Shown in pieces: positions 1 to 37,258 of a stretch of DNA of 37,258 nucleotides (positions within the stretch are counted from its first letter, which is position 1; each line of letters opens with the position of its first letter). The notes beneath the pieces are model-generated. The model had not been told where the DNA came from. It saw nothing but the letters and a program-made list of their open reading frames with translations, and made no database searches. The position numbers and the translations under genes were made by a program. Location: contig JBGTJT010000417.1 of NCBI GenBank assembly GCA_041744995.1, positions 1-37,258 of the forward strand, given 5' to 3'. This DNA comes from Pirellulales bacterium. Its GTDB lineage: Bacteria; Planctomycetota; Planctomycetia; Pirellulales; UBA7805.

Positions 1-372
1 GGCCTGAACGTGGACGGCGAGTATCTGGAACTCGACGTGCCGCTGGACGGCGCCGACGGCCGGCCAACATTGGAGGCACTGTGCGACGGTCAGCCGCACC
101 ACCTCGTGGCAACCTACGACGTCGAGTCCGGTTTGCAACAGATCTATCTGGATGGCCAGCGAATCGGCCAGTTGCAACGGCCGGCGGGCAAATCGGTCGT
201 GACCGGCGACATGGCGCCGTTGTACTTGGGCGCTAGCGGCGGAAGCGCCGAGTTTTTCGCGGGCGTGCTGGATGAGATCGCGATCTACGGTGCGGCATTG
301 AGTGAGGAGAATATCCAGAGACACTGGAGTAAAATTAAGGCACATGCATCTTATTTTGACAAAGGCGAGTGA
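1..372 (+). CDS. LamG/concanavalin-A-like lectin domain protein, C-terminal part (5' end outside window)
   Basis: Reading frame is open from base 1. The C-terminal FFAGVLDEIAIYGAALSEENI resembles the end of Laminin_G_3-type domains. An intrinsic terminator follows at 422-442. Confidence 0.55.
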   Translation, partial: GLNVDGEYLELDVPLDGADGRPTLEALCDGQPHHLVATYDVESGLQQIYLDGQRIGQLQRPAGKSVVTGDMAPLYLGASGGSAEFFAGVLDEIAIYGAALSEENIQRHWSKIKAHASYFDKGE

Positions 373-421
373 CGCGTACCGTCGTCGGAATTCTTCCGCA
401 CGACGGCTGTTCGGCATGTCT

Positions 422-442
422 GCCGGGTTCCCGGCTTTTTTT
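422..442 (+). terminator. Rho-independent terminator
   Basis: GCCGG-gttc-CCGGC stem-loop followed directly by a run of seven T, about 50 nt after the stop at 370-372. Confidence 0.6.
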
Positions 443-457
443 GAAAAGGGCGTACTG

Positions 458-2077
458 ATGAAATTGAAACAAGTTATGGCTACGATTCACGACCGCGCGA
501 CGACGAACGGCGTTCGCTTGATGACCTTTGGGGCGGCCATTGCCGCCTTGCTACTCACTATCGGTCCCGTTGCCGACGCGGCAGTGGTCGTTGGCTCCTC
601 GACCCTGATAAACACGCTGGAGTACAGCGATACGTTTACTATCACCAGTGAAGGAGGGGCGACAGGGAGACCGGGTGGAGGAGCTTTTCCGGTAGGCTCA
701 CCAGGGATCAACGTCGAAAACAATTACGGCAATCCAGCCCGGGTGTGGACAGATGGCATGTGGTCGATCAACGAGGATAGTAATGTCAGTGACCCCGGAG
801 CTGTTTATGTTGGCAGCGGCGCCGGATCTTCCACGGGACTGACACAGACGGGAGGCGGCGTTGACTACGGAATCGAATATGGTCTGCGAAATAATTTCGT
901 TGTCCAGTTTGACGCGTTCCAATCGCCCGACCGCATCGATATTACGGCGAATGCCACCCGTGATACCATTGCCAGCGGCGGCAATGGACTTTCGGTATTC
1001 TTCCGAACAACGGGCAACGTTTTTCCAGAAATCGGTCTATACAACGGGTTGAGTGAGGTTAGCACCGGTCTGACGTCAGGCATCGCATCCATCAATGCTT
1101 GGCACAATTACGCCGTTCATTTCGACCAATTGCACAATAAGGTTGAAATATTTGTCGACGAGGTGTCGCGCGGCGTCATCGATCTGGCGACGTTCAACGG
1201 CGGCTCCCACAATACGATTTCCAATGCGGCCGTCAGTGTGGGCGGCACGGCAACCACGGGCAATCGCTTCTGGTCCGATAACGTCCAGATCGGCGTGGGC
1301 CAGCAAACCGCGGCCCCCGTTGGTACGACGGTCGTACTCAGTACCGACGTCATGCTCAACGGCGGCACGCCGGCCACGTTTACCGACGGCGTCAGCATTG
1401 CACGAGGCGTTGAAATCATCCGCAACTTCAACGGTGGGCAATCCTACGCCAGCAATGCCGTGCCTTATACCTCCAATCTTGCCGGGCCGACGCTCGATCT
1501 TTCCGGATTCGGTCCGATTCTCGGTTTCCAAGCCGGGAACCTTGGAGCCAACATTCACGGTCGCGGCGGCGATATGTTCCTGCCAGGGGACGGAGAGACC
1601 AAAGCTCTCAACAACGGCGGCATCGGCTTTGGCGGGCACTCACCGTGGCTGATTACTTTCGATTTGCAGGAAATCCGCAATCGATTTCTCGGCGACAGCT
1701 TGGCTGACCTTGCTCTGACTGGCCGATTCGGCATGAACGGCGAAGGCTCTCCTAACGAGTCGGTTAGTCCTGCCGGCGTCGTGCAGGGATTGATTTACGT
1801 GGACGGCATTTTGCAATTCACCAGCGGCCTGAAGTCCATCGCAGATCTATCCGACGCAATCAACCTGACGCTCGATAGTGGCGACCAATTCCTGACATTT
1901 GCGATCGTGGCCGGCGATGGTTCCACTTTTTTTGACGACGGCAGCTTCCGCGACATGCAGTTGACCGTAGTACCGGAGTCGGAAACCGTGCTACTGTTTT
2001 CCCTCGGATGCGTGGGCCTGCTGTTGGGCCGACTGCGCTTTTCCAGGCAGGCGATTCCGCGCGGCGAGGTCGAGTAG
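458..2077 (+). CDS. Secreted PEP-CTERM sorting-domain protein
   Basis: The ATG at 458 lies just after the terminator, so the longer ORF from 302 is unlikely. Signal peptide (LMTFGAAIAALLLTIGPVADA). The C-terminus VPESETVLLFSLGCVGLLLGRLRFSRQ has the PEP-CTERM layout: P-E-x motif, hydrophobic helix, basic tail. Confidence 0.65.
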   Translation: MKLKQVMATIHDRATTNGVRLMTFGAAIAALLLTIGPVADAAVVVGSSTLINTLEYSDTFTITSEGGATGRPGGGAFPVGSPGINVENNYGNPARVWTDGMWSINEDSNVSDPGAVYVGSGAGSSTGLTQTGGGVDYGIEYGLRNNFVVQFDAFQSPDRIDITANATRDTIASGGNGLSVFFRTTGNVFPEIGLYNGLSEVSTGLTSGIASINAWHNYAVHFDQLHNKVEIFVDEVSRGVIDLATFNGGSHNTISNAAVSVGGTATTGNRFWSDNVQIGVGQQTAAPVGTTVVLSTDVMLNGGTPATFTDGVSIARGVEIIRNFNGGQSYASNAVPYTSNLAGPTLDLSGFGPILGFQAGNLGANIHGRGGDMFLPGDGETKALNNGGIGFGGHSPWLITFDLQEIRNRFLGDSLADLALTGRFGMNGEGSPNESVSPAGVVQGLIYVDGILQFTSGLKSIADLSDAINLTLDSGDQFLTFAIVAGDGSTFFDDGSFRDMQLTVVPESETVLLFSLGCVGLLLGRLRFSRQAIPRGEVE

Positions 2078-3124
2078 ATGTTCGCTATTTGGCAGTCGAA
2101 CTTGCACGACGAACAGTTTTTGAAGGACGCCCGCATGCCTCCCAACTCGCACATCCACTGTCTCAAGGCCTTTGGCTCTGGGGGGCGAAGTCATGCGGCA
2201 CCGCTGATCGCCACGGAACAGCGCCGCCGATCTTGGCACGGTTTCACGCTCGTGGAACTCCTTGTGGTGATCGCCATCATCGGCATTCTCATCGGGCTGC
2301 TGCTGCCGGCGGTGCAGAGCGCGCGGGAGGCCGCCCGACGGATGCAGTGCAGCAATCATCTCAAGCAGTGGGGCGTGGCGATTCATAATTTCGAGTTCTC
2401 CGAGGGGCGGCTGCCTTACGGCAACCGCAGCGTGGAGGCGCCCAACATCCGCATCAGCTACCAGCCGCCGCTGTGGCCTTACATCGAACAGCAGGCGTTA
2501 TACGACAACTACGACTTTACGCAGGATTTTCACGCCACGCCCGGCGTCCAGGGGAGCAACTGGACTTGGGTGCAGGTGCAAGTGCCGCTGTACTTTTGCC
2601 CCAGCGATCGCCAGGGGATGTGGCTTCCGCCGGCCGACATTCACGCCCGTTCCCGCGGCAACTACGTGTTGAACTGGGGTAATACCGACTTCGGCCAAAC
2701 CGGCGCCCACACCGGCGCCCCGTTCGGCCGCAGCAAGAAGATCACGATGGCGGCCGTCAAGGACGGGCTTTCCAATACGATGTTCATGTCGGAGGTCGTC
2801 CAGCCCAGCGAGGACGGCGTTTTCGACTTCCGCGGCGATGTCTTGAACGACGACATGACCAGCGCGCAGTTCATGACCCGCAACACGCCGAACGCAGGCG
2901 TCGACTACACGGCGTGCGTGGGCGAAAAGCCCTATCCCGGACCATGCGTCAATCATTGGGCCACGTCCGCCTACGCCAGCGCTCGCAGCCATCATCCCGG
3001 CGGCGTGCAGGTACTGATGGGGGACGGTTCGGTCCACTTCGTCAGTAACGGCGTCAACCTGGCCACGTGGCAGGGGCTTGGTTCCACCAAGGGCGGCGAA
3101 ACCGTTTCCATCAGTTCCTTGTAG
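2078..3124 (+). CDS. DUF1559 protein with prepilin-type N-terminal cleavage/methylation domain (H-X9-DG family)
   Basis: [34 protein letters not shown] pseudopilin N-terminus. C-terminal [16 protein letters not shown] gives the H-X9-DG motif. The true start may be the ATG at 2135. Confidence 0.85.
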
Positions 3125-3148
3125 AGTTACAATCAAACGGCGAGCGCC

Positions 3149-3556
3149 ATGGGATATCGACGCAGTCACATAAGCAGTTGGATTCTGGCAGGCACCGTGC
3201 TCTTGGTCGGCTGCTCCGGCGAGTCTCTCATGCCGGTCTCCGGCGATGTCACGCTGGACGGCAACCCGATCGAAAAGGGAACCATTCGATTCATGCCGGT
3301 CGACGGCGTCGGCCCGGCCGCGGAAGCGAAGATCGAGCAAGGCCGCTATGAAGTGCTGGTCCCGGCGGGTAAAAAGAACGTGTTTATTCGCGGTCTGAAG
3401 ACGATCGGCCACAACTATCCTTCCGGTCCCGAAGGGCCGGCCATCCCAGATTACGAAGAACTGGTGCCGACTCGCTATGAGCGGCCCGGCGCGATCCAAT
3501 GCACCATTGTCGAAGGCGATCCGCGCCGCGATTTCGAACTTGCCGGAGAGCCGTAA
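3149..3556 (+). CDS. Small lipoprotein, possibly carboxypeptidase-regulatory-like fold
   Basis: Lipobox LLVGCSG. Short beta-rich protein of the kind that commonly follows DUF1559 genes. The family assignment is tentative. Confidence 0.5.
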   Translation: MGYRRSHISSWILAGTVLLVGCSGESLMPVSGDVTLDGNPIEKGTIRFMPVDGVGPAAEAKIEQGRYEVLVPAGKKNVFIRGLKTIGHNYPSGPEGPAIPDYEELVPTRYERPGAIQCTIVEGDPRRDFELAGEP

Positions 3557-3616
3557 CATTCGCCTCCTAAACCCTCCCGCCTCGGATGCTTTCCCCAAGC
3601 ACAAAGGACGAACGAG

Positions 3617-6600
3617 ATGAGAGATTGCATTCAAGCCATTCTGATACTGCTTCTGGCGGTCGCTTGCGGCGCGACGGCGAAGGCGGAGTCGAAGCCCTCT
3701 GCCAATGAGCAGCACTTCCAGGAGCAAGTCGCCCCGATCCTCGCCCGTCGCTGCCTGTCGTGCCATAGCGCGGCCGAGGCCAAAGGCGATATCTCGCTGG
3801 AGACCTTCCAGCACCTCGATGAAAACGGCTTTGTCGAACCGGGCGACGCCGACGGCAGCTACCTGGTCGAACTGCTCACGCCGAATCTCGGCAAGGCCGC
3901 CATGCCCAAGAATGCCGATCCACTTTCCGAGGAGGATCTGGCGGCGGTCAAGCAATGGATCGACGACGGCGCGCACTGGCCGGCGGAGTTTCGGATCGAA
4001 GAACCCCAGGTGGCCGACCTCGACTTCTGGTCGCTGAAGCCGCTCGCCCGGCCGGAACTGCCCAAGCTTATGCCCGAGGAAGCCGCCTGGTGCCGCAACG
4101 AAGTGGACTACTTCATCCGCGCCAAGCAGAAGGAACTCGGCCTGGCGCCTGCGCCGGAGGCCGACAAGCGGGTGCTGATTCGCCGGCTCTACTACGATCT
4201 GACCAGCCTGCCGCCGTCGCCGGAAGAGATCGAAGCATTCGTCGCCGACGAGGATCCGCAAGCCTACGAAAAGCTCGTCGATAAGCTGCTGGCCTCCGAA
4301 CGCTACGGCGAGCGCTGGGCGCGGCACTGGTTGGACGTGGTCCACTATGGCGACACGCACGGTTATGACAAGGACCAGCTCCGTCCCAACGCCTGGCCCT
4401 ATCGCGACTACGTGATCCGAGCGTTCAACGAAGACAAGCCGTACGCACGGTTCGTGCAGGAACAGGTCGCCGGCGACGTGCTGTGGCCCGACACCACCGA
4501 CGGCGTGGTGGCGACCGGCTTCATCGCGGCCGGGCCGTGGGACTTTATCGGCCACGCCGAGGTGCCGGAGACGAAGATCGACGGCATGGTCGCCCGCAGT
4601 CTCGATCGCGACGACATGGTCGGCAGCACCATGAGCACCTTTGTGAGCATGACGGCCCAATGCGCGCGGTGCCACAACCACAAGTTCGATCCGATCACCC
4701 AGGAAGATTACTTCAGCCTGCAAGCGGTATTCGCGGCGCTGGACCGCACCGACCGGCCGTACGAAAAGAGCGACGGCGTCGCCAAGCAACGCGCGGCGTT
4801 GACAGCCAAGCAAGAGACGCTGGAAGCCGAACTGGCCAAACTCGATGCCGCGGCGAAAGAACGAGGGGGCGAAGAGTTGCAGCGGCTCGACGGCCTGATC
4901 GCGCAACTGCAGGCCCAAAAGGATACGAAACTCGACAGGGCCGCCTTCGGCTACCACAGCGGCATCGAGTCGAACCCTGACGTCGAAAAGTGGGTGCAGA
5001 TCGACCTCGGCGGACCAACCTCGCTGTCAGAAATCATCTACGTCGCTTGCCACGACAACTTCGCCGGCATCGGCGCCGGCTTCGGCTTTCCGGTCCGCTA
5101 CAAGATCGAGGCCAGCAACGACCCGGCGTTTGAAAATGACGTGCAGACGATCGTCGACCATACCAAGGCTGACGTGGCCAACCCCGGCGTGGAGCTGCAA
5201 CGCGCCGCGGCCGACGGCGTCACGGCCCGCTACGTGCGGTTCACAGCCACCAAGCTCAGCTTGCGGCAGGCCGACTACATCTTCGCCCTGGGCGAGTTGA
5301 TGGTCTACTCCGCCGACGGCGTGAACGTGGCTGTGCGGGCGCCGGTCACGTCGCTCGACTCCATCGAAGCTTTGCCGCGGTGGTCGCGGGCGAACCTTGT
5401 CGACGGCTACTACTATGGCCTGACTGTTGATCCGGCCGTTAACGACAAGATACTGCAACATCAGGCCCAGCGCACCAAGTTGCTCGACACCCTGTTGACC
5501 GCCGAACAGAAGCAGCAGAGCCAGCAACTGGAGACCGAAGCCGCCAACACCGCACAGGAACTGGCCGCCCTGCCCGCGCCCGGCATGGTGTACGCCGGCA
5601 CGGTCCACTATGGTGACGGCAACTTCCGCGGCACGCATGGCGTGCCGCGGGAGATTCACGTTCTCTCCCGTGGCGAGGTAACCCAGCCGCTCGCGCAGGT
5701 CGGCCCGGGTACGGTGCCAATTATCGAAGGAGTCGACCATCGCTGGGAGGAATTGCCGCTCGACGGCGAAGAAGGCCGCCGCCGCGTGAAGCTGGCCGAG
5801 TGGCTGGTCCGCGAGGACAATCCGCTTACCTGGCGGTCAATTGTCAACCGCGTCTGGCTGTATCACATGGGCCGCGGCATTGTTGATTCGCCCAACGATT
5901 TCGGCCGAATGGGGCAGCCGCCCACACATCCGGAGTTGCTCGACTGGCTGGCGGTGGAATTTCGCGACAACGGGCAATCGTTCAAGCAGATGCACCGGTT
6001 GATCTGCAACAGCGCCGCCTACCGGCAGTCGTCGCGGCACGACGAGGCGATGGCGGAGATCGACGGCAGCAACGCCTACTATTGGCGAGCCAACCGCCAA
6101 AAGCTGTCGGCCGAGTCGGTCCGCGACACCGTGCTGGTGTTGGCCGGTAAGATGAACTTCGCCATGTACGGCCCGGGCTTTCAGGATTTTGTGATCGAGA
6201 ATCCGGCCCACTCGCCGCACTACCAATATCACAAACACAATCCGGACGATCCCGCCTCGCACCGCCGCAGCATCTATCGCTTCCTGGTCCGCTCGCAGCA
6301 GCAGCCGTTCATGCAGACGCTCGACTGCGCCGACCCGTCGCAATCGATCGCCAAGCGCGACAAGACGCTCACCTCGCTGCAAGCGCTGACGATGATGAAC
6401 AACCAGTTCACCGTCCGCATGGCGGAGCATTTTGCCAGTCGCTTGCAAAGCGAGCGCGAGACGCTGCCGGAGCAAATCGCCCGCGGCTTTTATCTAGCGA
6501 CCGGTCGGGAACCGAGCGAAGTGGAGCGGCAGGCACTGGTCGACTACGCCGGCGCCCATGGTTTACCTAACGCCTGCCGTGTAATCATGAACCTGAATGA

Positions 6601-6619
6601 ATCGATGTTTTTAGACTAA
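3617..6619 (+). CDS. PSCyt/PSD1 protein (DUF1549 + discoidin-like + DUF1553)
   Basis: Signal peptide and a CLSCH CxxCH motif (planctomycete cytochrome C domain). DUF1549-like RRLYYDLTSLPPSPEEIEAF. Central F5/8 type C-like segment (WVQIDLGG...RYVRFTATK). C-terminal DUF1553-like region (RVWLYHMGRGIV, LQALTMMNN). Confidence 0.9.
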   Translation: MRDCIQAILILLLAVACGATAKAESKPSANEQHFQEQVAPILARRCLSCHSAAEAKGDISLETFQHLDENGFVEPGDADGSYLVELLTPNLGKAAMPKNADPLSEEDLAAVKQWIDDGAHWPAEFRIEEPQVADLDFWSLKPLARPELPKLMPEEAAWCRNEVDYFIRAKQKELGLAPAPEADKRVLIRRLYYDLTSLPPSPEEIEAFVADEDPQAYEKLVDKLLASERYGERWARHWLDVVHYGDTHGYDKDQLRPNAWPYRDYVIRAFNEDKPYARFVQEQVAGDVLWPDTTDGVVATGFIAAGPWDFIGHAEVPETKIDGMVARSLDRDDMVGSTMSTFVSMTAQCARCHNHKFDPITQEDYFSLQAVFAALDRTDRPYEKSDGVAKQRAALTAKQETLEAELAKLDAAAKERGGEELQRLDGLIAQLQAQKDTKLDRAAFGYHSGIESNPDVEKWVQIDLGGPTSLSEIIYVACHDNFAGIGAGFGFPVRYKIEASNDPAFENDVQTIVDHTKADVANPGVELQRAAADGVTARYVRFTATKLSLRQADYIFALGELMVYSADGVNVAVRAPVTSLDSIEALPRWSRANLVDGYYYGLTVDPAVNDKILQHQAQRTKLLDTLLTAEQKQQSQQLETEAANTAQELAALPAPGMVYAGTVHYGDGNFRGTHGVPREIHVLSRGEVTQPLAQVGPGTVPIIEGVDHRWEELPLDGEEGRRRVKLAEWLVREDNPLTWRSIVNRVWLYHMGRGIVDSPNDFGRMGQPPTHPELLDWLAVEFRDNGQSFKQMHRLICNSAAYRQSSRHDEAMAEIDGSNAYYWRANRQKLSAESVRDTVLVLAGKMNFAMYGPGFQDFVIENPAHSPHYQYHKHNPDDPASHRRSIYRFLVRSQQQPFMQTLDCADPSQSIAKRDKTLTSLQALTMMNNQFTVRMAEHFASRLQSERETLPEQIARGFYLATGREPSEVERQALVDYAGAHGLPNACRVIMNLNESMFLD

Positions 6620-6626
6620 CAACGTA

Positions 6627-6700
6627 GCAGCAGGCGGCTCGCCTGCTGCGAACTACCAACAACCCATAGCGCAACCCGCTACAGGCGAACCGCCTGTAGC
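6627..6700. repeat. Two related perfect 10-bp hairpins in the PSD1-DUF1501 spacer
   Basis: 6627-6649 is GCAGCAGGCG-gct-CGCCTGCTGC and 6678-6700 is GCTACAGGCG-aac-CGCCTGTAGC. They share a CAGGCG/CGCCTG core and neither is followed by a T-tract. Confidence 0.7.
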
Positions 6701-6719
6701 TACGACTTGGAGCCTACCC

Positions 6720-8177
6720 ATGAATCGCCGCAACTTCCTGATGAACCTCGGCGCCGGCTTTGGCGGCGTTGCGCTGAGTTCCATGCTCGCCCGCGACGGG
6801 CTGCTGGCAGCAACCGCAGCCAGCGGCGGCGATACGCAGATCATCCATCATCCGCCCAAGGCGAAGCGGGTTGTGCAGATGTTCATGGCCGGCGCGGCGA
6901 GCCACTTGGATACATTTGACTACAAGCCCGCGCTCATCAAGCACCACGGCGAGAAGAGCGACTTCGGCGAGCATGTCGAGGCCTTCCAGAACGGGCTGGG
7001 ACCATGGCTCAAGTCGCCGTTTGCGTTCAAGCAGTATGGCGAAACCGGCAAGTACCTCAGCGACCCGGTGCGGGCGCTCGGCGATTGCGTCGACGACATC
7101 GCCTTTATCCACAATCTGGTCGGCAAGACGGGCGTCCACAGCCAGGCCACGCTATTGCAGGCGACCGGCTTCCAGCGGCCCGGCTTCCCCGGCATGGGCG
7201 CTTGGGTCAGCTACGCGCTGGGGAGCATGAACGAGAACCTGCCGACCTTTGTTGTGATGCCCGACCGCCGCGGCTTGGCCTCCAACGGGCAGAAGAACTG
7301 GAGCAGCGAGTTCCTGCCGGCGCAACATCAAGGCACGATCTTCCGCGCGGGCGAAGAGAATCCGATCCGCGACCTGTTCCCGGCGGAGAACAGCTACATC
7401 AACAGCGACAGCGATGCCGCCGCGCTGGCCGTAATGAAACAACTTAACCAATTGCACGAGGCCGACCGTGCCGGCGACTCGCGGCTGGAAGCCCGCATCC
7501 GCAGTTACGAGCTAGCGGCCAAGATGCAACTGAGCGCGCCGGAAGCGGTCGACCTGTCGGGCGAGCCGGCGCATATCCTCAAGCTGTACGGATTGGATCA
7601 CGGCAAAAGCACCTGGCCCAACGAGATCAACGCCCGGGAAGAGATCGACTACTTCGGCCGCAAGTGTCTTGTGGCCCGGCGGCTGCTGGAGCGGGGCGTG
7701 CGGTTCGTGCAGATCTGGTCGGGCTGCGATAACGGTTTCCCCAGGCGCAACTGGGATTCGCACGAGGACATCGCCCGCGACCACGGTCCGCTGGCTGAAG
7801 GGATGGCGGTCGGCGCCGCGGCATTCATCCAGGATCTCAAGCAGCGGGGGATGCTCGACGACACGAGCGTCCTGTGGACGACCGAGTTCGGCCGCATGCC
7901 GAGCAGCCAGGGAGGCACGGGACGCGATCACAACCCGTTCTGTTTCACCAACTGGCTGTCCGGCGGCGGCATTAAACCGGGCGTCAGCTACGGCGAGAGC
8001 GACGAGTGGGGCTACAAGCCGCTCGATCGCAGCAACCCCACGCAGGTCTACGACATCCACGCCACCATCCTGCACCTGCTGGGCATCGACCACACCAAGC
8101 TCACCCTCCGCCACGACGGCATCGACCGCCGCCTGACCGATGTGCATGGGCACGTAATCCCTGATATCCTGGCGTAA
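6720..8177 (+). CDS. DUF1501 domain protein (sulfatase-like fold) with Tat-type signal
   Basis: MNRRNFLMNLGAGFGG twin-arginine-like N-terminus. Motifs MFMAGAASHLDTFDYKP, TEFGRMP and GRDHNP. It is the usual downstream partner of DUF1549/DUF1553 genes. Confidence 0.9.
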   Translation: MNRRNFLMNLGAGFGGVALSSMLARDGLLAATAASGGDTQIIHHPPKAKRVVQMFMAGAASHLDTFDYKPALIKHHGEKSDFGEHVEAFQNGLGPWLKSPFAFKQYGETGKYLSDPVRALGDCVDDIAFIHNLVGKTGVHSQATLLQATGFQRPGFPGMGAWVSYALGSMNENLPTFVVMPDRRGLASNGQKNWSSEFLPAQHQGTIFRAGEENPIRDLFPAENSYINSDSDAAALAVMKQLNQLHEADRAGDSRLEARIRSYELAAKMQLSAPEAVDLSGEPAHILKLYGLDHGKSTWPNEINAREEIDYFGRKCLVARRLLERGVRFVQIWSGCDNGFPRRNWDSHEDIARDHGPLAEGMAVGAAAFIQDLKQRGMLDDTSVLWTTEFGRMPSSQGGTGRDHNPFCFTNWLSGGGIKPGVSYGESDEWGYKPLDRSNPTQVYDIHATILHLLGIDHTKLTLRHDGIDRRLTDVHGHVIPDILA

Positions 8178-8182
8178 GAATC

Positions 8183-8244
8183 GTTTAACCTGCAGCCGCA
8201 GGCGCAGGCGGCGTCGGGATCGATGTGCGGTGGGATTGTTAAGC
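8183..8244 (+). other. attC-like imperfect palindrome (candidate cassette recombination site)
   Basis: GTTTAAC (8183-8189) fits RYYYAAC and GTTAAGC (8238-8244) fits GTTRRRY. They pair over 7 bp with one G-U. An inner CCGCA (8196-8200) pairs with TGCGG (8226-8230) after 6/7-nt spacers. The site starts 6 nt after the DUF1501 stop. Confidence 0.45.
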
Positions 8245-8432
8245 GGCGGCGTGCAAGACATTCATGTTAGCCAACTCATGATAACGGACTTACGTCGTTG
8301 CGCCCGCCATTGACGATGGACCGAGTCTGGATGTTGGGTTTGAGGCCAAGAGAGCGCGTTCGCTGGCCAGTTATTTCAAGACTGACAGAGCACCAGGTAT
8401 CGCCTGCGGCGGTGCCGCCTCAGGGGAAGTTC

Positions 8433-8499
8433 TTGCTACTCCTTTAGTAATGTACTATAATCAAGACTAATAGCCCATAATATGTTCACTCTATAGTAC
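8433..8499 (+). promoter_or_regulatory. hipBA promoter with inverted-repeat operator candidate
   Basis: TTGCTA (8433-8438), a 17-nt spacer, then TATAAT (8456-8461). The inverted repeat GTACTATA (8452-8459) / TATAGTAC (8492-8499) overlaps the -10 box and ends 3 nt before the hipB ATG. The patch is locally AT-rich. Confidence 0.45.
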
Positions 8500-8502
8500 G
8501 TT

Positions 8503-8838
8503 ATGCCGAGTAGTAAACAAGCGTTCCTGCCGAAGCACCAGCGAGTATTCAAGCAAGTTGGAGAGCAACTTCGTTTGGCCCGCCTGCGGCGTCGACTCTC
8601 CGCGGCGCAGGTTGCAGAGCGGGCAGGGATCAGCCGCAACACGCTCTATTTGTTGGAAACCGGTAGCGCCAGCTCTTCGATCGCCACCTTGTTCCGGGTG
8701 TTGATTGTACTTGGCCTGCAAGAAGACTACGCGCAGATTGCTATGAACGATGAACTGGGCAGGCGAATTCAAGACGCGAAACTCTCTAGCCCGCGCAAGC
8801 GCGCCCCCAAGCGATCTCAAACGAAACGAAGCGATTAG
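8503..8838 (+). CDS. hipB: XRE-family HTH antitoxin, HipB-like
   Basis: HTH segment LRLARLRRRLSAAQVAERAGISRNTLYLLETG. The stop lies 6 nt before hipA. Confidence 0.8.
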   Translation: MPSSKQAFLPKHQRVFKQVGEQLRLARLRRRLSAAQVAERAGISRNTLYLLETGSASSSIATLFRVLIVLGLQEDYAQIAMNDELGRRIQDAKLSSPRKRAPKRSQTKRSD

Positions 8839-8844
8839 AACCGC

Positions 8845-10110
8845 ATGACGCGTGAGATTCATGTTTTCGGTGATTGGCGAGAGCTGGGCGGCGCGCAGCG
8901 AATCGGACTATTGCGCGCCGATCGGGTTCATGGTGCGGAAACATTTTCATTTGAATATGACTCTACGTGGTTGGAAAGCGGCCACACGTTCCAGCTCGAT
9001 CCTGAGTTGCAGTTTTACGAGGGGCCTCAGTATACGGGTAACAAGCGGAACTCAAACTTTGGACTCTTCCTGGACTCAAGCCCCGACCGCTGGGGACGAA
9101 CGATCATGACACGTCGCGAGGCTATCCTCGCACGACAAGAGAATCGCGACCCGGGCATTCTCTATGAATCAGACTACTTGCTCGGTGTCCACGATCAGCA
9201 GCGGATGGGAGGATTGCGGTTTAAGGAAGAACAGGATGGCGAATTCTTGTCCAGTTATGATGGCCAGGATGCACCACCATGGGCGCGTCTTCGCGAGTTG
9301 GAGAACGCCGCCTGGCAAATCCAGACGCACGATCGCAATCATGATTCTGAGGTGAGAGAATGGATCCATCTCTTGATGGCGCCGGGTTCATCCATCGGCG
9401 GCGCTCGACCCAAGGCGGGTGTTTGCGATGAAGACGACAATCTATGGATCGCCAAATTCCCAGGCCGCAACGACGAGTTCGATGTCGGTGCGTGGGAAAT
9501 GGTGGCTTACCGGTTGGCTGTGAACGCCGGCTTGAATATCGCGGAGTCCCAGGCTGTTAAATTCGGCAGGCCCCACCACACTTTTATGACGAAGCGTTTC
9601 GACCGCGTTGTCGATAATCTGGAAACGAAACGCCTGCACTTTGCCTCAGCCATGACAATGCTCGGATACGCGGATGGAGCCAGCCATCACGAGGGGGCAA
9701 GTTATCTCGAGATCGTGGAATTCCTGATGCAACATGGCGCCGAAGTCGAAGTCGATTTGCACGAACTCTGGCGGCGGATTGTATTTTCGATATGTGTCAC
9801 GAACACCGACGACCATCTTCGCAATCACGGCTTCCTCCTGGAAAACGGCGGCTGGAAACTCTCGCCCGCGTTCGACCTGAACCCGAATCCGGACGGCGCC
9901 GGATTGCATCTGAATATCTCGGAAGCCGATAACGCGCTAAGTCTCGACTTGGCCCGTGGTGTTGCCGAATTATTTCGTTTAGGCGGGGCTGAGGCCGATA
10001 CTATCATTCAACAGGTGCTGGCGTCCGTCGCTCAGTGGAGCGATGAGGCTGATAAACTGGGGATTGCTCGCCACGAACAAGAGCAGATGAAACGGGCGTT
10101 TCGGATTTAG
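8845..10110 (+). CDS. hipA: Type II toxin HipA-family serine/threonine kinase
   Basis: HipA N-terminal coupling region (AETFSFEYDSTWL), GSSIGGARPK, and the catalytic loop NTDDHLRNHGFL. Confidence 0.9.
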   Translation: MTREIHVFGDWRELGGAQRIGLLRADRVHGAETFSFEYDSTWLESGHTFQLDPELQFYEGPQYTGNKRNSNFGLFLDSSPDRWGRTIMTRREAILARQENRDPGILYESDYLLGVHDQQRMGGLRFKEEQDGEFLSSYDGQDAPPWARLRELENAAWQIQTHDRNHDSEVREWIHLLMAPGSSIGGARPKAGVCDEDDNLWIAKFPGRNDEFDVGAWEMVAYRLAVNAGLNIAESQAVKFGRPHHTFMTKRFDRVVDNLETKRLHFASAMTMLGYADGASHHEGASYLEIVEFLMQHGAEVEVDLHELWRRIVFSICVTNTDDHLRNHGFLLENGGWKLSPAFDLNPNPDGAGLHLNISEADNALSLDLARGVAELFRLGGAEADTIIQQVLASVAQWSDEADKLGIARHEQEQMKRAFRI

Positions 10111-10324
10111 CTGGCCGCCTTCCATGAAGGGCTAATGCTACCGCAGAAGAACGAATACTGGTGCGACACCGCCCCAGCATGATCGACAACACAAGAAAGG
10201 TGTACAAGATCACCTTCGAGTCATAGCTTCTCCGCCCCCACGCCGCCCGCGCTGCTTGCTCGGGCCAGCACCGCTCCCTTACAATCCCCAATAGGCGGAG
10301 CCAACGCGCGGATCCGCGGCTGAA

Positions 10325-10386
10325 GTTCAACTGCGTTTTATCGCTCATCGCTCCGTGACGAGACGATAAAATGCTATTCGTTGCGA
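10325..10386 (+). other. attC-like imperfect palindrome (alternatively a hipBA terminator hairpin)
   Basis: GTTCAAC (10325-10331) fits RYYYAAC, and the distal end is GTTGCGA (10380-10386). Pairing is CAAC/GTTG (4 bp), then GCG/TGC, then a perfect 8-bp TTTTATCG/CGATAAAA, with an asymmetric 1/5-nt spacer. Confidence 0.45.
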
Positions 10387-10492
10387 TTACATCGTCACAT
10401 TCAATACACGCGACTTCCAAGACGTTGAAGCCTTCGGGGTGCAAGCTGTGCGGCCGGTCGAGTTTTTGCGAATCCTAGGTGAAATCCCATGA
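10370..10492 (+). pseudogene. PIN-domain toxin, C-terminal remnant only (about 40 codons)
   Basis: Translation is NAIRCDYIVTFNTRDFQDVEAFGVQAVRPVEFLRILGEIP*. The xDYIVTxNxRDF pattern followed by a (T/R)PxEFL tail is the usual PIN toxin C-terminus. An in-frame TAA sits at 10367 and no N-terminal PIN sequence lies upstream. The stop overlaps the next ATG (ATGA). Confidence 0.45.
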
Positions 10493-10728
10493 GCACAACC
10501 CTTAGTTTGCGACTACCGAACTCCATCCACAAGCAGCTCAAAGAGTATGCCGAGCAGGATGGCATTTCGATGAATCAATTCATCGCCACGGCGGTGGCCG
10601 AGAAACTGGCGTCGCTGGCGACAATCGAATATCTGGAGCAGCGCGCTCAGCGTGGCAGCAAAGAGAAATTCAACGCGCTGCTGGCCAATGCGCCGGACGT
10701 CGAGCCGGCGGAAGACGACAAGCTTTAA
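10489..10728 (+). CDS. Ribbon-helix-helix antitoxin (HicB-like/Arc-type)
   Basis: MSTTLSLRLPNSIHKQLKEYAEQDGISMNQFIATAVAEKLASL is a typical RHH antitoxin N-terminus. It overlaps the PIN remnant by 4 bp. Confidence 0.75.
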   Translation: MSTTLSLRLPNSIHKQLKEYAEQDGISMNQFIATAVAEKLASLATIEYLEQRAQRGSKEKFNALLANAPDVEPAEDDKL

Positions 10729-11083
10729 GCGACAATTCAATCATGCGATCCGGCCGACGACGAACAGCACTAAAGTTCGGGACGGAAAAGTCCAGCGGAA
10801 GAATCGTTCTGCTTTGACCCCGAACTACACGAACACGCCACAAGCCCGGCCGGCAGTGGATCGTCAGCGGCCGGGCGCCGGGTTTCGCCATCTCATCACC
10901 AAGAAGCAGCTCTACCAGTTTGATGCACATCTTCTTGCATGAACTAGGCCACCATCACGACCGCATGACGACCAAGTCGAAGCGTCGATCAAGTCGTGGA
11001 GAGGCATACGCTGAGCAATACGCAAATCGATATGCGAATCACATCTGGGATGCGTACTTCAGTTCATTCGGTTGGTGATCCCT

Positions 11084-11308
11084 ATGATCGGCCAGAAGTG
11101 GACCATCACGAAAGACGACATCTCCGACTGGACCTGGGAAGCCAAGACAATTTTCAACGACCCATATTCGATAACGATTCCCGATCCAGAGCACTCCGAT
11201 GAGGAGGAACGTTGGCTGGATATCGGCATATCCGCTGATGGCCGGCTGCTGGTGGTATGGTATACTGAACGTGGCGAGAAAATACGAATAATCGGCTTCT
11301 CGCGTTAG
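11084..11308 (+). CDS. brnT: BrnT-like (DUF497) toxin, shortened, with no BrnA partner
   Basis: FNDPYSITIPDPEHSDEEERWLDIGISADGRLLVVWYTERGEKIRIIG matches the DUF497 core (F-DP...D..HS..EER...G......L.VV.T.R...IRII). The 3' end runs into repeat A1. An alternative TTG start lies at 11072. Confidence 0.55.
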   Translation: MIGQKWTITKDDISDWTWEAKTIFNDPYSITIPDPEHSDEEERWLDIGISADGRLLVVWYTERGEKIRIIGFSR

Positions 11309-11310
11309 GT
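11264..11310 (+). other. Short attC-like hairpin at the BrnT-like 3' end
   Basis: ACTGAAC (11264-11270) ... GTTAGGT (11304-11310, fits GTTRRRY). Pairing is AACG/CGTT plus CGAGAA/TTCTCG with a 3-nt bulge (tgg). At 47 nt it is short for an attC. Confidence 0.35.
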
Positions 11311-11481
11311 TGAAACGCGTGGGCACTACTTGTGATTGTGACCGCGTTGATTTTCGTCGTTATTGACCGAATCGCATGCGCCCGATCGTTTTGGTATGCT
11401 AAACATCGCCGGCGGATGGAGCTGACCGAAAGCGCACCGGACAAAGGACAGGCCTCCGGCTCGGCAACTCATTCGCCAACC
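11293..11481 (+). repeat. Repeat family A, copy 1 (about 189 nt, noncoding)
   Basis: Aligns by hand to 14312-14501 with about 17 differences. It starts CGGCTTCTCG(C/T)GTTAGGTTGAAACGCGTGG and ends GCCAACC about 30 nt before the next start codon. Confidence 0.85.
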
Positions 11482-11510
11482 AAGTACCCGACTGAAATCT
11501 CATCCCGAAC

Positions 11511-11987
11511 ATGGACGAATCACCATACGCTTCACCGCGATACACCGCTGACTCATCCATGCCATCCGCAACGCGTCCGCTCGATACCCTGTGCTTCGTC
11601 ATTAATTTCGCGGTTGCCATCCTCTTCTTGATCGCGTGCGTTGTCTCGATTGGTGCCGCCGACAATTTCTTCGCCTTCATTGGCGGTTTGCTTTTTGTGC
11701 TCCCGGTTTGCTGCTACGCGATCGCCGAATGGGTATGCTGGTACCGAAAACGGCACTGGCTTTTTCGCCAACTCGGGATATTAAACCTACTGCTTGCCGG
11801 ATTCGTCGTGTTTGGACTTGTAACAAATGTCGGCGAGGCATTTATGGCCGACGAACCGATTGATCCCTGGTTCATCACAATATTTGGGAGTGGCTTCGCA
11901 TTCGTCGCGGGTTACCTTGTTTGGTGTGGATGGCGACGCTTTCACGCGATCCCCAGTGTACCCGACACGATCCAGAACGACGGGTAA
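11511..11987 (+). CDS. Small integral membrane protein (about 4 TM helices), unknown function
   Basis: Hydrophobic segments include LCFVINFAVAILFLIACVV, FIGGLLFVLPVCCYAIAEWV, ILNLLLAGFVVFGLV and FITIFGSGFAFVAGYLVW. Confidence 0.55.
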   Translation: MDESPYASPRYTADSSMPSATRPLDTLCFVINFAVAILFLIACVVSIGAADNFFAFIGGLLFVLPVCCYAIAEWVCWYRKRHWLFRQLGILNLLLAGFVVFGLVTNVGEAFMADEPIDPWFITIFGSGFAFVAGYLVWCGWRRFHAIPSVPDTIQNDG

Positions 11988-12224
11988 ATCGGGGAAGTGC
12001 GGTCAATCGCTGTCCGCGCTGCCCACAACATCTGGCATGCGCCGTCCGCACCAGGCGGTTCGACGTAGTGGAGCAAGCTCGGCGTAGAAAGATGTTGAAG
12101 TCTGCCGCTTTGACCCTTAAAATACGAATTGGATGATGCCGTCCTGCTCGAGCCAGTGTAGGGGCAGCGGCGGGGAGGCCGTGCTTGGTCTATGCGTTTG
12201 GGGATCTCTTCACGGGGACAAGAA

Positions 12225-12455
12225 ATGTCAACCGAAAGTATTTCTATTACCGTTGACGCCGATGCAGCTCGTACGTTCTGCCAAGCATCGCCCGATGCGC
12301 GTCGCAGAATAGAGTTTCTTCTCGGCCTGCGTTTGCGTGAACTGACCTCGAAAGATGCACGTTCTTTGCAGGTGATTATGGACGAGATCGGCACGGAGGC
12401 GGAGGCTAAGGGACTTACGCCCGATATGGTGGAGTCGATGCTACGTGACGACTGA
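12225..12455 (+). CDS. Putative antitoxin of a PIN-toxin pair
   Basis: The ATG at 12225 is preceded by GGGGA. The protein is small and acidic (MSTESISITVDADAARTF...GLTPDMVESMLRDD). Its stop overlaps the start of a PIN-like ORF. Confidence 0.5.
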   Translation: MSTESISITVDADAARTFCQASPDARRRIEFLLGLRLRELTSKDARSLQVIMDEIGTEAEAKGLTPDMVESMLRDD

Positions 12456-12588
12456 TTGGCGGACGGTCCTCGACACTGGCGTGGCAGTCAGCGCCATATT
12501 GCTCACGACACCCTATGATTCCGTTGAGCACATGCAGTCGGAAGTCCAGAGAGATATAAACGAGTGGACAGAGGTCGACGGCACCTAA
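12445..12588 (+). pseudogene. PIN-domain toxin, N-terminal remnant (47 codons)
   Basis: A GTG at 12445 overlaps the antitoxin stop. VTTDWRTVLDTGVAVSAILL resembles the PIN N-terminus (vvLDTNVlvSall). The ORF stops after 47 codons, with the TAA lying inside ACCTAAC of the next palindrome. Confidence 0.4.
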
Positions 12589-12645
12589 CCACCGGCTGCC
12601 GTTGACCGGCGACGCCCGCGAGTACAATGAGGCGGTCGGTTGGAC
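12583..12645 (+). other. attC-like imperfect palindrome
   Basis: ACCTAAC (12583-12589) fits RYYYAAC exactly and GTTGGAC (12639-12645) fits GTTRRRY exactly. Pairing is 12585-12590 with 12638-12643, then 12591-12594 with 12633-12636, with one bulged C at 12637. Confidence 0.45.
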
Positions 12646-12702
12646 GCCTGCTCCCGCGGGTGGCCGGCAACTGAGCCTTTTACGTTCTGCCAATAAGAAA
12701 CG

Positions 12703-13368
12703 ATGCCGTTCGCTGTGGAACATGATGGTTTCGCGATCGCTCAAGGCATTGTCGCCGAGACGGATCGTCGCCTCCTGCTCGATGCGTTGGGCGTCCCGCA
12801 AGGTGCTGGTGCGCGTGGGGTGCTCGCCGCTTCCGCTGTTCGGGCATTTGCGCGATCCGAAGCGATTGAGTCGCTTGTGTCAGCATATCTCGGTGGTCGC
12901 CCGATGCCGGTTCGGGCAATCTTCTTCGATAAATCATCGTCTTCGAATTGGCTCGTTCCATGGCATCAAGACCTGACTATCGCGGTAGCGAGCAAGTGCG
13001 AGGCGCCAGGATTTGGGCCGTGGAGCATGAAGGATGGGATTCCGCATGTCCAGCCGCCCGATGAATTGCTCAAGCAGATGATCGCGTTGCGGCTTCATCT
13101 CGATGATTGCGATGCGTCGAATGGAGCCCTGCGAGTAATCCCGGGGTCGCATAAATCCGGTCGGCTGAATCCCGATCAGATTTCCGCTGTGCGAGCATCA
13201 TCCGCAGAGGTGGTGTGCGAGGCTTCAGCGGGAGATGCTCTCCTCATGCGGCCGCTTCTCCTTCATGCGTCGAGTAAGTCCGTCAGTAATCGGCGAAGGC
13301 GGATCCTCCATATCGAGTATTGCTGCGGCGAGCTTCCCGCGGGCATGACGTGGCACGATGCGGCATAA
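12703..13368 (+). CDS. Phytanoyl-CoA dioxygenase (PhyH) family Fe(II)/2-oxoglutarate oxygenase
   Basis: WLVPWHQDLTIAV (the H-x-D iron ligands), GALRVIPGSHKSG and LLHASSKS are typical of the PhyH family. Confidence 0.8.
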   Translation: MPFAVEHDGFAIAQGIVAETDRRLLLDALGVPQGAGARGVLAASAVRAFARSEAIESLVSAYLGGRPMPVRAIFFDKSSSSNWLVPWHQDLTIAVASKCEAPGFGPWSMKDGIPHVQPPDELLKQMIALRLHLDDCDASNGALRVIPGSHKSGRLNPDQISAVRASSAEVVCEASAGDALLMRPLLLHASSKSVSNRRRRILHIEYCCGELPAGMTWHDAA

Positions 13369-13497
13369 TCAGGGCAGGCAGAATCTCGTTCGTCGCGTAC
13401 CAATGAGAGAGGCCGCTTGACGGTGACGGTCAACGAACGCGACAACGATTTGGACGAAGGGCGGTTGACCTTTGAATCGTCGCCTCGTTTATTAACT

Positions 13498-13878
13498 ATG
13501 TCGATGCGCCTCGGTCTGCTGAGTCATGTCCTCGCTCCCGCACTGCTTGTTCAGTTGAACCTTCGACTGGGCATATCCTCGTCGCAACTGTGCCAGATCG
13601 ACCATATTGAGAATGCTGGCTGCCCCGTTCTCGTTGCTGGCGGAGACCGCGACGCTCATACAACGTTTCTGGAGACTCAACGGCTCTTTCAGGCAGCATG
13701 GGAACCGAAGCAACTTGTTATCTTCGAGGGTGCGGCTCACAATGATTTGTTGACGTACGACCATGACAAGTATTGCGAGATCGTAGCGTTCCTCGATGCG
13801 CACTTGTCGATTAACGCAACCGAGAACAAACTCGTCCAGCAAGCCACAGAACAAGCGGATGAACGCGAACCGGAATAG
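13498..13878 (+). pseudogene. Alpha/beta-hydrolase C-terminal fragment
   Basis: CPVLVAGGDRDAHTT...LVIFEGAAHNDL carries the acid and His portion of the catalytic triad, but no GxSxG nucleophile region is present. The last 9 codons are supplied by repeat B1. A TTG at 13417 would extend the ORF. Confidence 0.5.
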
Positions 13879-13915
13879 GTCGGCTGGCTCGCATTGCTTG
13901 GCAACCTCAACTCCC
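13845..13915 (+). repeat. Repeat family B, copy 1 (attC-like, degenerate)
   Basis: Shares CACAGAACAAGCGGATGAACGCGA...AATAGG...CTGGCTCGC...GGCAAC...AACTCCC with 15328-15410. It folds through CAAGC/GCTTG, ATG/CAT and CGA/TCG. The distal GTT is replaced by CTT. Confidence 0.75.
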
Positions 13916-13946
13916 GGCCCCGTGATACGGGTCGTGCGATCTTGAT

Positions 13947-14327
13947 ATGGAGACCGACAGACCCAATATTCTGTTCGTTTGTGGCCGCAACCAGTGGCGC
14001 AGTCCCACGGCTGCGCGCTTGTACGCCAATGACCAAAGGATCAATGTTCGCTCCGTTGGCATGAGCCCAAGGAGTAACCGCCGGATCTCAAGCGCGGACA
14101 TCGAATGGGCAGATCTCGTTCTCGTTATGGAGCGCAAGTACAAGGCCAGGCTCCTCGGGACTTTTCGCGATCTTGATCTGCCAGTGATCGAATCGTTGGA
14201 GATTCCGGATACCTACCAGTACATGGATGAAGAACTGTTGCAACTCATCCGGGAAGGAACCGAGTTCTGTCTCCGTAGTAGGCTCGGGATCGAACCAACC
14301 GCTGGATCAGACGGCTTCTCGTGTTAG
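13947..14327 (+). CDS. Low-molecular-weight phosphatase-like protein (COG4551-type predicted protein tyrosine phosphatase)
   Basis: ILFVCGRNQWRSPTAA is a CX5R(S) P-loop. WADLVLVMERKYK and LEIPDTYQYMDEEL also fit this family. The last 4 codons lie in repeat A2. Confidence 0.7.
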   Translation: METDRPNILFVCGRNQWRSPTAARLYANDQRINVRSVGMSPRSNRRISSADIEWADLVLVMERKYKARLLGTFRDLDLPVIESLEIPDTYQYMDEELLQLIREGTEFCLRSRLGIEPTAGSDGFSC

Positions 14328-14501
14328 GTTGAAACGCGTGGGGCACTGCTCGTGCCTGGGACCGCGTTGATGTTCGTCGTTATTGACCGAATCGCACGCG
14401 CCCGATCGTTGTGGTATGCTAAACATCGCCGGCGGATGGAGCGGAGCGAAACCGCACCGGACAAAGGACGAGCCTCCGGCTCGGCAACTCATCTGCCAAC
14501 C
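14312..14501 (+). repeat. Repeat family A, copy 2 (about 190 nt, noncoding)
   Basis: See 11293-11481. It contains GTTAGGT at 14323-14329 and ends about 33 nt before the ATG at 14535. Confidence 0.85.
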
Positions 14502-14534
14502 TGTTCTGTGCCTCAACTGAAGCAGCCCCAAGAA

Positions 14535-15128
14535 ATGGAAAACTTGCTGGATGATTCACCGCGAATACTGATTGTCGCTGGCCCGAATGGATCGGGGAAG
14601 ACGACGCTTGCGCTCGAGTACTCGCGGGAATTTGGGCTTCCCTACGTGGGCGCCGACGCGATTGCTGCGACGCTGAATCCCGCCAATCCCATGGCTGCCC
14701 AAGTAGCTGCGGGCAGGCAGTTCCTACAAACGCTGGAAGAATACACGTCGCAGAAGACGTCCTGCGTCTGCGAATCGACTCTTTCCGGTTTGACGATGCG
14801 GAACTTCATCGCGTCGGCGACGAAGGCTGCGTATTCCATCGACATGGCGTTTCTGTTTGTAGATTCTGCAGACGCATGCGTTGCCCGAGTCGCCGAACGT
14901 GTCCGAAAGGGCGGCCACGACGTTCCGGAATCAGACATTAGACGCCGATTCAAGAGGTCGCTTCGCAACTTCTGGCGAATCTATCGTGAACTGGCCGATA
15001 ACTGGGTATTGGTTTATAATGGCTTGACAACGATGCAGGACGTCGCGAGCGGCTCCCGCGACCAAACCACGGTTCGGAATCAAGAACTCTACTCGGCCTA
15101 TTTGGCACTTGTTGGTGAAACACCATGA
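14535..15128 (+). CDS. Zeta-toxin-like / COG4185 P-loop ATPase
   Basis: Walker A ILIVAGPNGSGKTT. The downstream RVRKGGHDVPESDIRRRF segment is typical of zeta/PezT-like kinases. The ATG at 14535 was chosen because the upstream part of the ORF is repeat A. Confidence 0.75.
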   Translation: MENLLDDSPRILIVAGPNGSGKTTLALEYSREFGLPYVGADAIAATLNPANPMAAQVAAGRQFLQTLEEYTSQKTSCVCESTLSGLTMRNFIASATKAAYSIDMAFLFVDSADACVARVAERVRKGGHDVPESDIRRRFKRSLRNFWRIYRELADNWVLVYNGLTTMQDVASGSRDQTTVRNQELYSAYLALVGETP

Positions 15129-15361
15129 TTCGACCTCGATTGACTGCCGAAACTTATGCGACTATTGATGAGATTGTCCGCGTGGGAAATCGTGCCGTCG
15201 CCAAGGCCCAGGACGAAAGTAGGCGGCTGGGAGTTCCGAACGTCTACTCGATCAATGGCCGACTCTATTACGAGACATCCACCGGCGAACTCTCCACGAC
15301 AGACCCTTACGACAACGGTCCGCGCGTCACAGAACAAGCGGATGAACGCGAGGCGGAATAG
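15125..15361 (+). CDS. Small protein translationally coupled to the zeta-like ATPase (possible antitoxin)
   Basis: ATGA overlap with the ATPase stop. 78 aa. The last 9 codons (EQADEREAE) are supplied by repeat B2. Confidence 0.45.
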   Translation: MIRPRLTAETYATIDEIVRVGNRAVAKAQDESRRLGVPNVYSINGRLYYETSTGELSTTDPYDNGPRVTEQADEREAE

Positions 15362-15410
15362 GCCGGGCTGGCTCGCTCATCGTGTTCGGCAACATCCTCA
15401 CCGAACTCCC
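15328..15410 (+). repeat. Repeat family B, copy 2 (attC-like hairpin)
   Basis: ACAGAAC (15329-15335) ... GTTCGGC (15384-15390). Pairing is GAACA/TGTTC, GATGA/TCATC and GCGAG/CTCGC (5+5+5 bp) with bulges on the 5' arm. Confidence 0.75.
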
Positions 15411-15489
15411 ACCCGCGTTTGCACTTTCTAAAGGCACTACGGTTGAAGTCAATCTCGATGAAGTGTTGTCGGTTCGAAATCGCTAACCA

Positions 15490-16656
15490 TTAAGACATCG
15501 TCCACTCGACGACTTCGCCCGCGAGATTGGCCGTGTTGACGGCTCGGAAGGAACGGCGTTCGCGAGATTTCGCGGGCACGTCGAACTGGTTGCCGGCGAT
15601 GGCTTCCCAGGGACCGGTGGCAACGCGCGACTCGAAATGGCTGAAGTTGGGCGCCCAGGTCGACAGCGTCAGGCGCGTGCCGCCGTCGGGCAGTTCGGTG
15701 CAGGCAACTTCCGTGCGTCCGACCGGCCAGTTGATCGACGGCTTCTGGTCGGCGAGCAACTGCTCCGCCTCGGGGATCAGTGGCGGGATGATCTTGCCTG
15801 GCGGGGCGGCCAGGAAGAATTGCTTCACCGCGGCGGGATGCCCGGGCGGATAGTGCGAACCCAGGTAGTCGTTGCGGTGGGCGTAGTAAAGATACTGCCC
15901 GAATTCCAGGTTCATACCGGTCACGCTGCCGCCGCGCATGTTCCTTTCCCGCAGCGACTCGCCGGCGGCGCCCAGGGCAACGACCTCGACGCCGCTCAGT
16001 TCACCGCACCGTCCCTTGTGTCGCTTGACGGAATCCAGGACGGCGTCCGGCGGCAATCGTGCGTCGACACCGAGTTGCTGTTTCAGCTCGCTCCACGCCT
16101 GCTGCAGATCGAGCGCCCCAAGCCATTGTCCCGCCCGGCGGTAAGCCACATTGAAGTCGCAATCGATCAGCACCCACTGTCCGTGCTGCGGCAAGTAAAC
16201 CTCGGTGGCGGCATGCCCCAATCTGCTGCCGTCGCGGCTCATGCCGAGTAGTCGCGCGGTGTAGCCGCGGGTAATCAGGGCATGCCCAAGCAGCAACGCG
16301 AACGGTCGGCAGGTAAGCGGCGTGCCAGAGCGGGCCAGCCGCAGCAATTGGTGCGGGTCGTCCATGCCTGGCGGCCGATCGGCCACGCCATGTTCGGTCA
16401 GCCCGCGGAGCCGATCGCAGATTTCAAACGGATCGTGCCGCCCGTCGAGCACCTTTTCGCACGCCTCGGCAAACTGCACCACGCGGGGGTGGCCGAGCGC
16501 CTCGTGCTGAAAACTCTGGGCAAGCGATGCCGCGCCGCTGCCGCCGCCGGGAGCACCTGGACCGTAGTCGACCTCCGTCCGCACCGACGGATCATAGACC
16601 CGATACGCGGCCGCGGCCAGCTTCAGCTTGGTTCTTCGCAGCCAGTGGGTCGCCAT
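15490..16656 (-). CDS. Transglutaminase-like superfamily protein
   Basis: The Cys-His-Asp pattern TCRPFALLLGHALITRGYTARLLG ... GHAATEVYLPQHGQWVLIDCDF fits the family. The start was set at MATHWLRR (16656) to avoid overlap with the upstream gene. Confidence 0.6.
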   Translation of the reverse strand: MATHWLRRTKLKLAAAAYRVYDPSVRTEVDYGPGAPGGGSGAASLAQSFQHEALGHPRVVQFAEACEKVLDGRHDPFEICDRLRGLTEHGVADRPPGMDDPHQLLRLARSGTPLTCRPFALLLGHALITRGYTARLLGMSRDGSRLGHAATEVYLPQHGQWVLIDCDFNVAYRRAGQWLGALDLQQAWSELKQQLGVDARLPPDAVLDSVKRHKGRCGELSGVEVVALGAAGESLRERNMRGGSVTGMNLEFGQYLYYAHRNDYLGSHYPPGHPAAVKQFFLAAPPGKIIPPLIPEAEQLLADQKPSINWPVGRTEVACTELPDGGTRLTLSTWAPNFSHFESRVATGPWEAIAGNQFDVPAKSRERRSFRAVNTANLAGEVVEWTMS

Positions 16657-16690
16657 CAGCCGTCCGTTCCGTGGTATCGTGCGTGGCGTG

Positions 16691-17866
16691 CTAGCGTGGC
16701 TGCATATAGGCGGACAGGTTGCCGCGCGTCGCCTGCGGAGGAACCGCGTCGGCGATATCCTTGTCATCGGCCAACGTAAAGGCGATGACCAGCGGAAATT
16801 TCCCCTCCGGCGGATCAGGATTGTACCGGCCGGCGCCCCAATGTTCCCCGAGGACCAGCAGGTCGAAGCGAGTCAAGCCAAAGCGGTTCGCTGTTACCAG
16901 GCCCCGCAGTTTCGCTCGGTATCCCCGCTCGCCGTCGGCGGTTTCAAGATGCAGCTCTCCCTGCAGGATGCCGTCGGCCAGCGTCAAGTCGCATTGGCGA
17001 ATCTCGTCGGCCCGCCACATGGGCGGCTCGCCCCGGGTGTTGTCGACCAAATGAAACCGCGCGATTCGTTGCCGTAGCGACTCGGGAACGGCGCCGTCGA
17101 CGATCGAGCGAATCTCGTCGGCGGTAATCCACAGGTTGTCGCGGGAAACCGCCTGCTGGCGTATCGCCAGTCGCTCGTCCTCGGTCGAATCGTAGCCGCC
17201 CAACACCTGGGCCTGCACTCGCACAGTCGCCACGTCGGCCGGCCGGGTGATGTTCCAGTTGTCTTGGGAGTCGTCGTCCTCAATCGCCTGGTACTCCGCG
17301 CCGCGGGCGAGCAGCACGGTAAACTCGTTAGCGGCTTCGACCAGCTTCTGATGCAGGAAATTGGCGGAATGGGTGTTGGAATAATGAAACAGTTTGCCGT
17401 CCGGCGCGGCGATGTAATAGCCTTGCGTCGTCAGATTGAAATCCCGGCGGGGGCCTTGGCCGGCGATCTTGCGATAGAACTCGCCTTCGGCGTCTTGCTG
17501 TCGACGCTCGTTGGCCTGATTGATCGCTACCGGGACGAACCGCGTCCGCAGCAGCCGAATGATGCGAGGATCGGAGAAGACCGACACGCGGCCGATGACG
17601 CCGTTGTTTCACGTGCAGCCCAGCGGATTACCGTCCATCGCCCAGATGAAAATCGGCATCTGCCGTTGGGCCGCCTCGCGTTGCGCAGCCAGTAGTTCGA
17701 TCTTCCAGGGCACGGTCCGCCACGCTTCGTCCGGAATGGCCGCGTACCGCCGATGCGCCTGCTCGAACTTCTGCCGGAAGAGTTCGGTCTCGTCCGCGGT
17801 GGCGACGCCGGGGGCGGCAACGAACAGAGCAAGCGACATTGTGAAATAGGAGTAGGAATGTCGCAT
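16691..17866 (-). CDS. Secreted thioredoxin-like (Thioredoxin_7/DUF255-like N-domain) protein with one in-frame TGA at 17609-17611
   Basis: ORFs 17609-17887 and 16691-17587 share a frame and are separated only by a TGA. The ATG at 17866 is preceded by GGAGG 7 nt upstream. Signal peptide FTMSLALFVAAPGVATA. The junction reads PIFIWAMDGNPLGCT-TGA-NNGVIGRVSVFSDPRIIRLL. It is either a selenoprotein or a pseudogene. Confidence 0.55.
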
Positions 17867-18062
17867 GGGAAAACCTCCACAAACCACGTTCGAGGTGCCC
17901 TTTTAGTATGCACGCTACATCACGGTGGGGCAAAGTGGAATCCTGCCAGAACGTTCGAAATTGCCTGACGTTAATGTCGGGCTCGATTTTGGTTTGACGC
18001 GAGAATGAAACTCCCCAATCCCTTTGAGGCGCCCTCAAAATTGGCAAAGACTGCGGGAAAAC

Positions 18063-18110
18063 TTGACTCTCTCGCCTGTATTGCCGATGATAAAACTAGT
18101 TTAACTAGTT
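18063..18110 (+). promoter_or_regulatory. Candidate promoter and tandem palindromic operator of the phd/vapC pair
   Basis: TTGACT at 18063-18068 with an AT-rich GATGATAAA about 17-20 nt downstream. The self-complementary AACTAGTT occurs twice (18094-18101 and 18103-18110), just before the ATG at 18123. Confidence 0.4.
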
Positions 18111-18122
18111 AAAGGCGATAAA

Positions 18123-18368
18123 ATGAAAGCCAATGAATGGAGCGTCGCCGACGCCAAGAGCAAACTGAGCGAGGTACTGAACCGCGCCGAGCGGGAGGCC
18201 CAGGTTATTACCCGACGGGATCGACGGTACGTCGTCATGGATGACGATCATTATCGTCAGCTTACCGGCGCAACGCCCACGCTCAAGGATCTGATCCTCA
18301 ACGGGCCGAGCCTCGAGGGGGTGGATCTCAACCGTGACCGATCGCCCGACCGGGAGCTTGACCTGTGA
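18123..18368 (+). CDS. Phd/YefM-family antitoxin
   Basis: MKANEWSVADAKSKLSEVLNRAEREAQVITRRDRRYVVM is a typical Phd/YefM N-terminus. It overlaps the toxin gene by 4 bp. Confidence 0.8.
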   Translation: MKANEWSVADAKSKLSEVLNRAEREAQVITRRDRRYVVMDDDHYRQLTGATPTLKDLILNGPSLEGVDLNRDRSPDRELDL

Positions 18369-18793
18369 GAACCCTGGTCGACACCTGCGTGCTGTCGGAA
18401 GTGCGCCATCCCCAGGGAAACCCGCAGGTCCGCGAGCGGTTTGAGGCGATGGCGGCCGAGACGATCTACCTGAGCGTGATTACGGTCGGCGAAATCATTA
18501 AGGGTATCGAGAAGCTTGGCCACGGCCCGAAGCGCCGGGCGCTGACGGTTTGGCTGGAGGAACTCTCTACCGTCGCCGGTGACCGCATCCTCCCAATCGA
18601 ATCGGAGACGGCGGTCATCTGGGGTGAGATCACCGCGCGCCTAGAGAAAGCAGGCCAACGACTCCCGACGAGCGACGGCCTGATCGCCGCCACGGCCCTC
18701 CGGCACGGGCTGCACCTGATGACCCGCAACGTCGGCGACTTTGAATCGACGGGCGTGATGCTGATCAACCCCTGGACCGATGGCTCGGAATAA
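18365..18793 (+). CDS. vapC: VapC-type PIN-domain ribonuclease toxin
   Basis: A GTG start overlaps the antitoxin stop. LVDTCVLSE supplies the first acidic residue, and DGLIAATALRHGLHLMTRNVGDF is the PIN C-terminal signature. Confidence 0.85.
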   Translation: MRTLVDTCVLSEVRHPQGNPQVRERFEAMAAETIYLSVITVGEIIKGIEKLGHGPKRRALTVWLEELSTVAGDRILPIESETAVIWGEITARLEKAGQRLPTSDGLIAATALRHGLHLMTRNVGDFESTGVMLINPWTDGSE

Positions 18794-18871
18794 ACGGCTC
18801 ACCAAGCTCGGCATACAGAAGAGTGCTACCTTGGTTTGCGCAAGTCGCTCCAGACCGCAAATCGAACCGCT

Positions 18872-20893
18872 CTAGTCTTCGGCGAGCACCTGAAAGTACA
18901 ACTGGCGAAATACCAAGAAATTCATCCAGTTCCGCAAGGCATAGCCCGAGTTTCGCAGGTTCTCCGGGCTGTAGTCGCCCACTTCGCCGCCGCTGGGATG
19001 CACGCCGTCGTGGGAGATCAGTGTGCCGTCCCAGGTATCCCCGGGCCGTAGCGTCACGATCGCAGCGTGGTAATCGACCAGCGGCAGATTTAGCCCGTTG
19101 GCGACGTGCCGGATGATCTGGTTGATCTGCGCGACCGCTTCCTCCCGATCGCGCCGCGGCGGGATCGTATTGAGGATCGGCACGCAGCCCGCCTCGGCGC
19201 ATTGGCGAACGATGCTCACCAGGTGTTTCTGGAAATCGGCCGGCACCTTGCCGTCGGAGATGTCGTTGGTGCCGATCATGATGATCGCCGCCTCGGGCTG
19301 CTGCTTTTCCAGCACCGCTCCGACCGCGGCGGCCAGTTGATCCGCCCGCCAACCCGATTGGTTGGCGAACGTCGGCCCCTTGTCGCGGGTGCCGCGGATC
19401 AGTCCGCTCCAGGTGGTTCGCGGCGGCAGCTTCGGCAGGTCGTCGCTATCGGTCAGGTAACGCTGCGGCGGCTTGTTGCCGATCGGCGCCCAGAAGGCCA
19501 GCGAATGCGTGATCGAATCGCCAAACTGGGCCACGTAGCCGGGCGTGCCGTCGAACCGGGCGTGGATCCGCCGCACCATCTCAAGAACCTTGGGCGGCTG
19601 CACCGCCAATCGTTGCGGATCGAAATCAACAGCGGGCGCCGCGTCTCTGTCGTCCGCTTCCGCCGCGCCGTTTTGCTCGCCGCCAAGTTTCGCCGGCAGT
19701 GCGATCAACTGGTTGAGCATCTTAGCCGACAGAAACTGCTGGCCGACGTTCTCTGCATGCTCGGTCGCCAGGTCGCCGACCACCTGGTTGTTCTGGGTCT
19801 CGACCTGACTGGCCCGGGCGATTAGCGGCGGGGCGTTGATTAGCAGGTTGTTCTCAATCCGCAGATTCTCGTTCGTGTCCTGCGACCAGATCAACCGTCG
19901 CCGCCGGCTGTTCGGTTCGTGGACCGTGTTGTTATAGATCAGGCAGTCGCGGGTGTATGCCGCCAGGATGCCCGTCTCGGGACAGCCCGAGACAAAGTTG
20001 TTGCGGACCATCACGTCCACGGCATGCATATCGGCCCCGCCGCGATGCGGATTGCCCAGCGAGATGCCGACGTCGCAATCGAGAATCACGTTCCGCTCCA
20101 CGACACACTCAGTGGAGTTGTGCCACAGGAATACCGCCGCCCGCCCCTCCCGCGTGCGGCCTTGAATGCCGACGAAGATGTTGTCGCTGATCGTCCACCC
20201 GCGGGCGTTCATCACGTCGATGCCGCCGACATAGTTGCCCCGGAACGTGCTGGCGGTATCGGTCGAGTCGTCGGCATATTGCTTGGGTCGATCGTTGTAG
20301 AACAGGCAATACTGGATGCGGCAATCGCGGACGCCCTGGGCCTGCTTCTCCTCCGGCAGCGCCGGTCCCTTGATCGCCCGCTGCCAGATGTTGTGCAGAA
20401 AGCAGTTGTAGATGGTGACCTTTTCGGCCCCCAGGTCGGAGTTGATCTTGATACCGTTGAACTTGACGTTCTGGATCTTCAGATTGGCGATCGTCACGCC
20501 GGTGGCGCCGGTGACGGCCAGCAGTTCGCCATGCCGGCTGTTGGCCCCGTCAAGAATCACCCGCCGCCGGTCGTTCGACTCGCCGCGAATAGTGACGTTG
20601 TCGGTCTTGATGGCAAAGTACCGGGGCATCATGTAATGCCCATCGGCCAACATGATCGTACCGCCCGGCTCAACCACCTCAGCCGCCCGATAAAGCTGCT
20701 CGACGTTGGAGACACGGATGACCTGGCCGGTAGGGGCCGGCAGCGGCGGGGGGATGGGGGACCAGTTTCCTGACGGAGCGGCCGTCGCCCCGGCCGATAA
20801 AGCCAGAATCGCGAACGCGGTCAACGTTAGTTGAACCTTAGCGAGCACAGAAAGTCCTGTCCGTGGGGATTGGAATGATCTACAAAACCGCAT
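18872..20893 (-). CDS. Secreted right-handed beta-helix protein fused to a C-terminal SGNH/GDSL hydrolase domain
   Basis: Signal peptide (LTAFAILALSAGATA). Repetitive NxxxxN/beta-helix segments (IANLKIQNV, TIYNCFLHNI, VMVRNNFVSG). SGNH blocks FGDSITHS, IIMIGTNDI and HDGVHPS. The start was set at MRFCRSF (20893). Confidence 0.7.
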   Translation of the reverse strand: MRFCRSFQSPRTGLSVLAKVQLTLTAFAILALSAGATAAPSGNWSPIPPPLPAPTGQVIRVSNVEQLYRAAEVVEPGGTIMLADGHYMMPRYFAIKTDNVTIRGESNDRRRVILDGANSRHGELLAVTGATGVTIANLKIQNVKFNGIKINSDLGAEKVTIYNCFLHNIWQRAIKGPALPEEKQAQGVRDCRIQYCLFYNDRPKQYADDSTDTASTFRGNYVGGIDVMNARGWTISDNIFVGIQGRTREGRAAVFLWHNSTECVVERNVILDCDVGISLGNPHRGGADMHAVDVMVRNNFVSGCPETGILAAYTRDCLIYNNTVHEPNSRRRRLIWSQDTNENLRIENNLLINAPPLIARASQVETQNNQVVGDLATEHAENVGQQFLSAKMLNQLIALPAKLGGEQNGAAEADDRDAAPAVDFDPQRLAVQPPKVLEMVRRIHARFDGTPGYVAQFGDSITHSLAFWAPIGNKPPQRYLTDSDDLPKLPPRTTWSGLIRGTRDKGPTFANQSGWRADQLAAAVGAVLEKQQPEAAIIMIGTNDISDGKVPADFQKHLVSIVRQCAEAGCVPILNTIPPRRDREEAVAQINQIIRHVANGLNLPLVDYHAAIVTLRPGDTWDGTLISHDGVHPSGGEVGDYSPENLRNSGYALRNWMNFLVFRQLYFQVLAED

Positions 20894-20995
20894 TATAGAG
20901 ATTAGGCGCGATTGTTCCAAAACTACGCGAACCGCCAGTCGATGCCGCCAATTCGAGAGTTCGGTCAAACTGGACAATACCCAAAATGATACACA

Positions 20996-22084
20996 TTATG
21001 AACGGCCGGGGTGGGTCTCCGGTAAACCTGAGAGCGCTTGGCGGTCAGATCGATCGGTAAAATACTGCCTCGCGTAAAATTCGCGGTATTTTCCGCTCTT
21101 GACCCGTTTCCACCACGCTTCATGTTCTTGGTACCACGCGATCGTCCGCTGCAAGGCTCCTGGCCACTCGCTACGAGTCGGTTGCCAGCGGAGTTCCCCC
21201 TCAAGCTTGCTGGCATCAATGGCGTAACGTCGGTCATGACCGGGACGATCCGGCACGAACTCGATCGACGCCGCACCCTTGCCCATCAGTTCGAGAATCT
21301 TGTGCGTGAGCTCAAGGTTCGAGCGTTCGTTGTTACCCCCAATATTGTAAACCTCGCCGACGCGGCCTTGCTCCAGCACCGTGAGCAGCGCTTCGCAGTG
21401 ATCCTCTACATGCAGCCAATCGCGAACATTTTTCCCGTCTCCATACAGAGGCACTTTGGACTCCTCCAGTATATTTGTCACAAACAACGGGATCACTTTT
21501 TCCGGAAACTGATAGGGCCCAAAATTGTTTGAGCAGCGGGTTACCAGAACGCTGCTCCCGTGAGTCCGGTGATAAGCCAGCACGAGCAAATCGCTGGCTG
21601 CCTTGCTGGCGCTATAGGGGCTATTGGTGTGCAAGGGCGTCTGTTCAGTGAATTTCAAATCCGTCTGATCCAGCGGAAGAGAGCCATAGACTTCATCGGT
21701 GCTGACATGGAGGAAACGCTTTGGGCTGCCTCTCCCCCACACTTGCAGTGCGGCGTCCAGCAAGACTTGAGTCCCCAGGACATTCGATTCTATAAACGGC
21801 CTAGCATCAATAATAGATCGATCAACATGGCTCTCGGCGGCTAGATGAACAACTGCGTCGCAGTCCGGCAGCAAAGTCTCCAGCAACGGGCGGTCGACAA
21901 GATTGCCATGCACAAATCGATAGCGAGGTTCCTCGGCCAAATCTGCTAAATTCTCGAGGTTGCCGGAATAGGTCAGGGCATCGAGATTGGTGATCTGATA
22001 ATCGGGGCGGTGGTCCAGCACAAACCGGACGAAGTTCGAGCCAATAAAGCCGCAGCCTCCGGTGACCAACAGATGGCAACTCAT
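20996..22084 (-). CDS. rfbB: dTDP-glucose 4,6-dehydratase
   Basis: LLVTGGCGFIGSNFV Rossmann motif, PYSASKAASDLL (YxxxK), and HVSTDEVYG. The start is at MSCHLL (22084). Confidence 0.9.
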   Translation of the reverse strand: MSCHLLVTGGCGFIGSNFVRFVLDHRPDYQITNLDALTYSGNLENLADLAEEPRYRFVHGNLVDRPLLETLLPDCDAVVHLAAESHVDRSIIDARPFIESNVLGTQVLLDAALQVWGRGSPKRFLHVSTDEVYGSLPLDQTDLKFTEQTPLHTNSPYSASKAASDLLVLAYHRTHGSSVLVTRCSNNFGPYQFPEKVIPLFVTNILEESKVPLYGDGKNVRDWLHVEDHCEALLTVLEQGRVGEVYNIGGNNERSNLELTHKILELMGKGAASIEFVPDRPGHDRRYAIDASKLEGELRWQPTRSEWPGALQRTIAWYQEHEAWWKRVKSGKYREFYARQYFTDRSDRQALSGLPETHPGRS

Positions 22085-22119
22085 ATCAGGTGAAATTCCT
22101 TTGGTGCGGAGTTCAAGAA

Positions 22120-22992
22120 TCAATCTCGGGGAAGCAGGCTGCGTAAGTAGTCGCCGTAGGGGTTTTTCAATTCGCTCCCGAGCTGCGCCAGTTGCTCGAC
22201 ATCGATGAAGCCCATCCGGTAGGCGACTTCCTCGATACAAGCGATTTTCAGTCCCTGGCGTTCTTCGATCGTGTGTACGAAATTGGCGGCACCAAGCAAT
22301 GCCTGCTCCGTGCCGGTATCGAGCCAAGCAAAACCGCGTCCGAATCGCTCAACATGCAACGCTCCCTTCTCCAGGTAGACTTGATTGACGTCGGTAATCT
22401 CTAGTTCGCCGCGTGCAGAGGGTTTCAGATCAGAGGCAACTTCTAGGACATCGTTGTCATAAAAATACAGACCCGTGACTGCCAGGTTGGAACGCGGGGC
22501 GGAGGGTTTCTCGATCAACCGCACCGGTCGCCCCGAATGGTCCATCTCAACGACACCGTAACGCTCCGGATCGCGGACTTCGTACGCAAACACCGTGGCA
22601 CCTTCCGGGCGGCATGCAGCCCGATTAAGAAAATCCTTCAACCCCTGGCCGTAGAAAATATTGTCGCCGAGTACCAGTGTGACGGGACTGGTTCCCACAA
22701 ACTCCCGACCAATCAGGAAGGCTTGGGGCAGCCCCCCAGGTTCGTCCTGGACCGCATAGGAAATCGAGATGCCGACTCGGCTGCCATCTCCCAAGAGTTG
22801 CCGGAACGCCTCGACGTCGCGCGGCGTGGAGATCAACAGGATCTCGCGAATGCCCGCCAGCATCAGAACTGAAAGTGGATAGTAGACCATCGGTTTGTCG
22901 TAGACCGGCAGCAATTGCTTGCTGACCGAGTGGGTGATCGGATACAACCGGGTGCCCGCTCCACCGGCCAGAATGATTCCTTTGCGATGCAT
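22120..22992 (-). CDS. rfbA: Glucose-1-phosphate thymidylyltransferase
   Basis: [55 protein letters not shown] is the near-canonical RmlA N-terminus. Confidence 0.92.
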
Positions 22993-22997
22993 GTTGG

Positions 22998-24077
22998 TTA
23001 TCCCGGGATCCGTGTGGTCGCTTGCTGTTCTTGGTAATTTCCGACTGGTTGGGGCTTACCGGCCTCAGTGTCCTTGGTGAGTACCGTGCGGATCGTATAC
23101 TGCGGCTTACGATTGATATTCAGATGCACCCGCCCTATGTATTCCCCAATGATTCCCAAGGCCAGAAGCTGAAGTCCCCCCAGTACCAATACGGCGACTA
23201 TGATCGATGCGTAGCCTGGCACCATGATGTTCGACAGCAGAGCCTGGATAAGGTAGTTCGCGCCGGTCGCCAACCCGATCACGGCGGCCAGGAATCCCAC
23301 GCAGGACGCCACTTGCAGCGGGATCAACGAAAAGTTTGTGAACAGATTCAATGCCAGCGTGATGAGTTTTCCGAGTGAGTAGCCGCTGCGACCGTTGGCC
23401 CGCGGGTGGTGCTCGACGATCACTTGGCCAATCCGTTGCGTATTCCATGCGAACAGCCCGTCGAGAAACGTGAAGTTCAAATTGTAGGGCAGGATCGCCT
23501 GAACAAGTTCCCGTCGCACGGCACGGAACGAGGTCACCGTGATTCGGGACCGGAACACCAGACGAAAAAACGTGTTTACCACCACTGATCCGAGATTGCG
23601 ACCGCCCGTGTGTTGTTTGCGGCGGTATTCTCCATACACCAGATCATAGTCGCCCGCCTCCAAGTGCGCTATAAGCTTAGGGATCTCTTCGGGCGGATTC
23701 TGTAGGTCGTCATCCAGCGTCACGAGGACTTCGCCCCGGGCTTGGCGAAATCCGCACATCAAGGCGTTGTGCTGGCCGTAGTTCCGCATCAAGCGAATCG
23801 CGGTCACGTGCAGCGGGTCGGCCTCCGCCAATTGCTGCAGGACATCCCAAGCGGCATCCGGGCTGTTGTCGTCGACGAATATGATTTCATAACTTGGCTC
23901 GCGCGCTGCGAATACGGCTACGATCCGCTCGTAGAGCGATTGTAGCGTGCTTTCAGAGCCATACACGGGAATCACCAAAGAAATCCGCGGTACTATGGAG
24001 TGGTCTAATGAATGCGCTGAATTCGCCACAAGGATTGCATCGGCTAGGGGATGGGACTGTAAGGGGACTGGGGCCAA
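22998..24077 (-). CDS. GT2 polyprenyl-phosphate glycosyltransferase (ArnC/GtrB/DPM1-like)
   Basis: [31 protein letters not shown] (DxD), and two C-terminal TM helices ([19 protein letters not shown] and [22 protein letters not shown]). The start is uncertain: TTG at 24077 or GTG at 24029. Confidence 0.75.
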
Positions 24078-24811
24078 AAGTGATAGACGTGTTCGACACG
24101 GGTCCGTTGGTAACCCTGCCGCTCATAAAAACTGCAAGCCGGCCTATTGTCCAGTTGAGTGACGACCTCCACCGTACGAATGCCCTGCTCGCTCGCCCAC
24201 TGGTGAGCCGCGCGCAACAAGGCACCGCCGACACCGAGGCCCCGCATCGCCTCGACAACCGCGATCAACCCCAGCACCGCCCGATCAGACTGGACGGCCA
24301 CCGTCACGAATCCCACCAGCTTGGCGTGGGCAGCTTCCGCAATAAAGACCGCATCGGCCACCTCATGGAGCGTACTGCGATTAATCCAAGTATAGTATAG
24401 CTGCTCAAAAATCGCGCGCGGAAACCGCGGGTCGAGCCGAAATCGCGATTCCAACCCCGCCTCCAGGCTGAGTTTTTGCAAGTCCGCGGAGGCGGTACTC
24501 ACCGGATGCTCCCGAACTATAAGACGCGGTTCACCAGGGCTTGCGGTGACATACTGTGCGGCGGTGTCCGACCGCTCAAACACCGCCTTTCTGGCCACCA
24601 GCGCACCGCCAAACTCTGCCAGAAGCGAGTCGGTCACGGGAGCTTCCGGCGAACTAAACCAGTACAACAACCGCACTCCTTCCGTCCTGGCCCGTCGCAA
24701 CACTTGGTGCAACTCCAGTTGGCTGGTGACTTTGCCCGTAATGCGGCTAACGGGAAAACCGAATTCGCAGGAATCCCAGGCCAATTTGGTCAACACAGGA
24801 GAGGTCGACAT
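24044..24811 (-). CDS. wecD: WecD-like dTDP-4-amino-4,6-dideoxy-sugar N-acetyltransferase (GNAT)
   Basis: N-terminal LAWDSCEFGFPV (compare E. coli WecD LTWENAFFG). RFRLDPRFP...YYTWINRS. GNAT core GLIAVVEAMRGLGVGGALL and TQLDNRPACSFYERQGY. Confidence 0.65.
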   Translation of the reverse strand: MSTSPVLTKLAWDSCEFGFPVSRITGKVTSQLELHQVLRRARTEGVRLLYWFSSPEAPVTDSLLAEFGGALVARKAVFERSDTAAQYVTASPGEPRLIVREHPVSTASADLQKLSLEAGLESRFRLDPRFPRAIFEQLYYTWINRSTLHEVADAVFIAEAAHAKLVGFVTVAVQSDRAVLGLIAVVEAMRGLGVGGALLRAAHQWASEQGIRTVEVVTQLDNRPACSFYERQGYQRTRVEHVYHFWPQSPYSPIP

Positions 24812-26010
24812 TACGACAATTTCTCCCGTTTGAGCGTCGCTGGTGGCTTCCCGGCTGACTGCGATTCGCCTTCCTTCAGGAATCGTCGGACGGTTTCACA
24901 GATAAGCTGCTGATCGTCTGCCCCCAACTCGACAAACATCGGCAGCCGCAATAGCCGTACGCTCAAATCTAGCGTCTGCGGCAGATCGTCTGGTGGTTGG
25001 CCGAGCGAGCGTCCCATCGGAGAGTCGTGCAACGGAACATAGTGAAAGGCGGCGCGAATCCCAGCCGCCTGAAGATAGTGCAGCAACGCGTCTCGTAGCG
25101 CACCGGTGGGCAACAGCAGATAGAACATGTGGTAGTTGCTAGTGCAGTCAGCGGGCATCCTTGGCAGTCGCGCTAGCCCCAAGTCCTCCAGCGATTGCAA
25201 GCTATTCTGATACCGGTCGTAAACTGCGGCCCGCAAGCGGGCAATCTCGTCCAGTTGTTCAAGTTGTGCCAGCAAGAAGGCACAGGCAAGTTCACCTGGA
25301 ACGTAACTGGAGCCGATGTCGATCCAGGTGTATTTGTCGATTTCGCCGCGGATGAACTGCTGGCGATTGGTACCCTTGTCCCGTAGGATCTCCGCCCGCC
25401 GAAGGAACCGCTCGTCATTGACGCATAAAGCGCCCCCTTCTCCGCAGACATAATTTTTGGTGTCATGAAAGCTGTAACAGCCCAGATGCCCAATCGACCC
25501 GAGTGGTCGTCCCTGGTAATGCGAGTTCACTGCTTGGGCCGCGTCCTCAATCACGATCAACCGATGGCGTTTGGCAATTGCCATGATCGCTTCCATTTCG
25601 CAAGCCACCCCAGCATAATGGACCGCTACGATAGCGCGGGTGCGATCCGTGATGACGGACTCGATCTTCGTCTCGTCGAGATTGAGCGTATCCGGCCGAA
25701 TATCAACAAAGCGGGGCTGGGCACCTGCTCGGACAAACGCGGTAGCGGTGGAGACGAACGTGTAGGAAGGCATGATCACTTCATCACCCGGCTGCAGGTC
25801 GCAAAGCATCGCCCCCATTTCCAAGGCGGCGGTGCAGGAGGGAACCATCAGCACCTTACGGATCCCAAACTGCTGTTCCAGCAAGGCTGCACAGGCCTTG
25901 GTGAACTTGCCATCACTGGCAATTCCAGTTTCCGTGACGGCTTGAGAAACATACCTCAGTTCATTGCCAGCAACGTAGGGTTTCGTGAAGGGAATGGGCT
26001 GGTTCATCAA
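24811..26010 (-). CDS. wecE: dTDP-4-amino-4,6-dideoxygalactose transaminase (WecE/RffA-like, DegT family)
   Basis: Long collinear matches to E. coli WecE as I recall it: VLMVPSCTAALEMGAMLCDLQPGDEVIMPSYTFVSTATAF, VHYAGVACEMEAIMAIAKRH, HDTKNY (the PLP lysine) and DKGTNRQQFIRGEIDKYTWIDIGSSY. Confidence 0.85.
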   Translation of the reverse strand: MMNQPIPFTKPYVAGNELRYVSQAVTETGIASDGKFTKACAALLEQQFGIRKVLMVPSCTAALEMGAMLCDLQPGDEVIMPSYTFVSTATAFVRAGAQPRFVDIRPDTLNLDETKIESVITDRTRAIVAVHYAGVACEMEAIMAIAKRHRLIVIEDAAQAVNSHYQGRPLGSIGHLGCYSFHDTKNYVCGEGGALCVNDERFLRRAEILRDKGTNRQQFIRGEIDKYTWIDIGSSYVPGELACAFLLAQLEQLDEIARLRAAVYDRYQNSLQSLEDLGLARLPRMPADCTSNYHMFYLLLPTGALRDALLHYLQAAGIRAAFHYVPLHDSPMGRSLGQPPDDLPQTLDLSVRLLRLPMFVELGADDQQLICETVRRFLKEGESQSAGKPPATLKREKLS

Positions 26011-26424
26011 ACGCTTCGGGAGAAATGGGCCGCTTGCAAGGAAAATATCAGCCAGAGCAATAGGGAAGGCACGAGCAAGTTACTAATACACATCAAATCA
26101 GCTCAGCAACGGGGCATGGCCCAATTTTAATCGGTACCACGGCGACAGCGCAGGCCGAGCCTACGTAGCATAGTTGATGGCTATGGTTCAGACAAATGGC
26201 CGCCGCCGGTTTTTAATTCTCCGGCCCGCGATTGAAAGGCTGGCGACTCGTCGTGGAACTGGCCGCTCTCTTGGTTTAGGATAGGGAACGGAAATCGCGG
26301 TAAAGATTCGATCGGTAGCCGATTCTCAATCGATACTTCGCCATCGTTAGTTCGATTCGGCTTCACCACGACATTCGTTCGCTCAAGCGTTAGACTTGTT
26401 GGCTGTGTTCAAGGGGATGCCAGG

Positions 26425-28038
26425 GTGATCGAGCAAAAAGCGGAATACGCGTCAAAGACGGAACACTCGCCACGGGTAGAGGCGGTGCTCCGACGGAAAC
26501 GGACCCTGGCGGGGGCGGCGATCGTCGCGGTGGGTGCGGTGTATTTGGGCTTTCTTTATCCGAGCCCGGAATTCTGCGCCTACAACAAGGACGACGCCGG
26601 CTGGTTCATGACGATGGGGATGAATCTCGCCGAGTACGGGCGCTATACGACGGACACCTTTCCGCAAGAGGATTATGGTCGCCACGCTACTTGGCCGCCA
26701 GTATTTCCGCTGCTGCTCGCGGCGGTGGTTAAGTTGTTTGGCCTGAACTGGTATGCGATCAAGTTGCTGATGGCCTGCCTGGGGCTGGCAAATCTGTGGC
26801 TGCTGTGGCTGTTGTTGCGGACCGTCACGGCTGAACGAGGTGAGTCTGATCTGGCCTGTTGGACGGTATTGCTCACAGCCTTGTCGCCAATGTATTTTTT
26901 ATTCAGCCATATGACCATGACGGAAATTCCGTTCATGCTCGCCAGCACCGCTGCCTTGCTGTTGCTGCTGCGCACCACAACCTGGCAAGGCGCGTGTTTG
27001 GCGGGACTGGTGGGGGCTGTCGCGTTCTTTACTCGCGGGTATGGGATCGTCCTGCTGCCGACGGGAGTCCTGGTATTCCTGATGCAACGCAACTGGCCCG
27101 TTCGCAAGAGACTACTGGCACTGGGCTGCTTCGCGTTGCCGTTGGTTGTGAGTTTTGTTTTTTGGTCCTGGTACACCCGGCACGTCATTGCCTCCCAGCC
27201 GCTCGACGCGATTACCTCGTCGTTTGGCAACTTGGGCGTGATCTCCGCGAACCTCCGCCGTCCCGCGATCGAGTACCTTCAGGACGTTTATTGGTATCAT
27301 GCCAGATTCGTCATCCACACTCTCCTGCCCTATGTCTCCAAGGAGACGGCATTGGCGTCGGACGCCCTGGCCGCCTTGGGAGGCTTCTTGGCCGCACTCG
27401 CATTTGTGGGCTGTTTAATCTGGGCGAAACGAGGCGAATACGTACCGGTGCTGTGGTTGGTGGGCTCCGCGGCCTTACTGCTGATTACGGGGATTAACAG
27501 CCCCCGTTACCACTTAACGCTATTGCCTTTTACCACGTTTTTCTTACTGACGACCATCCGACAAGTGTCCCTCCAAGTGCATTACTGCAGGTGGCTCTAC
27601 CCTGGCGTGGTTGGAGTGCTGGTCGCAGGCAACTCGATCGGGTTGGTTTCGCACTTGGCGAATCCAGATTCCTTGCGTTTTCTTTCACCGTACTGGAAAG
27701 ACTTCCAGTCCGCATCGCAGTGGGCTCGTCAGTCCCTTCCCGCAAGGTCCGTCATCGCAACCCATGCTCCACAAAACACCCGAGCTGGAAGTGGCTTTCG
27801 GTCCATTCGAGTTACTCCGGTAAATTCTGAGTGGCCCCCTGCTCAACTGGCTAGAGAAGTAAATATCTATGTTGTCGGGCCAACTCCAGGAGAGGACTTC
27901 ACCGAGCGATCGGTTCTCAGTGAGAGCTACGGTCGGCTCGCAACAGACCGTCGATTCGAACTAATATTCGATAGTGGCTTGATCAGTATCTGGCAGTTTT
28001 CCAACCCTAGTCAAGCTGTCGACTCGGAATCTCCGTAA
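26425..28038 (+). CDS. GT-C fold membrane glycosyltransferase (ArnT/PMT_2-like, GT39/GT83-type)
   Basis: At least 10 hydrophobic helices. The first extracytoplasmic loop carries the acidic pair YNKDDAGWFMTMGMNLAEYGRY, followed by WPPVFPLLLAAVVKLFG. GTG start. It is divergent from the wecE operon. Confidence 0.7.
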   Translation: MIEQKAEYASKTEHSPRVEAVLRRKRTLAGAAIVAVGAVYLGFLYPSPEFCAYNKDDAGWFMTMGMNLAEYGRYTTDTFPQEDYGRHATWPPVFPLLLAAVVKLFGLNWYAIKLLMACLGLANLWLLWLLLRTVTAERGESDLACWTVLLTALSPMYFLFSHMTMTEIPFMLASTAALLLLLRTTTWQGACLAGLVGAVAFFTRGYGIVLLPTGVLVFLMQRNWPVRKRLLALGCFALPLVVSFVFWSWYTRHVIASQPLDAITSSFGNLGVISANLRRPAIEYLQDVYWYHARFVIHTLLPYVSKETALASDALAALGGFLAALAFVGCLIWAKRGEYVPVLWLVGSAALLLITGINSPRYHLTLLPFTTFFLLTTIRQVSLQVHYCRWLYPGVVGVLVAGNSIGLVSHLANPDSLRFLSPYWKDFQSASQWARQSLPARSVIATHAPQNTRAGSGFRSIRVTPVNSEWPPAQLAREVNIYVVGPTPGEDFTERSVLSESYGRLATDRRFELIFDSGLISIWQFSNPSQAVDSESP

Positions 28039-28442
28039 GCGTCCGATGCGCTAAACCTCGTGGAGACTTCTTCCGCCCGACAAAGCGCGCCCCTCACGTG
28101 CGTTTCCTGACTTGTCACCAGCAGCTCGCCATGCCGGCTGTTGGCCCCATCAAGAATCACCCGCCGCCGGTCGTTCGACTCGCCGCGGAGGGTGACGTTG
28201 TCGGTCTTGATGGCAAAGTACCGGGGCATCATGTAATGCCCGTCGGCCAGCATGATCGTACCGCCCGGCTCAACCACCTCAGCCGCCCGATAAAGCTGCT
28301 CGACGTTGGAGACCCGGATGACCTGGCCGGTGGGGGCCGGAAGCGGCGGGGGGACGGGGGACCAGGTGGCGCCATCGGCGGCGAGCGCTACGCCGGTGCA
28401 AAACAACAGTGCATGGAGTGCGATGCAAGTTAGAAGCCGCAT
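28011..28442 (-). pseudogene. Truncated paralog of the beta-helix/SGNH gene (N-terminal 100 or so codons only)
   Basis: Positions 28118-28365 align to 20518-20765 with about 11 mismatches in 248 nt. The peptide WSPVPPPLPAPTGQVIRVSNVEQLYRAAEVVEPGGTIMLADGHYMMPRYFAIKTDNVTLRGESNDRRRVILDGANSRHGELL then runs into unrelated sequence that overlaps the GT-C gene 3' end. Confidence 0.7.
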
Positions 28443-28503
28443 GTTGTATCCAAGTTATCTGGCGAGAAGCTAGCCAAGGGAGGACGGTTCGCGGTGCAAC
28501 AAT

Positions 28504-30318
28504 TTACTTCGTATCATTGTCACTTCGGCTAAATTGTATCAGTTCCAGTACCTGCCGGCGCAAATCCTCTTTGACTAGAACAGCGCCATCGCCAGATAAG
28601 TGGGTTCTGTCTTGAAATAGCTGGTTGCCGAATTCATCCGTGAATCGAATAGCGCCGTTCTGACCGACAAACGTTTTCTCGATATCCAAGAGATGTACGC
28701 GATCGCTAAGGTGCTGCGCGAGGAGCTGTTTCGCGTACTCTCGTTCGGCGGTGCTCTCGGCTTCTTCCGTAATCGTCGCTCTACCGGAACTGCGAATGGA
28801 CTCTCTTGTAGCATGCGCCGGTAGGATTGGTGGCGGAGTTATCAGTAGAACCTGGTCCGAGTACTTCAGAATTTCGTTCAATGCTTGCCCTAGACTTTCC
28901 GGCCGATGTCTCAACTTGCCAGACCATGCCACTGCAAGTACCGTCACGTCGGGTCGCTCCCGCTCTAATAGTCCGATTGATTTCTCAAAAAGCAATCCCG
29001 GCGGCAACGGATCCTCTCCATCGACGCAGATGACATGCAGTCGAAACGGTAGCTCGTGGGCAATATCTCGCAATGTTGTTCCATACATCGAACCAATACT
29101 GTCGCCCATGAGAACCACGCTGGGCCGCGTAATGTGTTCATTATACACACGACCGCCATTTTCAACCGCAGCCATATCGGCGCTGACGTAATTATCTCTT
29201 CGCACGTGATACCCCGCCAAGGCCACGGCGGCGATACCGCACGCCAGCGAGATATAGGCAACCGCCGCCTTGTTGGGCTGATTGAGGTAACGGCGAATCG
29301 GCTTCTCATAGCAGGTATAGGAAATGACGGATAACCCTACGGTCAATACAACCTTTGCGGTGTCTCTCGCCAGCGGTGTTACCGTGTACCAGCCGTAGTC
29401 CACGAAACAATAAACCGGCCAGTGCCAAAGATAGAGCGAATAAGACATCTTGCCGACGTACACAAGCCAACCTTGAGAGAGCAATCTATCCGACGCTACC
29501 TGTCGGGTACGACACGCCCCGATGCACAGCAACGTACCTATCACGGGCAATCCGGCAATCGCACCGGGAAACGAGTTGCTTTCGTGAATCACGTCAAACG
29601 ATAGGGCGATGATCAACAAGCCGGTCGCACCCTGAAGCCGACTGAGTCCCTGCCGCTGACGGACCGGCGTTTTCTGAGCATACATCGCCAGTAGACATCC
29701 GGCCACCAGCTCCCAGGCTCTCGTGGGCAGTAAATAGAAGGCCCACGTCGGTTTGGTCCAGGTTGCCGCCAAGCAAGCCGCGAAGCTTGCAATCCCCAGA
29801 ATCCACAACAGGGCTGTGACCGATCGACGCCCGTTGCACCACCGAAACCCGCAAAATAGCAGCACCGGAAAAACAAAATAGAACTGTTCCTCGATCGCAA
29901 GCGACCAGAAATGCAATAGCGGCTGGGCGTCAGGCAAAATCTCAAAGTAGTTGCCCTGTAACATCAACTTGACGTTGGCCAATGATAAGGCCGCGGCCAG
30001 AGCGACCGCTCCGGTGCTCGCAAAGTCCTGGGAGGTGTAGATCATCGACGAAACGACAAGAACAACTGCCAACACAAGCAGCGATGCCGGAGCAATGCGG
30101 GCGATGCGGCGCTGATAGAACCGCTTGAAACTAAATGTGCCCGCTTCCAAGTCGGCAAGGATCACCGACGTAATCAAGAAGCCGGATAGCACAAAGAAAA
30201 TATCGACCCCAACAAACCCGCCCGGCAGAAGTTCCCGATTCAGATGGAACACCAGAACGGCAAGTACGGCAACGGCTCTTAACCCATCCAATTCAGGCCG
30301 GTATTCAATCGATGACAT
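28504..30318 (-). CDS. Acyltransferase-3 family O-acyltransferase with C-terminal SGNH domain (OafA/YrhL-like)
   Basis: The RPELDGLRAVAVLAVLVFH signature, about 10 TM helices, and a C-terminal soluble domain with VVLMGDSIG. Confidence 0.85.
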   Translation of the reverse strand: MSSIEYRPELDGLRAVAVLAVLVFHLNRELLPGGFVGVDIFFVLSGFLITSVILADLEAGTFSFKRFYQRRIARIAPASLLVLAVVLVVSSMIYTSQDFASTGAVALAAALSLANVKLMLQGNYFEILPDAQPLLHFWSLAIEEQFYFVFPVLLFCGFRWCNGRRSVTALLWILGIASFAACLAATWTKPTWAFYLLPTRAWELVAGCLLAMYAQKTPVRQRQGLSRLQGATGLLIIALSFDVIHESNSFPGAIAGLPVIGTLLCIGACRTRQVASDRLLSQGWLVYVGKMSYSLYLWHWPVYCFVDYGWYTVTPLARDTAKVVLTVGLSVISYTCYEKPIRRYLNQPNKAAVAYISLACGIAAVALAGYHVRRDNYVSADMAAVENGGRVYNEHITRPSVVLMGDSIGSMYGTTLRDIAHELPFRLHVICVDGEDPLPPGLLFEKSIGLLERERPDVTVLAVAWSGKLRHRPESLGQALNEILKYSDQVLLITPPPILPAHATRESIRSSGRATITEEAESTAEREYAKQLLAQHLSDRVHLLDIEKTFVGQNGAIRFTDEFGNQLFQDRTHLSGDGAVLVKEDLRRQVLELIQFSRSDNDTK

Positions 30319-30329
30319 TCGACTCTTGA

Positions 30330-31352
30330 CTAGACCTTGGTCGCATCTTGCGGCGTGCTGTCATTTTGAGAGGCATCCGCCTGCCCCGAGACGACGAGCA
30401 CTGCCCTTGCTAGTGAGGCCAACGGTCGCGGCAGTCGCCGCAAAGCCGACCAGTTCGTTCGGCGTTGCCACCAGTAAGTCGTCCAGAACCATTGATGAGC
30501 GTAGAGCCACCTTCGCTCCATGGCATTGAGTCGCTTGCCTTCTGTGTCCGCGGCGTAGCCCAGCGTCGCCATCATCTCTCGGCATTCATAGTCAACAATA
30601 GCAATCTGCCGCTTCGACAGTTGTTTGCGCCACTTTTCCGTCACACCTTGCTGTAGCGGCTTAGTCGTATTCTCATTGCCGATATGAATTTTGCGAACTC
30701 CGCGCTCCTCGTAAAACTTGAGCATTGCCGAATCATACTTAATCTCGACGAACTCGCACAGCCGACGCAGATGCTGCTCCGGCTCATCCAACAACGATTC
30801 GAAGTTGATCCGCATCACCCGGTCCGAATGCGCCTGCTGAAAGGCGACTAACACGCCTTGGTTGTCACGCCACAGCTTGGCGCCGTAATAGGCGTTGGCC
30901 ACGTTCCAATGCCGCGACAGTTGCGACAAGCAGGTCGCCCGCGGATCGCGCACCAGGTAGATGTAGCGGGCGTCGGGGAACTCTTTGTCGAACAGCGGCA
31001 GGTGGTAGGTAAGCCCGGGGTCCTTCAACAGAAACCGGCTGCCGCCGTGTTTGCGAAGTATGCATCCGGCCGCATAGCGATAGAGCTCGAACGGAGGCAC
31101 GTCGCCCACTTCGCCAAGTTCCTCCGGATCGGCTTCAAAACGGGCGGCAAGCGAGTTAATAAACCGCTGCTGATCGCGATCCTGTTCGGCCAGAAACGGA
31201 TAGCCGTCCCAATACTCGTTGACGGCCACCACATCTGGATGCCGGTCGAACATCGAACAGAGCAACGTCGTTCCCGAACGCTGGGTGCCGAGAATGAAAA
31301 TTGGCCGGTCGATGGCAATGGTTCGTGCGAGATCGAATTTGATACGCGTCAT
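30330..31352 (-). CDS. Sulfotransferase family protein
   Basis: 5'-PSB-like loop ILGTQRSGTTLL and 3'-PB-like YIYLVRDPRATCLS. The start was set at MTRIKFD (31352), 23 nt after the upstream stop. Confidence 0.7.
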   Translation of the reverse strand: MTRIKFDLARTIAIDRPIFILGTQRSGTTLLCSMFDRHPDVVAVNEYWDGYPFLAEQDRDQQRFINSLAARFEADPEELGEVGDVPPFELYRYAAGCILRKHGGSRFLLKDPGLTYHLPLFDKEFPDARYIYLVRDPRATCLSQLSRHWNVANAYYGAKLWRDNQGVLVAFQQAHSDRVMRINFESLLDEPEQHLRRLCEFVEIKYDSAMLKFYEERGVRKIHIGNENTTKPLQQGVTEKWRKQLSKRQIAIVDYECREMMATLGYAADTEGKRLNAMERRWLYAHQWFWTTYWWQRRTNWSALRRLPRPLASLARAVLVVSGQADASQNDSTPQDATKV

Positions 31353-31375
31353 TCGAGTTATCTTTGCGACCGCAA

Positions 31376-32371
31376 TCAGGCTGCGGATCGACTCCGGAGA
31401 AAACTGCGTTTTAGTTTCGCCACCCAGTACGTTTTGCGCATCCGCCAATCGCCGGGGGCGTAGCGCAAGCCGGTGCGGAAGGCTTCCAGCGCTTCGTCGT
31501 AGCGGTGGTTCGCCCATAATAGGCTGTAGCCGACTTGCCAGAAGCATTGCGAGGCCAATCGCTCGTGCAAGGCTCGTTTTTCACATTGCGTCAGGTCCAG
31601 TTCTTCCTTCAGGTCTTCGTAGCCTCGCCGCAATATCTCGTACACGGCCAACTGTTTTGCCAGCGCCTTGCTTCCCACCGCGGACGAGTTGTCGCCATGG
31701 ATGCGATAAACTTGGTGTACATTGTCGAAGTACGCGAAGCGACAGCCCAACTTGGCCGCTCGGATGCCGAAGAACCGGTCCTCGCCGTTGCGCAAATCGC
31801 CCCGAAACGGCACTTGCTCGAACACCCGGCGGCGGATTGCCGAAAGTTGCAAGCCCGCGTACAGCCCGTGCCGCAGCGCGCAGCACACGATGTCCGGATC
31901 GTCGATCACTCGCAGATCGCCGCGGCGGTCGACATGTAGATCGAGAAACGCTTTGCGACCCTCTTCGTAGAAACTATTCTCGGCCACGACCGCGCCGGTC
32001 GCGGCGTCGATTCGACGATTGGCCCCGTAAACCCAATCGACGTCAGGATTCTCAGCAAGCGCCGTCACGCAGTCACTCAGGTGGTGTGGCAGCCAGAGGT
32101 CGTCGCTGTCGTACACGGCGATGATCTCGCCGCTGGCGTGCCGCAGGCCATGCGCCCTGGCGGCATAGGCGCCGGCGTTTTCCTGGCGCAGCAGCATCAC
32201 TGGTTGCTTTAACTCAGTGGTTGCCTCTTCGAATCGCTGTGAAGAGTCGTCTGTGCTGCCGTCGTCGATACCGATCAGCTCCCACTCCTTGTATCGCTGT
32301 TCCCGAATCGCTGCAATCGCTTCGAGCAGGAACTTCGCCCGGTTAAAGAATGGGAGAATGATGCTGACCAT
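31376..32371 (-). CDS. GT2 family glycosyltransferase
   Basis: VSIILPFFNRAKFLLEAIAAIREQ, IGIDDGSTDDS and VYDSDDLW (DxD). The start is taken as ATG (MVSIILPF); the longer ORF begins with a TTG at 32431. Confidence 0.8.
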   Translation of the reverse strand: MVSIILPFFNRAKFLLEAIAAIREQRYKEWELIGIDDGSTDDSSQRFEEATTELKQPVMLLRQENAGAYAARAHGLRHASGEIIAVYDSDDLWLPHHLSDCVTALAENPDVDWVYGANRRIDAATGAVVAENSFYEEGRKAFLDLHVDRRGDLRVIDDPDIVCCALRHGLYAGLQLSAIRRRVFEQVPFRGDLRNGEDRFFGIRAAKLGCRFAYFDNVHQVYRIHGDNSSAVGSKALAKQLAVYEILRRGYEDLKEELDLTQCEKRALHERLASQCFWQVGYSLLWANHRYDEALEAFRTGLRYAPGDWRMRKTYWVAKLKRSFLRSRSAA

Positions 32372-32427
32372 TCCGGCTAATGACTTCCTGACACCGTTAC
32401 ATGAAGACGTCGTCTCGCCTTCGAAAG

Positions 32428-33618
32428 TCAATTCTCATCCTCCGGATTTAGGATTCGAGAATGATCGGGCGCGAACGTCGCGGCACGAATACATTGTGTC
32501 TCGCCGGCGATGGCCGATTCGATGATCTTCCACAGCCGCGCGATGCTTTGCTCCATAGTATAGTTCGCCGCGATGTGCCGCCGAGCCGCCGCGCCCAAAG
32601 TTGCGGCTTGTTCCGGATGTGCCGCCAATTGCCGCATGTGGGCCGCCATGCCGGCCACGTCCCGCTCGTCGACCAGCAGCCCCGTTTTACCTTCGATCAC
32701 CACGTCGGGGATGCCCGCGTGCCGCGTGGCGATCACCGGCAGGCCGCTCGCGCCCGCTTCCATGACCGAGTTGGGAGTTCCCTCGGAATCGCCAGTTCGT
32801 GCAACGACTGAATGCTGCACAAAGGCCCGTGATCGCCGGAGTTCGTCGCGAACAACGTCATGTGATTGCTCACCAAGAAACGTGACGGCCGAGCCGACTC
32901 CCAATACGTGCGCCAAATCGCGGCAGGCGCCCATTAAAGGGCCGTCGCCAATCATGCGCAATCGCATTTCAGGTAGCCCGCGAAAAGCTTCGGCAAAGGC
33001 TATCAGCGTTAGATGCGGCGCTTTCTTTTCCACGAAACGACCGACGGCTAGAAAATCAGGCGGGTTGGCCGCTGGATCGACTGGAGTAAATCGCTCGCAG
33101 TCGACGCCCGATGGATTGACAACGACCTTATCCGCAGCGGCACCCATATCGCATAGTCGTCGCTTTAAGTCAGGTGAGACCGCTACCAACGCGACCGCCT
33201 GCTCAAACAATTGGCGATATTGTTGCAAATGAGATTCGATTACCGTCTGAACGCTTGCGTCGTAGCCGCGAAAGTACGTAATCAATGGGATTCGCGCCAA
33301 TCGGCATGCCTCCATGACATGCGTTCCCGTTGGTCCGAACTGTGCAAGTACCGCTTGGCAACGAGTCTGTCGAAAACTGCGCAAGAATCCTGACGTGACC
33401 TCCCAATCCCAGCCTCTTCCTCGCAATTGACGATGAAGTTTTCGGACGCCCCGAAACAACAACGAATTATTTTGAATGGTGGTTCCATTTACTGTGGGCA
33501 CTATGGAAAGACGATACTCAATAACTGTCACGTCAGCCGGTAAGCGACCAGCGTGCGCAGCGATGAACGTCTCCGACGTCTTTCCCACCGACGGTTGAAC
33601 AATAGTTATCGGTATCAT
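32428..33618 (-). CDS. GT4 (Glycos_transf_1) glycosyltransferase
   Basis: C-terminal EGTPNSVMEAGASGLPVIATRHAGIPDVVIEGKTGLLV (the E-x7-E region). The start was set at MIPITIV (33618). Confidence 0.85.
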   Translation of the reverse strand: MIPITIVQPSVGKTSETFIAAHAGRLPADVTVIEYRLSIVPTVNGTTIQNNSLLFRGVRKLHRQLRGRGWDWEVTSGFLRSFRQTRCQAVLAQFGPTGTHVMEACRLARIPLITYFRGYDASVQTVIESHLQQYRQLFEQAVALVAVSPDLKRRLCDMGAAADKVVVNPSGVDCERFTPVDPAANPPDFLAVGRFVEKKAPHLTLIAFAEAFRGLPEMRLRMIGDGPLMGACRDLAHVLGVGSAVTFLGEQSHDVVRDELRRSRAFVQHSVVARTGDSEGTPNSVMEAGASGLPVIATRHAGIPDVVIEGKTGLLVDERDVAGMAAHMRQLAAHPEQAATLGAAARRHIAANYTMEQSIARLWKIIESAIAGETQCIRAATFAPDHSRILNPEDEN

Positions 33619-33667
33619 GTTCCGCTGATATTTGCTAGTAAATGAGATGTCGTCGATCGTGCGGGCT

Positions 33668-34606
33668 TTATTCGCGGCACTTGAGATACCGTGCCAGGTC
33701 ATCCAATGCCACGCCGGCAAAATGGGGAATCGACCGCAATAGTCCTGCTTGCCGGATGCGCGCTGCCGCTCGTTGCCGGGCCGTGGCGCGGCCGTTGGCG
33801 AGGACTTCACCGGGTAGGCCCGCAGTGGCTAGGACTGTCTCCACAAACGCATCGTCAATGTCGTCTGCCGCCAGCGGCGGTTTTTCCGTTAGTTGCAACC
33901 GCTGCTGCAAGAATTGCGCATCGCGCCGATAGGCCGAGACGTCGATCTTGGCGCTATCCATGCTGGCAATACCGTCGCTCAACCCCAACAGGATAGCGCG
34001 AAAGTCGGAATCGTGGACGCACTCATGTCGGCATCGTTCAATCAGAGCCGGCAGCCACGCCAAATGCTTCTGCCCGTGAACGAACGATTTACGGTACAGG
34101 TCGCAATAATATTGCTCGAAGTCGTGGACCCCCAGTACGTCGGGCATGCGGGCCGATACCCAATCCTCAGCCTCGAGTTGCTGCAACACGTGGAACTCCG
34201 GACGAATTTGCGTCCCGTCGACAGGCACCAGCTCCAAGGCGCGCGGCAGCAGGCTGGTACGGTAGATGCGATGCCCTGCTTGCCGACACTTACCGAGAAT
34301 CTTGTCATAGATTAGCCCTTCCAGCATTACGACATTCTCGGCCGCTTGCTCGGCCGCGTTCACCAGTCGGGCGACGGCGTCGTGACGCAGTAATACGTCG
34401 GCGTCGACCGTGACCGTCCAGCGGGCGTTGCGCTCGATCGCCAGCGTGTAGGTTTTGCGCAACGCCTGCTCGAACGGCACCTCTTGCACGAGCAGCACAT
34501 TCTCGGGCGCCACCTGCTTCTCAATCAGCCGCCGGCAAGCGTCGGTCGTTCGCTCGCCACAGGACCGAATCACCACGGTGACTGTTTTTGAGTTCATTGT
34601 TGCCAT
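33668..34606 (-). CDS. Hypothetical protein, GT-A-like nucleotide-sugar transferase fold suspected
   Basis: The N-terminal VTVVIRSCGERT strand and a TVTVDADVLL DxD-like motif. No confident family. The start was set at MATMNSK (34606). Confidence 0.45.
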   Translation of the reverse strand: MATMNSKTVTVVIRSCGERTTDACRRLIEKQVAPENVLLVQEVPFEQALRKTYTLAIERNARWTVTVDADVLLRHDAVARLVNAAEQAAENVVMLEGLIYDKILGKCRQAGHRIYRTSLLPRALELVPVDGTQIRPEFHVLQQLEAEDWVSARMPDVLGVHDFEQYYCDLYRKSFVHGQKHLAWLPALIERCRHECVHDSDFRAILLGLSDGIASMDSAKIDVSAYRRDAQFLQQRLQLTEKPPLAADDIDDAFVETVLATAGLPGEVLANGRATARQRAAARIRQAGLLRSIPHFAGVALDDLARYLKCRE

Positions 34607-34611
34607 ATTGC

Positions 34612-35283
34612 TCAACGTCGGCTCCAAAACTGCTTCAGCCAAGCGAACGGACCTCGCCGACCGTTGGACGCCCCGATCCAGTTGCCGGCGGCCGTGAGCG
34701 GCTCGTAGGCGGGCATTTGCCCACGCCACCGCTCGGGATGCCGGGCCGCGACAAATAGGAGATAGGTGGCGGCGTTGACGTCCTCGTTGCACGCCTCGTA
34801 AATCACTTCGAGACCGTTCTCGTCGAACAGGTGCCGCAGGCCGGCGGGACAGAGCCGCCAAAAGTCTTCATAGCCCGCTGTATCATGTTGCACTTGGGCG
34901 AACGGCACCACCACGATCACCACGTCGCGCGACAGGCGGCAGAGATTGCGAAAGGCGGTGCGCAAATCGAACACATGCTCCAACACGGTATGATTGAGCG
35001 CCACGTCGAAACGCTGCTCCAGCTCGTCGGGAAACTCGCCCGCCAGGTCGAGTAGAAACTCATTTTCGCGTCCCTCGAAACCGCGGAACGCGCCGGGAGC
35101 GTAATTGGTGAGATAGAACGCCGTCTTGCGAGTGAAGTACGTATCATATGTGCTTCCCTCCTTGTCGATATTTTCGCCGGCGGAGACGTTGACGATTTCG
35201 CCCGCGAACAGCGGCGCAAGCCGGCGTAGCTGCTCGTTCGACCAGCAGCGGGCGACGCGGAACTGGCGGTCAACTTCATCCAT
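34612..35283 (-). CDS. Class I SAM-dependent methyltransferase-like protein
   Basis: CWSNEQLRRLAPLFAGEIVNVSAGENIDKEG and FDVALNHTVLEHVFD match a methyltransferase type common in polysaccharide clusters. Motif I is divergent. Confidence 0.55.
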   Translation of the reverse strand: MDEVDRQFRVARCWSNEQLRRLAPLFAGEIVNVSAGENIDKEGSTYDTYFTRKTAFYLTNYAPGAFRGFEGRENEFLLDLAGEFPDELEQRFDVALNHTVLEHVFDLRTAFRNLCRLSRDVVIVVVPFAQVQHDTAGYEDFWRLCPAGLRHLFDENGLEVIYEACNEDVNAATYLLFVAARHPERWRGQMPAYEPLTAAGNWIGASNGRRGPFAWLKQFWSRR

Positions 35284-36400
35284 CCCGAACCGCCTCTAAA
35301 AGTTGCGCTGCATTCGCTGGCGCACAGTCGGACCAACCGAGTCGATACAGCGAAGGGAGGTTCAACGTGTCGAGCATGTACGGCCCGGAGAAATCGCGGC
35401 GAACCAGATCCTGAAAAAGCGCCGTCGACCAGAGATAGCAGTAAATATGATGTGTACTCAGCTCTTCAAACCGCACGCGCTGCGACTGCCATTCATGGGC
35501 GCGGGAATTGCAAACGTGTTCAATTTGCCGCATTATAGGAACCGCCCGGCGAGGCACCAGCTTAATCAACTCCATGAGGCACCAGGCCCAATCCGCATCC
35601 GTACACATTGTCTGCTTTTCGACCTCTCGGCGTTGGGGCCAGTATAGTCCCAGCAACCGGTTGAGCAAGAGCTTCGGCCGAGGATAGGGAATCCGTCCAG
35701 CGTCATAAATCTGCAGAATGTGATAGATGCAACTGATCGTGCGCCACGGGGGACTGTAGGGGGCGCACCAGGCATGTTCGGACGTGAGTCGTTGCTCGAT
35801 AGCGCCAAACAAAGTTTCCAGCCATTCGCTATCGACGGCTCCGTCAGCGATCAGCGGAGCGGTCGCTCCCCATAACTCTTTATGCGTCGATCGCCAGTCG
35901 TGCTGTTCCAGCCAGTCGCGCAAGTCCGAAGGATCGCGGGGAGCGAGCGGCGAGATTTGTTGGGGAATGGCTGCACCTAGAATATTCAGCGCAGGAATCG
36001 CCGTGCAGATCGCGTGGCCGGGATTCGTTTCGTCAAAAGTAAAATTCGGCCGTTGGAATGCCAGGATGTGCCGCGCCCAGCGGCGGCGCGCTTCCACGTC
36101 GCCGCATGATACGCCGAACAGTTCATAGATATTCACGACGGCCGTGGTGGCATAAAATGTCGGATCACCGCCCCGGAGATCGCTATAAGCGTACGGCGCT
36201 TCAATCTGGCGGTGCGCCAATTCTTCCAGCACCTGTTGGCGGAGCAAGGCTATATCAACCACAGCCGGTTTTAACTTGGGCTGACGAGCCGCTGCAAATT
36301 CGTATTGCATGGCCGTGAGCAGTTGGCGAGCGCGCGAGCGAACTAGGCGTAGCGGATGTCCCACGTTAAGCATTAATCGCGTGTTGCGCGTCCTGATCAT
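35276..36400 (-). CDS. Hypothetical protein (Trp-rich, probably all-alpha)
   Basis: Long ORF co-directional with the cluster. Its stop overlaps the methyltransferase start by 8 nt. I recognise no motif. Confidence 0.5.
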   Translation of the reverse strand: MIRTRNTRLMLNVGHPLRLVRSRARQLLTAMQYEFAAARQPKLKPAVVDIALLRQQVLEELAHRQIEAPYAYSDLRGGDPTFYATTAVVNIYELFGVSCGDVEARRRWARHILAFQRPNFTFDETNPGHAICTAIPALNILGAAIPQQISPLAPRDPSDLRDWLEQHDWRSTHKELWGATAPLIADGAVDSEWLETLFGAIEQRLTSEHAWCAPYSPPWRTISCIYHILQIYDAGRIPYPRPKLLLNRLLGLYWPQRREVEKQTMCTDADWAWCLMELIKLVPRRAVPIMRQIEHVCNSRAHEWQSQRVRFEELSTHHIYCYLWSTALFQDLVRRDFSGPYMLDTLNLPSLYRLGWSDCAPANAAQLLEAVRDG

Positions 36401-36418
36401 ATCGCAGTAAAAACAACT

Positions 36419-36772
36419 TCATTGAGCCGAAATCCGCCGTCGTTCCCGTGCGGCATCTTGCTTTCGCCCCATGGCCTCGAACAGTTCGGCGCGCCTTTCC
36501 ATCAACAGTTCGGAGTCGGGAGAAAGCTGTTCCGCTCGCTCGTAATCAGCCAATGCCACATCAAACTGCTTGAGGTAGGTATACGCCCAACCGCGATGGA
36601 CGAGCGCATCCCGCGAATCAGCATCGATCTCCAGTGCGGAGGTATATGCGTCGACCGCCGACGGATAGTCTTCGTTCATCATCGCTGCGTGCCCCGCCTC
36701 CATCGCCTGGTCAAAGGCGGAGCGTGAATCGCCGCAACCTGCGAATAGGACCAGAGCCACACAGGGGACCAT
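36419..36772 (-). CDS. TPR-repeat lipoprotein
   Basis: Lipobox LFAGCGD and TPR-like repeats (YPSAVDAYTSALEIDADSRDALVHRGWAYTYLKQFDVALADYERAEQLSPD). Confidence 0.65.
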   Translation of the reverse strand: MVPCVALVLFAGCGDSRSAFDQAMEAGHAAMMNEDYPSAVDAYTSALEIDADSRDALVHRGWAYTYLKQFDVALADYERAEQLSPDSELLMERRAELFEAMGRKQDAARERRRISAQ

Positions 36773-36791
36773 GTATCGTACTAAGTGAGCG

Positions 36792-37258
36792 TTAGTCAGC
36801 GATCTGCTCCCGAATGGTAACTTGCCGCACCGTGCGGCTGCCCGGTTCGTAAACGCGGAGGACGAGTTCGACTGCCTTCAGCGGCGCTGCGTACGGCGGT
36901 TGTGCTTCCGCTTCCGTATGGCTGTCGATCACGCCGCTGGCGTTGCTATCGAACCCGTCGGAATTCTGCGTGTTGTAATGATTCGACCAGGTGCAATAGG
37001 TGGGCGTTGTCAGTCCCGAATTAGCGGCTGGGGCGCGATTGAACGCAGGTTGCGGCGCGCCCGCCGCCGGAGTGTACCCGGGGGCGTAGACTCCCAGATC
37101 AACAAACGCGCCGTAACCGGCGACCGGAATCGCGCCAATTCCGGCAACATAGGCGGCGTCGGTGGGAACCACGGTTAACGAACCGGCGGCGGCCACAGGC
37201 GGGGGCGGCGGCGGGGGCTGCACAGCCAGCGGCCCGACGCATTCCACGCGAATCGCGT
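36792..37258 (-). CDS. Hypothetical Pro/Ala-rich protein, C-terminal part (5' end outside window)
   Basis: The frame stays open to the window edge, so the apparent start at 37247 is only a GTG within the open frame. No recognisable domain. Confidence 0.4.
   Translation of the reverse strand, partial: AIRVECVGPLAVQPPPPPPPVAAAGSLTVVPTDAAYVAGIGAIPVAGYGAFVDLGVYAPGYTPAAGAPQPAFNRAPAANSGLTTPTYCTWSNHYNTQNSDGFDSNASGVIDSHTEAEAQPPYAAPLKAVELVLRVYEPGSRTVRQVTIREQIAD

Follow-up and report, generated by a model that had tools for sequence, protein, structure and literature searches.

A probable CALIN-type integron cassette array with decayed attC sites in an uncultivated Pirellulales-like planctomycete

Between a DUF1501 gene, whose stop codon lies at 8177, and a convergent gene ending at 15490, the window analyzed here (an entire contig of 37,258 bp) carries a 7.3-kb block, 8178-15489, of some 13 short ORFs. 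All sizeable ones are on the + strand, and toxin-antitoxin (TA) genes and gene remnants are abundant. The question is how such a collection was assembled. We consider it likely that the block is a decaying chromosomal integron cassette array of the CALIN type, cut off from its integrase, in an uncultivated Pirellulales-like planctomycete.

Gene content of the block

An earlier note on this DNA had described the ORFs between 8177 and 15490 as functionally unrelated and uniformly on the + strand, the block as less GC-rich than its flanks, and the integrase as absent from view. The ORF list and Pfam matches agree with the first description. The GC content of the block is 0.53-0.58, compared with 0.61-0.66 in the adjacent flanks, and the rest of the contig, at 20-37 kb, also lies at 0.55-0.60. 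ORF and profile searches and tblastn with IntI1 revealed no integrase anywhere on the contig. The gene identities proposed for HipB, HipA, the RHH/HicB-like antitoxin, BrnT, PhyH, and the AAA_33/zeta-like ATPase rest on clear Pfam matches (Table 1), whereas the first PIN remnant, the hydrolase fragment, and the LMW-phosphatase-like ORF show weak matches only; a second putative PIN remnant (12445-12588) matched no family in profile searches.

The hipBA genes, a toxin-antitoxin pair, are preceded by a promoter-like site of their own (TTGCTA-17-TATAAT, 8433-8461) and an operator-like inverted repeat (8448-8459 / 8492-8503). BrnT has a C-terminus that is cut short and is without a BrnA partner. 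The best-documented cassette pairs the zeta-like ATPase with orf78 (413 homologues), a combination that recurs in many contexts; its DNA homology to other copies begins at 14503-14536 and ends at 15359-15419. The last 10 codons of the hydrolase fragment (TEQADEREPE, then stop) are the 5′ arm of an attC site read in frame, and the consensus of the orf78 family ends in the identical tail, the arm supplying it to unrelated proteins.

Table 1. Features of the block, in window coordinates
Feature	Position	Strand	Basis or remark
Left edge of array	8178..8190	+	GAATC-GTTTAAC directly after DUF1501 stop
hipB	8503-8838	+	HTH_31/HTH_3
hipA	8845-10110	+	HipA_C E=1.7e-48
Marginal attC-like site, hipA/PIN-remnant gap	10295..10356	+	R3 12.7 bits, E=0.2
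PIN-toxin gene, 3′ remnant	10370-10489	+	NF046100 PIN family, positions 97-129 of 177, E=0.0046
RHH/HicB-like antitoxin gene	10489-10728	+	HicB E=1.4e-8; frames checked
Possible attC remnant, internal deletion	10759..10813	+	GACGAAC ... AGAATC-GTTCTGC; by eye, weak
HExxH-motif ORF, without start	10818-11078	+	No family match
BrnT toxin	11072-11308	+	BrnT_toxin E=6.9e-15, match reaching only position 69 of the 77-position profile
D1 copy a (190 nt), non-coding, pieced together from attC-derived sequence	11293..11481	+	91% identical to 14312-14501
158-aa membrane protein ORF	11511..11987	+	No family match
87-aa ORF	12192-12455	+	No family match; the earlier note's antitoxin
47-aa ORF, overlaps 87-aa ORF	12445-12588	+	No family match
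Marginal attC-like site before PhyH	12583..12690	+	R3 12.3 bits, E=0.26
PhyH-family dioxygenase ORF	12703..13368	+	PF05721 E=2.9e-18
Alpha/beta-hydrolase gene, 3′ fragment	13417..13878	+	C-terminal regions of DLH and UilS lactonase, matched weakly
D2 repeat pair	13845-13940 vs 15328-15420	+	Sequence self-comparison
attC, D2-family copy a, 95 nt, eroded	13846-13940	+	R3 47.9 bits, E=7.6e-12; R2 46 bits
LMW-phosphatase-like ORF	13947..14327	+	LMWPc E=4.4e-4 (below cut-off); Wzb E=0.0049
Marginal attC-like site across phosphatase-like ORF end	14289..14378	+	R3 11.7 bits, E=0.4; R2 12.6 bits
D1 copy b	14312..14501	+	91% identical to copy a
Zeta-like cassette	14504..15361	+	Begins at TTCTGT
AAA_33/zeta-like ATPase	14535-15128	+	AAA_33 and Zeta_toxin matches
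orf78, 78-aa partner of zeta-like ATPase	15125-15361	+	ATGA start/stop overlap
attC, D2-family copy b, truncated, array right edge	15329..15421	+	R3 19.1 bits, E=0.0025, for 15329-15390

attC sites and repeats at the ORF boundaries

In integron cassettes, IntI recombines the folded attC strand at G↓TT, the GTT being invariant. The palindromes that the earlier note took for attC sites do exist at the positions it gave, but most are not supported as such: as folded hairpins they are no better than shuffles in ssDNA folding (z -0.4 to -2.5), also when AAC and GTT are forced to pair (z +0.3 to -2.8). Loose AAC...GTT sites of R/L geometry number 65 across the + strand of the contig, and the 19 in the block are only a weak excess over shuffles (10.2 +/- 3.8). 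None of the 80-nt windows at the boundaries folds unusually well, and the attC sites of the window do not adopt the hairpin typical of an attC (z +0.5 to -2.4). An Rfam search gave no match in the window. R1, a proxy covariance model based on the attC profile published for Planctomycetes, finds class-1 attCs at 17-49 bits and relatives' sites at 13-34 bits; its best score in the block is 9.9 bits (E=1.4). With it, the palindromes 8183-8244 and 13428-13470 reach 8-10 bits whichever strand is scored (E 1.4-3.5), and 10758-10811 and 12023-12064 are without model support.

The attC covariance-model check that the earlier note had proposed, negative with generic models, was positive with R3, a model trained solely on attC sites of related arrays, at 13846-13940 and 15329-15390, two significant sites lying 1.4 kb apart on the + strand. 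All five R3 matches in the block, these two and three marginal ones at 11.7-12.7 bits, fall at ORF boundaries, always on the + strand. At 11.7 bits or more, the background is a single match elsewhere in the window plus another in 86 kb of unrelated planctomycete DNA, or about 2 matches in ~240 kb of strand sequence overall.

The 5′ boxes of 13846-13940 are R″ ACAGAAC, spacer AAGCG, and L″ GAT[G]AACG; its 3′ boxes are L′ CGTGATA (13921-13927), spacer CGGGTC, and R′ GTGCGAT (13934-13940), with GTG in place of GTT. Seven of the 14 model pairs are non-standard, and the fold of minimum energy differs from the attC hairpin (z +0.5); the high score comes largely from homology in sequence to family members, loop included, and not from preserved pairing. 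The site at 15329 has an intact 5′ arm and an L′ of CGTTTGC (15413-15419), which is followed by ACTTTC TAAAGGC instead of the spacer and GTTnnnn, that is, R′ has been lost, and homology to relatives ends at ~15419. The earlier note had both starts right; its 3′ ends, 13902 and 15390, fall short of 13940 and of the ~15419 reached by homology, and the GTTCGGC it read as R′ of the latter site lines up with loop sequence in the intact family members.

Among the marginal sites, 10295..10356 has R boxes GCGGAGC / GCTCCGT that pair 7/7, AGC/GCT replacing AAC/GTT; it overlaps the earlier palindrome 10325-10386 in a different register. The site at 12583 has R″ ACCTAAC, L″ GCT[G]CCGT and L′ ACTGAGC (6/7 paired), and R′ GTTCTGC at 12684-12690, 13 nt 5′ of the PhyH start, so that the palindrome 12583-12645 began correctly but most likely ends at 12690. 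The site at 14289..14378 combines R″ ATCGAAC with R′ GTTCGTC (14372-14378), the R′ common to the attCs of L097, a related array, and the published Planctomycetes profile gives the 3′ arm of the site 10.8-13.0 bits; in its D1 copy a counterpart (11264-11358), R′ is mutated to TTTCGTC. The remnant at 10759..10813 shares its R″ with the L097 attCs and has a family-like spacer′ and R′; it is not reported by R3.

Two families of direct repeats, both missed by the earlier note, occur at ORF 3′ ends in the block. D1 copies a and b provide the stop and last five codons of BrnT and of the phosphatase-like ORF, respectively; D1 substitutions show no codon-position bias and copy a has no significant fold. 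The 3′ half of copy b (~14417-14509) occupies the position expected for the attC of the preceding cassette and ends at the G↓TTCTGT junction (14503-14509). D1 and D2 are weakly similar (Smith-Waterman p 0.013-0.048), and GCGGATG-N30-50-GGCAAC occurs four times where 0.08 are expected. Against an array stands the same D1 left edge behind two unrelated genes, which is not producible by IntI crossover at R′. At the left edge, GAATC-GTTTAAC may represent the terminal bases of an attC of the D2 family (consensus CGAATC-GTTnnnn); intact attCs of the related arrays L097 and L100 have matching 3′ ends, and GAATCGTT occurs four times on the window's + strand, both observations being post hoc and suggestive only.

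Related arrays

A complete integron is found on metagenomic contig JGI Ga0643512_0003710 (L098). Its integrase (5395-6381, − strand) scores 445 bits with TIGR02249 (cut-off 265) and is 49.8% identical to IntI1 over 327 residues. About 1 kb downstream, the same zeta-like + orf78 cassette as in the window (65% and 77% amino-acid identity) lies on the + strand between attCs 7295-7385 and 8206-8299. The attC family and the 5′ junction GTTCTGT are also shared, whereas the window has neither the intact IntI nor the intact attCs of L098. L097 shows nine attC matches on one strand in 16 kb, three of which are D2-type copies behind different genes. The window's D2 copy a shares 89.7% identity with the attC at L097/L098 8202-8288, compared with 69.7% for the adjacent coding DNA, that is, the attC is more conserved than the gene. 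The zeta cassette starts at G↓TTCTGT in the window, L094, L097/L098, and L101, and the attC preceding it differs in each.

Members of this attC family, of ~95 nt, are laid out as R″(nnnGAAC) - 5 nt - L″(GAT[G]AACG) - loop - L′(CGTTATC) - 6 nt - R′(GTTnnnn). Compensatory changes preserve the pairing of both helices: 89.7% of alignment cells pair, against 72.2% in shuffles and 22-47% in slid registers, and the covariation score of 0.372 (vs 0.139) was reached by 0/500 shuffles. Folding of the intact attCs is modest (z -1.1 to -4.9), so weak z-scores alone are no proof of decay. The relatives' sites have the geometry (7-5-8 ... 7-6-7) and near-consensus boxes of Planctomycetes chromosomal integrons (Ghaly et al. 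2021, PMC8352920), whereas the window's own sites score under the threshold of that profile (best E=0.59) and differ from it in R″ (nnnGAAC vs GCCTAAC) and L″ (GATGAACG vs GTTGCAGC). Together, the R3 matches and the related arrays support the earlier note's core claim of an integrase-less, CALIN-like cassette array rich in TA genes.

Proposed origin and present state of the array

By operational definition, a CALIN has two attC sites <4 kb apart on one strand and no integrase (Cury et al. 2016, PMC4889954). The block is assigned to this class because it has at least two such attCs and no intI nearby; it is thus a known kind of element, with decayed attC sites. Like 95% of CALINs it is without a recognizable intI pseudogene (PMC4889954), and its cassettes are unlike those of mobile resistance integrons; it differs in that its attCs are detectable only by a model trained on close relatives and are visibly eroded, one being truncated.

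In the proposed history, which draws on established integron biology, an IntI tyrosine recombinase would have inserted circular cassettes singly, recombining the folded strand of each attC at G↓TT, and the polarity of insertion would explain why all ORFs point in the same direction. TA cassettes with their own promoters (hipBA, RHH/PIN, BrnT, and the zeta-like pair) would tend to stay, since their loss harms the cell. The array would later have been separated from intI by rearrangement or deletion; at its edges, the last attC is without R′ and the left edge retains only ~8 nt of an attC end. Subsequent deletions presumably truncated the genes for PIN, BrnT, and the hydrolase, and the attCs may have been eroded by point changes such as GTT to GTG.

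It is unlikely that the block is instead an ordinary islet of TA and accessory genes, built by illegitimate and homologous recombination, which acquired one or two cassette-derived pieces (the zeta-like module with its attC and the stray attC copy at 13846) and whose left two-thirds never were cassettes. Such an origin is congruent with the negative generic attC models and folding tests at every boundary, the individually non-significant matches at 10295, 12583, and 14289 (E 0.2-0.4), the presence of only two repeat families, and the many gene truncations resembling plain deletions. It sits poorly with the three marginal and two significant boundary matches on the + strand (~0.06 expected from background), the co-orientation of ~13 ORFs, the canonical G↓TTCTGT junction exactly at the D1 end, and a left edge resembling an attC 3′ end. 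A still-active array, whose functional lineage-specific attCs are poorly scored by models and whose cassettes are excised and reshuffled by an IntI elsewhere in the genome, is very improbable: half of the genomes' CALINs do co-occur with IntI elsewhere (PMC4889954), intact family attCs also fold modestly, and the window is one 37-kb contig only, but 13846-13940 has GTG for the invariant GTT, 7/14 broken pairs, and a lowest-energy fold that is not a hairpin, the last attC is entirely without R′, and several cassettes are gene fragments.

TA modules are thought to stabilize the Vibrio superintegron array. The decaying array resembles that element in having several TA modules interspersed in a long co-oriented array (PMC4889954, introduction), but belongs to another phylum, carries other TA families, has its TA genes co-oriented with the array, and possesses heterogeneous, decayed attCs that are not ~90% uniform. 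Generic chromosomal TA/defence islands are likewise lower in GC, with TA genes clustered with remnants between conserved genes; however, PADLOC found no known defence system in the window, and assembly by an integron is indicated by the strict co-orientation and by boundary elements of the attC family.

For hipBA, RHH, BrnT, the membrane protein, and PhyH, cassette status is marginal, being suggested by marginal matches (E 0.2-0.4) and context. The array is probably no longer mobile, because its recombination sites have decayed, and most or all cassettes are probably not excisable. At least the right-hand units are genuine cassettes, and they belong to a family in circulation among related integrons of planctomycetes.

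Gene content and setting of the block

The region between the DUF1501 gene and a convergent transglutaminase-like gene (8178-15489, hereafter the block) is a cassette array derived from an integron, and the contig lacks an integrase. With a lineage-specific attC model the block fits the operational CALIN definition, that is, at least two attC sites less than 4 kb apart on one strand and no integron integrase (PMC4889954); generic models (the Planctomycetes profile and R1, a proxy covariance model derived from it) do not detect the attC sites this definition calls for. The earlier note had proposed just such an integrase-free array, a proposal now upheld by two lineage-specific attC matches, by the recurrence of the zeta-like cassette in a complete integron, and by the absence of IntI from the contig.

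The contig is metagenomic, with a gene repertoire usual for planctomycetes that includes DUF1559, PSCyt-type and DUF1501 proteins and a large cluster for glycan biosynthesis. Every sizeable ORF from the DUF1501 stop (8177) to the transglutaminase-like gene (15490-16767, - strand) is on the + strand, and these ORFs are, as had been noted, functionally unrelated. The lower GC content claimed for the block is also borne out (0.53-0.58 vs 0.61-0.66 in the adjoining flanks). A glycan-modification cluster at 18872-36400, mostly on the - strand, is as low in GC (0.55-0.60); it encodes a GDSL/beta-helix protein, sugar-nucleotide dehydratase, nucleotidyl transferase, GT2, GNAT, DegT aminotransferase, PMT_2, acyltransferase_3-SGNH, sulfotransferase, and GT4.

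Type II toxin-antitoxin families are represented by neighbouring small genes, and the description of the block as rich in such modules stands for HipB/HipA, the RHH protein, BrnT, and the AAA_33/Zeta_toxin ATPase. Of the PIN toxin beside the RHH gene only a remnant is left, and BrnT has no BrnA. The zeta-like ATPase and its 78-residue partner (orf78) are a candidate toxin-antitoxin pair by family match. Just upstream of hipB, the segment 8433-8503 contains a TTGCTA-17-TATAAT resembling a promoter, along with a 12-nt inverted repeat (TAATGTACTATA / TATAGTACGTTA); together they have the appearance of a promoter and operator through which hipBA would regulate itself. No known defence systems were found.

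Features of the block and of the rest of the window, with supporting evidence
Feature	Position	Strand	Evidence
HipB, then HipA	first ORFs of block	+	above Pfam cut-offs
PIN 3' remnant, then RHH/HicB-like antitoxin	after HipA	+	antitoxin above Pfam cut-off
HExxH-motif ORF	after RHH/HicB-like antitoxin	+	no family match
BrnT	after HExxH ORF	+	above Pfam cut-off; stops at profile position 69/77; without BrnA
Membrane protein ORF	after BrnT	+	
Two small ORFs	between membrane protein and PhyH	+	no family match
PhyH	after two small ORFs	+	
Alpha/beta-hydrolase fragment, C-terminal	after PhyH	+	
LMW-phosphatase-like ORF	after hydrolase fragment	+	weak match
AAA_33/Zeta_toxin ATPase	last unit	+	above Pfam cut-off; stop overlaps start of 78-aa ORF
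orf78	15125-15361	+	
attC	13846-13940	+	R3 47.9 bits, E=7.6e-12
attC	15329-15390	+	R3 19.1 bits, E=0.0025
Marginal attC-like site	10295-10356	+	R3 12.7 bits
Marginal attC-like site	12583-12690	+	R3 12.3 bits
Marginal attC-like site	14289-14378	+	R3 11.7 bits
Probable false positive	36595-36680	+	R3 15.4 bits, E=0.033
Repeat D1, two copies	11293-11481; 14312-14501		91% identical
Repeat D2, two copies	13845-~13940; 15328-~15420		

Among the ORFs of the whole 37,258-bp contig there is no tyrosine recombinase, integrase, or IntI remnant, and the best tblastn match of IntI1 to the contig has an E-value of 9.9. Nor does an intI gene with attI adjoin the first cassette; the array's left edge lies 1 nt beyond the end of the DUF1501 gene. 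The searched collections hold no close relative of the flanking genes, and exact-sequence look-ups of the flanking proteins returned no record. The best DUF1501 match in genome contigs is 75% identical and lies in paralogue-like loci without synteny, while the single homologue of the transglutaminase-like protein (59%) has a neighbour other than DUF1501; neither provides an orthologous "empty site" for the block.

The zeta-like cassette recurs in a complete integron

An interim reading, that the block was not an integron and just a toxin-antitoxin islet, was overturned by the search for orf78 homologues. This returned 413 proteins with up to 99% identity, nearly all of 77-78 residues and retaining the tail TEQxDEREPE, and the ATPase and its partner were found together in many different gene neighbourhoods. 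The DNA element downstream of the pair in two related loci, L097 and L098 (JGI Ga0643512_0003710), is 89.7% identical to copy D2a of the window's repeat D2, whereas the genes themselves are only 69.7% identical. Two further D2-type copies stand behind other genes in L097.

These elements are called attC by R1 (33.8, 27.5, 26.5, 23.9, 21.9, 19.3 bits and lower), and their geometry is textbook. In L097 11225-11319 it reads GACGAAC - AAGCG - GAT[G]AACG ... CGTTATC - CGAATC - GTTCGTC, with 7/7 positions paired in each of two helices. Intact attCs of the relatives fold as canonical hairpins of -17 to -26 kcal/mol. Across 19 distinct sites, 89.7% of cells are paired compared with 72.2% in shuffled alignments and 22-47% in slid registers, and the covariation score is 0.372 vs 0.139 in shuffles (0/500 as high), with covariation in eight pairs; the alignment was fitted to the model and is somewhat biased toward the structure.

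About 1 kb upstream of the zeta-like + orf78 cassette in L098 lies an integron integrase (5395-6381, - strand). It shares 49.8% identity with IntI1 across 327 residues (E=1.5e-89), reaches 445 bits against TIGR02249 (cut-off 265), and matches PF00589 and PF13495. The cassette is bracketed by attCs at 7295-7385 and 8206-8299. In L097, nine attC matches fall within 16 kb on a single strand. Recurrence in other arrays and beside IntI was thus found for the zeta-like + orf78 cassette, the one cassette for which it was checked.

From the zeta-like gene onward (7423-8584), gene calls in L097 and L098 fall at equal locus coordinates in two samples, as do the two attC matches at 7295-7385 and 8206-8299, with equal scores. 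Upstream of these positions stands the integrase in L098, and other cassettes and an IS in L097; judged from coordinates and scores, the difference suggests cassette reshuffling or different array positions. The L097 array, on a 590-kb contig, also shows repeats and insertions (8701-8866, 5881-5919, and 12523-12631): tandem 12-nt repeats (ACTCCTACTCCC and its complement), several 100-300-nt repeats common to different cassettes, and inserted IS elements (rve, DDE_Tnp_ISAZ013).

The cassette has a canonical junction. Its start, G|TTCTGT (window 14503-14509), is common to L094, L097/L098, and L101, related loci in which a different attC precedes it in each case, and in the window it coincides exactly with the end of repeat D1. 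In the relatives, the 3' half of R' changes with the next cassette. The G|TT recombination point is present at the zeta cassette; at 13934 the sequence is GTG, and in the last attC R' is absent.

Generic and lineage-specific searches for attC

The earlier note had hand-folded ten imperfect palindromes as attC sites. These are present but weak: their z-scores as single-stranded DNA are -0.4 to -2.5. With AAC/GTT forced to pair they reach +0.3 to -2.8; of six class-1 attCs from plasmids, five reach -4.4 to -6.7 and the blaVIM-4 attC -1.8. Loose AAC...GTT sites of R/L geometry recur throughout the contig, and the 19 in the block represent a weak excess over shuffles (10.2 +/- 3.8). A GC-corrected scan in 80-nt windows, by which class-1 array attCs stand out (z -4.6 to -6.1), revealed no unusually stable hairpin at any boundary in the block. 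The most stable 80-nt folds of the contig are at 6576-6705, 5571-5700, and 346-455 (z -3.4 to -4.6); one sits in the gap between the PSCyt-type and DUF1501 genes, and none in the block. Since intact attCs of the GC-rich D2 family themselves fold at only z -1.1 to -4.9, structure-only tests are less decisive than assumed.

A reading of the hairpins as intrinsic terminators was rejected, terminator-like sites being at chance level, and candidate motifs common to all boundaries (GSCAAC, CAACTCAT) were not enriched or were post hoc.

Searches with attC models, which the earlier note had recommended, gave a divided answer. Rfam, at gathering and E-value thresholds, found nothing relevant. The filter profile of the Planctomycetes attC covariance model was transcribed from Ghaly et al. 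2021 (PMC8352920, Supplementary Data 1); nhmmer at maximum sensitivity gave a best E-value of 0.59 in the window, at 13850-13926. R1 was built from sequences sampled from this profile with its consensus structure, and is a proxy rather than the original model. It recovered class-1 attCs at 49.4, 47.9, 33.5, 28.5, 26.9, 19.4, and 16.6 bits and gave no match in planctomycete and verrucomicrobial DNA totalling 1.2 Mb. Its best match in the window (11.8 bits) is outside the block; inside the block, 13428-13470 scored 9.9 bits and 8183-8244 scored 8.8 bits, both strands scoring alike. Taken alone, these generic searches seemed to refute the proposal by the test that the earlier note had set.

The training set of model R3 consisted solely of relatives' attC hits, 23 in number, with window sequence excluded, and the window was scanned with filters off; its E-values are rough, the calibration being short. 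It finds the two attC sites and three marginal sites listed in the table, all five on the + strand and at ORF boundaries, where about 0.06 matches would be expected on that strand of the block. The two significant sites are 1.4 kb apart and belong to the relatives' attC family. At 11.7 bits or more, R3 has one match in the rest of the window and one in 86 kb of unrelated planctomycete DNA. The former, far from the array beside the glycan-biosynthesis cluster and with several L pairs broken, is probably a false positive.

Repeats, erosion, and significance

Two families of direct repeats, D2 and D1, lie at ORF 3' ends and had been missed by the earlier note. The two copies of D2 each supply the end of an ORF, unrelated to the other, which reads TEQADERE[PA]E*. 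The 5' arm of this attC (ACA GAA CAA GCG GAT GAA CGC GAG CCG GAA TAG; 13849-13878 and 15332-15361) encodes the C-terminal tail TEQADEREPE*, which is found in most of the 413 orf78 homologues and in the window is also grafted onto the unrelated hydrolase fragment. In L097 the same attC, in another reading frame, ends a different gene as ...RTSG*.

The relatives' sites fit the attC architecture of paired R''-L''...L'-R', extrahelical base, unpaired spacer, and single-stranded fold, whereas the window copies do not. In the higher-scoring site L' is CGTGATA and R' is GTGCGAT, 7/14 pairs are non-standard, and the lowest-energy fold is not a hairpin (z +0.5); the other sites fold at z -0.8 to -2.4. 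Homology of the last attC to the relatives ends at about 15419, with TAAAGGC in place of the spacer' and R'. The GTTCGGC assigned to R' in this site by the earlier note, and by the local model alignment, aligns with the loop of intact copies. The left edge, GAATC|GTTTAAC (8178-8190), resembles the final bases of a D2-family attC, a likeness that is suggestive only.

BrnT and the phosphatase-like ORF both end in GFS[RC]*, a tail supplied by D1. Substitutions in D1 lack codon-position bias and its folding z is about 0, and it was rejected as a protein-coding or structured element. A six-frame peptide search with D1 gave no match, and its 22-mer had 0 matches in a metagenome scan; a D2 21-mer had three, all by chance inside coding DNA. 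A profile of D2 and D1 found no further members. Both D1 copies start at the very same nucleotide (CGGCTTCTCG), each behind a gene that is truncated at its 3' end and unrelated to the other, and within sequence that aligns as attC loop; IntI crossover at R' does not account for this left junction. It is conceivable, though quite unlikely, that D1 records a cassette-level event beyond classical IntI chemistry, in which a unit of about 190 nt, made of the 3' two-thirds of one attC and an ORF-less mini-cassette, was joined inside the attC loop to the 3' ends of these genes. Such an event would imply recombination within attC loops, or a small non-autonomous element made of attC parts, and would be a way of truncating and re-pairing cassettes.

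For the block as a whole, we infer that hipBA through PhyH, the left-hand units, were likewise inserted as cassettes, and that the array has been severed from intI and is now largely immobile. The general understanding of integrons is unchanged by these findings, which document a further cassette array in decay, in a planctomycete lineage that has been poorly sampled. They also identify a widely spread cassette, the zeta-like ATPase and its partner, whose conserved tail is an attC 5' arm read in frame. The practical lesson is that eroded or lineage-specific attCs are missed by generic models and folding tests, and can be recovered by following a single cassette into related arrays in which the integrase is still present.

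Follow-up and report, generated by a model that had tools for sequence, protein, structure and literature searches.

We found that a TGA codon interrupting an open reading frame (ORF) on the minus strand of the 37,258-nt stretch of DNA analyzed here (the window) is almost certainly a real selenocysteine (Sec) codon in the gene for a secreted thioredoxin-like protein. Judged from the sequence, positions 16691 to 17866 (−) very probably constitute a single gene, the product of which would be a secreted selenoprotein of ~367 amino acids once the signal peptide is removed. The original prediction, which proposed a selenoprotein candidate that starts like a thioredoxin and carries a SECIS-like hairpin, is thereby strongly supported, and all of the tests suggested with it that could be run came out in its favor.

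Re-reading of the sequence bore out that the minus-strand ORFs at 17609-17887 and 16691-17587 share one frame and that the TGA at 17611-17609 is the sole separator between them, flanked, as first described, as PIFIWAMDGNPLGCT-TGA-NNGVIGRVSVFSDPRIIRLLRTRFVPVAIN. The start codon is likely the ATG at 17866, which is preceded, with a spacer of 7 nt, by a putative Shine-Dalgarno-like GGAGG (17874-17878, −); the true stop codon is the TAG at 16693-16691, giving 391 codons plus the stop. Counted from this ATG, the TGA is codon 86 and, together with the two codons before it (TGC ACG TGA; 17609-17617, −), would specify the redox motif Cys84-Thr85-Sec86. By inspection, residues 1-24 (MRHSYSYFTMSLALFVAAPGVATA; 17795-17866, −), followed by DE, resemble a signal peptide with AxA-type cleavage, and the homologs have hydrophobic N termini of a similar kind. 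The tblastn matches in 80 genomes cross the TGA in a single frame, and the full-length homologs with Cys at this position are encoded by ORFs without an interruption.

Only in comparison with relatives does the feature go far beyond chance. The same column holds TGA in every locus read at the DNA level (125 of 125 rows, i.e., the window and 124 related loci). These rows include, besides the window, 80 loci from GTDB species genomes and 40 metagenome loci, all of which keep the TGA, as do the additional loci L081, L082, L083, and L088, the last of which is a member with 35% identity; a few contigs are repeated among the rows. The surrounding motif, WAMDG[H/N]PLGCT-U-NNG, is near-invariant both before and after the TGA. 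Among the top 120 of 1610 database homologs, essentially all are ~300 amino acids long and start just past the TGA; the sole full-length protein there, P0004, in which the TGA was translated as Trp under code 4, served as the query in the search for representatives. Relatives occur in at least 186 GTDB species genomes, and the homologs, including those with Cys and those without redox residues, form ~1,400 clusters at 50% identity. The original prediction had asked whether homologs carry Cys or TGA at the aligned position, and both occur: while TGA is present in all of the loci read at the DNA level, a minority of full-length homologs (P0129, P0130, P0153, P0163, and P0238) have Cys in the Sec column (GCTC) in their protein sequences, and P0130 has a true TGT codon at the DNA level and lacks the hairpin described below. 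Sec forms are far more numerous than Cys forms. In several homologs (P0123, P0127, and P0136), the C/U residues are lost altogether, supporting that the module can work without redox chemistry; in other homologs, the module is preceded by a kinase with a hydrophobic stretch behind it or by a FecR domain. A metagenome search for the window's own subclade returned no member nearer than L082 and L083.

Directly 3′ of the TGA, the mRNA can form a minimal bacterial SECIS-like hairpin (17579-17593, −) with the stem strands GGCCG (17593-17589) and CGGUC (17583-17579) and the loop CGUGU (17588-17584), the apical loop beginning 20 nt past the UGA. The longer hairpin that was originally proposed, AUCGG-CCG-(CGUGU)-CGG-ucuucu-CCGAU, is present as written at 17596-17570 (−5.4 kcal/mol in the window), but only its core, CCG/CGUGU/CGG, is conserved; the lower stem, in which AUCGG pairs with CCGAU below an internal loop of 6 nt, is weak in the closest relatives, and the extended form reaches only −1.1 and −2.7 kcal/mol in the two closest ones. 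Rather, the form kept in the two closest relatives is the contiguous 5-bp stem GGCCG-CGUGN-CGGUC, and L082 and L083 match the window in loop sequence and form a 5-bp stem, with energies of −5.9 to −6.5 kcal/mol. In the main family, the equivalent hairpin lies 2 nt nearer the UGA, so that the loop starts 18 nt past the UGA in most relatives compared with 20 nt in the window, a shift that is a variant backed by three sequences only. The family hairpin shows 100% pairing and compensatory changes: RNAalifold independently recovered the 5-bp hairpin with 400 of 400 cells paired, compared with 3.5-40% of cells in slid controls; pair 18-30 is CG in 72 sequences, UA in 9, and GC in 1, with both positions being synonymous third-codon sites; pair 21-27 is CG in 81 and UA in 1; and L088, L113, and L123 add further compensatory variants. 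Synonymous-codon entropy indicates constraint at the RNA level: at codon +1 and at codons +4 to +9, it drops to 0.1-0.6 bits, compared with 1-2 bits elsewhere. In the window sequence taken alone, the hairpin is thermodynamically unremarkable (z-score of 0.05 for the 60-nt fold), and the local minimum free energy of −13.4 kcal/mol is built from other pairings, while that of L001 (−8.9 kcal/mol) consists of the core hairpin with added outer pairs.

The family hairpin resembles the minimal 17-nt upper stem-loop of the Escherichia coli fdhF SECIS in presenting an exposed G and U within a small apical loop, and G23 and U24 of the main family, counted from the U of the UGA, presumably occupy the same positions as G23 and U24 of fdhF. 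The family hairpin starts 13-15 nt past the UGA, compared with 11 nt in fdhF; it also differs in that its stem is only 5 bp, without an obvious bulged U or a long lower stem, and in that its loop is CGUGN and not GGUC. With a 5-bp stem, a 5-nt C-G-U-G-N loop, and a spacing of 18 nt (family) or 20 nt (window), the hairpin falls within the published limits for bacterial SECIS elements (a loop of 3-9 nt, a stem of 4-16 bp, G in the first two loop positions and then U, and 16-37 nt from the UGA; PMC13188914); its core energy of −5.0 to −6.5 kcal/mol is weaker than the consensus criterion of −7.5 kcal/mol or lower. Rfam gave no match at the gathering threshold or at E ≤ 10, and a scan of ~1 Mb for other genes with a UGA and the same hairpin gave 14 scattered, chance-like matches, none of them in the window.

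Genes for Sec decoding (selA, selB, selC, and selD) are known in some Planctomycetes (PMC4807772). None of the four lies within the 37-kb window, which is apparently a whole contig; in relatives, by contrast, they can be found next to the gene. In L051 and L053, a distance of 250-300 nt separates the gene from a tRNA-Sec, and in L059 the distance is 2.3 kb; these are three of only six tRNAs in 813 kb (ARAGORN; Rfam RF01852, 67-69 bits). In L060, a selB-selA-selD operon is located 1-6 kb from the gene. The gene downstream in the window, at 15490-16656 (−), encodes a transglutaminase-like protein (Pfam Transglut_core, E = 4e-4, below the cut-off). The co-orientation of the two genes, to which attention had been drawn earlier, is real, and the close relative L083 has an ortholog of the transglutaminase-like gene downstream; however, this neighbor is not conserved across the family. 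No conserved gene neighborhood was detected across 84 loci, and the apparent neighbor clusters proved to be sulfatase, DUF1501, and DUF1553 paralogs, which are abundant in Planctomycetes. A transglutaminase-like gene has been reported in Planctomycete Sec operons (PMC4807772); we rejected a link to these operons, as the homologs of the window gene sit in Wzy/ABC-transporter polysaccharide-synthesis clusters, and the neighbor probably has no functional tie to the selenoprotein gene.

The N-terminal part of the protein (~residues 50-195; 17282-17719, −) is predicted by Pfam, a PDB profile, and AlphaFold2 to be a thioredoxin-like domain of the DUF255/Thioredoxin_7 kind. The individual sequence matches are weak. 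Against Thioredoxin_7, the window protein reaches 13 bits (E = 0.12) and misses the gathering threshold of 27 bits for Thioredoxin_7 (PF13899) and DUF255 (PF03190); P0004 reaches 22.9 and 18.4 bits (E = 9.7e-5 for Thioredoxin_7), also under the cut-off; 5 of 17 full-length homologs match one of these families at E ≤ 0.1; and the PDB profile match to 3ira has an E value of 0.05. In the AlphaFold2 model (pLDDT 91, pTM 0.88), the order of secondary structure elements, β1-α1-β2-α-β3-β4-α, fits the thioredoxin topology, with the UGA between β1 and α1 and the Sec just before the helix at residues 90-97. A Foldseek search of the model against the PDB gave no match at E < 0.001, the highest-ranked ones being weak START/SRPBCC-like matches, and a thioredoxin-like protein appeared at rank 46 (probability 0.30); hhalign gave no meaningful alignment with E. 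coli thioredoxin. It had been proposed that the TGA stands for the second redox Cys; instead, in the weak PDB alignment (E = 0.05), the Sec aligns with the first, N-terminal and nucleophilic position of CxxC and, in the model, caps α1. The active site reads C-x-U-x-x-G, with the partner Cys at −2. The C-terminal domain (~residues 205-391; 16694-17254, −) is modeled with a pLDDT above 90 and contains the near-invariant motif RFHLVDNTRGEPxxW in alignments A1, A3, and A4. This domain of ~190 amino acids had no Pfam match and no PDB match at E < 0.001.

Could the TGA be an accident in one contig, that is, the mark of a nonsense pseudogene or of a sequencing or assembly error? The window is a single contig, and a single mutation would turn TGC, TGT, or TGG into TGA. 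Against this stands the presence of the same TGA in 124 of 124 related loci read at the DNA level, which come from many genomes and metagenomes and have 35-65% protein identity, as well as the strong conservation on both sides of the TGA with the frame kept. This conservation excludes the pseudogene and the sequencing error that had been named as alternatives at the outset, and we assign an accidental TGA next to no probability.

It is also very unlikely that the UGA is a genuine stop that separates a secreted peptide of 85 amino acids from a separately initiated protein of ~300 amino acids, with the hairpin serving translational coupling or re-initiation. Gene callers do start the downstream ORF at a GTG, ATG, or TTG soon after the TGA, and 63 of 82 sequences have GTG as codon +4; yet, in the remaining sequences, this codon is GTT, GTC, GTA, or ATH, arguing that there is no conserved downstream start, and we saw no conserved ribosome binding site. 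A stop at the UGA, which lies at the β1/α1 boundary in the AlphaFold2 model, would split one predicted thioredoxin-like domain and leave the downstream product without a signal peptide. Moreover, two polypeptides fit poorly with the single unbroken ORFs of the Cys homologs and with the linkage to selC or selABD in four relatives. Readthrough with a standard amino acid (Trp, Cys, or Gly), by near-cognate decoding or under a reassigned code, appears extremely improbable. In its favor, one pipeline applied code 4 to P0004 and placed W at the UGA, and Cys would be chemically equivalent at this site. However, 4 of the window's 20 well-supported genes end at TGA as an ordinary stop, the genetic code of Planctomycetes is the standard one, and neither TGY nor TGG, each one mutation away, occurs in any of the 125 rows read at the DNA level. 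The conserved hairpin, with G and U in its loop at a SECIS-like distance, and the adjacency of tRNA-Sec and selABD argue for Sec specifically.

We compared the protein with known systems. As in bacterial thioredoxin-fold selenoproteins (Trx, Prx-like, DsbA-like, SelW-like, and others; PMC13188914), there is one in-frame UGA at the redox site, at the N terminus of helix α1, Sec and Cys homologs form pairs, a SECIS hairpin in the coding sequence directly follows the UGA, and database annotations are shortened. In contrast to these proteins, the partner Cys lies at −2 in a C-x-U-x-x-G motif rather than in UxxC or CxxU, a 5-residue insertion (GHPLG) precedes the site, the family adds the C-terminal domain of ~190 amino acids, and Sec forms greatly outnumber Cys forms. 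Sec.1/Sec.2 (PF13192; CxU/UxC; PMC13188914) share the thioredoxin-like fold and the C-x-U spacing; by description, these small Thioredoxin_3 proteins are set apart from the 391-amino-acid two-domain secreted protein of the window, which PF13192 did not match at E ≤ 1. The best curated selenoprotein model is VPGUxxT, types 1 and 2 of which (NF041382/NF041383; "OS_HP5") are likewise thioredoxin-like selenoproteins longer than a bare Trx domain and without an assigned function. It matches weakly in the N-terminal thioredoxin-like region (residues 51-126), and we rejected membership in NF041383 based on a score of 18 bits compared with a cut-off of 275 and on the motif GCT-U-NNG in place of VPG-U-xxT. 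With DUF255/Thioredoxin_7 (PF03190, PF13899; 3ira), the window protein shares the β-strand, the active site, and the subsequent F.DPE(V/I)..L(L/M)...FV.V.VD pattern, and weak HMM matches (E = 1e-4 to 0.1) put the Sec on the first Cys of CHWC. The domain that follows in DUF255 proteins is of the (α/α)6 type; the window protein has a different downstream domain, lacks a second Cys at +3, has an extra loop insertion, and scores below threshold. The family had no match above the cut-off among the NCBIfam selenoprotein models, and we could not recognize it among the 119 families of a 2026 review, compared by description, in which Planctomycetota are never named (PMC13188914). We could not find this large Planctomycete family, annotated in databases only as shortened "hypothetical proteins," in current selenoprotein catalogs.

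We suggest the following model. The UGA at 17611-17609 would be decoded as Sec in the source organism by SelB and Sec-tRNA(Sec), recruited by the small coding-sequence hairpin just past the UGA with its 5-bp stem and CGUGN loop exposing G and U. In the N-terminal domain, with its predicted DUF255/Thioredoxin_7-type thioredoxin fold, the Sec would cap α1 where CxxC has its nucleophilic Cys, giving C-T-U-N-N-G, and the C-x-U pair probably cycles between the selenol/thiol and selenylsulfide states. The protein, which may reside in the periplasm, could then act as an extracytoplasmic thiol/selenol oxidoreductase, and the conserved C-terminal domain, with its RFHLVDNTRGEP motif, may bind a substrate or partner. 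More tentatively, we speculate that this previously unrecognized, nearly Sec-only family, sometimes encoded beside selC or selABD, is one of the main users of the Sec trait among Planctomycetota, combining an unusual C-x-U selenylsulfide center in a thioredoxin fold with a new C-terminal fold. Its Cys-containing or redox-less copies are re-used in Ser/Thr kinases, where they lie C-terminal to the kinase, and together with a FecR domain. Such re-use would point to a role in redox sensing or signaling at the envelope rather than in simple housekeeping oxidoreduction.

If our conclusions are confirmed, then hundreds to thousands of family entries are mis-annotated as "hypothetical proteins" of 300 amino acids plus orphan ORFs of 85 amino acids, including those of strains in culture, among them Tautonia plasticadhaerens and Stieleria marina K23_9 (CP036526; gene at ~2.307 Mb), and a curated family model would mend these annotations and enlarge the prokaryotic selenoproteome by one family. 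Being very short, highly conserved, and cleanly covarying, the hairpin would represent a compact natural SECIS with which to study SelB recognition beyond Proteobacteria and Firmicutes. A C-x-U site in a thioredoxin fold whose nucleophilic position is taken by Sec would be an uncommon redox geometry, and this site, together with the new C-terminal domain and the fusions of paralogs to kinases and anti-sigma proteins, merits biochemical study.

The minus-strand ORFs 17609-17887 and 16691-17587 form one frame whose sole interruption is the TGA at 17611-17609, confirming this part of the original prediction. The most plausible start codon is ATG 17866, which follows a Shine-Dalgarno-like GGAGG (17878-17874, minus strand) with a 7-nt spacer. 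The gene ends at its true stop, TAG 16693-16691, and comprises 391 codons. With this ATG as codon 1, the TGA falls at position 86 and is surrounded by PIFIWAMDGNPLG-C84-T85-U86-NNGVIGRV, and the N-terminus has, by inspection, a typical-looking signal peptide (MRHSYSYFTMSLALFVAAPGVATA, followed by DE). Altogether, the reading of this gene (16691-17866) as a candidate selenoprotein gene is supported, with corrections, by a conserved TGA, Sec/Cys pairing, hairpin covariation and linkage to Sec genes in relatives.

Using the joined product, a search of 5.8 billion proteins yielded 1610 homologues, of which the best 120 were essentially all ~300 aa long, covered 76-77% of the query and began a few residues past the TGA column. 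The single full-length match, P0004, has a Trp in this column; however, its DNA (locus L081) has a TGA, and the pipeline had applied genetic code 4. L081 is a Planctomycete-like contig (JGI Ga0068459_110757), and owing to this public gene call P0004 is the sole Sec-form entry that databases list as "full-length." Similarly, when 1.84 billion cluster representatives were searched exhaustively by HMMER with P0004 as the query, 1402 relatives were obtained, most of them N-terminally truncated at the same place and about 16 full length. NCBI-sourced members are truncated and labelled "hypothetical protein."

At the DNA level, one genome from each GTDB species was scanned, which revealed 186 stretches that encode a relative. 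In all 80 loci fetched, mostly from MAGs of Pirellulales, Planctomycetales, Isosphaerales and Gemmatales plus Stieleria marina K23_9, tblastn passed through the site in a single frame, and the codon was TGA (80/80) inside WAMDGHPLGCT-TGA-NNG. The TGA is kept in the two loci closest to the window gene (L082 and L083; 62-65% identity), in a 35% identity member (L088) and in 40/40 further metagenome loci. The original prediction called for checking homologues for Cys or TGA in the aligned column; TGA was present in all 125 rows read at the DNA level, among which certain contigs recur between collections, and Cys was present in the full-length homologues P0129, P0130, P0153, P0163 and P0238 (motif GCTC). 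P0130 has a real TGT and lacks the downstream hairpin. In P0232, P0241 and P0252, the Sec-column Cys is present while the Cys at −2 is absent, and the remaining full-length homologues in part lack any redox motif. Together, the TGA forms and Cys homologues make up the classical Sec/Cys signature.

The RNA following the UGA is under constraint. Among 82 distinct sequences, synonymous-codon entropy was 1-2 bits at most four-fold and six-fold codons, but at codons +1 and +4 to +9 after the TGA it dropped sharply, to 0.1-0.6 bits. For the 60 nt starting at the UGA, RNAalifold predicted a single hairpin (U17-C-G-A-C21, loop C22-G-U-G-N26, G27-U-C-G-A31), in which 400/400 cells were paired, compared with only 3.5-40% in slid controls. 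Pair 18-30 occurs as CG (72), UA (9) and GC (1) and pair 21-27 as CG (81) and UA (1); because columns 18 and 30 fall on the third base of Leu and Ser codons, the covariation of pair 18-30 is purely RNA-level. Additional compensatory variants are found in L088 (GAAC/GUUC), L113 (UCGAU/AUCGA) and L123 (6-bp stem). Counted from the UGA, G23 and U24 are presumably also the SelB-contacting loop bases of Escherichia coli fdhF. In the window, L082 and L083, the CGUGN loop of the main family lies 2 nt further downstream; the core hairpin (stem GGCCG/CGGUC; 17593-17579, minus strand) has −5.9 to −6.5 kcal/mol in these three sequences. The longer hairpin proposed originally (17596-17570) is present as written, but its added lower stem is weak in L082 and L083. 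Folding the window sequence by itself was uninformative, with a z-score of 0.05 and rival local structures of greater stability. The bacterial SECIS consensus allows loops of 3-9 nt and stems of 4-16 bp, asks for a G within the first two loop positions, places the loop 16-37 nt after the UGA, and sets the free energy at −7.5 kcal/mol (PMC13188914). The hairpin lies within the limits for loop size, stem length, loop G (followed by U) and spacing, while its energy does not clearly reach the last value. Scanning ~1 Mb for TGA followed by 11-17 nt and a 5-bp stem with a CGTG loop returned 120 family matches versus 14 chance-looking sites elsewhere.

No tRNA, Rfam match or sel gene was found in the 37-kb window. 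Full selA/B/C/D sets have been reported in several Planctomycetes (PMC4807772). In 813 kb of related loci, ARAGORN identified six tRNAs in all, three of which are tRNA-Sec (Rfam RF01852, 67-69 bits): in L051 (7383-7482) and L053 (4057-4155) the tRNA-Sec gene is 250-300 nt downstream from the family gene, and in L059 (234-328) it is 2.3 kb upstream. A Rubripirellula MAG carries a selB-selA-selD operon 1-6 kb from the family gene (L060 8064-13155, minus strand), encoding a SelB cut off by the locus end, SelA (TIGR00474, 507 bits) and SelD fused to an N-terminal pyridine nucleotide-disulfide oxidoreductase domain (TIGR00476, 240 bits; TIGR03169 "Nterm_to_SelD," 366 bits). Thus, Sec machinery exists in relatives and is physically linked to the family gene.

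The conservation of the TGA across relatives excludes a pseudogene or sequencing error. It is unlikely that the UGA is a real stop between two separate polypeptides, given that neither a start codon nor an RBS is conserved, that the Cys forms are continuous ORFs, that a single domain spans the UGA and that genes of the family are linked to selC. Insertion of a standard amino acid at the UGA, or a reassignment of the code, is also unlikely because TGA is an ordinary stop in 4/20 well-supported window genes and because the RNA element and gene linkage are Sec-specific. We consider it very probable that the window gene is a genuine selenoprotein gene.

An AlphaFold2 model of P0004 (48% identical to the window protein; 64-sequence alignment) had a pLDDT of 91.1 and a pTM of 0.88. 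Its N-domain is ordered β1 (PIFIWA), a 9-residue loop (DGHPLGCT-U), α1 beginning directly after Sec, β2 (FVPVAI), helices, β3, β4 and α, a predicted topology that is thioredoxin-like. Weak but consistent matches of P0004 to PF13899 (E 9.7e-5) and PF03190 (E 2e-3), both below gathering, and to PDB 3ira (E 0.05) point to the DUF255/Thioredoxin_7 branch. The original prediction placed the TGA at the second redox Cys of CxxC; its thioredoxin-like start agrees with this predicted topology and its C-x-U spacing holds, but in the 3ira alignment Sec is opposite the first Cys of CHWC and Gly+3 opposite the second. This alignment and the helix-cap position therefore argue for Sec at the nucleophilic position; the sole Cys in the vicinity precedes it by two residues (−2). 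The C-terminal half is β-rich with the motif RFHLVDNTRGEPxxW, and has no Pfam family and no PDB neighbour at E < 0.001. In P0140, P0163, P0205 and P0241, the whole module is C-terminal to a Ser/Thr kinase and a hydrophobic stretch, and P0253 carries the module in a protein that matches FecR as well; in these fused homologues, the Sec column holds Cys or lacks a redox residue. We read the fusions as suggesting an extracytoplasmic location and, in the fused paralogues, a sensory role. We speculate that the protein may be an envelope thiol/selenol oxidoreductase that would cycle through a C84-U86 selenylsulfide, with the substrate bound by the C-terminal domain.

The family as a whole lacks a conserved gene neighbour. 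A rare transglutaminase-like gene (11 database matches) follows the selenoprotein gene in the window (15490-16656, minus strand) and in L083 (1472-2653). Its other homologues (L085-L087) occur in polysaccharide clusters, with Wzy_C on one side and Wzt/ABC genes on the other, and for this reason we rejected its literature-suggested tie to Planctomycete Sec operons. The Cys form P0129 (JGI 3300048101) is flanked by an asparagine synthase gene on one side and a radical-SAM/SPASM pair on the other and is next to several glycosyltransferases, a context different from that of the Sec forms. The DUF1559, PSCyt/DUF1549/DUF1553 and DUF1501 genes of the window mark it as Planctomycete DNA. It also carries a large glycan-biosynthesis cluster (20996-36400; including dTDP-sugar dehydratase/epimerase, nucleotidyltransferase, GT2, GNAT, DegT aminotransferase, PMT_2, acyltransferase-3/SGNH, sulfotransferase and GT4), in which ORFs 33668-34861 and 35276-36400 have no Pfam match. 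On the plus strand, opposite to the selenoprotein gene and immediately upstream of it, two small ORFs (18123-18793; 81 and 142 aa; 4-nt overlap) look like a type II antitoxin/PIN-domain toxin pair; further toxin-antitoxin-type genes encode a HipA-like kinase toxin (8845-10110, plus strand; HipA_C, E 2e-48) and a zeta-toxin/AAA_33-like protein (14352-15128, plus strand).

The best curated selenoprotein model for the window protein was VPGUxxT type 2 (NF041383), which has a cut-off of 275 bits and gave a score of 18 bits. Among the other NCBIfam selenoprotein ("exception") models, none had a match to the window protein at E ≤ 1 or to the full-length homologues at E ≤ 0.1. A 2026 review catalogues 119 prokaryotic selenoprotein families and does not mention Planctomycetes (PMC13188914). 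The present family is not recognisable among the 119, in which C-x-U motifs are listed for rhodanese, UshA-like, ferredoxin-thioredoxin reductase and small PF13192 proteins; the GOS families do not fit either. The family is thus probably uncatalogued. As thioredoxin-fold selenoproteins are the commonest class, it is ordinary in kind. Sec forms far outnumber Cys forms in this family, and its notable traits are the C-x-U geometry, the minimal, sharply conserved SECIS, the occasional adjacency to selC or selABD, and a new C-terminal fold.
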